DNA from: Verrucomicrobiota bacterium
GTDB taxonomy: Bacteria; Verrucomicrobiota; Verrucomicrobiia; Limisphaerales; JANNEF01
NCBI GenBank assembly: GCA_031378375.1
Contig: JANNEF010000105.1
Span: 693-64,692, forward strand
Direction: 5' to 3'
Length of the DNA stretch: 64,000 bases
A program made the translations under genes and the position numbers. This document shows positions 1 through 64,000 of the stretch, piece after piece (position 1 is the first letter of the stretch; each line of letters starts with the position of its first letter). The notes under the pieces are model-generated. The model made no database searches and was not told where the DNA came from. It worked only from the letters and a program-made list of their open reading frames with translations.

Positions 1-404
1 CCGATCGTGAAGCAGTTTCCCCTGCTCAACACCTCCACGGTGCGGTTCACCATTTTGCCTTTGCCCATCAACTTGACTTCGACCTTGGGACCAGCCAGCT
101 CCGTAATTTCCACCGTGCATGCTTTGCTCATCTCGAGTTTCTTTGTGCCTCGCGATGGAATGGTTGAGTTAACCCGGTTGACTTCAAAATAGTTTTTCCA
201 CTTAAAAACGTTTCCCAAACGTTTTGAAAGATCCTTGTCCACGGATTTGTGACTGGGATCAGGAGATTTGTCGTCGTTGGTACCCCAGATCAGCCGCGCC
301 TCGACTTTTATATCCTCCGCCCAAGCAGGCGCAGCGAGTGATAGCACCAGAAACAACAACAAACACCGGGGAAACTTCTTCAGAAAAACACCGGCGAATC
401 TCAT
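1..404 (-). CDS. Secreted hypothetical protein (5' part only; gene runs off the left edge)
   Basis: Absent from the ORF track because no stop lies inside the window. The ATG at 404-402 overlaps the anti-sigma stop (ATGA at 401-404) and the frame stays open to position 1. The translation starts MRFAGVFLKKFPRCLLLFLVLSLAAPAWA/EDIKVEARLIWG, a classical signal peptide with an AxA site. Confidence 0.6.
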   Translation of the reverse strand, partial: MRFAGVFLKKFPRCLLLFLVLSLAAPAWAEDIKVEARLIWGTNDDKSPDPSHKSVDKDLSKRLGNVFKWKNYFEVNRVNSTIPSRGTKKLEMSKACTVEITELAGPKVEVKLMGKGKMVNRTVEVLSRGNCFTI

Positions 405-940
405 TGGATTACCACATCTTCGACTTCATCCATTATCTCCAAGTCCACCTCGGAAACAGTCTCCGCGCTTTTGTCTTGAACCCAGACCACAAACATTTTT
501 TCCGGATGAGAGCGAAAAGAGAATGAACTGGTGAACTCGGAATTGTTCTCCACCTCGTTCTCCATCTGCGTGTTCCCGTCAAACAGAGAAAGGTCGTAAT
601 GTTGCACCACTCCCACTGCCAAAAAAAACACCAAGGCGACGCCCACAAGCGGCGCGAAATGTTTGCGCCACGCCAGGAGAAAGCCCGAACCGGCCGACGC
701 CGGGGATTTTTCGGCACGCGCAATCTCCCGCTCAATTTTGCTCCAATAAAACTCGCGACTCTCGGGCACGGTCACTTCCGGCTCATTGCCGGCGAGAAAA
801 GCCTTGGTCATGCGCAACTCGCCCAGAAGCGATTGCGCCTCGTGATTCTGCTCCACCAAGGCGGCCACCTGCCGGGCCTCGCGACCAGAAAGTTCCCCAT
901 CCAAGTATGACTGCAACTGCAATTGTAATTCCTGTTTCAT
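401..940 (-). CDS. Anti-sigma factor (single-pass membrane protein)
   Basis: Track ORF 401..1033 trimmed to the ATG at 940 (MKQELQLQLQSYLDGELSGREARQV), which overlaps the sigma-factor stop by 1 nt (TGATG). It has a YLDGEL-type N-terminal anti-sigma helix and a central TM segment (FAPLVGVALVFFLAVGVV), and lies directly downstream of an ECF sigma gene. Confidence 0.7.
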   Translation of the reverse strand: MKQELQLQLQSYLDGELSGREARQVAALVEQNHEAQSLLGELRMTKAFLAGNEPEVTVPESREFYWSKIEREIARAEKSPASAGSGFLLAWRKHFAPLVGVALVFFLAVGVVQHYDLSLFDGNTQMENEVENNSEFTSSFSFRSHPEKMFVVWVQDKSAETVSEVDLEIMDEVEDVVIQ

Positions 941-1539
941 CAGCTTAATTCCTCTCGTTTGTAACTCGCCATCAAAACCGCCATCTTGCGTCGCGCATAA
1001 AACAACCGCGACATCACCGTGCCAATCGAACATTCCATTCGCTTGGCGATCTCTTTATATTCCAATTCTTCAAACTCATGTAAAATCAGCACCGTGCGAT
1101 GTTCCATTGAGAGCAGGGCCAAGGCCTTGTCAATCCGCTGCCGCAACTCGCCTCGTTCCAACCGCTCCGTCGGATTCACCGTCACCACCGGCATTTGCCG
1201 CTCCACACCGCCGGATTCTTCCTCCATCATCTCGATGGACTCGGTCCGGTGTCGTTTCTGTTTCCGCAACTGATCCAGACAGAGGTTTATCACGATCCTC
1301 GTCATCCAAGTCACGAAACTTGAATCACCATGGAACTGTTTCAACCGCTGCCAGCCTTTCACCCAGGCTTCCTGAGAAAGATCCATCGCCTCATCCTCGT
1401 TGCGCATCATGCTGAACGCGCGGGCGTATATCTTGTCGCGATGCCGCTTCACCATCTCCTCAAAGGCCAACATGTTGCCTCGCTGCGATGCACGCACCAG
1501 CTTTTCATCGCTGACTGAGGTGTAATCTTGCGTCGCCAT
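940..1539 (-). CDS. RNA polymerase sigma-70 factor, ECF subfamily
   Basis: 199 aa. Region 2 (DLSQEAWVKGWQRL, FVTWMTRIVINLCLDQLRK) and region 4 HTH (EYKEIAKRMECSIGTVMSRLFYARRKM) are typical of ECF sigma factors. Confidence 0.9.
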   Translation of the reverse strand: MATQDYTSVSDEKLVRASQRGNMLAFEEMVKRHRDKIYARAFSMMRNEDEAMDLSQEAWVKGWQRLKQFHGDSSFVTWMTRIVINLCLDQLRKQKRHRTESIEMMEEESGGVERQMPVVTVNPTERLERGELRQRIDKALALLSMEHRTVLILHEFEELEYKEIAKRMECSIGTVMSRLFYARRKMAVLMASYKREELS

Positions 1540-1578
1540 GTTTTCGACGGGGTGTTCGCTGCGCTTATTCAGCCGAAC

Positions 1579-2241
1579 TCACAGCAGGCCCTTCGTGCTG
1601 GGCAGTTCTCCAGTAATGCGTGGATCCCGTTGACAGGCAATATCTACCGCCTTGGCGAACGCCTTGAACAAACCCTCCACGACGTGATGCGGTTCTTCGC
1701 CATAGAGCAGTTCCAGATGCAGATTGCAACGCGCCTCATTCGCAAAACCCTGGAAAAATTCCCGCGCCAATCCGAACCGGAACGCGCTCGACATGTCCTG
1801 TTGTTTTTCCACGGCGGAGATTTTCTTGAACGCCATCCGATCCAATCCGCGCCAGACCAGATACGGTCGCCCGCTGAAATCCACCACGCAACGCGCGAGG
1901 CATTCGTCCATCGGGACGTAGGCCTCGCCCGTGAACGGATTGCGCGGATCAAACCCCGCGCCGTAGCGCCGGATCCCCCGCTTGTCCCCCAACGCCTCGC
2001 GCACCGCCTGGCCCAGCGCGATGCCGCAATCCTCCACCGTGTGATGCGCATCTACGGCGAGATCCCCCTTGCAACGCAACGTCAGATCCATCGCCGCGTG
2101 CCGGGCGAACAACGTCAGCATGTGATCGAAGAAGGCGATGTCCGTGCGGATCGCCGACTTGCCCGAACCGTCGAGGTTGAGCTTGATTCGGATGCGCGTC
2201 TCTTTTGTGGCGCGATGGACATATGCTTGCCGGAATTCCAC
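1579..2241 (-). CDS. hisB: Imidazoleglycerol-phosphate dehydratase
   Basis: 220 aa with the IGPD signatures TKETRIRIKLNLDGSG, FFDHML, HHTVEDCGIALG and EEPHHVVEGLFKAFAKA. Confidence 0.92.
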   Translation of the reverse strand: MEFRQAYVHRATKETRIRIKLNLDGSGKSAIRTDIAFFDHMLTLFARHAAMDLTLRCKGDLAVDAHHTVEDCGIALGQAVREALGDKRGIRRYGAGFDPRNPFTGEAYVPMDECLARCVVDFSGRPYLVWRGLDRMAFKKISAVEKQQDMSSAFRFGLAREFFQGFANEARCNLHLELLYGEEPHHVVEGLFKAFAKAVDIACQRDPRITGELPSTKGLL

Positions 2242-2385
2242 GCGCGCCAGTTAAACCAATTCCGCCGGCAAAACAAAAGGAAATCTGCCGCCAGTCAGCG
2301 AATTATTCACGCGTAATGACCAGGCAACCCGCCCGCTCACGGGGTCGGCGGCGCGGGTGGCTGGTGCGGATTTTCGCTCATCGCA

Positions 2386-3612
2386 CTATCTCTTTCTCTG
2401 CACCTTCGCCGCGACTTTCAGGCGGAGCGCGTTGAGCCGGATGAAGCCGGTGGCGTCGTCCTGGTTGTAGGCCTTGGTCGGGTCGGCCTCCATCGTGGCG
2501 ATGTGCGGGTTGTAGAGGCTCACGGGAGATTTGCGGCCCGCGACCATGATGTTGCCCTTGTAGAGCTTCACGCGCACCGTGCCGGTCACGTTCTTCTGGC
2601 TCTCGGTCACGTAGGCCTGGAGCGCGAGGCGTTCGGGCGCAAACCAGAAGCCGTTGTAAACGAGTTCGGCGTACTTCGGGATCAACGCGTCGCGCTGATG
2701 CATGACCTCGCGGTCCATCGTCAGCGTCTCCATCTGCCGATGCGCGAAATGCAGGATGGCGCCGCCGGGCGTCTCATACACGCCGCGCGATTTCATGCCC
2801 ACGTAACGGTTCTCCACCATGTCCACGCGCCCGACGCCGTGTTTGCCGCCGAGCTTGTTCAGCGCCTTCATCACGCCGAGTGGTGAAAGCTTCTTGCCAT
2901 TCACGGCCACGCAATTCCCCTTCTTGAAATCGAGCGTGACGAACTCCGGCTTGTCCGGCGCGTCTTCAGGGAACACGGAGAGCGTGTTGAAATAACCGCG
3001 ATACTTCGCCTCGCCCGCATCGAACCACGGGTCTTCGAGAATGCCCGCCTCGTAGGAGATGTGCAGGAGGTTGCGGTCCATCGAGAACGGTTTTTTCGCG
3101 CTGGCTTGCACGGGAATCTTGTGGCGGTCGCAGTAATCAATCATCGCCTGCCGGCCGGGAAATTCGGTGCGATACCGCTCGTCGCGCCACGGGGCGATGA
3201 CCTCCAAATCCGGCGCGAGCGCGGCGGCGGTGAGTTCGAAACGCACCTGGTCGTTGCCCTTGCCCGTCGCGCCGTGGGCGATGGCATCTGCCTTCTCCTT
3301 CTTCGCGATCTCCACCATGCGCTTGGCGATAAGCGGCCGCGCGATGCTCGTGCCGAGAAAGTATTGGCCCTCGTAAATCGCGCCCGCGTGAATCATCGGA
3401 TAGATGAAGTCGGTGGCGAATTCCTCCTGGAGGTCATCGATGTAAATCTTCGACGCGCCGGTGTTCCGGGCCTTCTTTTCGAGGCCGTGGAGTTCCTCCT
3501 CCTGTCCGATGTCGGCGCAGAAGCCGATCATCTCCGCGTTGTATTTATCCTTGATCCATGACATGAGGACCGAGGTGTCGAGACCGCCGGAGTAGGCTAA
3601 AACAATTTTCAT
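2386..3612 (-). CDS. argG: Argininosuccinate synthase
   Basis: Track ORF 2386..3876 trimmed to the ATG at 3612 ([15 protein letters not shown], the SGGLDTS ATP-pyrophosphatase loop). Also has [13 protein letters not shown] and [18 protein letters not shown]. The upstream 88 codons are Arg/Pro-rich and look non-coding. Confidence 0.93.
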
Positions 3613-3757
3613 AATTCGCAAAAAGTTGCGCGGACAATAATCGGGAATTGAGTGCGGGTGGAAAGAAGATTCTACCGCGCTGGCAAGCGGAGGGACACGC
3701 TGCCGCCAGGGAAAGGGACGGGAAACCGGGCGGATCAGGATCCGGATACCGCCCGGC

Positions 3758-6496
3758 TTACTTGTCCAGGCACGCGCGAACCATTTCCGCCAGCTTGGGC
3801 GGCGGGTAGGGTTTTTGGAGGAAGACGGTGTCGCGCCGGCCCATGTCGCGCCCCATGATGTCGGCGCTGTATCCACTGGTGTAAATCACTTTGAGGTCCG
3901 GTTTGCGCGACCTCAATTCATCGGCGAGTTCGCGACCGGTCATGCCTTCCGGCATTACCATGTCCGTAAGCAGCAGATCGATGTTGCCGCCGCGCTTCTC
4001 CCAGACTTTCAGGGCGTCCACGCCGGAGCAGGCCTCCAGCACTTCATAGGCGTAATCCTTGAGGATCATCTGGGCGAGCTCACGCAGGACTGGCTCATCT
4101 TCGACGAGCAGGATGGTCTCGCGTCCACCTTTCACGGCCGGTGGGGCGGCTTTTTCAACCACGACCTCGGCGGTCTTGGTGGTTACCGGGAGGTAAACTT
4201 TGAACGTGGTGCCAACGCCAATTTCGCTGGTGACTTCGAGCCAGCCTTGATGCTGTTTGACGATGCCATACACGGTGGCCAGGCCCAGCCCGGTGCCTTT
4301 GCCGACGGGCTTGGTGGTGAAGAACGGCTCGTAAATACGGTTCAAGGTTTCACGGTCCATGCCACACCCGGAGTCGGCCACGCTCAGGCAGATGAACTGG
4401 CCGGGGCGCGCGTCGGGATGTTGTTGGGCGTAGGCGTCTCCGACCTGGACCGTCTTGGTGGCGACAAGCAGGCGCCCGCCTTTGGGCATCGCATCACGGG
4501 CGTTGACGGAGAAATTCATGATCACTTGTTCGATCATGCCCGCGTCGCCTTCGATAAAGGCCGGCTCGGGCGTGCAACTGCACTCCAGGGCAATGTCGTC
4601 GCCCAGCAGGCGGTGGAGCATCTTGGACAAGTCGCGGAGCAAGCCATTTATATCCAGCACGCGCGGCTGCATGACCTGCTTGCGGCTGAACATAAGCAAT
4701 TGGCGCGTGAGACCAGCGGCGCGGCTGGCGGCATCGGAAACCTGTTTGAGCGGATCGCCGGCTCGCGGATCGAGGTCGGCCATGCCCAGCAAACGATCGG
4801 CGTGGCCCTGGATGATGGTGAGAATATTGTTAAAATCGTGGGCGACACCGGCGGCCAGTTGACCGACGGATTCGAGTCTTTGCGCATGGAGCAATTGCGC
4901 TTCGAGGTTGAGCCGGTCGGTCACGTCCTGCCCGTAGCAATGCACCACGTGATTGGCCAGGATGGGGAAAAAGGACCAGGAGAGCGTTCGTTCGTTGATG
5001 CAGATTTCCTGGCGCAATCTGCTCTGGCCCGTGCGCAGGCATTCCTGCGCCGTCGCCGAGGCACAGGGTGGCAGAATCGCCGCCGCATCCGCGACCGTGA
5101 GCGAGAGCGCCATTTCTGACGCGGCCTGGTTCAAGTAAGTGAGCGTACCGTCGGACGCCAGTTCCAACACCGGATCCGGATTAAAGCGCGGAAAGGCGGC
5201 GAGCTTGCGGATTTCCGCCTCGGCCCGTTTGCGCTCGGTGATGTCGGTGATGGTGCCCGACGTGCCCAGATCCGTGCCAAGCGTGGGCTGCGCGTACACC
5301 TCCACCCAGCGAAACGTGCCGTCGCTGGCGATGAAACGTGTCTCATCACGGCAAAAGCTTTTTCCCCGTTGGATGACTTCTTGAAATACTTCGCAGTGAC
5401 GTTCGCGGTCTTCCGGGTGGACATAATCCACGAACGACTTGCCGAGGGATTCTTTAATCTTGAAACCCGTAATCTCCGTCCACGCGGGATTGAGGAACGT
5501 CCACTGGCCGGCGTCGTTCACCTGAAAGATGACTTCCTTAATGCTCTCGACCACCGAACGATAACGAACTTCACTGGCACCCAAGGCTTCCTCGGAACGT
5601 TTGCGCTCGACACACAAGGCAATGCCGTTGGCAACCGATGACATCTCCTGCAGCACCGTCGGAGCGAAAGGCTGGCTACTATAGATGACCATCAGTCCAA
5701 CGGGCCGTTCCTCGAGCATCAAGGGATAGCCGGCACACGCGACAATCCCTTCGCGCTTGACCCAGTCGCGGTCAGCCACGGGCGTTTCTTTCAACGCGGG
5801 ATTGAACAGAAATGGTTTCCCCTCAGCGATAAGGTCCGGCGGAGAAGTGGTGCGCGAGTTGCACTGTGGATACCCATCCGGGTCGGTGATGGTGCCGACG
5901 CTGGCCTGCAGTTGAAGCAACCCGGCCTCCGGATCAAAAGTCCAGATGCGCGACAACTCCGCCTGGAGATAATTCGACATGGCCGCCGCGCAACGATGCA
6001 AAATCGCATCCAACGAGTCGCGACGGGTCAACGCCAGGCCAACCTCCGCGCCAAAGGCTGCCAGCCTCGCCTGATCCGCCGCCGCCGCCGCCGCAGCGCG
6101 CTGGCGGCCAACGGCATAGCGGATGGAGCGCTCCAGCGAACACGCATCGAGACGGCTCTTGATCAGATAATCCGCCGCGCCGGCCTGCATCGCTTCGAGG
6201 TCGATCTCGTGTTCGCCCTGCCCGGTGAGAAGGATGATGGGCGAGGTGCAGCCCCGTTCCAGCGCCGCCCGCAATACTTCAACGCCGGTTTGGGCGCCGA
6301 GCCGGTAGTCCACCAGACAGATATCATGCTGATTGAGCACCAGCGCTTCGAGGCCGGCGGCGGGATTTTTCACCCACTCCAATTGGAAGCGCCCCCCTTG
6401 AATCTCGGAGAAAAGACTTTTCGTCAGGATGAAATCGTCCTCGTCATCCTCGATCAGAAGAACCTTCAAGGGTTCGTTATGCGTGGGGGACTGCAC
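3758..6496 (-). CDS. Hybrid sensor histidine kinase (receiver-GAF/PAS-HisKA-HATPase-receiver)
   Basis: 912 aa. It has an N-terminal receiver (LLIEDDEDD...DICLVDYRL), PAS-like segments, an H-box ([13 protein letters not shown]), ATPase boxes ([25 protein letters not shown]) and a C-terminal receiver (ILLVEDEP...[14 protein letters not shown]). The GTG start at 6496 overlaps the upstream receiver stop by 1 nt. Confidence 0.9.
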
Positions 6497-6948
6497 TATT
6501 TCTTGACGGGTAGTTCGACGGTTTCCAACCAGTACTGGCTGACGATGCGCATGACGTTCACGAGTTCGTCGAAACTGGTCGGTTTGGCGATGAACGAGTT
6601 GGCCCCGAGTTCATAGATGCGGTTGATGTCGGTGTCGGCCTTGGAAGTAGTGAGCACGACGACCGGGATGCGCCTCAACTCAGGATCGTTCTTGATCTCG
6701 CGCAGCGCCTCCCGTCCGTCTTTGCGCGGCATGTTCAAGTCCAGGAGAATCAGGCCGGGACGCGGAGCGGTGGTCGGCGCGTTGAATTTCCCCTGTCGGT
6801 GGAGGAAATCGAGCAACTCCTCGCCGTTCTCGACGAAGTGCAGATCACTGTCGATTTTGCACTCAGCCAGAGCGTCCTTGGCCAGCAGTCGATCATCAGC
6901 GTCGTCGTCGGCCATGAGGATGACCAGGTTTTTGGGAGGAGTACTCAA
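6496..6948 (-). CDS. Stand-alone response-regulator receiver protein (CheY-like)
   Basis: Receiver fold: LVILMADDDADD, LILLDLNMPRKDG, VVVLTTS, ANSFIAKP. The start is uncertain. A TTG at 6948 overlaps the upstream HK stop (TTGA) and keeps the first beta-strand; the first ATG (6915) would cut it; the track start (7065) adds an Arg-rich extension inside the HK gene. Confidence 0.8.
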   Translation of the reverse strand: MSTPPKNLVILMADDDADDRLLAKDALAECKIDSDLHFVENGEELLDFLHRQGKFNAPTTAPRPGLILLDLNMPRKDGREALREIKNDPELRRIPVVVLTTSKADTDINRIYELGANSFIAKPTSFDELVNVMRIVSQYWLETVELPVKK

Positions 6949-8795
6949 ACGGGTTTCTCTCCTTTGGGTTGGCGGGCGGGCAGGCTGACGGTGAACGTTG
7001 CGCCTTCGCCCAGTTTGCTCGCCGCGGTGATGGTGCCACCGTGGCGATCGGTAATACGCCGGCAAACCGCCAGCCCGACGCCCGTGCCTTCGAATTCGGT
7101 GCGCCCGTGCAGCCGTTGGAACATGGTGAAAATTTTATCGAGATATTTTTCCTCAAAACCGATGCCGTTGTCCCGGATCGTCAGTTCGCAGATCTCATCG
7201 TCAGGCGAAGGATTGACCTTGGCGGCGAATGGACGCTTGACGATCTCCGCGCTGATGGTGACCAGCGGCTGCGCGCCCGGCGCTTGGAACTTCAGCGCGT
7301 TGCCGATCAAATTTTGCAGCAGTTGGCGCATTTGGAGCGGGTCCGCGTCAATGGTGGGCAAGGCACCGACCTCGACTTTCGCCTTCGTGCGTTCAATGCG
7401 CACTTCCAGATCAGTCAGCACTTCCTGCGTGACCGCAGCGAGATCCACCGGCGCGAACGGCTCGGAGGTGCTGATGACACGCGAGAAGGTGAGCAGATCG
7501 TTGATGAGGGTCTGCATTCGCGCGGCGGCGCTCTGCATGCGCTCCAGATAATCGCGCCCTTCGTCCAGCTTTACCGCGTCGCACTTGGTTTTGAGGCGGT
7601 CGCCGAAGGCCTGGATTTTGCGAAGCGGCTCCTGCAAATCATGAGACGCCACGTAGGCAAACTGCTCCAACTCGGCGTTGGACCGTGCCAGCTCGGCGGC
7701 CTTGCGACCCAAAGCTTCCTCGGTGCGTTTGCGTTCGGTGATGTCCTTGAAAATAACCACGGCACCGACCATCCGCTCTTTTTCCATGATCGGCGTGCGG
7801 ACGTACTCGACGGGGAAACTGGCGCCGTCCTTGCGGTGGAAGATGACATCCGGCTGAGCTGCGTCGTCGCGCATCCGAAACTGCGTTTCCCCGTTTTGCA
7901 CCGGCGCGGAATGCGAGCGGTGGAACACCTCGATCTCCGGCTTGCCAATGAGCTCTTCGACGGACCAGCCGGTCAGTTTCGCGGCGGCAGGGTTGACGAA
8001 CGTGGTCTTGCCCTGGAGGTCCAGGCCGTAGATGCCCTCACCGGCGGAACTGAGGATGTTTTCGTAGCGGCGCTGGAGTTTCTGCAATTCCTGGGTGCGC
8101 ACCTGCACGGCCATCTCGAGCACATCTTTCGAACGCTCCAGTTCCTGGCGCTGGTGGGCGAGGGTTTTTCCCACTTGGGTGCGCTCGCTGAGTTCCTTCT
8201 CCAGCGCGGCGAGGGACTTGGTCAGCGAGCCGGTGCGTTCCTCAATGCGCTTGTCAAAGTCCTGTTGCAGCGTGCGCAACTGTCCTTCCACCTGCGCGCG
8301 CAAGGCGGTCTGGTGCCGTGCTTCGATTTGGGCCTCGTCCAGTTCGGACTGCGCGACCTGCAATTGCCGGGCATATTGCTGCGACTCCTGCTCCAACGTC
8401 GCACCGCGCATGGCGATGCGGCTGACCCATGCCTGCCGCCACAGCGCCATGCCCAGACTCATCACCAACATCAAACCCGCGCCACCCGCCGCCGTCGCCA
8501 CGGTGACCTTCAAAGTCCAGTCGTCCACCTGTTTGAGGAGACGCGGGATCGCTTGTTCCGCCTGTGACTTGATCTGAAGGGGTGGGGGATTTGTGGAAGC
8601 GCCGGTGGTCGAGCGTGCCGACTGGGCACCTTCGGCATAGAGGGCAATCCCTTGTTCCTTGGCCTGCGCCCGCAACGATTTGGTACCGGCCACATAAACC
8701 CAAATGCTGGCACCGATGGCCAGACTCAGCACAAGCGCCGAGGCGACCACGAACGGTTTGGGCATCGGTGATTTCGTTTCAGTTTGGCTGCTCAT
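6945..8795 (-). CDS. Membrane sensor histidine kinase (TM - coiled coil - PAS - HisKA - HATPase)
   Basis: 616 aa. It has N-terminal TM segments, a long coiled-coil region, a PAS domain (GEGIYGLDLQGKTTFVNPAAAKLTGW), an H-box (ASHDLQEPLRKI) and ATPase boxes (IGNALKF, DNGIGF, GTGVGLAVC). Confidence 0.9.
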   Translation of the reverse strand: MSSQTETKSPMPKPFVVASALVLSLAIGASIWVYVAGTKSLRAQAKEQGIALYAEGAQSARSTTGASTNPPPLQIKSQAEQAIPRLLKQVDDWTLKVTVATAAGGAGLMLVMSLGMALWRQAWVSRIAMRGATLEQESQQYARQLQVAQSELDEAQIEARHQTALRAQVEGQLRTLQQDFDKRIEERTGSLTKSLAALEKELSERTQVGKTLAHQRQELERSKDVLEMAVQVRTQELQKLQRRYENILSSAGEGIYGLDLQGKTTFVNPAAAKLTGWSVEELIGKPEIEVFHRSHSAPVQNGETQFRMRDDAAQPDVIFHRKDGASFPVEYVRTPIMEKERMVGAVVIFKDITERKRTEEALGRKAAELARSNAELEQFAYVASHDLQEPLRKIQAFGDRLKTKCDAVKLDEGRDYLERMQSAAARMQTLINDLLTFSRVISTSEPFAPVDLAAVTQEVLTDLEVRIERTKAKVEVGALPTIDADPLQMRQLLQNLIGNALKFQAPGAQPLVTISAEIVKRPFAAKVNPSPDDEICELTIRDNGIGFEEKYLDKIFTMFQRLHGRTEFEGTGVGLAVCRRITDRHGGTITAASKLGEGATFTVSLPARQPKGEKPV

Positions 8796-9142
8796 GATCT
8801 ATCGGGACCCATATTCCACGCTTTGTTTCGTACCGATGATTTACGGTCCACGTCTAAGGTATCGGCTGCTTTCACCGGATGTTTAATTTTTCCTGCGCGA
8901 AACTCACGGCGTGACCCGTTACCAATTCATCAACCGGTTTGCCCTTCTCAGCACAAGACATGCCCTCACCCGCGTAACATCAAAAAACCTTTTTCGCTTT
9001 CGTTCCATCTCCATCGGTCGGTTCCAATCCCGTTTACAAATGAACCGGTTTGGCCTTCAATCGCGCCATGTTCGCCGGAACCAACGTTTCCCTCACCGCG
9101 ACCGCCGGAACGTCGCACGTGACTTTTGACTAGCGGTGGCGC

Positions 9143-9964
9143 ATGGCATTCGCTACCGACACGTTGGGAATCATCGCCGGCAACCGCACCTTGCCGCTGG
9201 TTTTTGCCCGTCAGGCACGGAAACTCGGCGTGAAACGGCTCGTCGCCGTGGCGTTTGAGAACGAAACAGATCCCACACTGGCCACGCTGGTGGACCAGAT
9301 CATCTGGCTGCGGGTCGGTCAGCTCTCAAAAATGATCGCGGCTTTCACCGGCAACGGGATCGCCCATTGCGTCATGGTCGGTCAAATCGCGCCGAAAAAT
9401 CTTTTTGACCTGCGCCCCGATCTCCGCGCGATGGCGATGCTGCTGAAGCTCAAGGAAAAGAACGCGCATACAATCTTCGGCGCGATTGCCGGCGAGTTGC
9501 AACGCGACGGCGTGGAACTCATCCCGGCCACGCCCTGGCTGCAACCGCTCATGCCAGATGCCGGTTTCCGGATCGGCCCCGAGATGTCCGCCGAACAAGC
9601 TGCCGATGTCGCCTTTGGTTTCCGCATGGCCAAGGAAATCTCGCGCTTGGAAATTGGCCAGACGGTAGTGGTGAAAAACGGCACCGTGCTCGCAGTGGAA
9701 GGCTTTGAAGGGACCGACGCCTGCCTCAAGCGGGGCACCGAACTCGCCGGCAAGTCCGGTGGTGCCGTCGCCGTAAAAGTCGCCAAGGAAAAACACGACC
9801 TGCGCTTCGATATTCCATGCGTCGGCCTCCAGACCATTGAAGTCTGCATCGCCGGGAAGATTTCCGCGCTGGCGCTGGAGGCCCGGAAGACTCTCGTGCT
9901 GGAGCAGGAAGTCATCGCACCACTGGCCACCAAACACCAGTTCACGCTCACCACCGTCAGTTAA
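9143..9964 (+). CDS. lpxI: UDP-2,3-diacylglucosamine pyrophosphatase LpxI (DUF1009 family)
   Basis: 273 aa. GIIAGNRTLPL, GQTVVVKNGTVLAVEGFEGTDACLKRG and FDIPCVG match the LpxI/DUF1009 pattern as I remember it. Confidence 0.75.
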   Translation: MAFATDTLGIIAGNRTLPLVFARQARKLGVKRLVAVAFENETDPTLATLVDQIIWLRVGQLSKMIAAFTGNGIAHCVMVGQIAPKNLFDLRPDLRAMAMLLKLKEKNAHTIFGAIAGELQRDGVELIPATPWLQPLMPDAGFRIGPEMSAEQAADVAFGFRMAKEISRLEIGQTVVVKNGTVLAVEGFEGTDACLKRGTELAGKSGGAVAVKVAKEKHDLRFDIPCVGLQTIEVCIAGKISALALEARKTLVLEQEVIAPLATKHQFTLTTVS

Positions 9965-9971
9965 ACCACGC

Positions 9972-10952
9972 TCACGCCCCGGCGCGCGGATCCAGGGCGT
10001 CGCGCAGTCCGTCGCCCAGAAAATTCAACGCAAGCAACGTGGTCACCAACATCGTGGCGGGACATACGATCAGCCACCAATACATCCGGATCGGGTTTAG
10101 TTGCGCCGCCCCCTCGGCGATCAGAGATCCCCAACTGGCCATCGGCGGCTGGATGCCCAGGCCGAGGTAGCTCAGGAAAGATTCGTAGAGAATCACTGAA
10201 GGCACCGTGAGTGTGAGGTAAACAATCACCACGCCCCACACGTTCGGCAAAATGTGATGCCACAGGATGCGTGCGTGGCTCGCTCCCAGCGCGCGGCTCG
10301 CTTCCACGAACGCCCGATGCCGCAGCGACAACACCTGGCCGCGCACAATGCGCGCCATGGTCAGCCACGACACCGCGCCCAGCCCGGCGAACAGAAACAG
10401 CAGCCGGGCCGACGAGGCGAAATTCGTACCCGCCACCCTCGTCAGCCAGCTCTTTAACAACCCTTCCAACGTGGCGATCAACACAATCACAAACACGACG
10501 GATGGCAGCGCGTAAAGGATGTCCACGCACCGCATCAACAGTGCGTCCCAGCGTCCACCGACGTAGCCCGCCACCGCGCCCCAAGTGACGCCAATGAGCA
10601 AACTCACGCCCGCGCCGACCGCCCCGACCAGCAGCGAAATGCGCGCGCCGTAGGCCATCCGCGTGAGCACGTCGCGCCCGTGGATGTCCGTGCCGCACCA
10701 GTGGCGCCCGTCGGGTGGTTGAAATTGCGCGTTGGACATACTGCTCTCGCTAAAGGGCGAGAGCCATGGCCACAGCACGATGAACCCGGCCAGCAACAAC
10801 AAAAATCCAAGACTTACCAGTGCCGGGCGGTTGCGTTGGAAACGTCGCCAGGCACGCACGGAGGGACGCGGTGAGTGGCGAGCGGCGAGAGCCACAGCAC
10901 TCGCCATCGTTTCTCCGCCGCCCGCTTCCTCCGCTTCGCGGTCCTCAACCAT
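9972..10952 (-). CDS. Peptide/nickel-type ABC transporter permease (OppC/DppC-like)
   Basis: 326 aa, polytopic, with the EAA-type loop (FVEASRALGASHARILWHHILPN). The start overlaps the upstream permease stop by 8 nt. Confidence 0.85.
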   Translation of the reverse strand: MVEDREAEEAGGGETMASAVALAARHSPRPSVRAWRRFQRNRPALVSLGFLLLLAGFIVLWPWLSPFSESSMSNAQFQPPDGRHWCGTDIHGRDVLTRMAYGARISLLVGAVGAGVSLLIGVTWGAVAGYVGGRWDALLMRCVDILYALPSVVFVIVLIATLEGLLKSWLTRVAGTNFASSARLLFLFAGLGAVSWLTMARIVRGQVLSLRHRAFVEASRALGASHARILWHHILPNVWGVVIVYLTLTVPSVILYESFLSYLGLGIQPPMASWGSLIAEGAAQLNPIRMYWWLIVCPATMLVTTLLALNFLGDGLRDALDPRAGA

Positions 10953-11859
10953 GTTTCACCCTCCGGTCGAGCACGCTGTAGCTCAGATCCACCAGCAGGT
11001 TCAGCACGAGCAACAGCACCGCGTAAAGCAAGACGAGGCCGACGATCATCGGGTAATCCCGATTCTGCGTGCTGTTCACCAAAAACACGCCGATACCGGG
11101 AATGCGAAAAATGTTTTCGATGACGAATGATCCGGTCAGCAAATCCGCCAGCAATGGCCCCGCGTAGGACACCACCGGCAGCACGGCCAGCCGAAACGCA
11201 TGCTTGATCAGGATGGCCGGTTCGCTCAAGCCCTTCGCACGCGCGGTGGTGATGAAACCTTCGTGCAACGTGCTCAACATTCCCTCGCGCATGAGTCGCG
11301 CGACTCGACCGGAAAAGTAAAGTCCCAGTGCCAGCGTCGGCAGCACCGCGTGCAGCGGCGACTCCCACAACGCCACCGGCAGCCAGCCCAAGTGGATCGC
11401 GAAAACCATCACCAGCAAGGGCCCAACAACGAATCCGGGCACACACACCGCGAGGATGGCAAGGAAACTTCCCACCCAGTCCCCCCACTCGCCTTTGCGC
11501 ACCGCCGTGTAGAAACCAAGCGGGATGCCCACGCCCTGCGCGAAGCCGAACGCCAGCAAGCCCAGTATGAGTGACACCGGCAGACCCTGCGCAATGATGT
11601 CGTTGACGGTGTGGCTGCGGTATTTGAGCGACGGCCCAAAATCACCGCGCGCCAGGCCGCCGAGGTAACGCAAGTATTGTTGCCAGAGCGGCTCGTCGAG
11701 ATGGTATTTCGCCTTGAGATTGCGCTCAATGTCGGGCGTGGACGGCTCGCGCTCCTTGTCGAACGGCCCACCCGGCGCCACGCGCACCAGCGCAAACGCC
11801 AGCGCGCTGATGAGCAGCAGCAGCGGGAGGAGGAAGATGGCGCGCTTGAGGAAATACAT
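10945..11859 (-). CDS. Peptide/nickel-type ABC transporter permease (OppB/DppB-like)
   Basis: 304 aa. It has the typical N-terminus MYFLKRAIFLLPLLLLISALAFALVRVAPGGPF and the loop FITTARAKGLSEPAILIKHAFR. Confidence 0.88.
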   Translation of the reverse strand: MYFLKRAIFLLPLLLLISALAFALVRVAPGGPFDKEREPSTPDIERNLKAKYHLDEPLWQQYLRYLGGLARGDFGPSLKYRSHTVNDIIAQGLPVSLILGLLAFGFAQGVGIPLGFYTAVRKGEWGDWVGSFLAILAVCVPGFVVGPLLVMVFAIHLGWLPVALWESPLHAVLPTLALGLYFSGRVARLMREGMLSTLHEGFITTARAKGLSEPAILIKHAFRLAVLPVVSYAGPLLADLLTGSFVIENIFRIPGIGVFLVNSTQNRDYPMIVGLVLLYAVLLLVLNLLVDLSYSVLDRRVKHG

Positions 11860-11862
11860 GCC

Positions 11863-11966
11863 GATTAATCAGTGAGTCAGTAATCAGTAAACCAGTGGTG
11901 TGGCAGCCCGGGGCAGTTACTCCGTCCGCCGGATACTGACTCACCGATTACTGGATACTGGTTCAC
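11863..11966. repeat. CAGT-word palindromic element (copy in the opp operon)
   Basis: The left arm is GATTAATCAGTGAGTCAGTAATCAGTAAACCAGTGGTG. The right arm is GGATACTGACTCACCGATTACTGGATACTGGTTCAC, built of reverse-complement words. A ~30-nt spacer separates them. Confidence 0.8.
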
Positions 11967-13629
11967 TTCCGCGCTTCTTCCGTATCGCATACACCGGATG
12001 TTCATCAATCAGGTTGGGATGAATGCCCTCGATACGCGCGGAATCGTAAAAATGAATTCCGGCGTAAAAGTAGAGCGGGACGATGGGCAGTTCGTCGCGC
12101 ACGAGCAGCGTCTCGGCTTCCCGTAAAAACTTCTCGCGTAGTCTCGGGTCGGTCTGGCGATTACCCTCGCGCACCAATTCGTCGTAGCGCGTGCTCTTCC
12201 AGCCGGTGCGGTTGTTGCCGTTGTTGCTCATGAACATGTCGAGAAACGTGTTTGGATCGTTGTAGTCCCCGACCCAACTGCTGCGGCCCACGTCGTAGTC
12301 CAGCGCGCGCAACGCGACCAGATACACTTTCCACTCCGCCTGGCGCAATTCCATACGGATGCCCAGTTCCCGTTGCCACATCGCCTGGATTTCCACGCTG
12401 ATCTGCTCGTCGGTCTTGCCGGTGTTGAACAGGTACTGGAACACCGGAAACCCCTTGCCGCCGGGAAAGCCGGCCTGCGCCAGAAGCTTCCGCGCCTGAT
12501 CCGGATCGTAGTCCAGACCTGCGGGCGGATCGTAAACCGGCATTCCCCTGGGCGTGAAATGCGCCGCCACCCGCTCGCCGCCGCGCGTGATTTTTTCGAC
12601 GATGCGCCGCTTGTCCACCGCCAGCGCCAGCGCCCGGCGCACCCGCACGTCGTCGAAGGGCTTCCGCGTCACGTTGTAGCGGTAGAACAGCGTGCCGAGA
12701 TAATCAAACGTGTGGCAGTCCGGGCGGCGCCGCAACGCGTCCATCAACTGGCCGGGGACCAGCGACTTGTCCCAGATGATGTCCGCCCGGCCGGTGAGAT
12801 AGAGATTGATGGCCGTCATCGGCGAGTCCATCGAGAGAAAATCCACCACGGAACTGTGGACGTTCGCCGCGTCCCAGTAGCGCGGATTGCGGCGCACGCG
12901 GATGCGGTCCTGCAGCCGCCACTCGACCAGTTCGTACGCGCCGCTCACTGGCATCGGTGGCATCACGACCCAGCGATCGCCGTGCTTTTCGATGGCGAAC
13001 TTCGGCGCAACGGCAAGCGTCGGAAACGCGCACAGGTCCAGGAAGAACGGCGTGGGGCCAGTCAGTTCCGCCCGCACCGTGTGAGCGTCGAGCGCACGCA
13101 CGCCAACTTGTGCCGGATCTTTGATTCGGCCGCTGTTGAACTCCTCACCGTTCTTCAGGAAAAACAATTGTCCGGCGTAATCGGCGGCAGTGTTCGGGTC
13201 GAGCACTCGAATCCAGGAATAGACCACGTCCTCCGCCGTGATCGGCTGGCCGGTGGACCAGGCGGCATTGGTGCGCAGATGAAAAGTGTAGGTCGTGCCG
13301 TCCGGCGAAATCTCCCACCGGTGAGCCAGGCCCGGTTCGGGAGCCGCGTTGGTGGGATTGATGCGCGTCAATCCCTCGAAGAGCGCCCGCACTACGCGCC
13401 CGTCCGCCTGGCCAGTGATGATCGCCGGGTCGAGCGATTCCGGCTCCGCGCCGTTGATGATGACGAGGTCGGCGCGAGACGGAACGGCCGGGCGGGCGGA
13501 AAGGAGCGGCAGCAACAGGAGCGGCAGCAACAGGAGCAGCAGCAACGGCAGCGGGCGCACCGCGCACGACGCCCCCAAAAAACGAAACGCCCTCTTGAAA
13601 CTCAAGAGGGCGTCCGTGGAAAACTTCAT
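11941..13629 (-). CDS. ABC transporter substrate-binding protein, family 5 (OppA/DppA-like)
   Basis: 562 aa. A Leu-run signal peptide is followed by typical family-5 segments (INGAEPESLDP, WSTGQPITAEDVVYSW, RRALALAVDK). The last 8 codons and the stop lie inside repeat element 11863-11966. Confidence 0.85.
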   Translation of the reverse strand: MKFSTDALLSFKRAFRFLGASCAVRPLPLLLLLLLPLLLLPLLSARPAVPSRADLVIINGAEPESLDPAIITGQADGRVVRALFEGLTRINPTNAAPEPGLAHRWEISPDGTTYTFHLRTNAAWSTGQPITAEDVVYSWIRVLDPNTAADYAGQLFFLKNGEEFNSGRIKDPAQVGVRALDAHTVRAELTGPTPFFLDLCAFPTLAVAPKFAIEKHGDRWVVMPPMPVSGAYELVEWRLQDRIRVRRNPRYWDAANVHSSVVDFLSMDSPMTAINLYLTGRADIIWDKSLVPGQLMDALRRRPDCHTFDYLGTLFYRYNVTRKPFDDVRVRRALALAVDKRRIVEKITRGGERVAAHFTPRGMPVYDPPAGLDYDPDQARKLLAQAGFPGGKGFPVFQYLFNTGKTDEQISVEIQAMWQRELGIRMELRQAEWKVYLVALRALDYDVGRSSWVGDYNDPNTFLDMFMSNNGNNRTGWKSTRYDELVREGNRQTDPRLREKFLREAETLLVRDELPIVPLYFYAGIHFYDSARIEGIHPNLIDEHPVYAIRKKRGSEPVSSNR

Positions 13630-13637
13630 CGCGCGGG

Positions 13638-14069
13638 CTATTTCGGCGCGGCGTTGCTGACTGCGTTTGCCACGTTGGTCGCGAGGAGCAAAGTGTTGGC
13701 CGGGGCGCTCGGCGCGGCTCCGGCCGCGTTGGTAGCCGGCTTGGGCGCGGGTGCCGGCGCAGCGGGCGTGTCGGCGACTTTTTCCGCTGCGGTCAGTTTC
13801 AAACGCGGGTCGCCACCCTTTTTGCGCGACTGCTGGGCGCTCAAGACGGACAGCGCCAGCGTGAGGACGAAAAAGACCACCGTGGCGTACTTGGTTGTCT
13901 TGGTGAGAAAATCACCGGAACCGGCGCCAAACAGCGCGTCGGTGGCGGCACCCCCAAAAGCCAGCCCACCGCCCGTGTCCTTCTTCGGCTTCTGCGCCAG
14001 AATCAAAAGTCCCAACACCAGGCAGTCCAGCACCAACACGACCGTCAACAATCCAATAATCCAAATCAT
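13638..14069 (-). CDS. secG: Preprotein translocase subunit SecG (with Ala/Pro-rich C-terminal tail)
   Basis: The N-terminal 75 aa match the SecG pattern (two TM helices, KDTGGGLAFGGAATDALFGAGSGDFLTK). It lies next to tpiA, as in many bacteria. Confidence 0.85.
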   Translation of the reverse strand: MIWIIGLLTVVLVLDCLVLGLLILAQKPKKDTGGGLAFGGAATDALFGAGSGDFLTKTTKYATVVFFVLTLALSVLSAQQSRKKGGDPRLKLTAAEKVADTPAAPAPAPKPATNAAGAAPSAPANTLLLATNVANAVSNAAPK

Positions 14070-14082
14070 AGTTTTCTTTCGT

Positions 14083-14847
14083 TCAAATGGAGTTCTTCAC
14101 GATATCCGCGAAACTCCGGTCTTCCAGCGAGGCACCGCCCACCAGCGCGCCATCCACATCGGGCTGGCTCATCAATTCCCGCGCGTTCGCCGGTTTGACG
14201 CTGCCACCATATTGAATCCGCACGCGCCGCGCAACCGTCTCGTCAAACAACTTCACCAGCAACCCGCGAATGTAGGCGTGCGCCTCCTGCGCCTGCGCCG
14301 TCGTCGCTGTCCGGCCGGTGCCGATGGCCCAGACCGGCTCATAGGCGATGATGGTTTCTTCCATCTGCGCCTTGCTCAAGCCGGCCAGGCTGCCGCGCAC
14401 CTGCGTGCCCAGAACTGTTTCCATCTGCCCCGCCTCGCGCTCCGCCAGCGTTTCGCCGACGCAGACGATGGGCTTGAGCGATGCGCCGTGGGCCGCGAAA
14501 GCCTTCTTGGAAATCAACTCATCGCTCTCCCGCTGGTACTGCCGCCGCTCGGAATGGCCGAGGATGACGTAACGCACGGAAAATTCCTTCAACATGCCGG
14601 CGGCGATTTCGCCAGTGTAGGCGCCGGAATTGTGCTCGCTCATGTTCTGCGCCCCGAGGCGGATGTTCGAGTCAAGGATCGCCTTGGAAACCTCGCCCAG
14701 GGCGGTGAATGGCGGGCAGACGACGATGTCCACTTCCTTCACATCCTTGCACTCACGTTTGATGGCGGCGACCAAAGCCAGCGCCTCGGCCACGGTCTTG
14801 TTCATCTTCCAGTTGCCGGCGATGATCAGTTTGCGTTCTTTGTCCAC
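14083..14847 (-). CDS. tpiA: Triosephosphate isomerase
   Basis: Track ORF 14083..15147 trimmed to the GTG at 14847 (MDKERKLIIAGNWKMN). Also has ILGHSERR, IVCVGE, IAYEPVWAIGTG and YGGSV. The upstream 100 codons overlap pgk and are Arg-rich. Confidence 0.92.
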   Translation of the reverse strand: MDKERKLIIAGNWKMNKTVAEALALVAAIKRECKDVKEVDIVVCPPFTALGEVSKAILDSNIRLGAQNMSEHNSGAYTGEIAAGMLKEFSVRYVILGHSERRQYQRESDELISKKAFAAHGASLKPIVCVGETLAEREAGQMETVLGTQVRGSLAGLSKAQMEETIIAYEPVWAIGTGRTATTAQAQEAHAYIRGLLVKLFDETVARRVRIQYGGSVKPANARELMSQPDVDGALVGGASLEDRSFADIVKNSI

Positions 14848-14894
14848 GGGGTCGGTAAGGGTTGTTGATTTCTGGTTTCGGGTGGACGCGGGCG

Positions 14895-16151
14895 TCACTT
14901 CTCCGTCAAGACCGCCACTCCCGGCAGCACCGTGCCTTCGAGGAATTCCAGGCTCGCGCCGCCGCCGGTGCTCATGAAGGTCACCCGGTTGCCGAGGCCG
15001 GCCTGATTGAGCGCCTTCACGCTGTCGCCGCCGCCGATGATGCTCTTGGCTCCGTTCTTCTGCGTTGCTTGGACGACGGCCTGCGCCACGGCATTGGTGC
15101 CCTCGGCGAAGCGCTGGTCCTCGAACATGCCCATCGGGCCGTTCCACAGAATGGTTTTCGCGCCGTGGATGACCCCGGCGTAAGTCTTCGCCGTCTCCGG
15201 CCCGATGTCGAAACCCTCGGCGTCGTCGGGAATATCCAGCGCGCTGTTGAGCCGCGCGTTCTGAAATTCAAACACGGGTCTGCCCTTTTTGTTGACCTTG
15301 CCGGTGTCCACGGGCGTGGCGATCACATTGTCCTTGGGCAGGAGGAAACGCACGCCGCGCTCGGCGGCCTTGGCCAGCGCGCGGGCGGCGACATGCACGG
15401 CGTCCTTTTCCACCAGCGATTTGCCCGTCGTGTAGCCCAGCGCCAGCCGGAAGGTGTACGCCATCGCGCCACCGATCAAAATCGTGTCGGCCTTCTCCAG
15501 CAACCGGTCAATGACCTTGATCTTGTCGGAGACCTTTGCGCCACCAAGGATGACGACAAAGGGATGCGGCGGCCGCTCCAGTTCGTCGCCGAGAAATTTC
15601 AGCTCGCGCTCCATCAACAACCCGGCCGCGCATTGCCCGCCGCGTTGGGCTATAACCCGAGCCACGCCTTCCGTCGAAGCATGGGCGCGATGGGCCGCGC
15701 CAAAAGCGTCGTTCACGTAAACGTCGGCGACCCGAGCCAGCTTCTCCGCGAACCCGGCGTCATTGGCTTCTTCTTCCTGGTGGTAACGGACGTTTTCCAG
15801 CAGCAACACGTCGCCTTCCTTCAGCAGGCCGACGGTCTGTTCAACTTTTTCGCCGATGCACTCATCCACAAACGCCACCGGGCGGTGCAGCATGTCCGCC
15901 AGTTTGGCCGCCACGGGCCGCAGGGACATGGTCGGCTCGCGCTGGCCTTTGGGCCGGCCCAAGTGCGCGGCGAGGATGATTTTCGCGCCTTGCTGGATCA
16001 GCCGGTCGAGCGTCGGGAGCGTTTCCTTGATGCGGGTGACGTCGTTGATGACCATCTGCCCGTCCCGATCTTCCATCGGGACGTTGTAATCCACGCGCAC
16101 CAGCACACGTTTGCCGCGCACGTTCAAATCGTTGACCGTCAGTTTCGCCAT
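14895..16151 (-). CDS. pgk: Phosphoglycerate kinase
   Basis: 418 aa with RVDYNVP, AHLGRPKG, VILGGAKVSDKI, GGGDS and STGGGASLEFLEG. Confidence 0.95.
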   Translation of the reverse strand: MAKLTVNDLNVRGKRVLVRVDYNVPMEDRDGQMVINDVTRIKETLPTLDRLIQQGAKIILAAHLGRPKGQREPTMSLRPVAAKLADMLHRPVAFVDECIGEKVEQTVGLLKEGDVLLLENVRYHQEEEANDAGFAEKLARVADVYVNDAFGAAHRAHASTEGVARVIAQRGGQCAAGLLMERELKFLGDELERPPHPFVVILGGAKVSDKIKVIDRLLEKADTILIGGAMAYTFRLALGYTTGKSLVEKDAVHVAARALAKAAERGVRFLLPKDNVIATPVDTGKVNKKGRPVFEFQNARLNSALDIPDDAEGFDIGPETAKTYAGVIHGAKTILWNGPMGMFEDQRFAEGTNAVAQAVVQATQKNGAKSIIGGGDSVKALNQAGLGNRVTFMSTGGGASLEFLEGTVLPGVAVLTEK

Positions 16152-16214
16152 ACCAATAAGGGCGCAGAGAATAGCGAAGCGCGTTGATGAGTCAAAGGGA
16201 ATTCAATTGCCCCG

Positions 16215-17039
16215 TCAGTAGCGCGGCGCTTCCCACGCGAGGATGGCGCGTTTGCGCGCCGTGCCCCAGCGGTAGCCACGCACCAGGCCCGTCTCGCGAA
16301 TCACCCGGTGGCAGGGGATGAGGAACGCGACCGGATTGCGACCACAGGCGGTGCCCACGGCCCGGATGGCGCGTGGCTCGCCGATCGTCCGGGCAATCTG
16401 GCCGTAGCTCGCCACGCAGCCGGAGGGGATGCGGAGCAAAGCCCGCCAGACCTTGACCTGAAACGGCGTGCCGTGAACGAAGGCGCTCAGTGGCGCGCTT
16501 GCTCCGGGATGCCGGTTGAAGATCACCTTGATCTGACAGCGCGCGTTTCGGTCGTCGCGAATGCGCGCCGCCGCCGCCCAGCCTTCCGCCAGTTCAAGCG
16601 GCTCACCGTCATCCGTCGCCGGGTCGGGGAATCCCAGATGGCAAATCCCGCGCGCGTTCCAGCCAATCGAGCAACGGCCGAACGGACTCTCGGCGAAGCC
16701 CCAGCGTAACTGCGTGCCCGCGCCACGGTTTTTCCATTCTCCCGGCGACGCCGCCTCCAGCGTGACCAGCAGGTCGTGCAGGCGGCCGGGACCGGACAGG
16801 CCGGCGTCCAGCGCGGCCTCGATGACACTCGTCGATTCACGCAGCCGCCGCTTGGCGAACTCGGCCGTGAGGCATTGCAGGAAATCCTTCGGCGTCACTC
16901 CCGCCCAATGGCGAAACAGGCGATGGAAATGCGACTGGCTGAGTCCGGCGACCGCCGCCAGTTCTGCGAGCGAAGGCTGCGCGTCGGGTTGCTCATCGAG
17001 CAGGCGGATGACGCGCGCAATCCGTTCGTAATCGTTCAT
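16215..17039 (-). CDS. Ada-like fusion: AraC-type HTH + O6-alkylguanine-DNA alkyltransferase
   Basis: 274 aa. The N-terminus is an AraC HTH (LAELAAVAGLSQSHFHRLFRHWAGVTPKDF). The C-terminus is an MGMT domain with the active site IPCHRV and TPFQVKVWRALLRIPSG. Confidence 0.88.
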   Translation of the reverse strand: MNDYERIARVIRLLDEQPDAQPSLAELAAVAGLSQSHFHRLFRHWAGVTPKDFLQCLTAEFAKRRLRESTSVIEAALDAGLSGPGRLHDLLVTLEAASPGEWKNRGAGTQLRWGFAESPFGRCSIGWNARGICHLGFPDPATDDGEPLELAEGWAAAARIRDDRNARCQIKVIFNRHPGASAPLSAFVHGTPFQVKVWRALLRIPSGCVASYGQIARTIGEPRAIRAVGTACGRNPVAFLIPCHRVIRETGLVRGYRWGTARKRAILAWEAPRY

Positions 17040-17160
17040 GCGTGCATCCTACGGCACCTCCCGCGCCCGCCCACCCGATTCTTGCTGCGACTTTCCCGGA
17101 AGGACATTTCCACTGCGGTGAGAACTCGGCATCCCGCTTTCCGAAGCGCGCGGACAAAGC

Positions 17161-19797
17161 TCACGCGCCTGGTGGCGCGCCTGGTGGCGCGCCCGCTGGC
17201 GTTTCTGTCGCAGGTCTTGGCAGGAGCAACAGTCCCAACAACAAAATGCCGACGGCGATGGCAGCGAGCGTGACGTAGAGACTCTTCACCGGCGGCTTGA
17301 ACCGGAACTCCACCGTGTGCTCGCCCGCCGGCAACGCGACGCCGCGCATCAGATAATTGCACCGGAGCAAGCGCGCAGGCTGGCCATCCACCGTGACGTG
17401 CCAGTTCGGGTCGTGTTTGTCGTTCAGCAATAGCACGGACGGCGCGGCGGCGTTCGCCCGGAGCACGAGATGTTTCGGCGCGTAGCTGGTGATGACCACG
17501 GTGCCGGGGCTTTGGTTGGTCGCGGATGCCGGGTTGGGCGGCGCGATGTCCTCCGCGACCAGCACGGTTTGCCACAAGTCGAAGGCCGGCTCGGCCAGTT
17601 TTTGCAGCGTGGCGGAGTCGTTGGTGCTTGTCTGCCAACTGGCAAAGAGCTTCGCGCGCGGCAGGGCGCCACCGTACTCGATGAGCGCGAACGGCCCGGT
17701 GGCGTTGGTGCGCGCGACGACGGTTTCGCCGGTGGGGCCGCGTTCCAGCGAGAAGGCCAACCGCTGCTGGAAGCGCCGCTGCGCGGGGTCGAGTTGCTGG
17801 TTGAGCGCGTTGGCGAATTCGCCCGCCAGACCGAACACGTAGCGCGTGTTGGTCAGTTGCCAGAGCCGCACGAGGTTGGTTGACAGCACCTGGCGATACG
17901 CCGCGTTGTCCGCCGCCACGCGCGACTCCTGCACCACGTCCACCGACTGGATGTTGTAAAACTGGAAGAGATGTTGCATCCACTCGACATGGTAAAGCTG
18001 CTGGAAAAACTGGAATTGCTGCCCCAGCGAAAATCGCGGCGTGACCACGCGATGCTCGAACGGCTGCTCGCGCAGAAAATCCACCACGGGATTGGAGGCG
18101 TATTTCTCCCGGTAATTCAGGTGAAGGATCCACGGCGTGTTGGCCCGTGCCAGGTCCACCACCAGCACCAGGCCCAGGAGGATCGCCGCCCACCTGGCGC
18201 GGGTGCCGGTGAAGCAACCCTTCACGATGAAGGCCAGCACCGTCACCGTCACGGCCAGGAAGACGAAGAACAGCCCGACTTCACCCAGACTGTGCCCGGC
18301 CATCGCGCGGGCGCCGCTCGCGTCGAAACCGTTCTCCATCATGTAAGCTTCCACGGCGTTGCGCGACGAGGCATAGATCAACCAGCCGAGCAGGCAGGCC
18401 GCGACCGCCGCGTACGAGCCGATGATCCATTTCTTGTCGAAGCCCGACGGCGCGGGTGGTGGCGCGGACGGGGCACCATTCTTTTTCCCCGTCAGCAGGC
18501 CCGGTGCTTTCGCGGTGGCTCGTTCCACGTAACTTTGCCACAGGCCATGCACGCCGTAGGCGAAGACGACGACCAGCGCCCAGTTGAAGACGTGCATGAA
18601 CTTGGCCGGATTGCGGATGGTGGAGAAATACGGCAGCTTGTAGAGCAATCCGTAAAACGGCGCGTGCCGCCCGAACGCCAGCAACAGCGCCGCCACCAAC
18701 ACCGCCGCCCAGAACCAAAGCAACCTCCGTTGCGCCGGGGTGAACGCGGAATCCTTGCGCCGAAACGCCTGCAACAACGCCCAAAACGCCACGACCGCCA
18801 CGGCCACACCCGCGTACACGCCGCCGCCCGAATAACGCGCGAAGCCCTGATGATGGGTCTCCCAGCCCGGCTGCCGTCCGATGGTGCCCCAGTAATTGCC
18901 GCCGTCCGGCGTGTCCATGCGATAGCCGAACAGCCCGGGGATAATCACCGAGAGCATCTCCTTCTTGGGCAGGCTCCATTGCGTGGCCCAATCCCAGCGC
19001 TCCTCGGTGCGCTGGTCTTCCTGCGCGCCGGCGACGCCTTTGATCTGCGTGCCGATGAGAGTGGTGAGCATTTGCGCGGCGAAGAACACGGCGAAGACCG
19101 CCACCAACCCCAGCCGGATCGCGCCGCGCGACAGTTGCTTCATCAACGGCCCTTCCCGCGTGAACGCCTGGTAAATCACAAACGCCGCGACCTGAAGACT
19201 GAAGATCGCGCCGATGTCCGCGCCTTCCGTGACACCAAGGCCGACGGCCAGCCCGGCAAGCGCCACCTTCACCCACGCCCGCCAGCCTGTGCCATTGGCC
19301 AGCGCCGCCAGCGCGAGATAATTCACCCCGATGGTGATCGGGTGCGTCACCACGCCCCAGCACGCGGCGGAGAAAAAGGTCGAGTTCAACGCCGCCGCCA
19401 GGCCGCCCAGCGCGCAGGCGGCGGGCGTCAACTTCAGGGAGCGGAACAACAACCACGCACTGAATCCCAGGAAGATGACGCTGAACGGCGCGTAGAACTT
19501 GGCGAAATACAGCGGCCCCAGCAGCCAGAACAACAGCCCGGTGATGCCCGTGGGGTAGGTGCCGCCATTGGCGCCGACCCAGTTCAAGTCCATCCACATG
19601 CTTTGGAACGACGCCGGCGGTGCAATTGATCGAGTGCTGATGGCGCCCAGCGGGCCGTCGTTGGAAAAGACGACCTTGTCCGGATGCAGACTGTTGTGAA
19701 AGAGCGCCAGCACGACGACCAGCAGGCAGCCGAGGACAAGCAGCGCGTTTCGCGATGAGAAATCCGTGGACGGTTTGGACGATGGGTTCAGCGCCAT
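17161..19797 (-). CDS. Large polytopic membrane protein (YfhO / GT-C-like, function unknown)
   Basis: 878 aa, with more than 12 hydrophobic segments in the first ~560 aa and then a soluble C-terminal domain. The resemblance to the YfhO family is by architecture only. The C-terminus ends in a 12-nt x3 tandem repeat (PAGAPPGAPPGA). Confidence 0.6.
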   Translation of the reverse strand: MALNPSSKPSTDFSSRNALLVLGCLLVVVLALFHNSLHPDKVVFSNDGPLGAISTRSIAPPASFQSMWMDLNWVGANGGTYPTGITGLLFWLLGPLYFAKFYAPFSVIFLGFSAWLLFRSLKLTPAACALGGLAAALNSTFFSAACWGVVTHPITIGVNYLALAALANGTGWRAWVKVALAGLAVGLGVTEGADIGAIFSLQVAAFVIYQAFTREGPLMKQLSRGAIRLGLVAVFAVFFAAQMLTTLIGTQIKGVAGAQEDQRTEERWDWATQWSLPKKEMLSVIIPGLFGYRMDTPDGGNYWGTIGRQPGWETHHQGFARYSGGGVYAGVAVAVVAFWALLQAFRRKDSAFTPAQRRLLWFWAAVLVAALLLAFGRHAPFYGLLYKLPYFSTIRNPAKFMHVFNWALVVVFAYGVHGLWQSYVERATAKAPGLLTGKKNGAPSAPPPAPSGFDKKWIIGSYAAVAACLLGWLIYASSRNAVEAYMMENGFDASGARAMAGHSLGEVGLFFVFLAVTVTVLAFIVKGCFTGTRARWAAILLGLVLVVDLARANTPWILHLNYREKYASNPVVDFLREQPFEHRVVTPRFSLGQQFQFFQQLYHVEWMQHLFQFYNIQSVDVVQESRVAADNAAYRQVLSTNLVRLWQLTNTRYVFGLAGEFANALNQQLDPAQRRFQQRLAFSLERGPTGETVVARTNATGPFALIEYGGALPRAKLFASWQTSTNDSATLQKLAEPAFDLWQTVLVAEDIAPPNPASATNQSPGTVVITSYAPKHLVLRANAAAPSVLLLNDKHDPNWHVTVDGQPARLLRCNYLMRGVALPAGEHTVEFRFKPPVKSLYVTLAAIAVGILLLGLLLLPRPATETPAGAPPGAPPGA

Positions 19798-19848
19798 AAT
19801 AGAATTCAGGAATTACAGGCGCGCAAAATAACTGCCGGCAGATCAATC

Positions 19849-20646
19849 ATGCGCGGCGAACTCTGGCGGAAAACCCGGGGCGTGCCAATGGCCAACTTGC
19901 GCCTGCATTCCAGGCCGCGACCAAACAATCTTATTTCTCGCCGCGCGGCGGGGATGTGCGACGTTGGGCGTGTTCCCGTGAGCCACCGCCGCAACATCGC
20001 GCTATTCCTATTGCCAGCCATGATCCTGGCCGCTTTCGCCTGCTGTCTGCTCGCACCGCTGGAGCCGGTTCATCAGGGCCGCCGGCTCGCCGCCTGGTTG
20101 CAGGATTTCGACAGCGCCTCGCCGCAACGACGCGACCGCGCGGCGGAGGCCGTTCGGCAAATGGGCGCGGCCGTCGTGCCGTCACTGGTCGAAATCCTCC
20201 GCCAACGCGACTCCGGCTTCAAAGTCGCACTTGGCAAATGGATGAACGCGGTCGTCCCGGTCCAACTCTATTTCAGGCCGGCGGGGGAACGGCACCGGCA
20301 GGCGATCCAGGCGTGCCGGGCGCTGGGCCCGGCGGGGCGTCCGGCCATCCCGGAGTTGATCGCGCTGCTCAACGATGCCGAATCTTCCAGCGCAGCCGCG
20401 CACGCGCTGGCGGTGATTGATCTGCGCATCTTCCCGCTGTCCCGCGCGCTGACCGACGGGAACTACGCGGCCCCGGTGCGGCGGAGCATCGCGCTGCGGC
20501 TGGCCTGCGGCTGGTATAACCCGCAGCAGGTGGTGCCCGCGCTGGTGCAAGGGCTTCAGGACGCCGACAGCGGCGTCAGCGTGGCCGCCGCAGAATCGTT
20601 GAAGCGGATCGATCCGGCGGCGGCGGCCCGGTTGGGGCTGAAGTAA
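19849..20646 (+). CDS. HEAT-repeat protein with N-terminal membrane anchor or signal
   Basis: 265 aa. It carries repeated HEAT/PBS-lyase-type helices (AVVPSLVEILRQRD, AIPELIALLNDAES, VVPALVQGLQDADSGVSVAAAESL). The start codon is uncertain. Confidence 0.65.
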   Translation: MRGELWRKTRGVPMANLRLHSRPRPNNLISRRAAGMCDVGRVPVSHRRNIALFLLPAMILAAFACCLLAPLEPVHQGRRLAAWLQDFDSASPQRRDRAAEAVRQMGAAVVPSLVEILRQRDSGFKVALGKWMNAVVPVQLYFRPAGERHRQAIQACRALGPAGRPAIPELIALLNDAESSSAAAHALAVIDLRIFPLSRALTDGNYAAPVRRSIALRLACGWYNPQQVVPALVQGLQDADSGVSVAAAESLKRIDPAAAARLGLK

Positions 20647-20738
20647 GGCGCGACCATTTCATGCGGTCGCCGGTTGACGGAGAAACCGAACGCATTTTCT
20701 GGTTTTTAAGGTGGGAACCGTTACTATTCGCGCGACAA

Positions 20739-21728
20739 ATGAATACTGGAATCACTGCCATCAACGACGAAGTCCAAAAGGCCAGCGCCTTCGTGCGCCC
20801 GCTGTTTGCCGAGATCGGCAAGGTCGTCATCGGCCAGAGCTATCTGGTCGAACGCCTCGCCATCGGCCTGCTCGCCGGCGGGCATGTGCTGCTCGAAGGT
20901 GTGCCCGGTCTGGCGAAAACGCTCTCGGTGAAAACGCTCGCCGCGTGCCTCAACGTAAAGTTTTCCCGCCTGCAATTCACGCCCGACATGCTGCCCGCCG
21001 ATGTCATCGGCACGCAGATTTACAACCCGCAGAGCGGCGGCTTCACCACGCGCAAAGGCCCGATCTTCGCCAACCTCGTCCTCGCCGACGAAATCAACCG
21101 CGCGCCCGCCAAGGTGCAAAGCGCGTTGCTCGAAGCGATGCAGGAGAAACAGGTGACCATCGGCGACCAGACCTACAAGCTGGAGGAACCGTTCCTCGTG
21201 CTCGCCACGCAAAACCCCATCGAGCAGGAAGGCACCTACCCGCTGCCCGAAGCGCAGGTTGACCGCTTCATGCTCAAGTTGAAGATCGGCTATCCCAGCC
21301 GCGACGAGGAGCGGCAAATCCTCGACCTGATGGCGCGCACCAGCAACCTGCCCACCGCCAGTTCGGTGGTGGAACCGAAACAGATTTTGAAGGCGCGCCA
21401 GGTCATCAACGACATCTACGTGGACGACAAGGTGAAGGATTACATCGTGGACCTCGTCTGCGCCACGCGCGACCCGGCGCAATACAAAATCCAGCTCCAG
21501 GGTCTCATCCAGCTCGGCGCGTCACCGCGCGCGACCATCAACCTCACGCTGGCGGCCAAGGCGTATGCCTTCCTCAAGGGCCGCGGCTACGTCACGCCGC
21601 AGGACGTGAAGAGCATCGGCATGGATGTGCTGCGCCACCGCGTCGCCATCACCTACGAAGCCGAGGCGGAAGACAAGACGAGCGAGACGATTGTGCAGAA
21701 GATTTTTGATGAGTTGCCGGTGCCGTGA
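20739..21728 (+). CDS. moxR: MoxR-family AAA+ ATPase
   Basis: Track ORF trimmed to the ATG at 20739 (MNTGITAINDEV). Has Walker A LLEGVPGLAKT, Walker B VLADEINRA and LATQNPIEQEGTYPLPEAQVDRF. Confidence 0.93.
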   Translation: MNTGITAINDEVQKASAFVRPLFAEIGKVVIGQSYLVERLAIGLLAGGHVLLEGVPGLAKTLSVKTLAACLNVKFSRLQFTPDMLPADVIGTQIYNPQSGGFTTRKGPIFANLVLADEINRAPAKVQSALLEAMQEKQVTIGDQTYKLEEPFLVLATQNPIEQEGTYPLPEAQVDRFMLKLKIGYPSRDEERQILDLMARTSNLPTASSVVEPKQILKARQVINDIYVDDKVKDYIVDLVCATRDPAQYKIQLQGLIQLGASPRATINLTLAAKAYAFLKGRGYVTPQDVKSIGMDVLRHRVAITYEAEAEDKTSETIVQKIFDELPVP

Positions 21729-21867
21729 TTAACGCTCTCCGATGGCAACTCTCACCAATTTCAGCATCCATGACGAACCGAGTTCCGGCCAGAGGATCTG
21801 CGCATGCACTCTCGAACGTCCTCGAGGCACCCTCGACACCGAGCGACACACGAGGTAAAACCAGTCC

Positions 21868-22143
21868 ATGAGCAAGACACTCACTTTGCAGTATCCAGAC
21901 AACCTGCCCGCCACGCTGCACATGACCGCTCCGGAATTCGAGCGCGAAGCCAAACTGTCCATGGCAGTGAAACTTTACGAAACCGGCAAACTCTCCTCCA
22001 GCCAGGCGGCCGCGCTGGTGAGCCTGCCGCGCGTTCACTTCCTCTACGAACTGGCCCGGTTTGGCGTCTCGCCACAGCAGTTGGACGCCGGAGAACTTGC
22101 GACCGACCTCGCCCATGCCGAACAAGCCCTCGCTGGTCATTAA
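21868..22143 (+). CDS. UPF0175-family antitoxin
   Basis: 91 aa. The pattern L.YPD.LP..L.M...EF.REAK...AVKLYE.GKLS..QAA.L matches UPF0175. It overlaps the downstream PIN-like gene. Confidence 0.75.
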   Translation: MSKTLTLQYPDNLPATLHMTAPEFEREAKLSMAVKLYETGKLSSSQAAALVSLPRVHFLYELARFGVSPQQLDAGELATDLAHAEQALAGH

Positions 22144-22612
22144 CACCAGCCCGCTCGTCGCACTGATGACTGGCTTGGATGATTTCCATGTCCTCGGCGA
22201 AGTGGCGACACTGGTGGTGCCGGGAGAAGTCATGGCCGAGCTTCAGGCCGGAAAGGCGCGCGATGATGTTGCCAAGAGAATCGCGTCCACCCCCAGCTGT
22301 GCGATTCGTGCGAACCTTCCGTCCCTGCCGCTGTCCCTCCAGAGCGCGCTGGGCGCGGGCGAGGCCGCGGTCATTCATACGGCCCTGACGGAATCCATTT
22401 CCACAGTCGTCATTGATGAACGCAATGGGCGCCGCACGGCTGCGCTCCCCGGTCTACGTGTAACTGGCTCGCTCGGCCTGCTGCTCGCGTTGCAAAGGCG
22501 CGGCTTGGTGACGTCAATCCGGCCGGCGATCGCGCGGATGAAAGCGAAGGGCATTCATCTCAGCGACGACTTGGTGAACGAGGCGCTACAATTGGAAGGA
22601 GGCAAGCGATGA
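22115..22612 (+). CDS. DUF3368-family PIN-like toxin
   Basis: Track ORF trimmed to the ATG at 22115 (MPNKPSLVINTSPLVALMTGL). The NTSPL..L, VPGEVMAEL and GEAAVI segments fit DUF3368/PIN-like proteins, which are normally paired with UPF0175. Confidence 0.75.
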   Translation: MPNKPSLVINTSPLVALMTGLDDFHVLGEVATLVVPGEVMAELQAGKARDDVAKRIASTPSCAIRANLPSLPLSLQSALGAGEAAVIHTALTESISTVVIDERNGRRTAALPGLRVTGSLGLLLALQRRGLVTSIRPAIARMKAKGIHLSDDLVNEALQLEGGKR

Positions 22613-22636
22613 ACAGAAACCCATCACGCTTCACCT

Positions 22637-22722
22637 GCCGCGGCGGCATCACCTGCGCGGCGGAGGACAAGACGAGCGAGACCATCGTGCGGAAGATTCT
22701 TGATGGGTTGCCGGTGCCGTGA
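22637..22722 (+). pseudogene. Duplicated 3' end of moxR (remnant)
   Basis: 22659-22722 aligns with moxR 21665-21728 at 58/64 identical nt (hand count), including the stop. It translates as ...ITCAAEDKTSETIVRKILDGLPVP*, versus moxR ...ITYEAEAEDKTSETIVQKIFDELPVP*. Confidence 0.85.
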
Positions 22723-23435
22723 TCAGAGTCGCCACATCCACCGTGAGAATCGCCCTGGTAGGAGACCACAGTCCCGATGTGAAGGCCCACGCGGCCATTC
22801 CCAAAGCTTTGACCCTGGCTGCCGGAACTGTTGGCACGGAGGTTTCAGTCGAATGGCTCCCAACGCAGGCGCTGCTTGGCAATGACCTCAAAAGACTGGG
22901 CGGTTTCCAAGGTATCTGGTGCGTGCCCGGCAGCCCATACGTGAGCATGGAGGGAGCGCTCCGGGCGGTTCGATTCGCCCGCGAGCGCATGGTTCCATTC
23001 CTCGGCACTTGTGGTGGGTTCCAGCACACACTAATCGAGTATGGCCGGAGCGTGCTCGCTTTGACCGAGGCCGACCATGCCGAGTCCAACCCTTCCGCAA
23101 GTTTCGCCCTGATCGCTCCCCTGTCCTGCCCTCTCAGAGAAACCGTCGCGCGCATCCATCTCCGTCCAGGCTCACGCGCAGAAGTCATTTATGGTCAGCC
23201 AGAGACAATCGAGACGTTCAACTGCGGCTACGGGCTTAACCCGGAGCACCAAACGCTCTTCTCAAATGGCGCCTTGCGCATCAGCGGCGTGGCGGACGAC
23301 GGATCGGTACGCATTGTGGAGTTGCAGGATCATGCTTTCTTCCTGGCTGCTTTGTTCCAACCCGAACGATCGGCAGAGCGCAACCATTCACATCCGCCGA
23401 TCGTGGCATTTGCTCGCGCCGCACTCGCCGCATGA
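22719..23435 (+). CDS. Class I glutamine amidotransferase-like protein (CTP synthase C-terminal-domain homolog)
   Basis: 238 aa. VRIALVGD, FLGTCGGFQ (nucleophile elbow) and HAFFLAALFQPERSAERNHSHPPIVAFARAA align with the CTP synthase GATase domain (E. coli ...[31 protein letters not shown]). The GTG start overlaps the remnant moxR stop (GTGA), and the stop overlaps the remnant DUF58 start (ATGA). Confidence 0.75.
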   Translation: MIRVATSTVRIALVGDHSPDVKAHAAIPKALTLAAGTVGTEVSVEWLPTQALLGNDLKRLGGFQGIWCVPGSPYVSMEGALRAVRFARERMVPFLGTCGGFQHTLIEYGRSVLALTEADHAESNPSASFALIAPLSCPLRETVARIHLRPGSRAEVIYGQPETIETFNCGYGLNPEHQTLFSNGALRISGVADDGSVRIVELQDHAFFLAALFQPERSAERNHSHPPIVAFARAALAA

Positions 23436-23490
23436 TCCTCCGCGAAATTCTCAAAAAACTCCGGCAGATCGAGATTTGCTCGAACCGTGT
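23432..23490 (+). pseudogene. Duplicated 5' end of the DUF58 gene (remnant)
   Basis: 23432-23487 aligns with the true DUF58 start 24076-24131 at 51/56 identical nt (hand count): MILREILKKLRQIEICSNR versus MIPREILKKIRQIEIRTNR. Similarity ends after ~19 codons. Confidence 0.85.
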
Positions 23491-23506
23491 TCTGCCGGTG
23501 TTCCGT

Positions 23507-23806
23507 TCAATTCAACCGTCGCCGCAACTCGGCGGGATTCCGTGCACCGTGAAAAAACGCGACCACATGGACCGCATTCAACTCAATCGAGTAATAAATG
23601 CTGTAGGGAAATCGTTTGAGAATGGCTTTATGCGTGGCAGGCGCGGCGAGACGAAACCTTTCGGGAACCGTAATAATCTGCTGAAGCATTTCCTGCACTT
23701 CGAGGGTGAATTCATCGCTCAATCCCGGGCGCTGGTTTTCATACCACGCCGCAGCGTCCTCAAACTCCAGCCGGGCGAGCGGCGCGAAAATGATTTCGCG
23801 CCTCAT
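23507..23806 (-). CDS. RelE/ParE-family type II toxin
   Basis: 99 aa. FAPLARLEFEDAAAWYENQRPGL, FPYSIYYSIE and VHVVAFFHGARNP are typical of ParE/RelE plasmid-stabilisation toxins. The start overlaps the antitoxin stop (ATGA). Confidence 0.8.
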   Translation of the reverse strand: MRREIIFAPLARLEFEDAAAWYENQRPGLSDEFTLEVQEMLQQIITVPERFRLAAPATHKAILKRFPYSIYYSIELNAVHVVAFFHGARNPAELRRRLN

Positions 23807-24036
23807 GCCTTGCGGCTTTTCAAACGTTCAGCGAGTTCGGCTTGCACGGTTTCCCAAGGAATGCCGCGTTCAGGATGCTGCCGCAATTCTTCCGCGCGAC
23901 GTTCAAGTTCGGTGATCTGTTCCAGCGTGAGTTCGTCATCGAAATCGCCGAACTCTTCGCGGACTTTTTCGGCGACTTCTTGTTGTTCCCCGGGCGGCAA
24001 CCGGCGGATTTGTTCCAGAATTTCTGTCGCGCTCAT
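23803..24036 (-). CDS. Addiction-module antitoxin (TIGR02574-like component)
   Basis: This is the last 77 codons of the spurious 610-aa track ORF 23803..25635: MSATEILEQIRRLPPGEQQEVAEKV...GIPWETVQAELAERL. The pattern fits the small 'addiction module component' antitoxins found upstream of ParE/RelE genes. Confidence 0.7.
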   Translation of the reverse strand: MSATEILEQIRRLPPGEQQEVAEKVREEFGDFDDELTLEQITELERRAEELRQHPERGIPWETVQAELAERLKSRKA

Positions 24037-24075
24037 GGAACCAAATTTAGCGGTCACGATACATTTTGCAAGCGC

Positions 24076-25026
24076 ATGATCCCCCGCGAAATCCTCAAAA
24101 AAATCCGGCAGATCGAGATTCGCACGAACCGGCTCGTGAGCGAGACGCTTGCGGGCCAGTACCACAGCGTCTTCAAAGGCCAGGGCATGAACTTCGAGGA
24201 AGTGCGCGAATACCAGCCGGGCGACGAGGTGCGCGCCATTGATTGGAACGTCACCGCGCGCATGAACCATCCGTTCGTGAAAAAGTTCGTCGAAGAGCGC
24301 GAGCTGACGCTCATGCTGCTCGTGGACCTGAGCGGCTCCGGCCTGTTCGGCTCTGGCGAGCAGAGCAAGCGCGAACTGGCGGCGGAAATCGCGTCGGTGC
24401 TCGCCTTCTCCGCCATCCGCAACAATGACAAGGTGGGCTTGATTCTGTTCACCGATGAGGTGGAGAAGTTCATGCCGCCGCGCAAGGGCAAGAAACACGT
24501 CTTGCGGGTCATCCGGGAAATTCTTTTCTCCGAGCCGAAGCGGCGCGGCACGGACTTGAACTGCGCGCTGGAATTCCTGGTGCGCGTCACGCCCCATCGC
24601 GCCATCGCGGTGATTCTGTCGGATTTTCTGGAGCCGGGCACCGCCAGTCCGATCTCCCGCCTTCGTCCCGGCGCGACGGGTGAGACGAAGAACCTCGCCC
24701 AGGCCTCCTACACCGCACTGCGCCAGGCCAATCGCCGGCACGATGTCGTCGCGGTGCAAATCGCCGACCGCTTCGAGCAGGAACTGCCCGCGCTGGGCCG
24801 CCTCGTGCTCAAGGACGCGGAAACGGGCGAAGTGGTGGAAGTGAACTCCAGCGACACGCGCAAGCGCGACGCCTTCGCGCGGCAGCAGGCGGTGGCGCAG
24901 GAGGAGTTGATGCGCCTGTTCCGCTCCGCGCGCATTGACGCAATCCAGTTGCGCACCGACCAGCCGTACGGCTCGGAGCTGGGGCGGTTCTTCGAGACAC
25001 GGGAGAAACGGCGGATGCGTGGTTAA
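24076..25026 (+). CDS. DUF58 domain protein (Bat operon member)
   Basis: Track ORF trimmed to the ATG at 24076 (MIPREILKKIRQIEIRTNRLV). GQYHSVFKGQGMNFEEVREYQPGDEVRAIDWNVTAR and LLVDLSGS are DUF58 hallmarks. Confidence 0.9.
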   Translation: MIPREILKKIRQIEIRTNRLVSETLAGQYHSVFKGQGMNFEEVREYQPGDEVRAIDWNVTARMNHPFVKKFVEERELTLMLLVDLSGSGLFGSGEQSKRELAAEIASVLAFSAIRNNDKVGLILFTDEVEKFMPPRKGKKHVLRVIREILFSEPKRRGTDLNCALEFLVRVTPHRAIAVILSDFLEPGTASPISRLRPGATGETKNLAQASYTALRQANRRHDVVAVQIADRFEQELPALGRLVLKDAETGEVVEVNSSDTRKRDAFARQQAVAQEELMRLFRSARIDAIQLRTDQPYGSELGRFFETREKRRMRG

Positions 25027-25038
25027 ATGAGTTGCTGA

Positions 25039-25659
25039 ATGGCCGCCACCAACCACGCTCTCATCGTCCCGCCGCCGTCGCCCGCCGCCGTCGCGGCGAC
25101 GAACAACATTCGCGCCATCAAACCGCCGGTGGAGATTCCCAACGACTGGGCGTGGCTGTGGTGGACGCTTGCGGCCGTCGCACTCATCGCGGCGGGGGTA
25201 TGGCTGTGGATTTGGTGGAAGCGAAAACATGCCCGCCCCGTCGCGGTCGTGGTTGTGCCGCCGCACATGCGCGCGAAGCAAAAACTGGCGGAGGCGCTGG
25301 CGCTCATTCACGATCCCCGCCTGTTCTGCATCGCGGTGTCGGACGCGCTGCGCTGGTATCTGGAGGAACGGTTCCGGCTCCACGCGCCGGAGCGGACAAC
25401 TGACGAGTTCCTCGTGGAGTTGCAATCCTCCAACGCGCTGCTGGCTGGTCAAAAGAGTGGACTGGGTGAATTCCTCCAAAACTGCGACCTGGTGAAGTTC
25501 GCCCGCTTTGAGCCGACGGAAGCCGCGCTGCGCGAGTTGCACGAGGCCGCGCTGCGACTGGTGGACGAAACGCAATACGAGCCTCCCGCTCCCGCGTCCG
25601 TCGGCAACGTGCCGCCACCCGATGCTGTCACGCACGACGCACCCCGCGCCACCCCCTGA
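25039..25659 (+). CDS. DUF4381 domain membrane protein
   Basis: 206 aa. It has IRAIKPPVEIP, a single TM segment (WLWWTLAAVALIAAGVWLWIWW) and CDLVKFARFEP. It occupies the usual position between DUF58 and BatA. Confidence 0.8.
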   Translation: MAATNHALIVPPPSPAAVAATNNIRAIKPPVEIPNDWAWLWWTLAAVALIAAGVWLWIWWKRKHARPVAVVVVPPHMRAKQKLAEALALIHDPRLFCIAVSDALRWYLEERFRLHAPERTTDEFLVELQSSNALLAGQKSGLGEFLQNCDLVKFARFEPTEAALRELHEAALRLVDETQYEPPAPASVGNVPPPDAVTHDAPRATP

Positions 25660-25660
25660 G

Positions 25661-26656
25661 ATGACCTTCGCGCATCCCTATTTTTTGTTGCTGTTGTTGC
25701 TGCTTCCGGTGATCGCGTGGCTGCGGGGCAAGCACGGCCCGCGGGCGGCGTTTCTTTATTCATCCGTGCAGTTGGTGCAGGATGTCTCCCACGTCAGCCG
25801 TTCGAGCGCGGGCCGGGTTTTGACGGCCCTGCGCTGGCTGACGCTGGCGTTGTTCATCGTGGGGCTGGCGCGGCCGCAACTGGTCGAGAGCGAGACCACC
25901 GTCAACGCCAGCGGCATTGACATCGTGCTGGCGGTTGATCTTTCCGGCAGCATGGAATCGGAAGACTTCACGCTCAAAAACCAACGCGTGAACCGCCTCG
26001 TGATCGCCAAGGATGTGTTGAAGAAATTCATCGAACGCCGCCCGGGCGATCGCATCGGGCTGGTGGCATTTGCCGGCAAGGCGTACATCGCCGCCCCGAT
26101 GACGCTCGACCACGGCTTCCTGCAACAAAACCTGGAGCGCCTCGCCCTGCACTCCATTGAGGACGGCACCGCCATTGGTTCCGGCCTGTCGGCTTCAATC
26201 AACCGGCTGCGCGATCTGAAATCCAAGAGCAAGATCGTCATCCTGATGACCGACGGACAGAACAACGCGGGCAAAGTCCCGCCGCTCACCGCCGCCGAGG
26301 CTGCGCAGACTCTGGGCGTGAAGGCTTACACCATCGGCGTCGGCACGCGCGGCACCGCGCCCATGCCGCGCATGAATGTCTTCGGCCAGAAAGTCTATGT
26401 GCAGGTGCCGGTGGACATTGACGAGGAGACGCTCCAGGCCATCGCGAAAAAAACCGGCGGCAAGTATTATCGCGCCGACAGCACGGACACCTTGCGCAAG
26501 ATTTACGACGAGATCGATCAACTGGAAAAGACCGAGGTCGAAGTGAAGAAGTATGTGCGCATCGAAGAACTGTTTTTCTGGGCGGTGGCGCCGGGGCTGG
26601 GGCTGCTGCTGCTGGAGATTTTGTTGAACAACACAATTTGGCGGAGGCTGCCGTGA
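25661..26656 (+). CDS. batA: VWA-domain membrane protein BatA
   Basis: Track ORF trimmed to the ATG at 25661 (MTFAHPYFLLLLLLLPVIAW). It has a VWA MIDAS motif (DIVLAVDLSGSM, ILMTDGQNN) and a C-terminal TM segment. Confidence 0.88.
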   Translation: MTFAHPYFLLLLLLLPVIAWLRGKHGPRAAFLYSSVQLVQDVSHVSRSSAGRVLTALRWLTLALFIVGLARPQLVESETTVNASGIDIVLAVDLSGSMESEDFTLKNQRVNRLVIAKDVLKKFIERRPGDRIGLVAFAGKAYIAAPMTLDHGFLQQNLERLALHSIEDGTAIGSGLSASINRLRDLKSKSKIVILMTDGQNNAGKVPPLTAAEAAQTLGVKAYTIGVGTRGTAPMPRMNVFGQKVYVQVPVDIDEETLQAIAKKTGGKYYRADSTDTLRKIYDEIDQLEKTEVEVKKYVRIEELFFWAVAPGLGLLLLEILLNNTIWRRLP

Positions 26657-26660
26657 GGGG

Positions 26661-26786
26661 AATAGTAATCAGTGGGTCAATAATCAGTGAATCAGTCACT
26701 GAGAAGCGAGGTTCACCGTCCCGCATAGCTGCGATCGCCATTGATCACTGGTTCACTGATTACTGACCTACTGACCCACTGACAAC
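26661..26786. repeat. CAGT-word palindromic element (batA-batB intergenic copy)
   Basis: The left arm is AGTAATCAGTGGGTCAATAATCAGTGAATCAGTCACTGAG. The right arm is TTGATCACTGGTTCACTGATTACTGACCTACTGACCCACTGAC, e.g. TCAGTGGGTCA pairs with TGACCCACTGA. The spacer is ~37 nt. Confidence 0.85.
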
Positions 26787-26789
26787 GCC

Positions 26790-28685
26790 ATGCGCTTTGA
26801 ACATCCCGAACTGCTGTGGTTCCTCCTGCTCGCCGTGCCGGCGCTGACCGCCTTTCTCTGGTGGGCCTGGCGGCGGAAGCGGGCGCTTATCGCGCAGTTC
26901 GTCCGGTCGCGGTTGCTGGCGAACCTCACAGTGGGCGTTTCGACCACGCGGCAAAAAGCGCGGCTGGCTTTGCTCGTCGCCAGCGTCGCGCTGCTCATCG
27001 TGGCGCTGGCGCGGCCCCAGTGGGGTTTCGACTGGGAGGAGGCGCGGCAGCGCGGGCTGGACATCATCGTGGCGATTGACACCTCGCGCAGCATGCTGGC
27101 CGAGGACGTCGCGCCCAACCGCCTGGAGCGCGCCAAACTCGCCGCGATGGATTTGAAAAAACTCGCGCGCATGGACCGGCTGGGCCTGGTCGCCTTCGCC
27201 GGCAGCGCCTTCCTGCAATGCCCGCTCTCCACCGACGACGAGGCGTTCCGCCAAAGCGTGAACGCGCTCGATGTGAACATCATTCCCCAGGGCGGCACGG
27301 CGCTGGCGGAGGCAATCCAGTCGGCCTTGAGCGCCTTCAAGGAAAAGAGCGACAACCACAAGGTGCTCGTGCTGTTCACCGACGGCGAGGATCACGACGG
27401 CAGCGCCCTGGCCGCCGCCAAACAGGCGGCGAAGGACGGGCTGCGCATCTTCACCGTCGGCGTGGGCACGCCGAACGGCGAGTTGCTGCGCCTCCCCGGC
27501 TCGAAGGGGCGGAGCGAGTTCATCAAGGATACGTCGGGCAACGTGGTGAAGTCGCGGCTGGATGAGCAGTTGCTCCGGCAGATGGCGCAGTCGGCGGAAG
27601 GATTTTACCTGCTCCTGAGCGGAGCCAACACGATGGATGTGCTCTACGAGCGCGGCCTGGCGCCGCTGCCGAAGGCGGAGTTCTCGGCCAAGCGGGTGAA
27701 GCGCCCCCACGAGCGTTACCAATGGCTGCTGGGATTGACGATGGTGCTATTGTTGGTCGAGATGTTTTTGCCGGAACGAAAGATCGCACGAGACGCCGGG
27801 GTGATGACCGAAGGCGGCGTCAGCGCCGGACTGCCGAAGGCGGTCGCGCTGTTGCTGCTGCTCGCGTGGCCGGGATTCGCCACCGCCTCGCCTGCCGGCG
27901 CGTTGAAAAAGTACGAGAACGGGAAATACGAGTCGGCGCTGCTGGAATATCAGCGGCTGATCAAGAAGAAGCCCGGCGATCCGCGGCTGGAATTCAATGC
28001 GGGCGCGGCGGCGTATCAGGCGCAGGATTTCCAGGAAGCGTTGAAGCACCTGAATTCCTCGCTCCTCACTCCCGATGTGCCGCTACAGCAGCGCGCCTAT
28101 TACAATCTCGGCAACACGCAGTATCGGGTGGGTGAGGACGCGGCCGAACCACAGAAAAAGCAGGAAGTGTGGGAACAGGCGGTGACGAGCTACGAGAGCG
28201 CGCTCAAACTGAACCCGGCGGACGAAGACGCGAAGTTCAACCTCGACCTGGTGAAGACGAGGCTGGAGGAACTCAAGAAGCAGCAGCAACAGCAGCAGTC
28301 CAAGGATGGCAAGGACGACAAGGACAAAAAGGGCGATCAGAAGAAGGACGAGCAATCCAAGAACGACCAGAAGCAGGACGGAAAGAAGTCCGACGAGCAG
28401 AAACAGCAGGAGCAGCAAAAACAGGAACAGCAGAAGCAGCAGGAGAATCAGGAGGCGAAGAAAGACGGGCAGAAGCAGGACGAACAAAAACAGGCGCAAC
28501 AGAACCAACCCGACGACAAATCAGACAAACCGGAAGACGCCCAGGCTGGCCACACGATGATGGTGCGGATGACCCCGAAGGAAGCGCAACAGTTGCTCGA
28601 CGCGCAGAAGGGCGAGGAGAAGGCTATGATTTTTCAGCCACAGTTGAAGACCAACCGGAACGAGCGCGTGTTCAAGGACTGGTGA
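26790..28685 (+). CDS. batB: VWA + TPR membrane protein (BatB/BatC-type fusion) with Lys/Gln/Glu-rich tail
   Basis: 631 aa. Starts MRFEHPELLWFLLLAVPAL and has a VWA MIDAS motif (DIIVAIDTSRSM, LFTDGEDHDG). It also has a TM segment, TPR repeats (YENGKYESALLEYQRLIKKKP, AYYNLGNTQY) and a ~90-aa K/Q/D/E low-complexity region. Confidence 0.88.
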   Translation: MRFEHPELLWFLLLAVPALTAFLWWAWRRKRALIAQFVRSRLLANLTVGVSTTRQKARLALLVASVALLIVALARPQWGFDWEEARQRGLDIIVAIDTSRSMLAEDVAPNRLERAKLAAMDLKKLARMDRLGLVAFAGSAFLQCPLSTDDEAFRQSVNALDVNIIPQGGTALAEAIQSALSAFKEKSDNHKVLVLFTDGEDHDGSALAAAKQAAKDGLRIFTVGVGTPNGELLRLPGSKGRSEFIKDTSGNVVKSRLDEQLLRQMAQSAEGFYLLLSGANTMDVLYERGLAPLPKAEFSAKRVKRPHERYQWLLGLTMVLLLVEMFLPERKIARDAGVMTEGGVSAGLPKAVALLLLLAWPGFATASPAGALKKYENGKYESALLEYQRLIKKKPGDPRLEFNAGAAAYQAQDFQEALKHLNSSLLTPDVPLQQRAYYNLGNTQYRVGEDAAEPQKKQEVWEQAVTSYESALKLNPADEDAKFNLDLVKTRLEELKKQQQQQQSKDGKDDKDKKGDQKKDEQSKNDQKQDGKKSDEQKQQEQQKQEQQKQQENQEAKKDGQKQDEQKQAQQNQPDDKSDKPEDAQAGHTMMVRMTPKEAQQLLDAQKGEEKAMIFQPQLKTNRNERVFKDW

Positions 28686-28712
28686 GGCGCGCGAACGGCG
28701 CGAGCGCATCCA

Positions 28713-28743
28713 ACAAAAAAGCAGGCCATTGCCGGCCTGCTTT
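28713..28743. terminator. Bidirectional intrinsic terminator between batB and rplI
   Basis: Stem AGCAGGCC (28719-26), loop ATTGCC, stem GGCCTGCT (28733-40). The hairpin is preceded by AAAAAA and followed by TTT. Read on the minus strand it is followed by TTTTTTG, a good terminator for rplI. Confidence 0.7.
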
Positions 28744-28775
28744 ACGAAATCAATCGGTAAAGGAAATCAATACGG

Positions 28776-29435
28776 CTACGCCGGCTTCTCGGCCTTCGCG
28801 GGTTTTTCTCCCTTGGCAGGCTTGTCAGCAGCGGCGGCGGCCCGGGCGGGGCGTTCCGGCTTTTCACCCCTGGCCGGCGCCGGTCCCCGGTCGTCAAAGC
28901 GGTGGCCGCGTTTCTCGGTGCGCTGGGCGGTTTCCCTGGCTTTGACTTCGGCGGCGGCGGCTTCCAGTTGCGCGATCGGCGTGGTGCTCTCAACGCGCAC
29001 TTTGAGCGTGCTGGTGACATCGGGATGCAGGCGCAACTCCAAATTGTAGTCACCCGTCGCCTTGATGGGGTGCTCCAGGTGGATTTTCTTTTTGTCGAGC
29101 GTGATGTCAAACTGGTGCTTGAGTTCGTCGGCAATCGCGCCGGTGGTGACGGAGCCGAAGAGCTTGCCGTCGTCGCCGGTCTTGACCTTCACGATGCAGG
29201 TGAGCTTGGAAATGCTCTTGGACAGTTCGCTCATGCTGTTCAATTCGTTCGATTCCCGCTCGGCGCGGCGCTGGCGCAGGGCTTCGATGCGGCGTTTGTT
29301 GGCGCCGGTGAGCGGGATGGCCAGGTGCTGCGGCAACAGATAGTTGCGGGCATAACCGGCGGCGACTTTGACCTGATCGGACTCGGCACCGAGGCCGACA
29401 ATGTTGCTGATGAGGATGACTTCGATTTTTGGCAT
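28776..29435 (-). CDS. rplI: 50S ribosomal protein L9 with ~70-aa Ala/Lys/Glu/Pro-rich C-terminal extension
   Basis: MPKIEVILISNIVGLGAESDQVKVAAGYARNYLLPQHLA is the L9 N-domain. The L9 C-domain follows, and then a low-complexity tail (...AAAADKPAKGEKPAKAEKPA). Confidence 0.92.
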   Translation of the reverse strand: MPKIEVILISNIVGLGAESDQVKVAAGYARNYLLPQHLAIPLTGANKRRIEALRQRRAERESNELNSMSELSKSISKLTCIVKVKTGDDGKLFGSVTTGAIADELKHQFDITLDKKKIHLEHPIKATGDYNLELRLHPDVTSTLKVRVESTTPIAQLEAAAAEVKARETAQRTEKRGHRFDDRGPAPARGEKPERPARAAAAADKPAKGEKPAKAEKPA

Positions 29436-29480
29436 AAGATTGAGTTGCGTGGCGCGTGAAAAACGCCTGGTTGAATGTGC

Positions 29481-29939
29481 TTAAAACGGCACGTCGTCGT
29501 GTTCGGGCGGCGGACCAGAATCGTCAGGCGCGGGAGCCGAGGCGACCGGCGCAGCAGGCGCAGCGGACGCGGATCGCGTTGCCGGAGGATTGGCTGAGTC
29601 AGTGCGGTTGGAGTCGAGGAAGGAAAAGGATTCGAGAACGACGCCGAGCTTACTGCGCTTCTGACCGGTTTGCTTGTCGTCCCAAGTGTCGTACTTGAGC
29701 CGGCCTTCGACCAGTATGGGCCGGCCTTTCTTGAAGTACTGAGCAATCACTTCACCCTGTCGCGCGAACGCATCAACGTCAACAAAAGCCACATCCTCCT
29801 TCTTTTCACCGGCCTCATTGGTCCAAGTACGACTGACGGCCATTCCGATACGGCAGATAGCCGTGCCTTTGGGCGTGTAGCGCAATTCGGGATCGCGGGT
29901 CAGGTTCCCCACGAGAATGACTTTGTTGAAACTGGCCAT
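29481..29939 (-). CDS. ssb: Single-stranded DNA-binding protein
   Basis: 152 aa with an OB fold (NKVILVGNLTRDPELRYTPKG), a Pro/Ala-rich linker and the acidic tip DDVPF. Confidence 0.93.
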   Translation of the reverse strand: MASFNKVILVGNLTRDPELRYTPKGTAICRIGMAVSRTWTNEAGEKKEDVAFVDVDAFARQGEVIAQYFKKGRPILVEGRLKYDTWDDKQTGQKRSKLGVVLESFSFLDSNRTDSANPPATRSASAAPAAPVASAPAPDDSGPPPEHDDVPF

Positions 29940-29949
29940 ACTGGTCGGG

Positions 29950-30270
29950 TCAGGCGGAGACCGGTGCGGTCACAGGTACGGGCGGCGCGGCGATGCTGAA
30001 CAGCACGCGGAAAATGTCCTCGTTCAGGGCCAGTTGCTTGCGCAGGGGCACGATGGACTCGGGTTTGCCTTGGAAGATGACGTTCACATAAAAGCCGGCG
30101 GTGTACTTCTTGTCGGCGACGCGCGTGAAGTGGCGCTTCTCCATTTTCTGCACCGTTTCAACTTTGCCGCCGGTGGCGACGATTTCCGCCGAAATCTTGT
30201 CGATGGTTTCTTTTATGCCCTCTTCGCGGGCCGTGTTGTTCAAAATAAACAAGCCTTCGTATCGTTTCAC
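29950..30270 (-). CDS. rpsF: 30S ribosomal protein S6
   Basis: 106 aa. MKRYEGLFILNN... fits the S6 pattern, and the gene lies upstream of ssb as in the canonical rpsF-ssb cluster. Confidence 0.88.
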   Translation of the reverse strand: MKRYEGLFILNNTAREEGIKETIDKISAEIVATGGKVETVQKMEKRHFTRVADKKYTAGFYVNVIFQGKPESIVPLRKQLALNEDIFRVLFSIAAPPVPVTAPVSA

Positions 30271-30313
30271 TCAGATGCCTTTGTTAAATCGTTAGTTTTC
30301 AAATCGTTAACCG

Positions 30314-30898
30314 TCAGTTCCGCTCGAGGCCGTTGAACTGGTTCATCGCCCGCGCGATCCCGTCGCGCAACCAGCATTCAACCTGATCCGCCGCGCGGGT
30401 CAAAACTTTTTCCAGCAATTCCGCTTCCGCCGGACTGAATGGCGCCAGCACATGCCCCGCAATTTCACGCGATGCCGGCTCGTTCCGCCCGATGCCCACT
30501 CGCAGTCGCGGAAACTCCCGCGTCCCCAAGTGCTGCACCAGCGAATCCAATCCGTGGTGGCCACCACTACTGCCGCTCGGCCGGAGCCGCAACTCGCCAA
30601 ACGGCAGATCCGCGTCGTCCACCACCGCCAGAATTTTTTCCGGCCCGACGTGGTAAAACGTCCCTACCGCTCCAACCGCCTCACCGCTCGCGTTCATGAA
30701 GGTCTCTGGCTGGCACAACACCAGTTTGCGACCGTCACGCTCTAAACGCGCCAGGCGGGCATTGAACTTTCTCTCGGTCTGCCACGACGCCTGCCATCGC
30801 TGGGCCAGCCGGTCCAGGACCAAAAAACCGGCGTTGTGCCGCGTGCGGGCGTATTGGCGACCGGGGTTGCCCAGTCCCACAATGAGAAATAAATCCAT
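30314..30898 (-). CDS. pth: Peptidyl-tRNA hydrolase
   Basis: 194 aa with VGLGNPGRQYARTRHNAGF and GGHHGL. Confidence 0.93.
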   Translation of the reverse strand: MDLFLIVGLGNPGRQYARTRHNAGFLVLDRLAQRWQASWQTERKFNARLARLERDGRKLVLCQPETFMNASGEAVGAVGTFYHVGPEKILAVVDDADLPFGELRLRPSGSSGGHHGLDSLVQHLGTREFPRLRVGIGRNEPASREIAGHVLAPFSPAEAELLEKVLTRAADQVECWLRDGIARAMNQFNGLERN

Positions 30899-30928
30899 GC
30901 AGGACTTCCCGACCGATCCGCGCGGCGG

Positions 30929-31702
30929 CTATTTTTTCTTCTCGGCTTTTTTCTCGCCGCCGGCTGCCTTGTCCGCGCCTGCCGCCGGGGCTTTTTCGCC
31001 CGCTTTCGCCGCCGGGGCCTTCTCGCCTGCCTTGCCGGCTGGCGCTTCGCCCTCGCCATCCTTCTTCTCTTTGATCATTTCCACATCGCCGGCAGTGGTG
31101 GAACCTTCCGCCTCGGCAGCCGCTTCCTGCTCCTCAGTCACGGGTGCCGCGACCGAGATGACGGAAATGTGTTTGTCGCCTAGAATTTCCACGCCCTCCG
31201 GAGCCTTGATGTCGCCGATGTGAATGGCCTTGCCAATTTCCAAGTGCGACACGTCCACGAGCAGCACCTCCGGCAAATCCTTGGGGAGCGCGCATACCTT
31301 GACCTTGAACAGGACGTGTTCGAGCACGCCGCCGCCGTTCTTGACGCCTGCTGCCTCGCCGACCGTTTCGACGGGCACCATGACGGTGACTTTTTCGGTC
31401 TCGGACACTTCGTGCAAATCCACATGCAGCACATGGCCGCTCAACGCATGGTGCTGCACTTCCTTGACCAGCGCCAGGCGCTTGGGCCGTGCGTCCTGAT
31501 CAATCGCCAGGTCCACCAGCACGTTTTCCGACGCGGAATGGTGGATGAGGTTCAGCAGATCCTTGTTGTTGACCTCAAGGTTCTGCGGCTTGGTCTGGCG
31601 TCCGTAGATGACCGCCGGAACGCGGCCCGTGGCGCGGAGTTTCTTGGAACCCGGGCGCCGCGTGAGCGTCCGTGGATACGCAGTCAAAGGGACAGATTTC
31701 AT
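30929..31702 (-). CDS. rplY: 50S ribosomal protein L25 / general stress protein Ctc, with Lys/Ala/Glu-rich tail
   Basis: Track ORF trimmed to the ATG at 31702 (MKSVPLTAYPRTLTRRPGSKKLRATGRVPAVIYG). The Ctc-type two-domain body is followed by the tail ...GEKAPAAKAGEKAPAAGADKAAGGEKKAEKKK. Confidence 0.88.
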   Translation of the reverse strand: MKSVPLTAYPRTLTRRPGSKKLRATGRVPAVIYGRQTKPQNLEVNNKDLLNLIHHSASENVLVDLAIDQDARPKRLALVKEVQHHALSGHVLHVDLHEVSETEKVTVMVPVETVGEAAGVKNGGGVLEHVLFKVKVCALPKDLPEVLLVDVSHLEIGKAIHIGDIKAPEGVEILGDKHISVISVAAPVTEEQEAAAEAEGSTTAGDVEMIKEKKDGEGEAPAGKAGEKAPAAKAGEKAPAAGADKAAGGEKKAEKKK

Positions 31703-31736
31703 AATAAGTTTCTTTCGACGGCCCGGCGAACCAGCT

Positions 31737-32681
31737 CTAGCTCGTGCGCCCGCCCTTAAATTCAAACAGCGAAGACACCGACGAATTGCTCTCAATCCGC
31801 TTGATGGCTTCGCCCAACAAGCCTGCCACCGACAGGGTGGTTATGTTCACCCCTTCAATCGCAGGGCGGAGGACAGTATCAGTCGTGATGAGTTCGTCAA
31901 TCTTTGATTTTCGAAGTCTTTCGACCCCCAAATCGCTCAATAAAGCGTGCGAAACACACGCGATGATCTTTCTGGCCCCCTTCTGCTTGAGCAACACCGA
32001 CGCCGCCGTCAACGTGCCCGCCGTCTCCGTCAGGTCATCCACCATCAACACGTTCATGCCGCGCACTTCGCCGATGATGGCCATGGACTCGACTTCCTCC
32101 GCGCTCTTCCGGCGTTTGGCGACAATGGCCAGGCCTGATTTCAAAACCTGCGAATAAGCGTGCGCCATTTTCAACCCGCCCACGTCCGGGCTGACGACGA
32201 CGAGCTTCGGCAACGCCTTCTTTTTCAAATACTCGTACATCACCGGCGCGGCGTAGAGATGGTCCACCGGGATGTCGAAGAAACCCTGTATCTGCTGCGC
32301 GTGCAGATCCATCGTGAGCACGCGATTGGCCCCGGCGGCGACCAGCAGGTTGGCCACGAGTTTGGCCGTGATGGGCACGCGCGGCTGATCCTTGCGGTCC
32401 TGGCGCGCGTAACCGTAAAACGGCAGCACCGCCGTGATGCGATCCGCGCTCGCCCGGCGCAGCGCGTCAATCATGATGAACATCTCCATCAAGTGATGGT
32501 TCGAGGGCGGACTGGTGGACTGCACGAGGAACACGTCCTCGCCGCGCACGTTCTCCTCGATCTTCACGAACGTCTCGCCGTCCGGAAACGCGCTAACCGT
32601 GGACTTGCCCAGTTCCATGCCGATGGACGCCGCGATGGCGCGGGCCAGGGGCAGATTGGAATTGCCGCTAAAGATTTTCAC
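31737..32681 (-). CDS. prs: Ribose-phosphate pyrophosphokinase
   Basis: 314 aa with a GTG start. Has FPDGE, LPFYGYARQDRK, DLHAQQIQGFF and VSPDVGG. Confidence 0.94.
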   Translation of the reverse strand: MKIFSGNSNLPLARAIAASIGMELGKSTVSAFPDGETFVKIEENVRGEDVFLVQSTSPPSNHHLMEMFIMIDALRRASADRITAVLPFYGYARQDRKDQPRVPITAKLVANLLVAAGANRVLTMDLHAQQIQGFFDIPVDHLYAAPVMYEYLKKKALPKLVVVSPDVGGLKMAHAYSQVLKSGLAIVAKRRKSAEEVESMAIIGEVRGMNVLMVDDLTETAGTLTAASVLLKQKGARKIIACVSHALLSDLGVERLRKSKIDELITTDTVLRPAIEGVNITTLSVAGLLGEAIKRIESNSSVSSLFEFKGGRTS

Positions 32682-32703
32682 AAAGAGTCAAACCGCGTTC
32701 CGG

Positions 32704-32733
32704 TAAAAATAAAAAGACCACCGCGAAGGTGGC
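32704..32733 (-). terminator. Terminator-like hairpin + U-run in the prs 5' leader (possible attenuator)
   Basis: Minus-strand RNA GCCACC-UUCGC-GGUGGU followed by CUUUUUAUUUUU, ending ~23 nt upstream of the prs GTG. The stem is short (5 bp plus a G-U pair), so confidence is low. Confidence 0.35.
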
Positions 32734-33052
32734 GAATTGCGTCAGGACTCTAACCATGACCCCAAGTGGCGCAAGGGGAATCTTGGCAAATCAACGCGCC
32801 TCTCGTCAGCAATCCCGTCCTTGACGGCACGCTCCCGCTTGCCATAAAGGATCAATCACAGCCATTGACCCATCAATGATCACGTCCAGGCAAAAATCAG
32901 TGCTGAATAGTGATTTCATCGTCAAGGCGTTCCGCCTGTTCGTGAGCATGGACAAGATGGTGGGCAGGCAGTTCGAGGAAGAATTGGCGGCGATCAAGGT
33001 GATCGAGGAAATGCCGCCCATGCCGTATCACTAAAACCGAAACCGAACGACT

Positions 33053-33595
33053 ATGGAAACACTCCGTCTGCAACTGCGCCCGTTTTCGCCCGGTCATTGG
33101 CTGGCTTTGATCGAGGGGGAAGAGGAGTTTCACCGCAGCTTCGGACTGCGCGCAGCGGAGGGTTTGCGTGCGCTCATCACGTCGGGAGAGGTTTCCCCCG
33201 CCTGGCTCGCACAACTCCGGGAGGCGAAAACGGCCGACCCGTGGGTTCACGGTTTCGCGGTCGTCGCATGCGCGGGCAACCTGGTCATCGGCACCGCGGG
33301 CTTCAAGGGGCCGCCGGACGAGGCGGGAACGGTGGAGATTGCCTACGGGATTGCTCCGGCGCACCAAGGCCAGGGTTTTGCCACGGAAGCGGCCGGCGAA
33401 CTGGTTGCCTTCGCGTTCCGCGACCCCCGGGTGCGGCTCGTCAGCGCGCACACGCTGCCGACCAACAACGCCTCGACCCGCGTCCTGACGAAGAACGGAT
33501 TCCTCAAGATTGGTGAAGTGATCAATCCCGAGGATGGGTGTGTCTGGCGATGGGAACAACCCAGGAGCCGGATGGAAGCGCCCGCGCACCGATGA
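33053..33595 (+). CDS. GNAT-family N-acetyltransferase (RimJ/RimL-like)
   Basis: 180 aa. The acetyl-CoA loop QGQGFATEAAGELVAFAF and the segment TLPTNNASTRVLTKNGF are typical of Acetyltransf_3-type GNATs. Confidence 0.82.
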   Translation: METLRLQLRPFSPGHWLALIEGEEEFHRSFGLRAAEGLRALITSGEVSPAWLAQLREAKTADPWVHGFAVVACAGNLVIGTAGFKGPPDEAGTVEIAYGIAPAHQGQGFATEAAGELVAFAFRDPRVRLVSAHTLPTNNASTRVLTKNGFLKIGEVINPEDGCVWRWEQPRSRMEAPAHR

Positions 33596-33764
33596 TCTGG
33601 ACGGGATACCATTCTACCAGCGGAGGCTCACGCGTGTGGAGAGGCAGGCGGACTTGGACGTGGCGGGGTCGGTGACACAACGCTTAGTCCTCAACGCGTG
33701 AAGTCCACGACAGCCGCTTTCACCAACCGAAGGCACTTCCGCCGCCATCGACAGCACCGCCGGT

Positions 33765-36700
33765 CTATTCCTTGGTGATGGCTTCGTCGAGGTTCAGCAA
33801 CACGCGGCTGACAACGGTGTAGGCGGCCAGTTGCGCGGGCGTGACGCCTGGAGGCAGATTCTTGGGCAACTCGCTCGCACCGGTGGCGATCTCATTCGGG
33901 TTCAACCAGCCCTCGCCGAGGCGCTGGCGCTGTTTGTCCAGAAGTGAAAGCAATTCCTTGCGCTCCTCGTCGGCGGGCGGGCGGGCGAGAACGCGGCGGA
34001 AGGCGTAGGTGACGCGCTCGGCGTCGGTCTTGCCGCCCTCGGCGAGAGTGCGACGGGCCAGGGTTTGCGCGCATTCGACAAACATCGGCTCGTTCAGCGA
34101 AACGAGCGCCTGGAGCGGCGAGTTGGAGCGGAGACGGCGCACGCAAGCCTGGTCGGCGTTGGGCACGTCGAAGGTTTGCAACACCGGATAGGGCGTCGAC
34201 CGGCGGCGAAACGTGTAGAGGGCGCGGCGATATTTCTCGGCGCCTTCCTCGTCCTTCCAGGGAAACGGCGCGTAGCTGGCGGGCGGCTGGAAGATGAACG
34301 CGGGCGCGGGCGGCATCACGCTGCGTCCGCCAATTTTCGGATTGAGCAGGCCGCTGGCGGCCAGCGCAATGTCACGCACGATCTCGCCCTCGACCCGGAA
34401 ACGCGGACCGCGCGCGAGGAGGCGGTTGTAAGGATCGCGCTCGTGGAGTTCCGGGGTGACGCGGCTGCTCTGGCGGTAGGCGGCGCTGTTCACGATGAGC
34501 CGGTGGAGGTGCTTCACACTCCAGGGGCGTGATGCGTGATGCGTGATGCGTGCAGTCGGCTCCATGAACTCGCACGCCAGCCAGTCGAGCAACTCTGGAT
34601 GGCTCGGAGCCTCGGCCTGGGTGCCAAAGTCCTCCGAGGTGCTGACCAGACCGAGGCCGAAGTAGGCCTGCCAGACGCGGTTCACGAACACGCGCGCCGT
34701 CGTCGGCGATTTCCCGTCGGCGAGCCATCGGGCGAACGTCAGACGTGTCGGCGGCGCGCCGCTGGGGAGTTGATGCAACACCGCCGGCACCCCGGGCGTG
34801 ACGGGCTTGGTGGGCTTGAGCCAGTCACCACGCTTGAGCACGCGGGTGTCGCGCGACTCTTCGCGCGTCAGCAACGTGAGGGCGGTCGCGCCGGCGGGCC
34901 AGTCGTTCATCAAGGCATCAATCTTTGCATTCGCCTCCTTCCACTCCGGGACGGTCGCGCGCCAATGGCTGAACACGGCGGCGGTTTGCGCGGGCGTGCG
35001 CTGGCCACGGGGAACATGCTGGATGATTTCGCGAATATTTCTTGGAAGCGGATCGACGGCGAGGTTGGTGGCGGCTGTCGTCACACTGAGGCGGAAGCGA
35101 CCGAGGTTGTTGTTCATGTGGTCGTCGCTGTTCCAGCCGCCGTGGTTTTGCTGGAGGCCGAGGCGCCACACCGTGCCATTGGTGAAACCCACCGGCTGGT
35201 CCGCGACGAAGACGGCCTTGCGCTCCTGGTTGCGGCGACCGGGACCGGCGTCGATGCCCCAGGCCGTGTCGCCCTTGCCATCAATGGCGAAGGCGATGGG
35301 ACCGGTGACGCGGGCGTTGGTGGACTTGTCATCGTAGTTGGTTTCGAGTTTGCGCTCGGGCTGGCTGTAGTCGGCGGTGGCGGCGGCCCATTTCACTTTC
35401 ACCTTGTTCGTCTTGTTCTGCACGTCGCCGGCCTCAACCTGAAACTCGCTGAGCGCGCAAGTCCCCATGAACGAACGACCCGGCCCGCCAAAGGGGAGAT
35501 TCGGATCGTTCAGGTATTCGAGGCGAAAGGCCGTGACGCCGGAGAGATTGTTCGTGAGACGGAACCATTGCGTGAACTTCGTCGGTGCGTAGCCCTCGGC
35601 CAGCAGCGAACCATCCTTCAGAAACTGGTAACGCTGCGACTTGTCGCCTTCCGGGTCGAGCTCGTGCAGCACGGTCCATTCGGGCTGGTTGGCGGTAACT
35701 TTCTTTTCCCACGCCGCCATGCGCTCCTCCCAGTCGGGCGCGCGATGACGGAGATCGCTTTCAATCTCCGCGATGCCGCGATGGATGCCGGCGACCCGCA
35801 TCTGCTCGTCTGGCGTGTACACGGCGGGCCGCGCCTCGTGGTCGCTGTTGATGAAGGCGAACATCCGGTAATACTCCTCCTGCGAGAGCGGATCGTATTT
35901 GTGGTTGTGGCACTGGGCGCACTGGATGGTGAGGCCAAGTATCGCTTTGCCGATGGCGTCCATGCGATCGAACATCGCATCCATGCGGAACTGCTCCGGG
36001 TCAATCGCGCCCTCCTGGTTGAGCATCGAGTTGCGGAGGAAGCCGGTGGCGACAAGCTGGTCCTGGGTGCGATTGGGAAGCTGGTCCCCCGCGAGTTGCT
36101 CGACGATGAACTGGTCGTAGGGCAAATCCTTGTTGAACGCGCCGATGACGTAATCGCGGTAGAAGTAAGCCTGGCGCGACATGTCCTTCTCGTAACCGTC
36201 GCTGTCCGCGTAGCGCGCGGCGTCAAGCCAGTGCCGACCCCACCGCTCGCCGTAATGCGGCGAACTGAGCAGGCGCTCAACTTGTTTCTGGTAGGCGTCC
36301 TTCGTTTTGTCAGCGAGGAAGGCGTCCACCTCAGCGGGTGTCGGCGGCAGGCCGACCAAATCCAGCGCGAGTCGGCGCAGCAACGTCGTTTTGTCGGGCT
36401 CGGGCGACGGTTTGAGTTTTTCCTTTTCCAACCGGGCGAGGACGAAGGCGTCAATCGGCGTGCGTGGCCAGTTCTGATTTTTGACCTTGGGCGGCGCGGG
36501 CCGGGCGGGCGGCGTGAAAGCCCAGTGCGGTCCCCTGGCCGCCTTGCTCAAGTTGTCAGGCCACTTCGCGCCTTGATCAATCCACGCGCGCAACAAGCCG
36601 ATTTGTTCCGCCGAGAGGCGTTCGCCTTTTTGAGGCATGACGTCATCCGGGTTCGCGCCGGTGACGAGCTGGATGAGATGGCTCCCGGCGCTGTTGCCTG

Positions 36701-36944
36701 GCACGACGGCGGGTTTGCCCGACTCGCCGCCACGTAGCGCGACGGCTTTGTCGTCGAGGCGGAAACCGGATTTTTGCTTCTGGTCACCGTGGCATTCGTA
36801 GCAACGGCCGGCGAAGATGGGCTGAATATCACGGGCGAAATCCACCACGACAGGCGCCGGCGCCGCCACAGCACGAGCGGGCCAATCCGCTGCGCCGAGC
36901 ACGAGGGCGAAGATGAGTGCGGAATGAGCTTTCATGCCGCGCAT
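33765..36944 (-). CDS. PSCyt1 / DUF1549 (PSCyt2) / DUF1553 (PSD1) domain protein
   Basis: 1059 aa. It has a signal peptide and the haem-binding-type motif [17 protein letters not shown]. The later segments ([36 protein letters not shown]) match this PVC-typical family. Confidence 0.88.
   Translation of the reverse strand: [1059 protein letters not shown]
34527..34554. repeat. Heptamer tandem array (GCGTGAT)x3-4 inside the PSD1-family gene
   Basis: GCGTGAT GCGTGAT GCGTGAT GCGTGCA. On the coding (minus) strand it is translated as [10 protein letters not shown]. Confidence 0.85.
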
Positions 36945-36999
36945 ATTCCCGAACGCAACGGGAATTTTCCAGCGATTTATCGAAGCCCCGCCAACTGCC

Positions 37000-38541
37000 T
37001 CAACTGCTGCGATAGTTGAACAGCTTTCGCTTCTTGATCAGCGCGACCACTTGCGGCGGCACGGCGTTCTCCCAGCTCGGGTCGGCGGATTGGATCTTCG
37101 CCAGCACCTGACGCGAGAGAATCGGCAGGCAGCTCTCGTCAATGTCGCGCAAGCTCTGGATGCAATGGTTTTCCACGAGGTAGGAGTAGAGATGCCGCAG
37201 GTGCGAGTCCACGCGCAGGTTGCCCGCCGAGATGATCGAGCCGGTCGCGGGGTCCTGGAGCGGATAGACGTAAAGCTTGAGCGCGTTCTTGAACAACCGT
37301 CCGAACGATTCGAGAATGCCGCCTTCGAGGTCCGCGTAATACTTCTCGTCAAATATCTCCCGCAACGTCGGCACGCCCATCACCATGCCGACCATCTTCT
37401 TGGTGTAGCGCTGCAAATACGCCGCCAGCCGGTGATGTTCGGCGAAGTTCGAGATGAGCACCGTCTTGCCCAGCGTGCAGAGGATGTCCACGCGATCCAG
37501 GAAATCCTTGTGATTGATCTCCCCGCAGTCCGTGAGGTTCTTGAGTGTCATCTCCAGCAGCACCGCGATCTCCTCGCCTTGCACCTGCGGCTCCTGCACG
37601 AACTGCGCCTGGGCACTGCGCAACATGTCGAGCGTGACCTTGGTGACCGGCCGGAAGCTGCCGCGTTCGATCAAAATCGCCTTCTTGTAGAGCAGTTCGG
37701 CGGCTTGGACAACTTCGCCGTTGGCCGTGAACATCGCCGCGTCGGTCAATCCCTGCTGCACCAGTTGCAGGCTCATCAAGCGGTTGTCCACGCCATGAAA
37801 ATCAGGCCCGGTGAACTTGATCATGTCCACCTCGACCCGTTTGGCGGTCAGGTTGTCCAGCAGCGAGCCGATCAATTCGAGCGGCTTGTCATACAGATAC
37901 AGCGCGCCGTAAATAAGATTCACCCCAATGATGCCCAGTGCCTCCTGTTGGGCGAGATTGTCGCTGTCCAACATGCGGATGTGAATGATGATGTCGTTGG
38001 ACGCGCCGTTGGGGCAGGTCTGGAAGCGGACACCGAGCCAGCCATTGCAATCATCCTTCCGCACAAAGCTGCGCGCGGCGACCGTCTCCGAGAAGCAAAA
38101 GAACCGCGTGGTATCGCCGCGCTTTTCATTCAACCGCTCCACCAGCAAACCATACTCGTGGTCGAGCATCGCCTGCAGGCGCTGGCGGCTCACGTAGCGG
38201 TCGGCCTTGCCGTAAATCTCATCGCTCACCGCCATGTCGTAGGCGGAAATCGTCTTGGCAATCGTGCCCGCCGCGCCACCCACGCGGAAAAACCACCGCG
38301 CCACCTCCTGGCCCGCCCCGATCTCCGCGAACGTCCCGTAGGTGCTCTTGTCGAGATTGGTATGCAGCGCCTTCTGATGCGTATCGGGCACTTCAAGCGC
38401 GCCGCCGGACGGGTTCAGCGGGAGGATATTGTTGGGCGAAGCCAGCGTCAGGGCCGCAGTGGGCGGATTGCCCGGCGTCAGGGCGGCCTGCGGCAAAGGC
38501 TGGTTTTGGCTGTCTTCCGAAATTGCACGTTCAGCATTCAT
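37000..38541 (-). CDS. Conserved hypothetical protein (no family recognised)
   Basis: Long ORF with coding-like composition and no low complexity after residue ~50. The start is set to the ATG at 38541, because the track start (38685) would overlap the divergent ispD start and run through a heptamer array. No catalytic motif was recognised. Confidence 0.7.
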   Translation of the reverse strand: MNAERAISEDSQNQPLPQAALTPGNPPTAALTLASPNNILPLNPSGGALEVPDTHQKALHTNLDKSTYGTFAEIGAGQEVARWFFRVGGAAGTIAKTISAYDMAVSDEIYGKADRYVSRQRLQAMLDHEYGLLVERLNEKRGDTTRFFCFSETVAARSFVRKDDCNGWLGVRFQTCPNGASNDIIIHIRMLDSDNLAQQEALGIIGVNLIYGALYLYDKPLELIGSLLDNLTAKRVEVDMIKFTGPDFHGVDNRLMSLQLVQQGLTDAAMFTANGEVVQAAELLYKKAILIERGSFRPVTKVTLDMLRSAQAQFVQEPQVQGEEIAVLLEMTLKNLTDCGEINHKDFLDRVDILCTLGKTVLISNFAEHHRLAAYLQRYTKKMVGMVMGVPTLREIFDEKYYADLEGGILESFGRLFKNALKLYVYPLQDPATGSIISAGNLRVDSHLRHLYSYLVENHCIQSLRDIDESCLPILSRQVLAKIQSADPSWENAVPPQVVALIKKRKLFNYRSS

Positions 38542-38642
38542 CTCACTCAAGCAATCGGCAGATTTGGCGAAGTGTTTACTGTCCACGGCAATATATTTTC
38601 CCGTTCCGCCCCAGAGTGCAAACTGTTCCCGGCGATTTTTGA

Positions 38643-38677
38643 CTCGAAACCCGAAACTCGAAACTCGAAACTCGCCC
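38643..38677. repeat. Heptamer tandem array (CTCGAAA)x5, directly upstream of the ispD start
   Basis: CTCGAAA CCCGAAA CTCGAAA CTCGAAA CTCGCCC, ending 1 nt before the ispD ATG (38679). Confidence 0.9.
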
Positions 38678-38678
38678 C

Positions 38679-39359
38679 ATGACATCCGCTCTCATCGTCG
38701 CCGCCGGCAAAGGCACCCGCATGGGGCCGGACGTGGACAAGCTCTTCCTCGAAGTCGCCGGGCGGCCCGTCGTCGCGCACACCTGGCAGCGATTCGACAC
38801 GGCGCCGGGCATTGACGAAATCGTGCTCGTCGTCCGCGACGGAATGCAGAGCGCGTTCGAGGAACTGGCCGGGCAATTCAATTTCCGAAAAAACTTCCGC
38901 CTCGTGGCCGGTGGCAAGGAACGCCAGGACTCCGTCTGGAACGGTTTGCTGGCGCTTTCGCCTCAAGCCGAGTTGGTCGCCATCCAGGATGCGGCTCGGC
39001 CTTGCACATCGTCGGAGTTGATCGCGGCGACCATTCAAGCCGCCGGGGAAACCGGCGCTGCCGTGGCCGCGCAAGCCGTCACGGACACGACCAAGGAATC
39101 TGCCGACGGCCAGTTCATCACGCGCCACCTGGACCGCGCGCGGCTCTGGGCGGTGCAAACGCCGCAGTGTTTCCGCGTCGAAGTAATCCGCCGAGCGCTC
39201 GCCGCGGTGCGCGAAAAGGGTTTGCTGGTGACGGATGATACCGCCGCGTGTGAGTTGATCGGCCAACCGGTGCGGTTGGTGGCCAGCGCCGCGCCCAACC
39301 CCAAAGTCACCGTCCCCGCCGACCTGCCCTACATCGAGCTGCTGTTACGAGGGCGATGA
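38679..39359 (+). CDS. ispD: 2-C-methyl-D-erythritol 4-phosphate cytidylyltransferase
   Basis: 226 aa with ALIVAAGKGTRMG, VAIQDAARP and VTDTTKES. Confidence 0.92.
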   Translation: MTSALIVAAGKGTRMGPDVDKLFLEVAGRPVVAHTWQRFDTAPGIDEIVLVVRDGMQSAFEELAGQFNFRKNFRLVAGGKERQDSVWNGLLALSPQAELVAIQDAARPCTSSELIAATIQAAGETGAAVAAQAVTDTTKESADGQFITRHLDRARLWAVQTPQCFRVEVIRRALAAVREKGLLVTDDTAACELIGQPVRLVASAAPNPKVTVPADLPYIELLLRGR

Positions 39360-39488
39360 ATAGCGGAGTTTTTGTCAGCTTGCGCAAAACAGTTCAGCCA
39401 GGCGGTTCGTTCTAACGCGCTCCGGCCTGCGCCAGGCGTTTAGGAATGCGATTGATCCTGACCGGAAAGAGCTTTCCCGCCGGCTGGT

Positions 39489-39520
39489 GTGCCCTCCAAG
39501 TGCCCTCCAAGTGCCCTCGA
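39489..39520. repeat. 11-nt tandem repeat (GTGCCCTCCAA x2.9) upstream of the nitrate locus
   Basis: GTGCCCTCCAA GTGCCCTCCAA GTGCCCTCGA, in the 387-bp intergenic region between ispD and the NasS-like gene. Confidence 0.85.
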
Positions 39521-39746
39521 TACGCCCGGATGCGGCGGGTGCTTAATTATTTTCATCCTTTCGCTCCAAACAATTCAGCGAAGTCATATCAGGCGATGGG
39601 CCTGAATGGTATGGCGGCTGCAATAGCGTCGTCGCAGATGAAGTTCAATAAGCGAACGCGAAGTATGACCGCACGGCGGCTGGTAGCCTGGCTGTGCCGC
39701 GGTTTGGAAACCCAGTCCATGCCCGCCACCGGCAGAGGATAAGCCC

Positions 39747-40886
39747 ATGGCACCAGCGAAAGCGTCCAGCATGCACGGATGGAAAACCGGCAGGCCGATC
39801 CGCCTGGGTTTTCTGCCGCTGAATGATTGCGCCCCGCTGGTCATGGCTCACGAACTGGGCTTGTACGAACAATACGGACTCGAAGTCGAACTGCGACGCG
39901 AGACGAGCTGGGCCAACGTGCGCGACAAGATCATCTACGGCGAACTGGACGCCGCGCACGCACCCGGCGGACTGCTTTTCGCCACGAATCTCGGTTTGGG
40001 TTCCGACCAATGCGCCTGCGTCAGCGGGCTGGTGTTGAACCTGCAGGGCAATGCCATCACCATTTCGCGCGACCTTTGGGAGTGGGGCGTGCGCGACGCG
40101 GGGACATTGCGCGAAGCCATCCGCAGCACCTGGGGTCGGAAGACGCTCACGTTCGGAGTGGTCTTCCAATATTCCTCACACCATTTCCTTTTGCGGCAAT
40201 GGCTGCGCTCCGCCGGCATCAATCCCGACACCGATGTGCGCATCGTGGTTGTCCCGCCGGCGCAGATGTTCCCGAACTTGAAGCTCGGCTACCTCGACGG
40301 TTATTGCGTGGGCGAGCCGTGGACTTCAGTTGCCGTGCAGGCGCAAGCAGGCGTGTGCGTCGCCACCAGCGTGGAACTGGCGCCGCTGCACCCGGAGAAA
40401 GTTTTGATGACCAGCCTCGCCTTCGCCGAAGAACATGCCGACACGCACGAGCGGCTCATCGCCGCCTTGCTGGACGCCTGCGCTTTTTGCGACCAGACGG
40501 AAAACCGCCGGCACCTCAGCGAATGTCTCGCGCAACCGCGCTACGTCAACGCCCCGGCAGAGTGCCTGAAAGCCGCACTCGTCGGCCCGTTCGACCTCGG
40601 GTCATCGCGCATCCAGTCCCTGCTCGACCTCAGCATTTTTCACCGCCATCAAGCCAACGATCCGACCGACGAGAAAGCGTCGTGGATCATGGATGGGCTT
40701 TATGACCTTTTGCAAAGCGGTGCGCTCAAAGCGTCGCACACGCGGATTCCCATTCTGAAAAATGCCTTCCGGCGCGACCTCTTTCACCGGGCCACCCAAC
40801 TGGTCCGGCAACAAGCCACACTGATCAACTCTGAAACCAAACATGAAACCGATCCCATCCTGCCGCCCGATGCCCTCACCGCTTAA
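39747..40886 (+). CDS. Cytoplasmic NrtA/NMT1-like nitrate-binding protein (NasS-like sensor)
   Basis: 379 aa with no signal peptide. RLGFLPLNDCAPLVMAHELGLYEQYGLEVEL and GYLDGYCVGEPW parallel NrtA (next gene). Soluble versions of this fold act as NasS-type nitrate sensors. Confidence 0.7.
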   Translation: MAPAKASSMHGWKTGRPIRLGFLPLNDCAPLVMAHELGLYEQYGLEVELRRETSWANVRDKIIYGELDAAHAPGGLLFATNLGLGSDQCACVSGLVLNLQGNAITISRDLWEWGVRDAGTLREAIRSTWGRKTLTFGVVFQYSSHHFLLRQWLRSAGINPDTDVRIVVVPPAQMFPNLKLGYLDGYCVGEPWTSVAVQAQAGVCVATSVELAPLHPEKVLMTSLAFAEEHADTHERLIAALLDACAFCDQTENRRHLSECLAQPRYVNAPAECLKAALVGPFDLGSSRIQSLLDLSIFHRHQANDPTDEKASWIMDGLYDLLQSGALKASHTRIPILKNAFRRDLFHRATQLVRQQATLINSETKHETDPILPPDALTA

Positions 40887-42138
40887 ACTCAACCGCCGCG
40901 ACTTCCTTCGCGCCACAGCCAAGGGGCTGGGCGCGGCCACCCTGCTCGGCGCCATGCCGCGAGGGTGGGTCGGAAATGTCTATGCGAGCGACGCGCCGGA
41001 GACGACGAACCTGCGCTTCGGCATGATCGCGCTGACCGATTGCTCGCCCATCGTCATCGCCCATGAAAAGGGGTTGTTCAAAAAATACGGCATCAACTCC
41101 ATCGTCGCCAAAGGCGCAAACTGGGCCGCCATCCGCGACTCCCTTTCCAGCGGCGACAACCAGGCCACGCACATGCTCATCGGCATGCCCATCGCCTCGA
41201 CGATGGGCCTGCTCGGTTCGCCCAAGAAGCCGATGGTCATTCCGTGGTTGCTCAACCGCAACGGCCAGAGCATCACGCTCAAGGCCGCGTGGAAGGGCCA
41301 GGTCAAGGACGACCCCAAGGCGCTCAAGCCGCTGGCGGACAAGGCGAAAAAACTCGGCGAGCCGCTCACGTTCGCGATGACCTTCCCGCCCGGCACGCAC
41401 GCGATGTGGATGCGCTATTACCTGGCCGCTGGCGGCATCAACCCGGACAAGGACATCTCGCTCATCACCATTCCGCCGCCGCAGATGGTCTCCAACATGA
41501 AGATCGGCAAGATGGACGGCTTCTGCGTGGGCGAACCATGGAACGCGCGCGCCGTCGCGGATGGCATCGGCTTCACGTCGCTCAACACGCAGGACATCTG
41601 GAAGGATCATCCCGAAAAAGTCTGCGCTTTCACCGCCGACTTCGCCGGCAAAAATCCGAAGACGGTCAAAGCCGTGCTCAAGGCACTGCACGAAGCCAGC
41701 GTGTGGCTCGACAAGCTGGAGAACCGCCCGGAGCAGGCGGACATCGTTTCCAAGCCGACTTACATCAATTGCCAGAAGGATGTCATCCTGGGTCGCCTGC
41801 TCGGCGACTACGACTTTGGCGACGGGCGGAAGAAGAAAGACCCGAACTACATGATCTACCACGAGCGCAACTGCAATTACCCCCAGCCCAAGTATTGCAA
41901 ATGGTGGCTCACGCAATTCCGCCGCTGGGGCATGGTGAGCGGCGCGCCCGATTACGAGGGCGTCGCCAAACAGGTGATGCGAGCGGACCTTTACGAGGAA
42001 GCGATGAAGGAAATCGGCTATGCTCACGGCGGGCCGAGCAACGAGACCGAAACGTTGTTCGACGGCGTGAGCTTCAACCCCACGGGCGACCTTGAGGCTT
42101 ATGCGAAGGGGTTCCCGGTCCACAGCATGAAAGGTTGA
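40843..42138 (+). CDS. nrtA: Nitrate ABC transporter substrate-binding protein NrtA (Tat signal)
   Basis: 431 aa. It has a twin-arginine signal (NRRDFLRATAKGLGAATLLGA), then FGMIALTDCSPIVIAHEKGLFKKYGI and GKMDGFCVGEPWN. An alternative ATG lies at 40870. Confidence 0.88.
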   Translation: MKPIPSCRPMPSPLKLNRRDFLRATAKGLGAATLLGAMPRGWVGNVYASDAPETTNLRFGMIALTDCSPIVIAHEKGLFKKYGINSIVAKGANWAAIRDSLSSGDNQATHMLIGMPIASTMGLLGSPKKPMVIPWLLNRNGQSITLKAAWKGQVKDDPKALKPLADKAKKLGEPLTFAMTFPPGTHAMWMRYYLAAGGINPDKDISLITIPPPQMVSNMKIGKMDGFCVGEPWNARAVADGIGFTSLNTQDIWKDHPEKVCAFTADFAGKNPKTVKAVLKALHEASVWLDKLENRPEQADIVSKPTYINCQKDVILGRLLGDYDFGDGRKKKDPNYMIYHERNCNYPQPKYCKWWLTQFRRWGMVSGAPDYEGVAKQVMRADLYEEAMKEIGYAHGGPSNETETLFDGVSFNPTGDLEAYAKGFPVHSMKG

Positions 42139-42171
42139 ACGCGACTGAGACGTCAACCGTGACTCACCAAG

Positions 42172-42483
42172 ATGGAATCAACCTCAAGCCAAATGCAGGT
42201 CAGCGAATCGAAGTCCGTGTCACACTCAACCGCCAGACGCGAACTGTGGAGGCTGGCGTTCCGGCAACGTTCCGTCTGGCTGCGGGCCTGCAAACTCGGC
42301 CTGACCGTGGGCTGTCTCCAGGCGATCGTCAACCAAGGCGATGTCTGGCTGCGCCACGCAGCGGATGCGACGGTGGTGGTGAAAACGCTGGTTTCACCGC
42401 TCATCGGTTTCACCCTGGTGCTCGTCGCCGCCGCTCAAACCTGGGTCCAACGAACAAGCACACTTGAACAAACCAAATCATGA
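42172..42483 (+). CDS. nrtS: NrtS-like small membrane protein (putative nitrate/nitrite transporter)
   Basis: 103 aa. LGLTVGCLQAIVNQGDVWL followed by a second hydrophobic helix matches my memory of the NrtS family (VGT.L..INQGD). It lies inside an nrt operon, and its stop overlaps the nrtB start (ATGA). Confidence 0.55.
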   Translation: MESTSSQMQVSESKSVSHSTARRELWRLAFRQRSVWLRACKLGLTVGCLQAIVNQGDVWLRHAADATVVVKTLVSPLIGFTLVLVAAAQTWVQRTSTLEQTKS

Positions 42484-43271
42484 ACATTTCCAAATTCAAA
42501 CTCGACTGGCTCATCCTGCCGCTCTGCGGCGCCATCGTCGTACTCGTCTTGTGGCACGTCGCCAGTTCCACGGTGGCGAAGGAACTCCCGTCACCAGTGA
42601 AGACCTGGACGGCCAGCAAGGACTACATCTTGAAGCCGTTTGAAAAACGCGGCGAGATGGACCAGGGCATCCTTCGCTTCACCTGGTATTCGCTCATCCT
42701 CGTCGCCAAGGGCTACGCGATCGCGCTGATCATCGGGACGCCGATTGGTTTTTTCCTGGGCCTGTCGAAGGTGTTCACCAAGACCTTCGATCCCATCATC
42801 CAGGTGTTGCGACCCGTGTCGCCGCTGGCGTGGCTGCCGCTGGGATTGGTGTTGTTCCTCGGCGCGGGCAAGCAGGCGTCGGAATTGGGGGCGCTGTTCA
42901 CCATCGCCATCTGCGCGATGTGGCCAACGGTGCTGAACACCGCCGTCGGTGTGCGCGCCATTCCACAGGATTACTTGAACGTGGCGAAAGTGCTGAAACT
43001 CTCGCGCACGAAGACGCTTTTCAAGGTACTCATCCCGGCGACGTTGCCGTACATGTTCACCGGATTCCGCCTGAGTCTGGGCATCGCGTGGCTCGTCATC
43101 GTCGCGGCGGAAATGCTCACGGGCCGGCCCGGCGTCGGCGGCTTCCTCTGGCAGGAATACAACGCGCTCATCTACGAGCACATCATCCTCTGCATCCTGA
43201 CGATTGGGATCGTCGGGTTCATTCTGGACCGGCTGATGAGCTTGGTGGAGAAACGATTCAAGACCGCATGA
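42480..43271 (+). CDS. nrtB: Nitrate ABC transporter permease NrtB
   Basis: 263 aa, NitT/TauT-type permease (PSPVKTWTA, LRPVSPLAWLPLGLVLF, KVLKLSRTKTLFKVLIPATLPY). Confidence 0.9.
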   Translation: MNISKFKLDWLILPLCGAIVVLVLWHVASSTVAKELPSPVKTWTASKDYILKPFEKRGEMDQGILRFTWYSLILVAKGYAIALIIGTPIGFFLGLSKVFTKTFDPIIQVLRPVSPLAWLPLGLVLFLGAGKQASELGALFTIAICAMWPTVLNTAVGVRAIPQDYLNVAKVLKLSRTKTLFKVLIPATLPYMFTGFRLSLGIAWLVIVAAEMLTGRPGVGGFLWQEYNALIYEHIILCILTIGIVGFILDRLMSLVEKRFKTA

Positions 43272-43301
43272 AAAAGGCGATCCTTTCACGCACCACGCAC
43301 C

Positions 43302-44219
43302 ATGTCCTTCCTTGAGTTAAAAAACGTCAGCAAAGGTTTCGGCCCGGCGGGCACCCGCACCGAAGTGCTGCGCGACATCAACCTCGGCATCGAGAAAGGC
43401 GAGTTCGTCGCCATCGTTGGCTATTCGGGCGCAGGCAAAACGACGCTCATTTCGATGATCGCCGGCTTGGTGAAGCCGGACGCCGGTTCCATCACGCTCA
43501 ACGATCTGGAAATCACCGCGCCGGGGCCGGATCGCGCCATCGTCTTCCAGAATTACTCGCTGCTGCCGTGGATGAATGTTTACGAGAATATTTTCCTCGC
43601 CGTGGACCAGGTGTTCCCCAACTGGGCGCCCGCCAAGAAACAGCAGCACACGGAAAAATACATTGAGATGGTCAACCTCACGCCGGCGCGCGAAAAGTTG
43701 CCACGCGAACTTTCCGGCGGCATGAGACAGCGGGTTTCCGTCGCGCGCGCGCTGGCGACGGACCCGCAAATCCTCCTGCTGGACGAACCATTGAGCGCGC
43801 TGGACGCGCTCACGCGCGCCACGCTGCAGGACGAAATCGAACGCATCTGGGAGCAGGACAAGAAAACCGTCTTCCTCATCACCAATGACGTGGACGAAGG
43901 CATTCTGCTGGCCGACCGCATCATCCCGTTGAGCGCGGGACCGGGTGCCACACTGGGGCCGTCCATCACGGTGGACATTCCGCGCCCGCGTGACCGCAAG
44001 GCCATCAACCATCATCCGCGCTTCCGGGAAATCCGCCGCGAGGTGATTGACTACCTGCTCGGCGTTGGCGGCAAAAAGCACGCAACCGTCACGAGAAAAT
44101 TGCACCTGCCCGACCTCGAACCGGAGGACTTGAACGTGCCGCGCAACTTCTTCTCGCCGCGCCGCGGCCCCATCCGCCGCACCGAAGTGAAGCAGGAGAC
44201 GGTGGAAATTGACGCATGA
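43302..44219 (+). CDS. Nitrate/NitT-TauT-family ABC transporter ATP-binding protein (NrtC/D-type, first copy)
   Basis: 305 aa with Walker [10 protein letters not shown], signature [15 protein letters not shown] and Walker B LLLDEP. Confidence 0.88.
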
Positions 44220-45121
44220 GCGACTACCTGATTCTTTCCGACCTGACGAAGATTTACCCGTCGCCCAAAGGCCCGGCGGTCGTCGTCAAGGATTTCAACT
44301 TGTCCATCAAGAAGGGCGAGTTCGTGTGTCTCATTGGCCACTCGGGTTGCGGCAAGTCCACCGTGCTTTCCATGGTCGCCGGGCTGAACGACATCACGGG
44401 CGGCGGCATCATCCTCGCCGGCAAGGAACTCGTCGGGCCGGGGCCGGATCGCGGCATCGTCTTTCAATCGCCCTGCCTGCTGCCCTGGCTGACGGCCTTT
44501 GAAAACGTGATGCTCGGCGTGGATCAGGTGTTTTACACCGCGAGCATGGAAGAGCGCCGGCAAATCGCTGAGTACTACCTGAGCGTCGTCGGGCTGGCGG
44601 AGGCGATGCACAAACGCCCGGCGGAACTTTCCCAAGGGATGCGCCAGCGCGTCGGCATCGCCCGCGCGTTCGCGCTCTCGCCCAAGATGCTGTTGCTCGA
44701 CGAGCCGTTCGGGATGCTCGATTCGCTCACCCGCTACGAGCTGCAACAAGTGCTCATCGAGCTTTGGCGCAAGGACAAGAAAACCGCGCTCATGGTCACA
44801 CACGACGTGGACGAGGCGCTCTTCCTCGCCGACCGGATTGTGATGATGACCAACGGCCCCGAAGCCGAGGTGGGCGACATTCTGGAAGTCAAATTCCCGC
44901 GCCCGCGCACCCGCAAGGAAGTCATGGAGCACCCCGATTACTACCGGTTGCGCGAGCACTTGATCACGTTCCTGGAAGAACATGCGCACAAGAAACAATC
45001 CGGCACAAAGACGACCAACGCCCCACCAGTGCCGCCAGCCAACCACCTGAACGTTCGCCGCCCGGCCAACTCGCCGAGTTCGCCGGCCCTGGCCCGGCAA
45101 TTGGCCGACTCACCGAAATAG
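44216..45121 (+). CDS. Nitrate ABC transporter ATP-binding protein (NrtD-type, second copy)
   Basis: 301 aa with Walker [25 protein letters not shown] and LLLDEP. The start overlaps the upstream stop (ATGA). Confidence 0.88.
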
Positions 45122-45199
45122 CTTTCCGTATTGATCCAAATCAAACCCACCCCCGCGCCCGCCAACCAGACTGATCGCCAACAGAAATAACACAACGAC

Positions 45200-46666
45200 A
45201 TGATGAAAACGACTCCGCGAAAACTGACCGCCAGTGCTGTGATGCTCGCCACTGTCTCGGCCGCCTATTCCAAGAAAAACTACCCCACCCCCGCGCCACC
45301 ACCCAGCCCGGGGATGCTCAATGAGTGGCTGCGCAAAAAGGATGTTTACAACGCCGCGTGGGATGTGGGCGCCCAGGTGCGTCTTCGTTACGAGGCCAAG
45401 GATAATTTTTTCTCCGGCGCAAACGACTTCAAGAAATTCACGCCGAACCCGGATAACTCCTACCGGTTGCAGCGCATCAAGCCGCGCGTCGGCTACACGG
45501 CCGAATGGTTCAGCGTCTTCGTCGAGGGCCGCGGCAGCTACAGCACCGGCGACGACCGCAATCCCAATCCCGAAGCCGACGGCCCGATGGATCTGCACCA
45601 AGGCTACTTCACCGTCGGCAATCACAAGGAGTTTCCCGTCTCGCTGAAAGCCGGGCGGCAGGAATTGAGCTACGGCGACGAGCGCATCATCGGCGCGTTC
45701 GACTGGAACAATCTGGGCCGCGTGTTCGACACTGCGAAGGTGCGCTGGCAGAACCCGTGGTTCGCCGCCGACTTTTTCACTGGCCGGCTGGTCCTGCCGG
45801 ACGACAACAACTTCAACATGCCGAACGACTACGACTGGTTCTCCGGCATATACGCTTCGACTAAAAAAATTCCCAAGCAAACGACCGAAGCCTATTTTCT
45901 CGCGCGCAACACGAGCCCTGGTTCCGCCAGGACGATCACCAGTTCCACGCCGACGGGTGGCGCTTCGCCGCGCGACATCTACACTTTCGGTGTGCGTATG
46001 AAATCCACGCCGGGCGACTGGGGTAACTGGGACTACATGGGCGAATTCATGGGCCAGTTCGGCCACTTCAACGATCCGGCGATCCCCACGGCTTCCGCGC
46101 GCAGTCTTGAGCACCAGGCTTACGCCATCTTTGTCGGCGGCGGTTATACCTGGACGCAACTCGCCTACGCGCCGCGCGTCGGGCTGGAATACAACTTCGG
46201 CTCCGGCGACAGCAACCCCACGGACGGTAAACACGAGACGTTTGAGAACTTGTTCCCAACGAACCACAAGTTTTACGGCTTCATGGATATCTTTTCCTTG
46301 CAGAACATCCACAACGTCCGCCTGACCAGCTCCATCAAACCGGTGCCACGCCTCACACTGACCTTCGACTACCACGCCTTCTGGCTGGCGAATACAGGGG
46401 ACAACTTTTACACGGTCGCAGGCGGGCGGCGTGGTGGCATCGGCATGACGCCGGGCACGGGCTACGGGATCAATCCAAGTTACGGCAGCTACGTCGGGTC
46501 GGAAATTGATTTGGTCGGCACGTTTGCGATCAAGCCCTACGCCAGCGCGCAACTCGGCTACGGACATTTCTTCGTCGGCGATTACGTCAAACAATCCCTC
46601 TCCGCCCCAACGGTCGGTTCGACCGACGCGAACTGGATTTACGCCCAACTGAACCTCAGTTTTTAG
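45200..46666 (+). CDS. Outer-membrane porin, alginate-export (AlgE-like) family
   Basis: 488 aa. It has a signal peptide, an alternating beta-strand pattern and a terminal aromatic residue (LNLSF). GRQELSYGDERIIGAFDWNN is typical of the Alginate_exp family, which is often found in nitrate loci. Confidence 0.7.
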   Translation: MMKTTPRKLTASAVMLATVSAAYSKKNYPTPAPPPSPGMLNEWLRKKDVYNAAWDVGAQVRLRYEAKDNFFSGANDFKKFTPNPDNSYRLQRIKPRVGYTAEWFSVFVEGRGSYSTGDDRNPNPEADGPMDLHQGYFTVGNHKEFPVSLKAGRQELSYGDERIIGAFDWNNLGRVFDTAKVRWQNPWFAADFFTGRLVLPDDNNFNMPNDYDWFSGIYASTKKIPKQTTEAYFLARNTSPGSARTITSSTPTGGASPRDIYTFGVRMKSTPGDWGNWDYMGEFMGQFGHFNDPAIPTASARSLEHQAYAIFVGGGYTWTQLAYAPRVGLEYNFGSGDSNPTDGKHETFENLFPTNHKFYGFMDIFSLQNIHNVRLTSSIKPVPRLTLTFDYHAFWLANTGDNFYTVAGGRRGGIGMTPGTGYGINPSYGSYVGSEIDLVGTFAIKPYASAQLGYGHFFVGDYVKQSLSAPTVGSTDANWIYAQLNLSF

Positions 46667-46686
46667 GAGCCTGCTTAGAAATGGGT

Positions 46687-46716
46687 AGTGGAGCTGGCGC
46701 CCACGCCAGCGCCACT
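46687..46716 (+). terminator. GC-rich hairpin downstream of the porin gene
   Basis: AGTGGAGCTGGCG / CCCA / CGCCAGCGCCACT: a 13-bp stem with one mismatch, 21 nt after the stop. There is no U-run, so it may be a repeat element rather than a terminator. Confidence 0.4.
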
Positions 46717-46992
46717 ATCCAACAGACTCCCAGTTCACTTCCCGCCAGCGTGCGCAAAAAGAGTCAACCGGCGAAGGTTGCGACTCGGGTTGTACCCGCA
46801 TCGAAGTGCGTCGAGCAGTGCCGGAACCTCTTGGAATGGGCCTTCTGACTGCGCCAGTTTCTCTCCCAAGGCCAATGGATTGGCGGCTTTGCAACGGTGC
46901 TGAATTCGTTTCACGCAATCGTTGGAAACAATTCATGCACCAGAATGGCGCCGGGGCCGCCGCTGGCATTGGGCCTGCAAGTGGCGGAGTAG

Positions 46993-48240
46993 ATGAATCA
47001 CGAACCATCGTTTTGGAAGGCCGGACACTTGCCCACGTTGATCGGCGCGTTCCTTTGCTTCTGCGTTTGTTCGATGTGCTGGCTGCTGCTCGGCGGGCTG
47101 GGCAATCACATCGGGGCGGACCTCGGCTTGACGCCGTTGCAAAAGGGATTGCTCGCCGCCGTTCCGTTGCTGGGCGGCGCGCTGTTGCGGCTGCCGTTCG
47201 GCTGGCTCACCGACGCCATCGGCGCGAAGCGGACCGGATTGCTCGTGCTCGCGGCGACCGCCGTGCCGGTGCTGATGGGCTGGCTGTGGGCGCAGTCGTT
47301 CGCGAGCCTGCTGGTCGTGGGCTTTCTCCTCGGCGTCGCGGGCGCGAGTTTCGTCGTTGCGCTGCCGATGGCCAGCCGCTGGTATCCACCGCAATTTCAG
47401 GGACTGGCCATGGGCCTGGCGGGACTCGGACTGACGGGCACATTGTTCGCGACATTTCTTGGACCGCGGCTGGCGGAACGGTTTGGCTGGCAGAATGTCT
47501 TCGGCCTCGCGCTGATTCCCCTGGCGGTCGTCGCAGTTTTGTTCCTGGTGTTTACCAAGGACGCGCCCTGCGTTGTGCGCCGCCAAAGCCTCGCGGACTT
47601 CGCGGGCATGTTGCGCGAGCGCGACATGATTTTGTTCAGCCTGTTCTACGGTGTGACGTTTGGCGGGTTCGTCGGCTTCGCGAGCTTTCTTTCCATCCTC
47701 CTGGGCGACCAATACGGCCTCACCAAAGTCCGCGCCGGCGAACTCGCCGCGCTTGGCGTGATGGCCGGCAGCCTGGTGCGTCCGCTCGGCGGATTGCTCG
47801 CGGACAAGTTCGGCGGCATCCGCATGCTCAACGTGCTGTTCGGCGTGGTCGCGCTGCTCGCGATGGGTGTGGCGCAATTACCCGCCCTGCCCATCACGGT
47901 CGGGCTGTTCGTGGTCGCGATGGCCTGCCTCGGCCTCGGCAATGGCTCGGTCTTTCAGCTCATGCCGCATCGTTACGGCACGCGCGTCGGTGTGGCCACG
48001 GGCATTCTCGGCGCGGCGGGGAGCTTCGGCGGATTTTTTCTGCCGACGCTGCTTGGCTGGCTCAAGCAAACCACCGGCACTTACAGCGGCGGCATGGCGG
48101 TGCTGGCGGCGCTGGCCGTCGTTGCGCTCATCGTGCTGGCGGTGGTGCAGACGGAATGGGTCGGCGTCTGGATCGGCAAACACGGCCGCGTCGAATCGCG
48201 GCCGGCGACCCCGCCAATCAGGGAAGCCAACATCGCCTGA
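46993..48240 (+). CDS. narK: MFS nitrate/nitrite transporter (NarK/NasA-type)
   Basis: 415 aa with 12 predicted TM segments. GADLGLTPLQKGLLAAVPLLGGALLRLPFGWLTD and GAAGSFGGFFLP resemble the NNP-family signatures. Confidence 0.85.
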   Translation: MNHEPSFWKAGHLPTLIGAFLCFCVCSMCWLLLGGLGNHIGADLGLTPLQKGLLAAVPLLGGALLRLPFGWLTDAIGAKRTGLLVLAATAVPVLMGWLWAQSFASLLVVGFLLGVAGASFVVALPMASRWYPPQFQGLAMGLAGLGLTGTLFATFLGPRLAERFGWQNVFGLALIPLAVVAVLFLVFTKDAPCVVRRQSLADFAGMLRERDMILFSLFYGVTFGGFVGFASFLSILLGDQYGLTKVRAGELAALGVMAGSLVRPLGGLLADKFGGIRMLNVLFGVVALLAMGVAQLPALPITVGLFVVAMACLGLGNGSVFQLMPHRYGTRVGVATGILGAAGSFGGFFLPTLLGWLKQTTGTYSGGMAVLAALAVVALIVLAVVQTEWVGVWIGKHGRVESRPATPPIREANIA

Positions 48241-48247
48241 TTCGCCG

Positions 48248-49960
48248 ATGCCCAGCCCGCCTTCAACCAGACAACCCTTGCGCGAATCCGACACGAACGA
48301 CGGGCGCACGCTGATTGACGACTTGCTCGCCGAGCAGCGTCAACTCACCGCCGTCGAACAATTCTCCCGCGCGCACGACGCCCACGAAGTCCACGGCCGC
48401 CGCTACCGCGATCTGCTTCCCGCCAATGCGCCCGCGCCCGGACAGCAATACGCCTTCGAGGTGGACCTCGACCAGTGCAGCGGCTGCAAGGCGTGCGTGA
48501 CCGCGTGCCATTCGCTCAACGGCCTCGACGACGACGAGACCTGGCGCAGCGTCGGCGCGTTGCACTCCGCCAATGTGCGCCAGCCGCTCAAACAGATCGT
48601 CACCACGGCCTGTCATCATTGCGTGGATCCCGGTTGCCTCACCGGCTGTCCCGTGCTCGCCTACGACAAAGACCCCGTCACGGGCATCGTTCGCCACCTG
48701 GATGACCAGTGCATCGGCTGCCAGTATTGCGTGATGAAATGTCCCTACGAGGTGCCGCAGTACTCGAAGACTCGCGGCATCGTGCGCAAGTGCGACATGT
48801 GCAGCTCGCGCCTCGCCGTCGGTGAAGCCCCCGCGTGCGTGCAAGCCTGCCCGAACGAGGCGATCCGCATCACGGTGGTGGATCAGGCGAAGGTGCGCGG
48901 GAAGTATCGCAGGCTAAAATCCGAAGGCCGAAATCCGAAATCCGAATCAAATCCGAAGGCCGATAACCAAAACTCGCCATTCGGATTTCGGAATTCTTTC
49001 GGGCTTCGGGCTTCAGATTTCGGATTTCACAACTCCTTCCTCCCCGACTCGCCGAATCCCGCCATCACGCTTCCGACGACCCGTTACGTTTCCAAGCGCG
49101 CCCTGCCCGGCGACCTCGAAGCCGCTGACGCCCATGAACTCCGCCGCGCGAAGCCGCATCCGCCGCTCACCCTCATGCTGGTGCTCACCCAACTCGGCGC
49201 GGGGCTGGCGCTGATGGACGCGCTCACGGGCGGCGCGGCGCGGATGCTGGCAGCCGTCGCCCTCGCGGCCAGCGCCCTCGGCGTCGTCGCGGGCACGCTG
49301 CACCTGGGCCAGCCGCTCAAGGCGTGGCGCAGTTTTCTCGGCTGGCGCAAATCATGGCTGAGTCGCGAGTTGATTGCCTTCGGCGCTTTCGTCGGCGTGC
49401 TCGGCTCGCATCTGGCCATTGGCCGTCCGCTCTCCGCCGGTCTCGCCGCGCTCACCGGACTCCTCGCGGTCGCGTGCTCGGCGATGGTTTACGCGGACAC
49501 GCGCCGGCCGTTCTGGAACGCGCCGATGACATTTGGAAAATTCCTCGGCACCACGCTGTTGCTCGGCGGGGCGGGGTCCCTGTTGCTGTCGGCGCTTGCC
49601 ACGAATCCACTCCTGCCGCGCCCTCTGGTGGTCGCCGTGATCGTGCTCGGCACCATCTTCAAGCTGGCCGTGGAGAATCGCATCTTCCGCTTTCTCGTGG
49701 ACGAACAAGACCCGCACCTCACCGCTCTCAACAAGACCGCCCTGCTGCTCAACGGCCTGTTCGGCCGGCTCTCGCGCGGTCGCGTGGCTTGCGCCCTCGC
49801 GGGTGGAGTGGTGCTTCCGGCGTTGATGCTTGTCACCGGCGCGGGCGTCGCCTTGCCCGCGTTGGCGCTGACGTTGTGCGTCGCGGGTGAACTCATCGAG
49901 CGCCATCTCTTTTTCGTCGCCGAGGTCGCGCCCAAAATGCCGGGAGGCCGGGGAGTATGA
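48248..49960 (+). CDS. Fusion of a 4x[4Fe-4S] ferredoxin (DmsB/NrfC-like) and a DmsC-like polytopic membrane anchor
   Basis: Track ORF trimmed to the ATG at 48248. It has four Cys clusters ([41 protein letters not shown]...CVQACP). About 8 hydrophobic helices follow, from residue ~300. The stop overlaps the nasA start (ATGA). Confidence 0.8.
48915..49030. repeat. AATCCGA-word palindromic element (in-frame copy inside the FeS/DmsC gene)
   Basis: The left arm is TAAAATCCGAAGGCCGAAATCCGAAATCCGAATCAAATCCGAAGGCCGA, followed by a 15-nt spacer. The right arm is ATTCGGATTTCGGAATTCTTTCGGGCTTCGGGCTTCAGATTTCGGATTTCAC. It is translated as [39 protein letters not shown]. Confidence 0.85.
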
Positions 49961-52362
49961 AGACCACGGGAGCCACAACCAGGCGCGCGGCTGTGGTCGC
50001 AGACCCAGCCGCAGCGCCCACGCAACGACAACGAGCTGCGGCTGATCCTACGGACCCAGCCGCGCTCCAATCGAACTCCCTTCTCCGTCAATGGAGCGGC
50101 CCGCTGTCCTCCGACCTCACGTTGCATCCCGGCGACTTTGGTCTCGGCAGAATCCCCGCCCGCCTTCGCCCCGACGCCACCACACGCTCCATCTGCGGCT
50201 TCTGCTCCACGGGCTGTTCGCTTGACGTTCACCTGCAATCCGGCGTGGCCGTGAACCTCACGCCCACGGTGGACTATCCGGTGAATCTGGGCATGGCGTG
50301 CCCGAAAGGCTGGGAGGCGCTCACCTGTCTGGCCGCGCCGGATCGCGCCACACAACCGCTTTTGCGCAATCCCGACACCGGCAAACTCGAACCCACCGAC
50401 TGGGACGAAGCGATGCAGGTCTTCACGCTGAAGTTCAAGGCGCTGATGGATCAGCACGGGCCGGAGAGTGTGGCGTTTCTCAGCACCGGCCAGATTTGCA
50501 CGGAGGAGATGGCGCTCCTCGGCGCGCTTTGGAAGTTCGGCATGGGCGCGTTGCACGGCGACTCGAACACGCGCCAGTGCATGGCCACCAGCCACGTTGC
50601 CTACAAGCAGAGCTTCGGCTTCGACGCGCCGCCCTACACCTACGCGGACTTCGAGGAGTCGGACACGCTCGTCTTCATCGGCTCGAATCTCTGCATCGCG
50701 CACCCGATTCTCTGGCAGCGCGTCCTGCGGAACAAAAAAAATCCCGCCCTCATCGTCATTGACCCGCGCAAGACGGAGACGGCGATGAACGCGACCCAGC
50801 ACGTCGCGCTGCGGCCCAAGTCCGACCTCACGCTGCTCTACGGCCTGGCGAACCTGCTGGTGCAGGGCGGCTGGATTGACCGCGCGTTCATCGAGCGCAG
50901 CACGACGGGATTCGCGGAGTTCGCGGAGTTCGTGCGGCAGTTCACACCCGACAAAGTTGCGGCGGAGACCGGCTTGACCGTGGGCGAATTGTCCCGCGTC
51001 GCCGAGACCATCGCGAAGGGCAAGGCCGTGAGTTTCTGGTGGACGATGGGCGTGAACCAGAGCCACGAGAGCACGCGCACCGCGCAGGCCGTCATCAATC
51101 TCGCGCTGATGACCGGCAACATCGGCCGTCCCGGCACCGGCGCGAACAGCATCACCGGCCAGTGCAACGCGATGGGCTCGCGCCTGTTCGCCAACGCCTC
51201 GGGACTGCTTGGCGGGCGCGACTTCCTCAACGCTGAACATCGCGCCGAGGTATCGCGCGCGTTGCACATCGCGCCGGAAAGCATTCCCGCGAAGAACTCG
51301 CTCGCCTACGACCAAATCATGCAGGGCATCGCCGAGGGCCGGATCAAGGGCCTATGGGTCATCGCCACGAACACGGCGCACTCGTGGATTGATTCCGCCC
51401 GCGCCTGTGGCGCACTCGACAAGCTGGAATTTCTCGTCGTGCAGGACATGTTCACGACCACCGACACGGCGAAACGCGCGCATCTGATTTTGCCCGCCGC
51501 CGGCTGGGGCGAGAAGGAGGGCACGTTCATAAACAGCGAGCGGCGCTTCGGTCACATCAAGAAAGTGTCACGCGCGCCCGGCCAGGCGTTGAGCGATTTT
51601 AACATCTTCCGCCTGGTAGCCGAATACTGGGGCTGCGCCGGGATGTTCAGCCAGTGGACTTCGCCGCAGGCCGTTTTCCAAATCCTGAAAAGACTTTCCG
51701 CCGGTCGCCCGTGCGACATCACGGGCATCGAAGACTACCGGCATCTGGATGCGAGCGGCGGGATTCAGTGGCCGCTGGCAAAAGAACGTGAGTCAGTAAT
51801 CAGTGAGCCAGTGACCAGTGAACGCGAGATGGCGACGGGTTCCGCTACTGATTCACTGAATACTGGCGCACTGATTACTGATCACTCTCCCCGCGAACGC
51901 CGCCTCTTCGCCGACGGCAAGTTCTTCACTCCCGATGGCCGCGCAAAATTCCTCTTTGACCCGCCACGTCCCGTCGCCGAGCCGGTGGACAGCGAGTATC
52001 CGTTCGTGCTGTTGACCGGACGCGGCACGAGCGCGCAATGGCACACAAACACGCGCACCGGCAAGTCCGCCGTCTTGCGCACGCTGTATCCGGCCAACCC
52101 CTACGTGGAGATCCATCCGAAAGACGCCGCGCGATTGCGAATCGAACCAAACACGACCGTCGCCGTCATCTCACGACGCGGGCGCGTTGAGTGCGCCGCG
52201 GTGGTCACACCCATCGTGCAGCCCGGACAGGTCTTCATCCCGATGCATTACGACCTGACGAACCAATTGACCCGCGCCGAGTTCGATCCGCACTCGCGCC
52301 AGCCCAGCTACAAACATTGCGCAGTGCGAATTGAACCGACGCGCAACGGTTCCAACAAATGA
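49957..52362 (+). CDS. nasA: Molybdopterin (bis-MGD) oxidoreductase, assimilatory nitrate reductase type (NasA/NarB-like)
   Basis: 801 aa with an N-terminal FeS motif ([10 protein letters not shown]...CPKG) and MGD-binding segments ([14 protein letters not shown]). The C-terminal barrel has [20 protein letters not shown] and the tail [10 protein letters not shown]. Confidence 0.85.
51788..51887. repeat. CAGT-word palindromic element (in-frame copy inside nasA)
   Basis: The left arm is GTGAGTCAGTAATCAGTGAGCCAGTGACCAGTGAAC, followed by a 23-nt spacer. The right arm is TACTGATTCACTGAATACTGGCGCACTGATTACTGATCACTC. It is translated as [33 protein letters not shown]. Confidence 0.85.
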
Positions 52363-54233
52363 GCGCCACGGAGTCCAACATCGTTGAGTTGCCCAAGTCG
52401 CCCGGACGCGAATTCACGCCCGAGCAAAAGGAATATCTCGCCGGCTTCATGGCAGGCATCGCGCAGCGCGGAATGATCCCCTTCGTCGGCGCGATGCCGG
52501 ATGGCCGCCTCACCGCTGACCCGGCGCACGGCGGCGACAATCTCGCCGCGCCGCGCGAGGAGACGGTGTTCGGCACGCCGCTCTCGGAGTTATGCAAACA
52601 GGAGCGATGGAAGTACGAGGAAAACCCGCTGGACGTTTGGGACAAGCTGCTCGCCTGCGCCGAGCAGGACAAACTACCCGACGAGGCGGACACTTTTCGC
52701 TTTCGGGCGCACGGCCTGTTCAACGTCGCCCCGGCGCAGAACGCCTTCATGCTGCGCTGCCGCATCCCCGCCGGCGAGTTGACGGCGGCGCAACTCAAGG
52801 GCCTCGCCGACATCGCGGAGGAATGGGGCGGCGGCTGGGCGGACATCACCACGCGGTCGAATATCCAGATTCGACAAATTGCGCCGCGCCACATCATCAA
52901 GGTGCTGACGCGGCTGCAGGAACTCGGACTCACCGCGCGCGGTTCCGGCGTGGACAACATTCGAAATGTCACCGCGTCGCCCACGGCGGGCTTCGACGCG
53001 GCGGAGTTGATTGACACGCGCCCGCTGGCGCACGCGCTGCACCACTACATCCTCAATCACCGCGACCTCTACGGGCTGCCGCGCAAGTTCAACGTCGCCT
53101 TCGACGGCGGCGGCGCGGTGAGCGCGGTGGCGGACACGAATGACATCGGGTTCGTGGCGGTACGAGTGGCGCAGGCTTCCAGCCTGAGTCCGGCGGGCTT
53201 GCCGCCCGCGAATCTGGGGCAGGGTGCCCCAAGCGGCAGGCTGGAAGCCTGCCCCACTATCGAGCCCGGCACCTACTTCCGCGTCGAACTCGCCGGCATC
53301 ACCGGGCACCGGCAGTTCGCGAAGGACGCGGGCATTCTCGTGAAGCCGGGCGAATGCCTGGCCGTCGCCGCCGCGATGATTCGCGTGTTCTGTGAGCACG
53401 GCGACCGTACCGACCGCAAGAAGGCGCGGCTGAAATACCTGATTGATAAGTGGGGCATCCCGAAGTTCCTCGAAGCGACGCAAGCGAAACTCGCCTTTGC
53501 GCTCCGTCATTTTCCGTTGGAGCAGTGCGAGCCGCGCCATCCGGCGGTGAAGCACGGGCACATCGGCGTGTTCAAGCAGGCGCAGCGCAACTTGAACTAC
53601 GTCGGCGTCGTCATCCCCGTGGGCCGGATGCAGGCGCGGCAAATGCGCCGGCTCGCCGACCTCGCGGCAAATTACGGCTCTGGCCACCTGCGCCTGACGC
53701 CGTGGCAGAATCTGCTATTGCCGAACATCCCCGACGGTTTCGTCGAGACGGTGAAGCGCAATCTCCTCCGCATCGGTTTCCACTATGAAGCCAGCACCAT
53801 CGCCGGCGGCCTCGTCGCCTGCACCGGCAACACCGGTTGTAAGTGGGCCGCGACGAACACCAAGGGCCAGGCGGTGGAGCTGGCGCGCTATCTGGAAAAG
53901 CGCGTGCAACTCGACCAGCCGATCAACATCCATCTCACCGGCTGCCCGAACTCCTGCGCGCAGCACTACATGGGCGACATCGGCCTGCAAGGGGCGCGCG
54001 TCACGTTGAGCGGCGAGTCGGTGGAGGCGTATCACGTCGTGCTTGGTGGCGGTTACGGCGCGGAGCAGGCGGTAGCAAAGGAAGTGTTCAAAGGCATCCC
54101 GTTCTCCGCGCTGCCGGAGCTGCTGGAGCGGGTGCTCATTGTTTACCAGGAGAAGCGGGCGGCGGGCGAGAGCTTCGCCGCGTTCACGCGCCGGCATGAA
54201 GTGAAACAACTGCAAGAGATGTTTTCTGAGTGA
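52359..54233 (+). CDS. nirA: Sirohaem/[4Fe-4S] nitrite (or sulfite) reductase hemoprotein, NirA-type
   Basis: 624 aa. It has duplicated NIR_SIR halves and the cluster/sirohaem Cys motif ([11 protein letters not shown]...[17 protein letters not shown]). The start overlaps the nasA stop (ATGA). Confidence 0.85.
53171..53252. repeat. Inverted-repeat element inside nirA (in frame)
   Basis: Perfect 16-bp inverted repeat GCAGGCTTCCAGCCTG (53171-86) / CAGGCTGGAAGCCTGC (53237-52). It encloses two small hairpins (GCGGG-CTTGCCG-CCCGC and GGGGCA-GGG-TGCCCC). It is translated as [28 protein letters not shown]. Confidence 0.8.
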
Positions 54234-56017
54234 TGGAAACCAACTTGATTCCCTACCTGCCCGACACGGCGCCGTTCACGCCGGAGCAACGAGCCTATTT
54301 GAACGGGCTGTTCGCCGGCCTGTTCGCCCACGCGCCGCGCGCCACCAACCCGGCGCCTGCCGCCAAGCCACTGCTACCGCTGACCATTCTGTTTGGCTCG
54401 CAGACCGGCAATGCGGAGGCGCTCGCCAAGCGCGTCGCCAAGGAAGCCGGCAAGCAGGGCTTCGCGCCGACGATCTTTGACGCGGCGCAATATCCGCGCG
54501 AGCAACTCAAGACCGAGAAGCATCTGCTGCTCATCACCAGCACCTACGGTGACGGCGAACCGCCGGACAACGCAAAGGACCTGTGGGAATTTCTCACCGC
54601 CACCACCGCACCCGCGCTGCCGGAGTTGAAGTTCTCCGTGCTGGCCCTGGGCGACACGAACTACGAAAAGTTCTGCGAGTGCGGGAAAAACTTCGACCGC
54701 CGCTTCCATGAGCTGGGCGCACACCGGGCGCATCCGCGCGTGGATTGCGACGTGGACTTTGAGGAGCCATTCGGGAACTGGCTGGCCGGCGCGTTGGGCG
54801 CGCTGGCAGGCGGTGGGGGAGTAATCAGTGAATCAGTAATCAGTAGGTCAGTGACCAGTGCGCCCGTCTCTGCCACTGATTCACTGGTTACTGGTTACTC
54901 GCGCGCCCACCCGTTCCCCGCCCCGCTCGTCGCCAACCGCCGGCTCAACGCTCCCGGCTCGGGCAAGGACACGCGGCATTTTGAAATCGCACTCGACGGC
55001 AGCGGCTTGACCTATGAAGTCGGCGACGCGCTGGGGGTGGTGCCGGCGAATTGCCCGGAACTCGCGGACGAGATGCTTCGCACGCTCGGCTGCACCGGCG
55101 GGGAAGCGGTGCCCGGCGCGAAGGGTGGCGAAGTCCCGCTGCGCGAGGCGCTGTTGCGGCATTACGACATCACGAAGATTGCCCAGCCGCTCTTGCAGGC
55201 AATGGCAGAGCGGAGCGGGGACGAGTTGCTCAAGCAACTCACCGCGCCCGGTGTGAACGGCGAGTTGACGAAATTTCTCTGGGGCCGCGAGATTGTTGAC
55301 CTGTTGCTGGCGCACCCGCGCGCGAAGTTCGCACCGATGGAATTTGTCGGCCTGCTCAAGAAACTTCAGCCGCGGCTCTACTCCATTTCCTCCAGCCCCA
55401 AGGCACATCCCGGCCAGGTGCATCTCACTGTCGGGGTCGTGCGCTACGAATCGCTGGGCCGGGCGCGCAAAGGCGTGTGCTCCACGTTCCTGGCGGAGCG
55501 CGCGGGCGGCGGCGCGGCGGCGCCGGTCTTCGTCCACACGAACAAAGGCTTTCGCCCGCCCGCCGATGGCAGCCGTCCGATGATCATGGTCGGGCCGGGC
55601 ACGGGCATCGCGCCGTTCCGCGCTTTTCTGGAAGAGCGTCGCGCCGTCGGCGCGACGGGAAAGAACTGGCTGTTCTTCGGCGACCAACGGTCGGAGATGG
55701 ATTTCCTCTACCGCGAAGAGCTGGAGGCGATGCATCGCGACGGCACGCTGGCGCGGCTGGACACGGCTTTCTCCCGCGATCAGGAAGAAAAGATTTACGT
55801 GCAACAGCGAATGCTCGAACACGCCACCGAACTGTTCACCTGGCTGGAGGCCGGCGCGCATTTCTACGTCTGCGGCGACGCCAACCGCATGGCGAAGGAC
55901 GTGGACCGGGCGCTGCACCAGATCATCGAGCAAGCCGGCGGACGCACGGCAGAGCCGGCGGCGGAGTACGTGAAGAAGATGCAGGCGGAGAAGCGGTATC
56001 AGCGGGATGTGTATTGA
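54230..56017 (+). CDS. Diflavin reductase, sulfite reductase flavoprotein CysJ-like (flavodoxin + FAD/NADPH domains)
   Basis: 595 aa with an FMN domain ([32 protein letters not shown]) and an FAD/NADPH domain ([42 protein letters not shown]). Start is GTG 54230 or ATG 54233; both overlap the nirA stop. Confidence 0.88.
54821..54900. repeat. CAGT-word palindromic element (in-frame copy inside the cysJ-like gene)
   Basis: The left arm is GTAATCAGTGAATCAGTAATCAGTAGGTCAGTGACCAGTG, followed by a 13-nt spacer. The right arm is CACTGATTCACTGGTTACTGGTTACTC. It is translated as [27 protein letters not shown]. Confidence 0.85.
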
Positions 56018-56063
56018 AGCGTGAAACGGAAAACAAGCGCGACGACAATCACGCTTTCACGTT

Positions 56064-56990
56064 TCACGTCTCCATGCCCGGCAAATCCCGCCGGTCCATC
56101 CGCATCCCCGCCGCCACGTTGCGGCACAGCCGGCAGAAGGTTTCCTCCACCAGACTCAGCCGGCGGCCCGCGAGCGAGGCGATCACCCACTGACGGCGCA
56201 ACGGTTTCGGGCCGAGCGGGCGCATCCGCAGCGTGCCGCGCGCGAGTTCCTTGTCGGCGGTCCACGGCGCGAGCACGGAGACGCCAAGGTTGAGCTTCAC
56301 CAGTTCCTTGATCGCCTCGATGCTGGCGATCTCCATCACGGTGCTGGGCACCAGATCGAGGCCGCGGAAGTATTCGTCCACCAGTTGCGCCGTCAGGCTG
56401 GCGCGCTGGTAAAGGATGAGCGGCTGCGTGCGCAAATCATCGCGCGCAATGATCTCGCCGGCGGCCCACGGATGCGACGGCGCACAGACGAAGAGCAGCT
56501 CATCCTTGCACACGGGACGGACCTCCAGATCCGGCAGTCGTTCGGGCGCGACCCCCAGCGCGAGATCGATCCGGTTCTGCTGAATCAACTCCACCATCTC
56601 CGGCATGTCGCCCGATTCGACCTGCAGGGAGAAATTCGCGGACGACTTCTTCAACTCGCGGATGACGGCCGGCAAAATGTACTGGCAGGCGGAAGCCGCC
56701 GCGCCGATGCGCAGGCGCGTCTGGCCCCATTTGCCGAGGCGCTTGAGCGATTCCTCGGCGGCGGCGAGCGCCTGCATGGGTTGTTGGATTTGAGCCAGGA
56801 GCTGTTCGCCCGCCTGGTTAAGCAACATTTTTTTGCCCGCGCGGTCGAACAAGCGACAGCCGAGCTGCGTCTCGAGCGTCTTCAACCCGTGGCTGATGGC
56901 CGACGGCGTGAGATGCAGTTGGGCGGACGCCGTCACGAGGCTGCCGTGGCGGGCGACGGCGGAAAACATTCTGAGCTGGCGCGTGTCCAC
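56064..56990 (-). CDS. LysR-family transcriptional regulator
   Basis: 308 aa. It has an N-terminal wHTH (MFSAVARHGSLVTASAQLHLTPSAISHGLKTLE) and a LysR substrate-binding domain. It is convergent with the nitrate operon. Confidence 0.9.
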   Translation of the reverse strand: MDTRQLRMFSAVARHGSLVTASAQLHLTPSAISHGLKTLETQLGCRLFDRAGKKMLLNQAGEQLLAQIQQPMQALAAAEESLKRLGKWGQTRLRIGAAASACQYILPAVIRELKKSSANFSLQVESGDMPEMVELIQQNRIDLALGVAPERLPDLEVRPVCKDELLFVCAPSHPWAAGEIIARDDLRTQPLILYQRASLTAQLVDEYFRGLDLVPSTVMEIASIEAIKELVKLNLGVSVLAPWTADKELARGTLRMRPLGPKPLRRQWVIASLAGRRLSLVEETFCRLCRNVAAGMRMDRRDLPGMET

Positions 56991-57315
56991 TTATCGCTCC
57001 AGCAAGCAGGAGACCCGCGCGCGGCGACCCGGTTTTTCGGCAAACAAAATCATGCAGCGGCGGCAGCTTAAGGAGGAGAAGCTCAAAGCTCAAGCGAAGG
57101 TCAAAACTTCAAACAAAGCGGGCGGGGTGTATCCGGGATCTCCTCGCCGTTGCTTCGCGGGCGGGGACGTTGGGAACCCGCCCCAACCCAGTTGCTGGAA
57201 AAGCCCCAAGCACATTGCAGGATCCCGGGACTGGTTCCGAGCCGGTGGGCCGCACCTTCAGGTGCTCCGCTGGAAGGCAGCGCACTCCGGGGTATCACGA
57301 CTACGCCGCCGACGG

Positions 57316-58791
57316 TCAGTGGATGTCGCGGCCGAACGGGGGAATCTCCTTGTGCCAGCCGGTGCTTTGCTCGTAGGCGTGTGCAACTTTCAGCAGCGTT
57401 GCTTCGCCAAAGGGTTTGCCCAGCACTTGCAGGCCAATCGGCAACTTTGGGCTTTGCGAGAAACCGCACGGCAGGCTCACGCCGCAGATGCCCGCCAGGT
57501 TGCACGAGATGGTGAAGATGTCCGAGAGATACATCCGCATCGGATCGTCGGACTTCTCGCCAACCTTGAACGCGGGCGTGGGCGTCGTCGGCGTCACTAT
57601 GGCATCCACCCGCTCGAACGCCCTGAGAAAATCCTGGCGGATGAGCGTGCGGACTTTTTGCGCGCGCAGGTAGTAGGCGTCGTAGTAACCGCTGCTCAGA
57701 ACGTAGGTGCCGAGGATGATGCGCCGCTTGACCTCCGCGCCGAAGCCCGCCCCGCGCGTCCGGCTGTATAGTTCCGTGGGGTCCGCGCCGTCCACCCGCG
57801 CGCCGTAGCGGATGCCGTCAAAGCGGGCGAGGTTCGCACTCGCCTCGGCGGTGGCGATGATGTAGTAGGTCGCCACCGCGTAATCGGTGTGCGGGAGGGA
57901 GATTTCCACAAGTTCCGCGCCGAGTTGCTCCAACTGCTTCACGGCCGCTTGCACAGCAGCGGTCACTTCCGGGTCGAGGCCGCCGATGAAATATTCCTTC
58001 GGCAGGCCGAGTTTCAGCCCTTTGATGTCGCCCGTGAGCGCGGCGGTGTAGTCGGGCACGGGCTCCGGCACGCTGGTCGAATCGCGTTCGTCGCGACCGC
58101 TGATGACGCCGAGCATCGTTGCCGCGTCACGCACGTCCTTGGTGAAGGGGCCGATCTGGTCGAGCGACGACGCGAAGGCCACGAGGCCGTAGCGAGAGAC
58201 GCGGCCGTAGGTGGGCTTCAAACCCACGCACCCGCACAACGCGGCCGGTTGGCGGATGGACCCGCCGGTGTCGGAGCCAAGCGTGGCGAACGCCTCGTCC
58301 GCCGCCACCGCCGCCGCCGAACCGCCGGAGGAACCGCCGGGGATGCGCGTGCTGTCCCAGGGATTGCGCGTGGTGACGAACGCCGAGTTCTCCGTCGAGC
58401 TGCCCATCGCAAACTCATCCATGTTCAGCCGGCCGAAGACAATCGCCCCGGCGGCCCTGAGCTTCTCAACCACGGTGGCGTCGTAGGGGGAAACGTATTT
58501 GCCGAGAATTTTCGACCCGCAGTTGAGCGGCTGGTTTTTGACGGCGATGACGTCCTTGAGCGCGACGGGCACTCCAAGCAGCGGCTTGGCAGAGGCCGCG
58601 CCGACGGCGATCTGTTTGTCCGCCGCGTCGGCCTGCGTCAGCGCGTCGGCAGCGTCAAGGCTGAGGAAGGCGTGGAGCTGGCCGTCCACGCGGGCGATCT
58701 GGTCGAGACAGGCCTGGGTGGCGTCGCGGGCGGAAACTTCGCGTTTGGCGAGCTTGACGCGGAGTTGCGAGAGGGTCAGTTGGTGCAGCAT
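57316..58791 (-). CDS. gatA: Glu-tRNA(Gln)/Asp-tRNA(Asn) amidotransferase subunit A
   Basis: Amidase signature [13 protein letters not shown] and [13 protein letters not shown]. The start is set to the ATG at 58791 ([11 protein letters not shown]). The track start at 58833 is a TTG overlapping gatC and cannot be excluded. Confidence 0.92.
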
Positions 58792-58825
58792 CGGGGTACA
58801 GGGTGCGAAAAGCGCGAAGTGTGAC

Positions 58826-59122
58826 TCACTCAATGATCTTCGGCACGAGAAACAAGCCGTTGGCTTTGGCGGGAGCGTTGCGCAGCGCGTCGTCGTTCGA
58901 GAGTGAAGGGCGGATTTCGTCGGGCCGCGTCACGTTGACGAGCGGGATGGCGTGCGCGGTCGGCTCGACCTGGCTGACATCCAGTTCGTTGAGTTTGGCG
59001 ATGTAGTCGAGCGTCTGGTTGAGTTGCGCGGCGAACTTCTGGACTTCCTCGTCACTGAGTTGCAGCCGCGCCAGGTGGGCGACTTCCCGGACTCGTTTGA
59101 CATCGGCGGCGGTGGCGGACAT
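58826..59122 (-). CDS. gatC: Glu-tRNA(Gln)/Asp-tRNA(Asn) amidotransferase subunit C
   Basis: 98 aa. [35 protein letters not shown] is a typical GatC segment. Confidence 0.9.
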
Positions 59123-59146
59123 GCGGCAAGATTAGGAGGCGGGGGA

Positions 59147-59181
59147 CAAAGTTCAAAGTTCAAAGTTCAAAGTTCAAAGGG
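59147..59181. repeat. Heptamer tandem array (CAAAGTT)x5 upstream of gatC
   Basis: CAAAGTT x4 followed by CAAAGGG, located 25-59 nt upstream of the gatC start (59122, minus strand). Confidence 0.9.
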
Positions 59182-59325
59182 CCGAGGCTGGATCCAAGGC
59201 CGCGCCGATGGATCTCGGCGATTTGCTTGAGCGTTGCGCTTACCTCGGCCGCCCGGCAGTCGAAGGGCAGTATTATGTGGGCAGCGTACCCCGGGCAATT
59301 CGTTACTCGCCAACCGCAGCGGCAA

Positions 59326-62133
59326 TCACGGCAGGGCCAGCCGGTAGAACACGCTGCCGTTGGCCGGGTCAATGGACATGACGACACGATTGGTCGTCAC
59401 CGAACCCGGCACGGTGACCCAGTTCATACCAAGACCAACACCCGGGCTGTTGGTCTGCGCTTCCAAGCGCCCACCCATCGCAGGCCAGGAAATGTCCAGC
59501 AGGCTGCCCGTCCGCTGGAGCGTCAGACGCACCGGGGCGAACTTGTAAACGATCCCGCCGGTCCCATTGGCCGAGGTGTTGGTCACCAGCGCGTAAAGCT
59601 CGCCATCCGCATCCTCGCCGAAGCCATGCACGGTCAGACCGTTCGGCAAAATGGCCGAGCCGCCAAACTGCGGCAACGGGAACGCCTTGATCAGACCGGT
59701 CTGAAGATCCGCATAGAAGAGACGGCCATCCGCCCGGACGGGGGCTGTTCTCAGGGCCAGGTCGCCGAAGATATATTTCCCGACCAGCTCCGGGATCGCG
59801 GTGCCGCGATAAACGAAACCGCCGGTGATGGAGATGCCGTCGTTGTGATCGTATTCCAGTGTGCCCAACGTGCCGGTTATCGGGTCGATCAGGCCCGCCG
59901 GCAATCCCGGGCTGCGATTTCCCGGGGGGATCCCGATGGAGCCAGTGTTCCCGGTTGGTCCATTCGTACGGTTGAACAGGAAATCCCCTTCTTTGATTGC
60001 CCAGCCGTAGTTGCCACCCAGCGTGATGCGGTCAATCTCTTCGACATTGCCCTGGCCGACGTCGGCTAGAATCAATTCGCCGTTGGCGCGGTCGAAGGCA
60101 AAGCGATACGGGTTGCGCAGCCCGTAGGCGTAGATCTCGGGCACCTGACCCGGCCCCTGGAACGGATTGGTCGTCGGAATGCGGTACTGGCCGTTGGCGC
60201 TGATTGGATCGGAGCTGGCCGACGTCAGGGTTGGATGGAGCGGGTCGAATCGCAACATTTTGCCGAACGGAGTGCTCAGGTTCTGCGCGTTGCCGCCCGG
60301 CTCGATATGGCTGGTTCCGACATCGTTCGCGTCGCCGCCATCGCCCAAAGCGAGATACAGGTAGCCGTCCGGTCCGAAGGCGATCGTGCCGCCGTTATGA
60401 TTGTTGGCGTTCTTGCCAAAGGAGATGATCTCCCGGCGCGAGGAGACATCAACGACATTGGCGTTCGTGAGCGCAATTTTCCACTCGTTGACGACGTTCT
60501 TGAAGTTATTCGTGGCGGTGGCTGGCGCCGGGTAAGTGGTCATCGTCGCCGCTGGTATCAACTCGCTGTTGAAAGTGTAGAGCGTTTGAAAACCAGGGCT
60601 GGCCAGGTTGTTGAAGCCGGGATGAAAGGCCAGTCCGAGGAGGCCGCGCTCGTCATTGGCGGTGGCCGGGTTCAGCGGCGGTGCCACGCGGCTCTGGATG
60701 TCCAGAGCCGACCCGGGCAGCAAGATGCCGTTCTGGATGATGCGTAACAACCCGTTCTGCTCCACCACAAATAGCCGGGTGGTGTCCCCCGGCGGGCTGA
60801 TGGCGTAGAGGGGCGCGGCCATGCCGGTGGCAACCGGCTGCAGGAGGATGGCGATGTCCCCGTTCATAATCGCGGGCAGGTACCTGGCCATCGTCACGCT
60901 TACGGGAGCCGAGGTCATCGTGACGCCGAGGTTGTCCGAAGCCACCGCAGTCAGCGTATGCAACCCTACCGCAAGCCTGACCGTGAGGCTGAACGGACTG
61001 GTGGCATCGTTGCCCAGCGAAACGATCCCGTCAAAGAACTGGACGTTCGTCACGCTGCCATCCGGATCACTGGCGGAAGCCCGGATGGTCAAGTTGGCGG
61101 AACTGCTCAAGACGGCGGCGGCAGGCGGGTTGGTGATGGTGACGCTGGGCGGCATGTTCGGGACGCTGACCGTCACATTCACGACGGTGGACGTGGTGGC
61201 GAGACCGAGGTTGTCCGTGGCCACTGCGGTGAGGGTGTGACCACCAATGGCGAGGCTCGCCGTGATCGTGTAGGGAGGGTTGTTCGTGCCGCCAAGGAAC
61301 GCGCCAGCGTCGAAGAATGACACATTGGTGACGCTGCCGTCAGAGTCGGCGGCGGTGGCGGTAATGGAGACATTGGCTGGCGCAGTGAAGGAGGCGCCGT
61401 TGGTGGGGGAAGCGATGGAGACTGTGGGCGGCATGTTCGGCGGGATGCCCGGCGTGTAGTTGACCTGAAGCACCCCGGCACTCGCGCCGTTCTCGAGCGC
61501 CGCAAAGCCGCGCACGGTGCGCAGCGTCGCTTCATCCTGGGAAACCAGGAGCCAGCCAAAATTCTGCGACGGATCGTCCACCCACGACTGCACGTCGCCG
61601 GTTAACGCGGGGCCGCTCCACGAATACGTCGCGTTGAACGCGGACCCGACGAACGTCGAGGCGCTGGCCGTCGCGGCGGCGTCGCTGGCAGCGCCGGGGG
61701 TGGTCCAATCCTCAAAGCCGTACATCCGGGAGTTCCAGGTGGCTTCGTCCACCGACGCCAACTCGCCACCCACGCCGACTTTGGTTCCTTCGTTCCAATC
61801 CGCCAGCAACCGGAAAAGATCGAACGTGGAATCCACCCCGGCGCCACCACCACCGGGGACTTTGATCACCGTCAATCGAACCACCACCGAGGTGACGGTC
61901 GATCCGGACGGAATGCCGCTTGCATCGAAGCGCAGCAGCCCGCGCCGCACCGCCCCGTGGCCGTCCGTGCCCGCGTCAATCCAACTGTGCCCCCCGGCAT
62001 TGTTGTCGGGAGCGCCGCCGTGCAGGAACGTGTCCGCCGCCACCGCGAGGTTGATGACGTCGGCGTGGGCGTGAAACGGGGCCAAGGCCGGGCTCAGACA
62101 GACGCCGAGCCAAACTGACAGGAATTTGAACAT
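59326..62133 (-). CDS. Secreted multidomain protein: DNRLRE-like domain - 3 Ig-like repeats - PQQ-type sugar dehydrogenase (SGDH) beta-propeller - C-terminal beta domain
   Basis: Track ORF trimmed to the ATG at 62133 (MFKFLSVWLGVCLSPALAPFHAHA signal peptide). It has three ~85-aa repeats (PPNMPPTVSIASPTNGASFTAPANVSITATAADSDGSVTNVSFF...). The propeller motifs are ERGLLGLAFHP, NHNGGTIAFGPDGYLYLALGDGG and YAYGLRNPYRFAFD. Confidence 0.8.
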   Translation of the reverse strand: MFKFLSVWLGVCLSPALAPFHAHADVINLAVAADTFLHGGAPDNNAGGHSWIDAGTDGHGAVRRGLLRFDASGIPSGSTVTSVVVRLTVIKVPGGGGAGVDSTFDLFRLLADWNEGTKVGVGGELASVDEATWNSRMYGFEDWTTPGAASDAAATASASTFVGSAFNATYSWSGPALTGDVQSWVDDPSQNFGWLLVSQDEATLRTVRGFAALENGASAGVLQVNYTPGIPPNMPPTVSIASPTNGASFTAPANVSITATAADSDGSVTNVSFFDAGAFLGGTNNPPYTITASLAIGGHTLTAVATDNLGLATTSTVVNVTVSVPNMPPSVTITNPPAAAVLSSSANLTIRASASDPDGSVTNVQFFDGIVSLGNDATSPFSLTVRLAVGLHTLTAVASDNLGVTMTSAPVSVTMARYLPAIMNGDIAILLQPVATGMAAPLYAISPPGDTTRLFVVEQNGLLRIIQNGILLPGSALDIQSRVAPPLNPATANDERGLLGLAFHPGFNNLASPGFQTLYTFNSELIPAATMTTYPAPATATNNFKNVVNEWKIALTNANVVDVSSRREIISFGKNANNHNGGTIAFGPDGYLYLALGDGGDANDVGTSHIEPGGNAQNLSTPFGKMLRFDPLHPTLTSASSDPISANGQYRIPTTNPFQGPGQVPEIYAYGLRNPYRFAFDRANGELILADVGQGNVEEIDRITLGGNYGWAIKEGDFLFNRTNGPTGNTGSIGIPPGNRSPGLPAGLIDPITGTLGTLEYDHNDGISITGGFVYRGTAIPELVGKYIFGDLALRTAPVRADGRLFYADLQTGLIKAFPLPQFGGSAILPNGLTVHGFGEDADGELYALVTNTSANGTGGIVYKFAPVRLTLQRTGSLLDISWPAMGGRLEAQTNSPGVGLGMNWVTVPGSVTTNRVVMSIDPANGSVFYRLALP

Positions 62134-62392
62134 GTTTGTAAGGTGGAGTTTTTTTCTCAAACTTTCAACCGGGAAGAAAGTCCCGGTACCTTCGCCCTGC
62201 ACGCACGCACGCGCTCGCCGCGTTAACACCAACTGAGCCGCCCGGCCATTCCGCCACCCGACAGCAAGCCGCCTGCGTCTGCCGTGCCGACACGACCCCA
62301 AGGCTGTGCGTTGTGCAAGATTCACGACTATGAGACGCACCGGGGACGGGTCAGGTTCCCGGCGCCAGGTTGAAACGCAAATGGCTACCGGC

Positions 62393-62416
62393 GAAATCCG
62401 AATGCCGAAAATCCGA
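62393..62416. repeat. Partial AATCCGA-word array next to the pheS stop
   Basis: GAAATCCGAATGCCGAAAATCCGA: two to three copies of the same word as in 48915-49030, with no obvious inverted partner. Confidence 0.5.
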
Positions 62417-62419
62417 CGT

Positions 62420-63478
62420 TCAGAACTGCCGCAGAAACCGCGCGTCGTTCTCGTAGAACAGCCGGATGTCGGTGATGCCATAGCGAATCATCGCGATGCG
62501 CTCAATGCCGAAGCCGAACGCCCAACCGCTCCACACCTCGGGATCGTAGCCGACCGTCTCAAAAACCTGCGGATGAACCATGCCGCAGCCGGCGATCTCC
62601 AGCCAGTCCTTGCCCATCTTGCGGACGAGCGAACTGGAGAAATCAATTTCGAAGCTCGGCTCAGTGTAGCTGAAGTAGTGCGGCCGGAACCGCAACTTCA
62701 CTTCGTCGCCAAGCAACTCCTTGAAGACAAATTCAACCGTGCCCTTGAGATCGCCGACGGTGACGTTCTTGTCCACGTAAAGCCCCTCGATCTGCTGGAA
62801 GGTCGGGTTGTGCGTCGCGTCGGCGTTGTCGCGGCGATAGACGCGACCCGGCACGATGATGCGCACCGGCGGCGGCTGTTTTTGCATCACGCGGATTTGG
62901 ACGGAACTGGTGTGCGTGCGCAGCAGGAACGGTTTCGGTGCCCCGGCACCCGGCACCGCGCCCGCAGCGGCAGGGGCACCGCTCGCGGAAGACGGGGTCA
63001 GATAAAACGTGTCCTGGGCGTCGCGCGCCGGATGGTCGGCAGGCGTGTTCAACGCATCGAAGCAATGATACTCGTCTTCGATCTCCGGCCCGTCGGCGAC
63101 AACAAACCCAATCTTCCGGAAGCTCCGCACGATGTCGTCGGTCACCTGGGTGAGCGGATGCAGTTTGCCAAGCGGACGACGACGGCCGGGCAACGTGAAG
63201 TCCGTCGGCTCCTTGGGCAGCGCGGCTTGCAATTCCAGTTCGGCGCGGCGGCTGGCGAGCGCCGCTTCGAGTTCAACCTTGGCCACGTTGACGAGCTTGC
63301 CGGCCGCGGGCTTTTCCTCCTTCGGCAGCGCACCCAGTTGTTTGAGCAACGCGGTAAATTTGCCCTGGCTGCCGAGGTAACTGCCCTTGGCTAGATCAAG
63401 GGCGGGGAGGTCGGCGGCGGCTTTCAATTCCGCCAGCGCGGCCTGTTTGAGCGGTTCGATTTCGTTGAGAAATGACAT
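62420..63478 (-). CDS. pheS: Phenylalanine--tRNA ligase alpha subunit
   Basis: Track ORF trimmed to the ATG at 63478 (MSFLNEIEPLKQAALAEL). Class II motifs are present: HPARDAQDTFY, LLRTHTSSVQIR, GRVYRRD, GWAFGFGIERIAMIRYGI. Confidence 0.93.
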   Translation of the reverse strand: MSFLNEIEPLKQAALAELKAAADLPALDLAKGSYLGSQGKFTALLKQLGALPKEEKPAAGKLVNVAKVELEAALASRRAELELQAALPKEPTDFTLPGRRRPLGKLHPLTQVTDDIVRSFRKIGFVVADGPEIEDEYHCFDALNTPADHPARDAQDTFYLTPSSASGAPAAAGAVPGAGAPKPFLLRTHTSSVQIRVMQKQPPPVRIIVPGRVYRRDNADATHNPTFQQIEGLYVDKNVTVGDLKGTVEFVFKELLGDEVKLRFRPHYFSYTEPSFEIDFSSSLVRKMGKDWLEIAGCGMVHPQVFETVGYDPEVWSGWAFGFGIERIAMIRYGITDIRLFYENDARFLRQF

Positions 63479-63575
63479 GCGAATTTGCGCGGGCAGGATA
63501 GTGCAGGCCGGCGGGCCGACCAACAAAAAACGGGCGGCCACTCAAGGCCGCCCGCGTGGTGATTCGAAATTTCGG

Positions 63576-63947
63576 TCAAGCTTTGGCGGCCTTGGTCTTG
63601 AGCGCGGCATGGGCGATCTTGACCAGTTCGGCAAACGCACCGTTGTCCTGCGCGGCGAGGTCGGCCAGCACCTTGCGGTCGAGCGCGACCTGGGCGGCTT
63701 TCAAACCTTCCATGAAACGGCTGTAGGTCATGCCGGCGGCGCGGGCGGAAGCGTTGATACGGATTTGCCAGAGCGCGCGGAAATTGCGCTTCTTGGTCTT
63801 GCGGTCGCGAAAGGCGTAGGCGCGTCCGTGATCCAGCGCGTCAGCGGCGTAGCGGTAAAGTTTGGATCGCTTGAGCCGAAAGCCCTTGGCGGCTTTGAGC
63901 GTGCGGATGCGGCGTTTGCGGGAAGCGGGGGCGTTGGTGACTCGCAT
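63576..63947 (-). CDS. rplT: 50S ribosomal protein L20
   Basis: 123 aa. It has KRRIRTLKAAKGFRLKRSKLYRYA and RDRKTKKRNFRALWQIRINA. It lies upstream of pheS as in the infC-rpmI-rplT-pheST cluster. Confidence 0.93.
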   Translation of the reverse strand: MRVTNAPASRKRRIRTLKAAKGFRLKRSKLYRYAADALDHGRAYAFRDRKTKKRNFRALWQIRINASARAAGMTYSRFMEGLKAAQVALDRKVLADLAAQDNGAFAELVKIAHAALKTKAAKA

Positions 63948-64000
63948 GTCAGTGGAGAGTTATGGGTGGTTGAAAGTGGGCGCGGCGGTTTTGCCTAGTG

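Follow-up and report, generated by a model that had tools for sequence, protein, structure and literature searches.

A CAGT-word palindromic repeat in the flavodoxin-FAD hinge of a CysJ-like diflavin reductase from a Verrucomicrobiota bacterium

What is an array of short repeated words doing inside the coding sequence of a reductase, how might it have come to lie there, and does it matter to the enzyme? We addressed this for a CysJ-like diflavin reductase ORF (595 aa; 54230..56017, plus strand) in a stretch of 64,000 nucleotides of a Verrucomicrobiota contig, which we refer to here as the window. The assignment draws on the ORF list, on Pfam and on a full-length match to the E. coli sulfite reductase flavoprotein (SiRFP, 6efv; E 4e-127), and the protein has the features of its class, that is, Flavodoxin_1 (residues 53-176), FAD_binding_1 (224-420) and NAD_binding_1 (453-559) domains joined by a flexible hinge. 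It is encoded by the last gene of a NasA-like/NirA-like/CysJ-like cluster whose ORFs overlap by 4 nt. In an AlphaFold2 model of the reductase (mean pLDDT 86), residues 196-221 form a disordered coil (pLDDT <50) flanked by a helix (178-193) and a strand (229-238), and the element makes up nearly the whole of this hinge.

The element (54821-54900) is an 80-base imperfect hairpin built of CAGT and ACTG words. Its left arm (~54820/54821-54860, plus strand; GTAATCAGTGAATCAGTAATCAGTAGGTCAGTGACCAGTG) carries the family terminus AGTAAT and five CAGT words, whose starts we measured at spacings of 8, 7, 8 and 7 nt, in agreement with the alternation of 7- and 8-nt words that a sequence-only reading of this DNA had described. 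The right arm (54874-54900, plus strand; CACTGATTCACTGGTTACTGGTTACTC) has three ACTG words with starts spaced 8 and 7 nt, ends in GGTTACTC and encodes TDSLVTGYS; the 13-nt spacer between the arms (54861-54873, plus strand; CGCCCGTCTCTGC) encodes, together with its flanking bases, APVSA and is unrelated to the loops of other copies. The arms are unequal because the left one has a surplus, unpaired 15-nt unit (AGGTCAGTGACCAGT). The hairpin is far more stable as RNA than its shuffled counterparts (MFE -45.1 kcal/mol vs. -24.6 ± 3.1 kcal/mol in 200 shuffles, z -6.5), and is also stable as DNA (-22.1 kcal/mol, z -5.6). An Rfam scan of the whole window returned no family at the gathering score, and the element matched only sub-threshold look-alikes of miRNA precursors.

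The earlier reading had the arms, the spacer and their coordinates right, and it translated the element correctly, which in the frame of ORF 54230-56017 is residues 198-224; the last codon, however, runs to 54901, one base further than had been given. Its placement of the element between the FMN and FAD domains is right, the site lying between Flavodoxin_1 and FAD_binding_1, with one small correction. Orthologs and E. coli CysJ have a conserved YS[KR] motif that coincides with the final TAC TCG (Tyr-Ser) of the right arm, and this Tyr-Ser therefore also opens the FAD-domain segment.

That a word pair of 7+8 = 15 nt preserves the reading frame as an array grows, as had been pointed out, is correct, and the period has a further property: on each strand, one frame of the 15-nt unit and no other is free of stops (ISESV and TDSLI). 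If the same words are strung together purely as heptamers or purely as octamers, all frames run into a stop within 8 codons.

Membership in a dispersed family had also been proposed, and the window bears it out with four copies that have a common arm consensus (AGTAATCAGTGAGTCAGTAATCAGTGAATCAGTGACC; AGTAATCAGTGAGTCAGTAATCAGT...). The spacings CAGT-N4-CAGT-N3-CAGT and CAGT-N3-CAGT-N4-CAGT occur six and seven times in the window, respectively, and in none of 100 shuffles, and all 13 matches are confined to four elements (~11865-11968, 26664-26784, 51788-51885 and 54820-54900), two of them intergenic and two within genes. Besides the CysJ-like hinge, the in-gene site is in a NasA-like ORF (49957-52362), whose Molybdopterin and Molydop_binding domains are joined by a variable linker; the copy in that linker (51788..51885, plus strand) is in frame and forms a hairpin (RNA MFE -53.7 kcal/mol, z -7.8). 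The first intergenic copy (11865..11968; MFE -44.4 kcal/mol, z -3.9) separates two ABC-transporter genes of the minus strand; the last ~9 codons and the TGA stop of a binding-protein ORF (11941-13629) come from its right arm, and its left arm stops ~6 nt from the ATG of a permease ORF (10945-11859). The second (26664..26784; MFE -51.1 kcal/mol, z -6.4) takes up the space between two vWA/Bat-like genes that run in the same direction, beginning 7 nt past the stop at 26656 and ending 5 nt ahead of the ATG at 26790; both intergenic copies are listed without a strand. We considered whether these two could be intrinsic terminators and rejected this, because neither hairpin is followed by a T-run.

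Beyond the window, the 22-mer AATCAGTGANTCAGTAATCAGT was found at more than 112 places, with about 35 assemblies among the matches listed; these were in the majority Verrucomicrobiota, along with Chloroflexota and a few Bacteroidota and Acidobacteriota, and a single MAG had the exact 22-mer on at least 40 contigs. The architecture throughout is [xxxCAGT]n, an unrelated loop and [ACTGxxx]n, with (A/G)ATCAGT (equivalent to TTACTGA) as the word unit, termini AGTAAT...ATTACT (profile A-G-T-A-A-T-CAGT at both ends of 70 elements), and flanks that are purine-rich on the left and pyrimidine-rich on the right. Arms of 25-70 nt contain 2 to 14 words each and are often unequal, and whole elements span 70-130 nt. 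The CAGT array precedes the ACTG array in all 53 adjacent pairs, and the reverse order was never seen (0). Loops range from 2 to 80 nt, and a comparison of 65 copies gave no real similarity, the matches being only self-overlaps or residual words. About a quarter of the hairpins (18/73) lie within long ORFs, and all of these read as VISxSVIS...; the hosts are real genes (DnaE, UvrA, PSCyt1/PSCyt2/PSD1 and DUF7133), with the inserts at domain borders or as loop insertions. For annotation, VISxSVIS... peptides in Verrucomicrobiota and Chloroflexota proteins should be taken as repeat-derived linkers, not as motifs. Our literature searches found no paper with the word strings and nothing relevant on Verrucomicrobia, hairpins and heptamers combined.

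We next turn to the hinge in 120 orthologs, the closest of which is 70% identical to the reductase of the window. The CAGT type is present in 30/120, other repeat families in 13/120 and a plain hinge in 77/120, and element-bearing and plain states are interleaved on the ortholog tree; L003, which has the element, and L007, which has a plain hinge, encode proteins that are 93% identical. The flavodoxin-FAD hinge is therefore a hotspot for repeat elements. The ortholog DNA comparison covered loci other than P0091, and none of the loci compared overlaps the window. The hairpin is kept in L001, L003, L004 and L120-L122; L123 has uncompensated arm changes (MFE -19.5 kcal/mol), P0013 and P0070 retain one recognisable arm, and L005, in which the partner of the CAGT array is an unrelated (AACGGAC)n array, forms no hairpin; in these four the element has decayed while the gene was kept. 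Pure heptamer word arrays are present in some orthologous hinges and in other genomes. As evidence against itself, the sequence-only reading had named an identical hinge in orthologs from genomes devoid of CAGT-word repeats; a search for the same hinge sequence found it in none of the orthologs, and no CAGT arrays occur in the ~21 kb around each of two plain-hinge orthologs.

We consider it fairly probable that this segment belongs to a selfish palindromic repeat family of the REP/RPE kind, dispersed and non-autonomous, of which one copy is tolerated here in a permissive linker. Each copy would consist of two inverted arms of tandem 7-/8-nt words ending in CAGT around an unrelated loop, and the family would have spread by copying of the arm sequence, with gene conversion, or a trans-acting HUH/Y1-type transposase that recognises hairpins or single strands, as the candidate agent; whole words may later be gained or lost through replication slippage. 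Most insertions into genes would be lost; survival there would require reading in the single stop-free frame of the 15-nt period, a length that keeps the downstream frame and a permissive linker or loop, all at once. The copy in the CysJ-like hinge would then be translated into a disordered peptide rich in Ser, Val, Ile and Thr that stands in for an Ala/Pro-rich tether, and its effect on the reductase is probably close to neutral.

Signs of transposition were sought around the elements. Among 141 ORFs within 400 nt of elements we counted 173 Pfam families, none in more than three ORFs, with no transposase among the top 25 listed; no direct repeat of 4 nt or longer was found at any offset as a target-site duplication (3-nt matches occur in at most 1/70 elements at two offsets); terminal inverted repeats do not extend beyond AGTAAT in 70 elements; no conserved internal sequence was found across the loops compared; and viral contigs searched with the 22-mer for a phage vector gave no match. 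With no transposase nearby, no target-site duplication and no conserved interior, mobility is therefore something that we infer. Shared variants suggest copying and not independent local growth: the NasA-linker and CysJ-hinge copies of L123 and of L003 have TTAGTAATTAGTAATCAGTCCG in common (1-2 bases off in the copies of L003), and window copies c3 and c4 have the inner word GACCAGTG in common. The NasA and CysJ copies co-occur both in this lineage and in a Pedosphaera-like clade, which could reflect long retention instead of repeated insertion.

The sequence-only reading had also suggested that the insert could alter electron-transfer dynamics. Taken further, this would make it an adaptation of the protein, in which a hinge of changed length or flexibility tunes FMN-domain movement and electron transfer. 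In diflavin reductases such as CPR and SiRFP domain motion is governed by the hinge, and here the insert makes up nearly all of it. The linker between conserved anchors is nevertheless of ordinary length (30 aa vs. an ortholog median of 32 aa, range 17-132, n=120; medians of 27 aa for the plain and 34 aa for the CAGT type), the aligned linker of E. coli CysJ is similarly long, and there is therefore no sign of altered hinge mechanics; from the same ordinary length it follows that the element replaces the native linker and adds little to it. Hinge sequence is moreover unconserved among orthologs, Ala/Pro linkers or at least three other repeat families swap in freely, and the same peptide is present in unrelated proteins, all of which makes an adaptive hinge very improbable. 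A function of the hairpin itself, as RNA or DNA, with the peptide as a by-product, is unlikely; at the domain boundary it might hold ribosomes back and give the flavodoxin domain time to fold first, or it might protect or process the polycistronic mRNA, or bind a protein through its words. The four window copies fold very stably (about -44 to -54 kcal/mol), in-gene copies are located at domain borders, intergenic copies adjoin the next start codon, and the structure persists in L001, L003, L004 and L120-L122. In six orthologs of one clade, arm codons are identical at 0.87 vs. 0.71 in the rest of the gene, a value reached by ~4% of random column sets, and the arms use AT-ending rare codons in a GC3-rich gene (GC3 0.31 vs. 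0.85), which hints at a constraint at the nucleotide level or at homogenisation, unlike what is expected of a purely neutral passenger. One pair is compensated (GTA/TAC to GTG/CAC in L003, with an intermediate state in L122), and the related TAACTGA repeats, which immediately precede start codons, were proposed by MacGregor to act post-transcriptionally (PMC4679880). However, 77/120 orthologs, some 93% identical to carriers, do without any element; the hairpin is missing from L005, an arm is lost in P0013 and P0070, and L123 has decayed uncompensated; there is no Rfam match; tolerance alone predicts the linker location equally well; and the synonymous-site signal is weak (~0.04) and could stem from gene conversion among copies. 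Covariation was rejected as proof of structure, as a single compensated pair stands against several uncompensated changes in six orthologs, which is insufficient.

A bolder proposal would make the CAGT hairpins one family, spanning phyla, that evolution has fitted to withstand translation, the one open frame per strand left by the 7+8 alternation letting copies persist in genes. The family would not be neutral, its arms being held at the nucleotide level for a hairpin or word function (a pause at domain boundaries or binding of a conserved factor) and spread by an undescribed, sequence-specific copying process that writes inverted word arrays around host DNA. We hold this to be decidedly unlikely; it appeals to the low GC3, to the excess synonymous conservation and to the occupation of the same two linkers, NasA and CysJ, in lineages only ~68% identical. 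At the other extreme, the element may not be mobile at all, the arrays having grown in place in weakly constrained DNA, as long simple-sequence repeats do, by slippage of a heptamer seed, with the inverted arm made by template switching. The variable word number and frequent inequality of arms would fit such growth, as would the single extra 15-nt unit in the left arm of the hinge element, the unrelated loops, and the lack of target-site duplications and nearby transposases; moreover, the long simple repeats of prokaryotes are most often heptanucleotide ones (Mrazek 2007, as summarised in PMC4679880). Against this, dozens of sites in a genome have the same specific words, word order and termini, which are also found in different phyla; the polarity of the arrays has no exception (53 to 0); and a 22-nt subfamily-specific variant string is common to two different genes of one genome. 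Slippage accounts for variation in size, not for the origin of a common sequence, and growth in place strikes us as distinctly improbable.

Read as a tolerated, dispersed palindromic repeat, the element illustrates how selfish DNA can reside in essential genes even where a bacterial genome is gene-dense, its 15-nt period guaranteeing one readable frame and selection leaving in-gene copies only in interdomain linkers. The CysJ-like hinge, in turn, is a natural series of dozens of unrelated linkers (Ala/Pro, CAGT-type and three other repeat families) in an otherwise conserved reductase, and could serve to compare the weight of hinge sequence with that of hinge length in a diflavin reductase.

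Such a repeat has several known counterparts. GTAG/CGTC-tagged REPs occur in frame within genes in Opitutus terrae, where they are most numerous, and in other bacteria (Di Nocera et al., 2013; PMC3733652). Like the CAGT hairpins, they are small, dispersed, mostly intergenic palindromes that are frequent in Verrucomicrobia, and a sizeable minority falls in frame within genuine genes, uvrA and dnaE-type genes among them, encoding 20-30 residues that are thought to occupy flexible linkers or loops (PMC3733652). REPs and REPINs are likewise high-copy, dispersed, mainly extragenic and often arranged as inverted doublets, as are our four copies per 64 kb and 53 inverted array pairs. In contrast to REPs (imperfect palindromes of 20-40 bp with stems of 5-13 bp and a conserved, unpaired tag at one end), our family has no GTAG or CGTC tag but AGTAAT/ATTACT termini (70 elements), arms of 25-70 nt made of tandem 7/8-nt words in elements of 70-130 nt, and unrelated loops. 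REPs and REPINs are mobilised by a cognate RAYT, a Y1/HUH transposase whose gene the repeats flank; among the 141 ORFs within 400 nt of our elements, no RAYT and no recurrent transposase family was found. Rickettsia palindromic elements (RPE; Ogata et al., 2000, as cited in PMC3733652) have inserted in frame into a wide range of unrelated protein genes. As far as that citation describes them, they resemble our family in occurring both in functional genes and between genes (here 2+2 in the window and 18/73 in genes overall) and in encoding a peptide tolerated at surface or linker positions; by the same account RPEs have a full-length consensus and are restricted to Rickettsia, whereas our copies, found in several phyla, have the word-built arms in common but not the loop. 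MITEs share the short, non-coding, inverted-end, many-copy format and are sometimes in frame in genes, but our elements have no target-site duplication, no conserved interior (2-80 nt, variable) and no related insertion sequence.

Cyanobacteria also have STRR heptamers, arrays in which one heptanucleotide is repeated in tandem at many genomic sites. The CAGT words are tandem and dispersed; in this genome they alternate between 7 and 8 nt, and pure heptamer versions occur in orthologous hinges and in other genomes. The TAACTGA heptamer direct repeats of Beggiatoaceae, Cyanobacteria and Bacteroidetes (MacGregor, 2015; PMC4679880) have nearly the same core, T-A-ACTGA there and T-T-ACTGA here, one base different; they too form tandem arrays at many sites, with a patchy cross-phylum distribution and no evident vector, often just upstream of start codons and occasionally in ORFs, where they read ...SVIS.... 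They are arranged as direct repeats, apart from a single reported indirect one, whereas our arrays come in inverted pairs that make a hairpin, always in one polarity (53 to 0), 7- and 8-nt words alternate to give an open frame, and the host phyla differ. Near-identical words across phyla, in parallel with the TAACTGA repeats, point to some sequence-specific process. In-frame palindromic repeats are already known, and the CAGT-word hairpin is a further variety of them.

The hinge copy at 54821–54900 is a long imperfect hairpin (RNA MFE −45.1 kcal/mol vs. −24.6 ± 3.1 for shuffles, z −6.5; folded as DNA, z −5.6 vs. shuffles), in which a left arm of five CAGT words (54821–54860, start spacing 8,7,8,7) and a right arm of three ACTG words (54874–54900, start spacing 8,7) enclose a 13-nt spacer. 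It encodes in frame residues 198–224 (27 aa) of the ORF at 54230–56017, a CysJ-type diflavin reductase (Pfam Flavodoxin_1 53–176, FAD_binding_1 224–420, NAD_binding_1 453–559) with a full-length match to the E. coli sulfite reductase flavoprotein (E 4e-127). The sequence-only reading had given both sequence and coordinates exactly; the finding is real, and its description accurate. We modelled the protein with AlphaFold2 (37 homologs as input, mean pLDDT 86): residues 196–221 are predicted to be coil (pLDDT below 50), flanked by the last flavodoxin helix (178–193) and the first FAD-domain strand (229–238); the insert therefore constitutes the hinge. It ends in TAC TCG, two codons that coincide with a YS[KR] motif conserved across orthologs and the E. 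coli protein. The accompanying idea that the insert alters hinge mechanics found no support, as the linker between conserved anchors measures 30 aa here vs. a median of 32 across 120 homologs (27 in plain hinges without the repeat, 34 in CAGT-type hinges), and that of E. coli CysJ is of similar length.

Frame preservation by alternating 7- and 8-nt words, also proposed from the sequence, was borne out: a 15-nt unit such as AATCAGTGAATCAGT is open in only one frame per strand, reading (ISESV)n and (TDSLI)n, and arrays purely of 7-mers or of 8-mers meet a stop within 8 codons in all frames. In the hinge copy the left arm is longer than the right by a single 15-nt unit, which fits gain or loss of a unit with the frame preserved. 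We found 13 word patterns of 8/7 or 7/8 spacing in the window vs. none in 100 shuffles, defining four elements (~11865–11968, 26664–26784, 51788–51885 and the hinge copy) with RNA MFEs of −44 to −54 kcal/mol; their eight arms align to a consensus, AGTAATCAGTGAGTCAGTAATCAGTGAATCAGTGACC, and their loops are unrelated. The copy at 11865–11968 spans the junction from an ABC binding-protein gene, whose last codons and stop it supplies, to the associated permease gene, and that at 26664–26784 takes up the space separating two Bat-like genes. As these intergenic copies alternate in the same way, the 7/8 spacing is a property of the family. Both fill operon-internal junctions almost exactly (upstream stop within a few nt, next ATG 5–7 nt on), leaving no recognisable Shine-Dalgarno, and no T-run follows either hairpin. 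The copy at 51788–51885 is read in frame within a NasA-like molybdopterin oxidoreductase (ORF 49957–52362), where it occupies the variable linker that joins the Molybdopterin domain to the Molydop_binding domain. An in-frame hairpin of a different kind (GTGG-CGCAGGCTTCCAGCCTG...CAGGCTGGAAGCCTGCC-CCAC; MFE −70.9 kcal/mol, z −5.4) is found at 53166–53257 in the ORF of the NirA-like nitrite/sulfite reductase hemoprotein (52359–54233), in a loop variable among orthologs. It resembles a GTGG-tagged REP dimer, so that each of the three operon genes has a palindromic repeat in frame.

Among the matches listed, the 22-mer AATCAGTGANTCAGTAATCAGT occurred at at least 112 places in ~35 species-representative assemblies, mostly Verrucomicrobiota, with a few Bacteroidota and Acidobacteriota as well as Chloroflexota (Promineifilaceae, Anaerolineae, Ardenticatenaceae); it was not found in viral contigs. 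The architecture is invariant: CAGT-word array, 2–80 nt loop and ACTG-word array, in that order in 53 adjacent array pairs and in the reverse order in 0, with termini AGTAAT...ATTACT and a purine-rich left flank. We found no target-site duplication at element ends, no similarity among loops, no matching Rfam family and no recurrent transposase among neighbouring ORFs, which are ordinary housekeeping genes. Long ORFs (at least 80 codons on either side) contained 18 of 73 hairpins, all read as VISxSVIS... plus 10 more residues, and they reside in genuine genes (DnaE, UvrA, PSCyt1/PSCyt2/PSD1 proteins, DUF7133 proteins); some inserts sit at domain borders, e.g. directly before PSCyt2 in three proteins, and those in PSD1 and DUF7133 are loop insertions. 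Two MAGs labelled Bifidobacterium also carry the element on contigs of 62–63% G+C, next to a PSD1-like motif (VTSATYRQ) in one (L016) and with an ORF closely resembling a DUF7133 protein of another locus (L074) in the other (L080); both bins are probably mislabelled or contaminated.

We surveyed the hinge in the 120 best homologs, from Limisphaerales/Pedosphaera-type Verrucomicrobiota (nearest non-self homolog 70% identical). Plain, mostly Ala/Pro-rich hinges account for 77, CAGT-type hinges for 30 (LLVISNQSEAA...TQSLITN; SVISDQSSVISC...; QCSVISVQS...ALNTDSLKTE) and other repeat families for 13 (LTPALSP...GEGRGEG; AGRAGCPQPAAG; ...LKRELQ). The last comprise at least three peptide kinds (...LTPALSPS..GEGRGEGE; ..PYPAEAGRAGCPQPAAG..; ..GVQALAC..LKRELQ), in P0008, P0010, P0017, P0034, P0043, P0050, P0061, P0076, P0079 and other orthologs, the longest noted spanning 132 aa between anchors. 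The CysJ hinge accepts many repeat kinds. In the DNA of eight element-bearing orthologs the words are purely heptamer and most form hairpins; an exception, L005, joins a CAGT array to an unrelated (AACGGAC)n array without a hairpin (L005:1459-1560), the latter encoding ATDNGQRTTH as a second in-frame heptamer family. The window protein forms its own long branch, and its hinge words are of the 8/7 type of its own genome. Two plain-hinge loci (L006, L007; ~21 kb each) contained no CAGT arrays, and the loci L003 and L123 held further copies. Since the reductases of L003 (element) and L007 (plain) are 93% identical, and the two states interleave on a neighbour-joining tree, hinge content turns over among close relatives.

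A subfamily-specific string, TTAGTAATTAGTAATCAGTCCG, is common to the NasA-linker and CysJ-hinge copies in L123 (631-708 vs. 3617-3693) and in L003 (NasA linker vs. 10617-10700), the L003 copies differing from it by one or two bases; its sharing by two sites of one genome argues for copying between sites, and varying word counts argue for slippage changing size afterwards. The L003 NasA ortholog (5127-7673) has a CAGT-type linker element, SLVISNES..NTNHFSLITS, and a 54-aa insertion (RSSSRREETPSKMWSAECGTRNGKGG...) absent from the window and L006. In the Pedosphaera-like clade NasA-linker and CysJ-hinge copies co-occur, as in the window, the two having a 22-nt variant string in common within a genome; such co-occurrence could mean either that ancient copies were kept and homogenised or that insertion recurred where alone it is permitted. 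In six VISNQSE-clade orthologs, arm codons at identical residues were identical in 87% of comparisons vs. 71% in the rest of the gene, a value matched by ~4% of random column sets, and GC3 was 0.31 in arms vs. 0.85 elsewhere; one stem pair is compensated, several changes are uncompensated, and one ortholog's stem is down to −19.5 kcal/mol. These patterns give a weak hint of nucleotide-level constraint or homogenisation on the arms. Most likely, the hinge copy is a selfish palindromic repeat, compatible with translation and tolerated in the role of a linker.

In-frame palindromic repeats are already established, as RPEs in Rickettsia and as intragenic GTAG/CGTC REPs. The latter, whose host genes include uvrA and dnaE-type genes, reached their highest numbers in the verrucomicrobium Opitutus terrae, and flexible linkers were suggested as their location (PMC3733652). 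The present family has neither the tag nor the short stem of REPs, lacks the full-length consensus of RPEs, and shows neither the duplication nor the conserved interior of MITEs. Its copy at 11865–11968 lies between binding-protein and permease genes, as does the classic malE-malF REP. No paper with the present word strings was found in the literature searched. TAACTGA heptamer arrays of Beggiatoaceae, Cyanobacteria and Bacteroidetes, occasionally translated as LSVISYQ (PMC4679880), have a nearly identical core but are direct repeats. Aequorivita marina (L049, 41% G+C) has seven ACTG-word arrays in one orientation over ~3 kb (3067-6253); being direct and not hairpins, these look nearer to the TAACTGA type described in Bacteroidetes. 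In-frame palindromic repeats are already known as a kind, and the CAGT-word family is a variant form of it.
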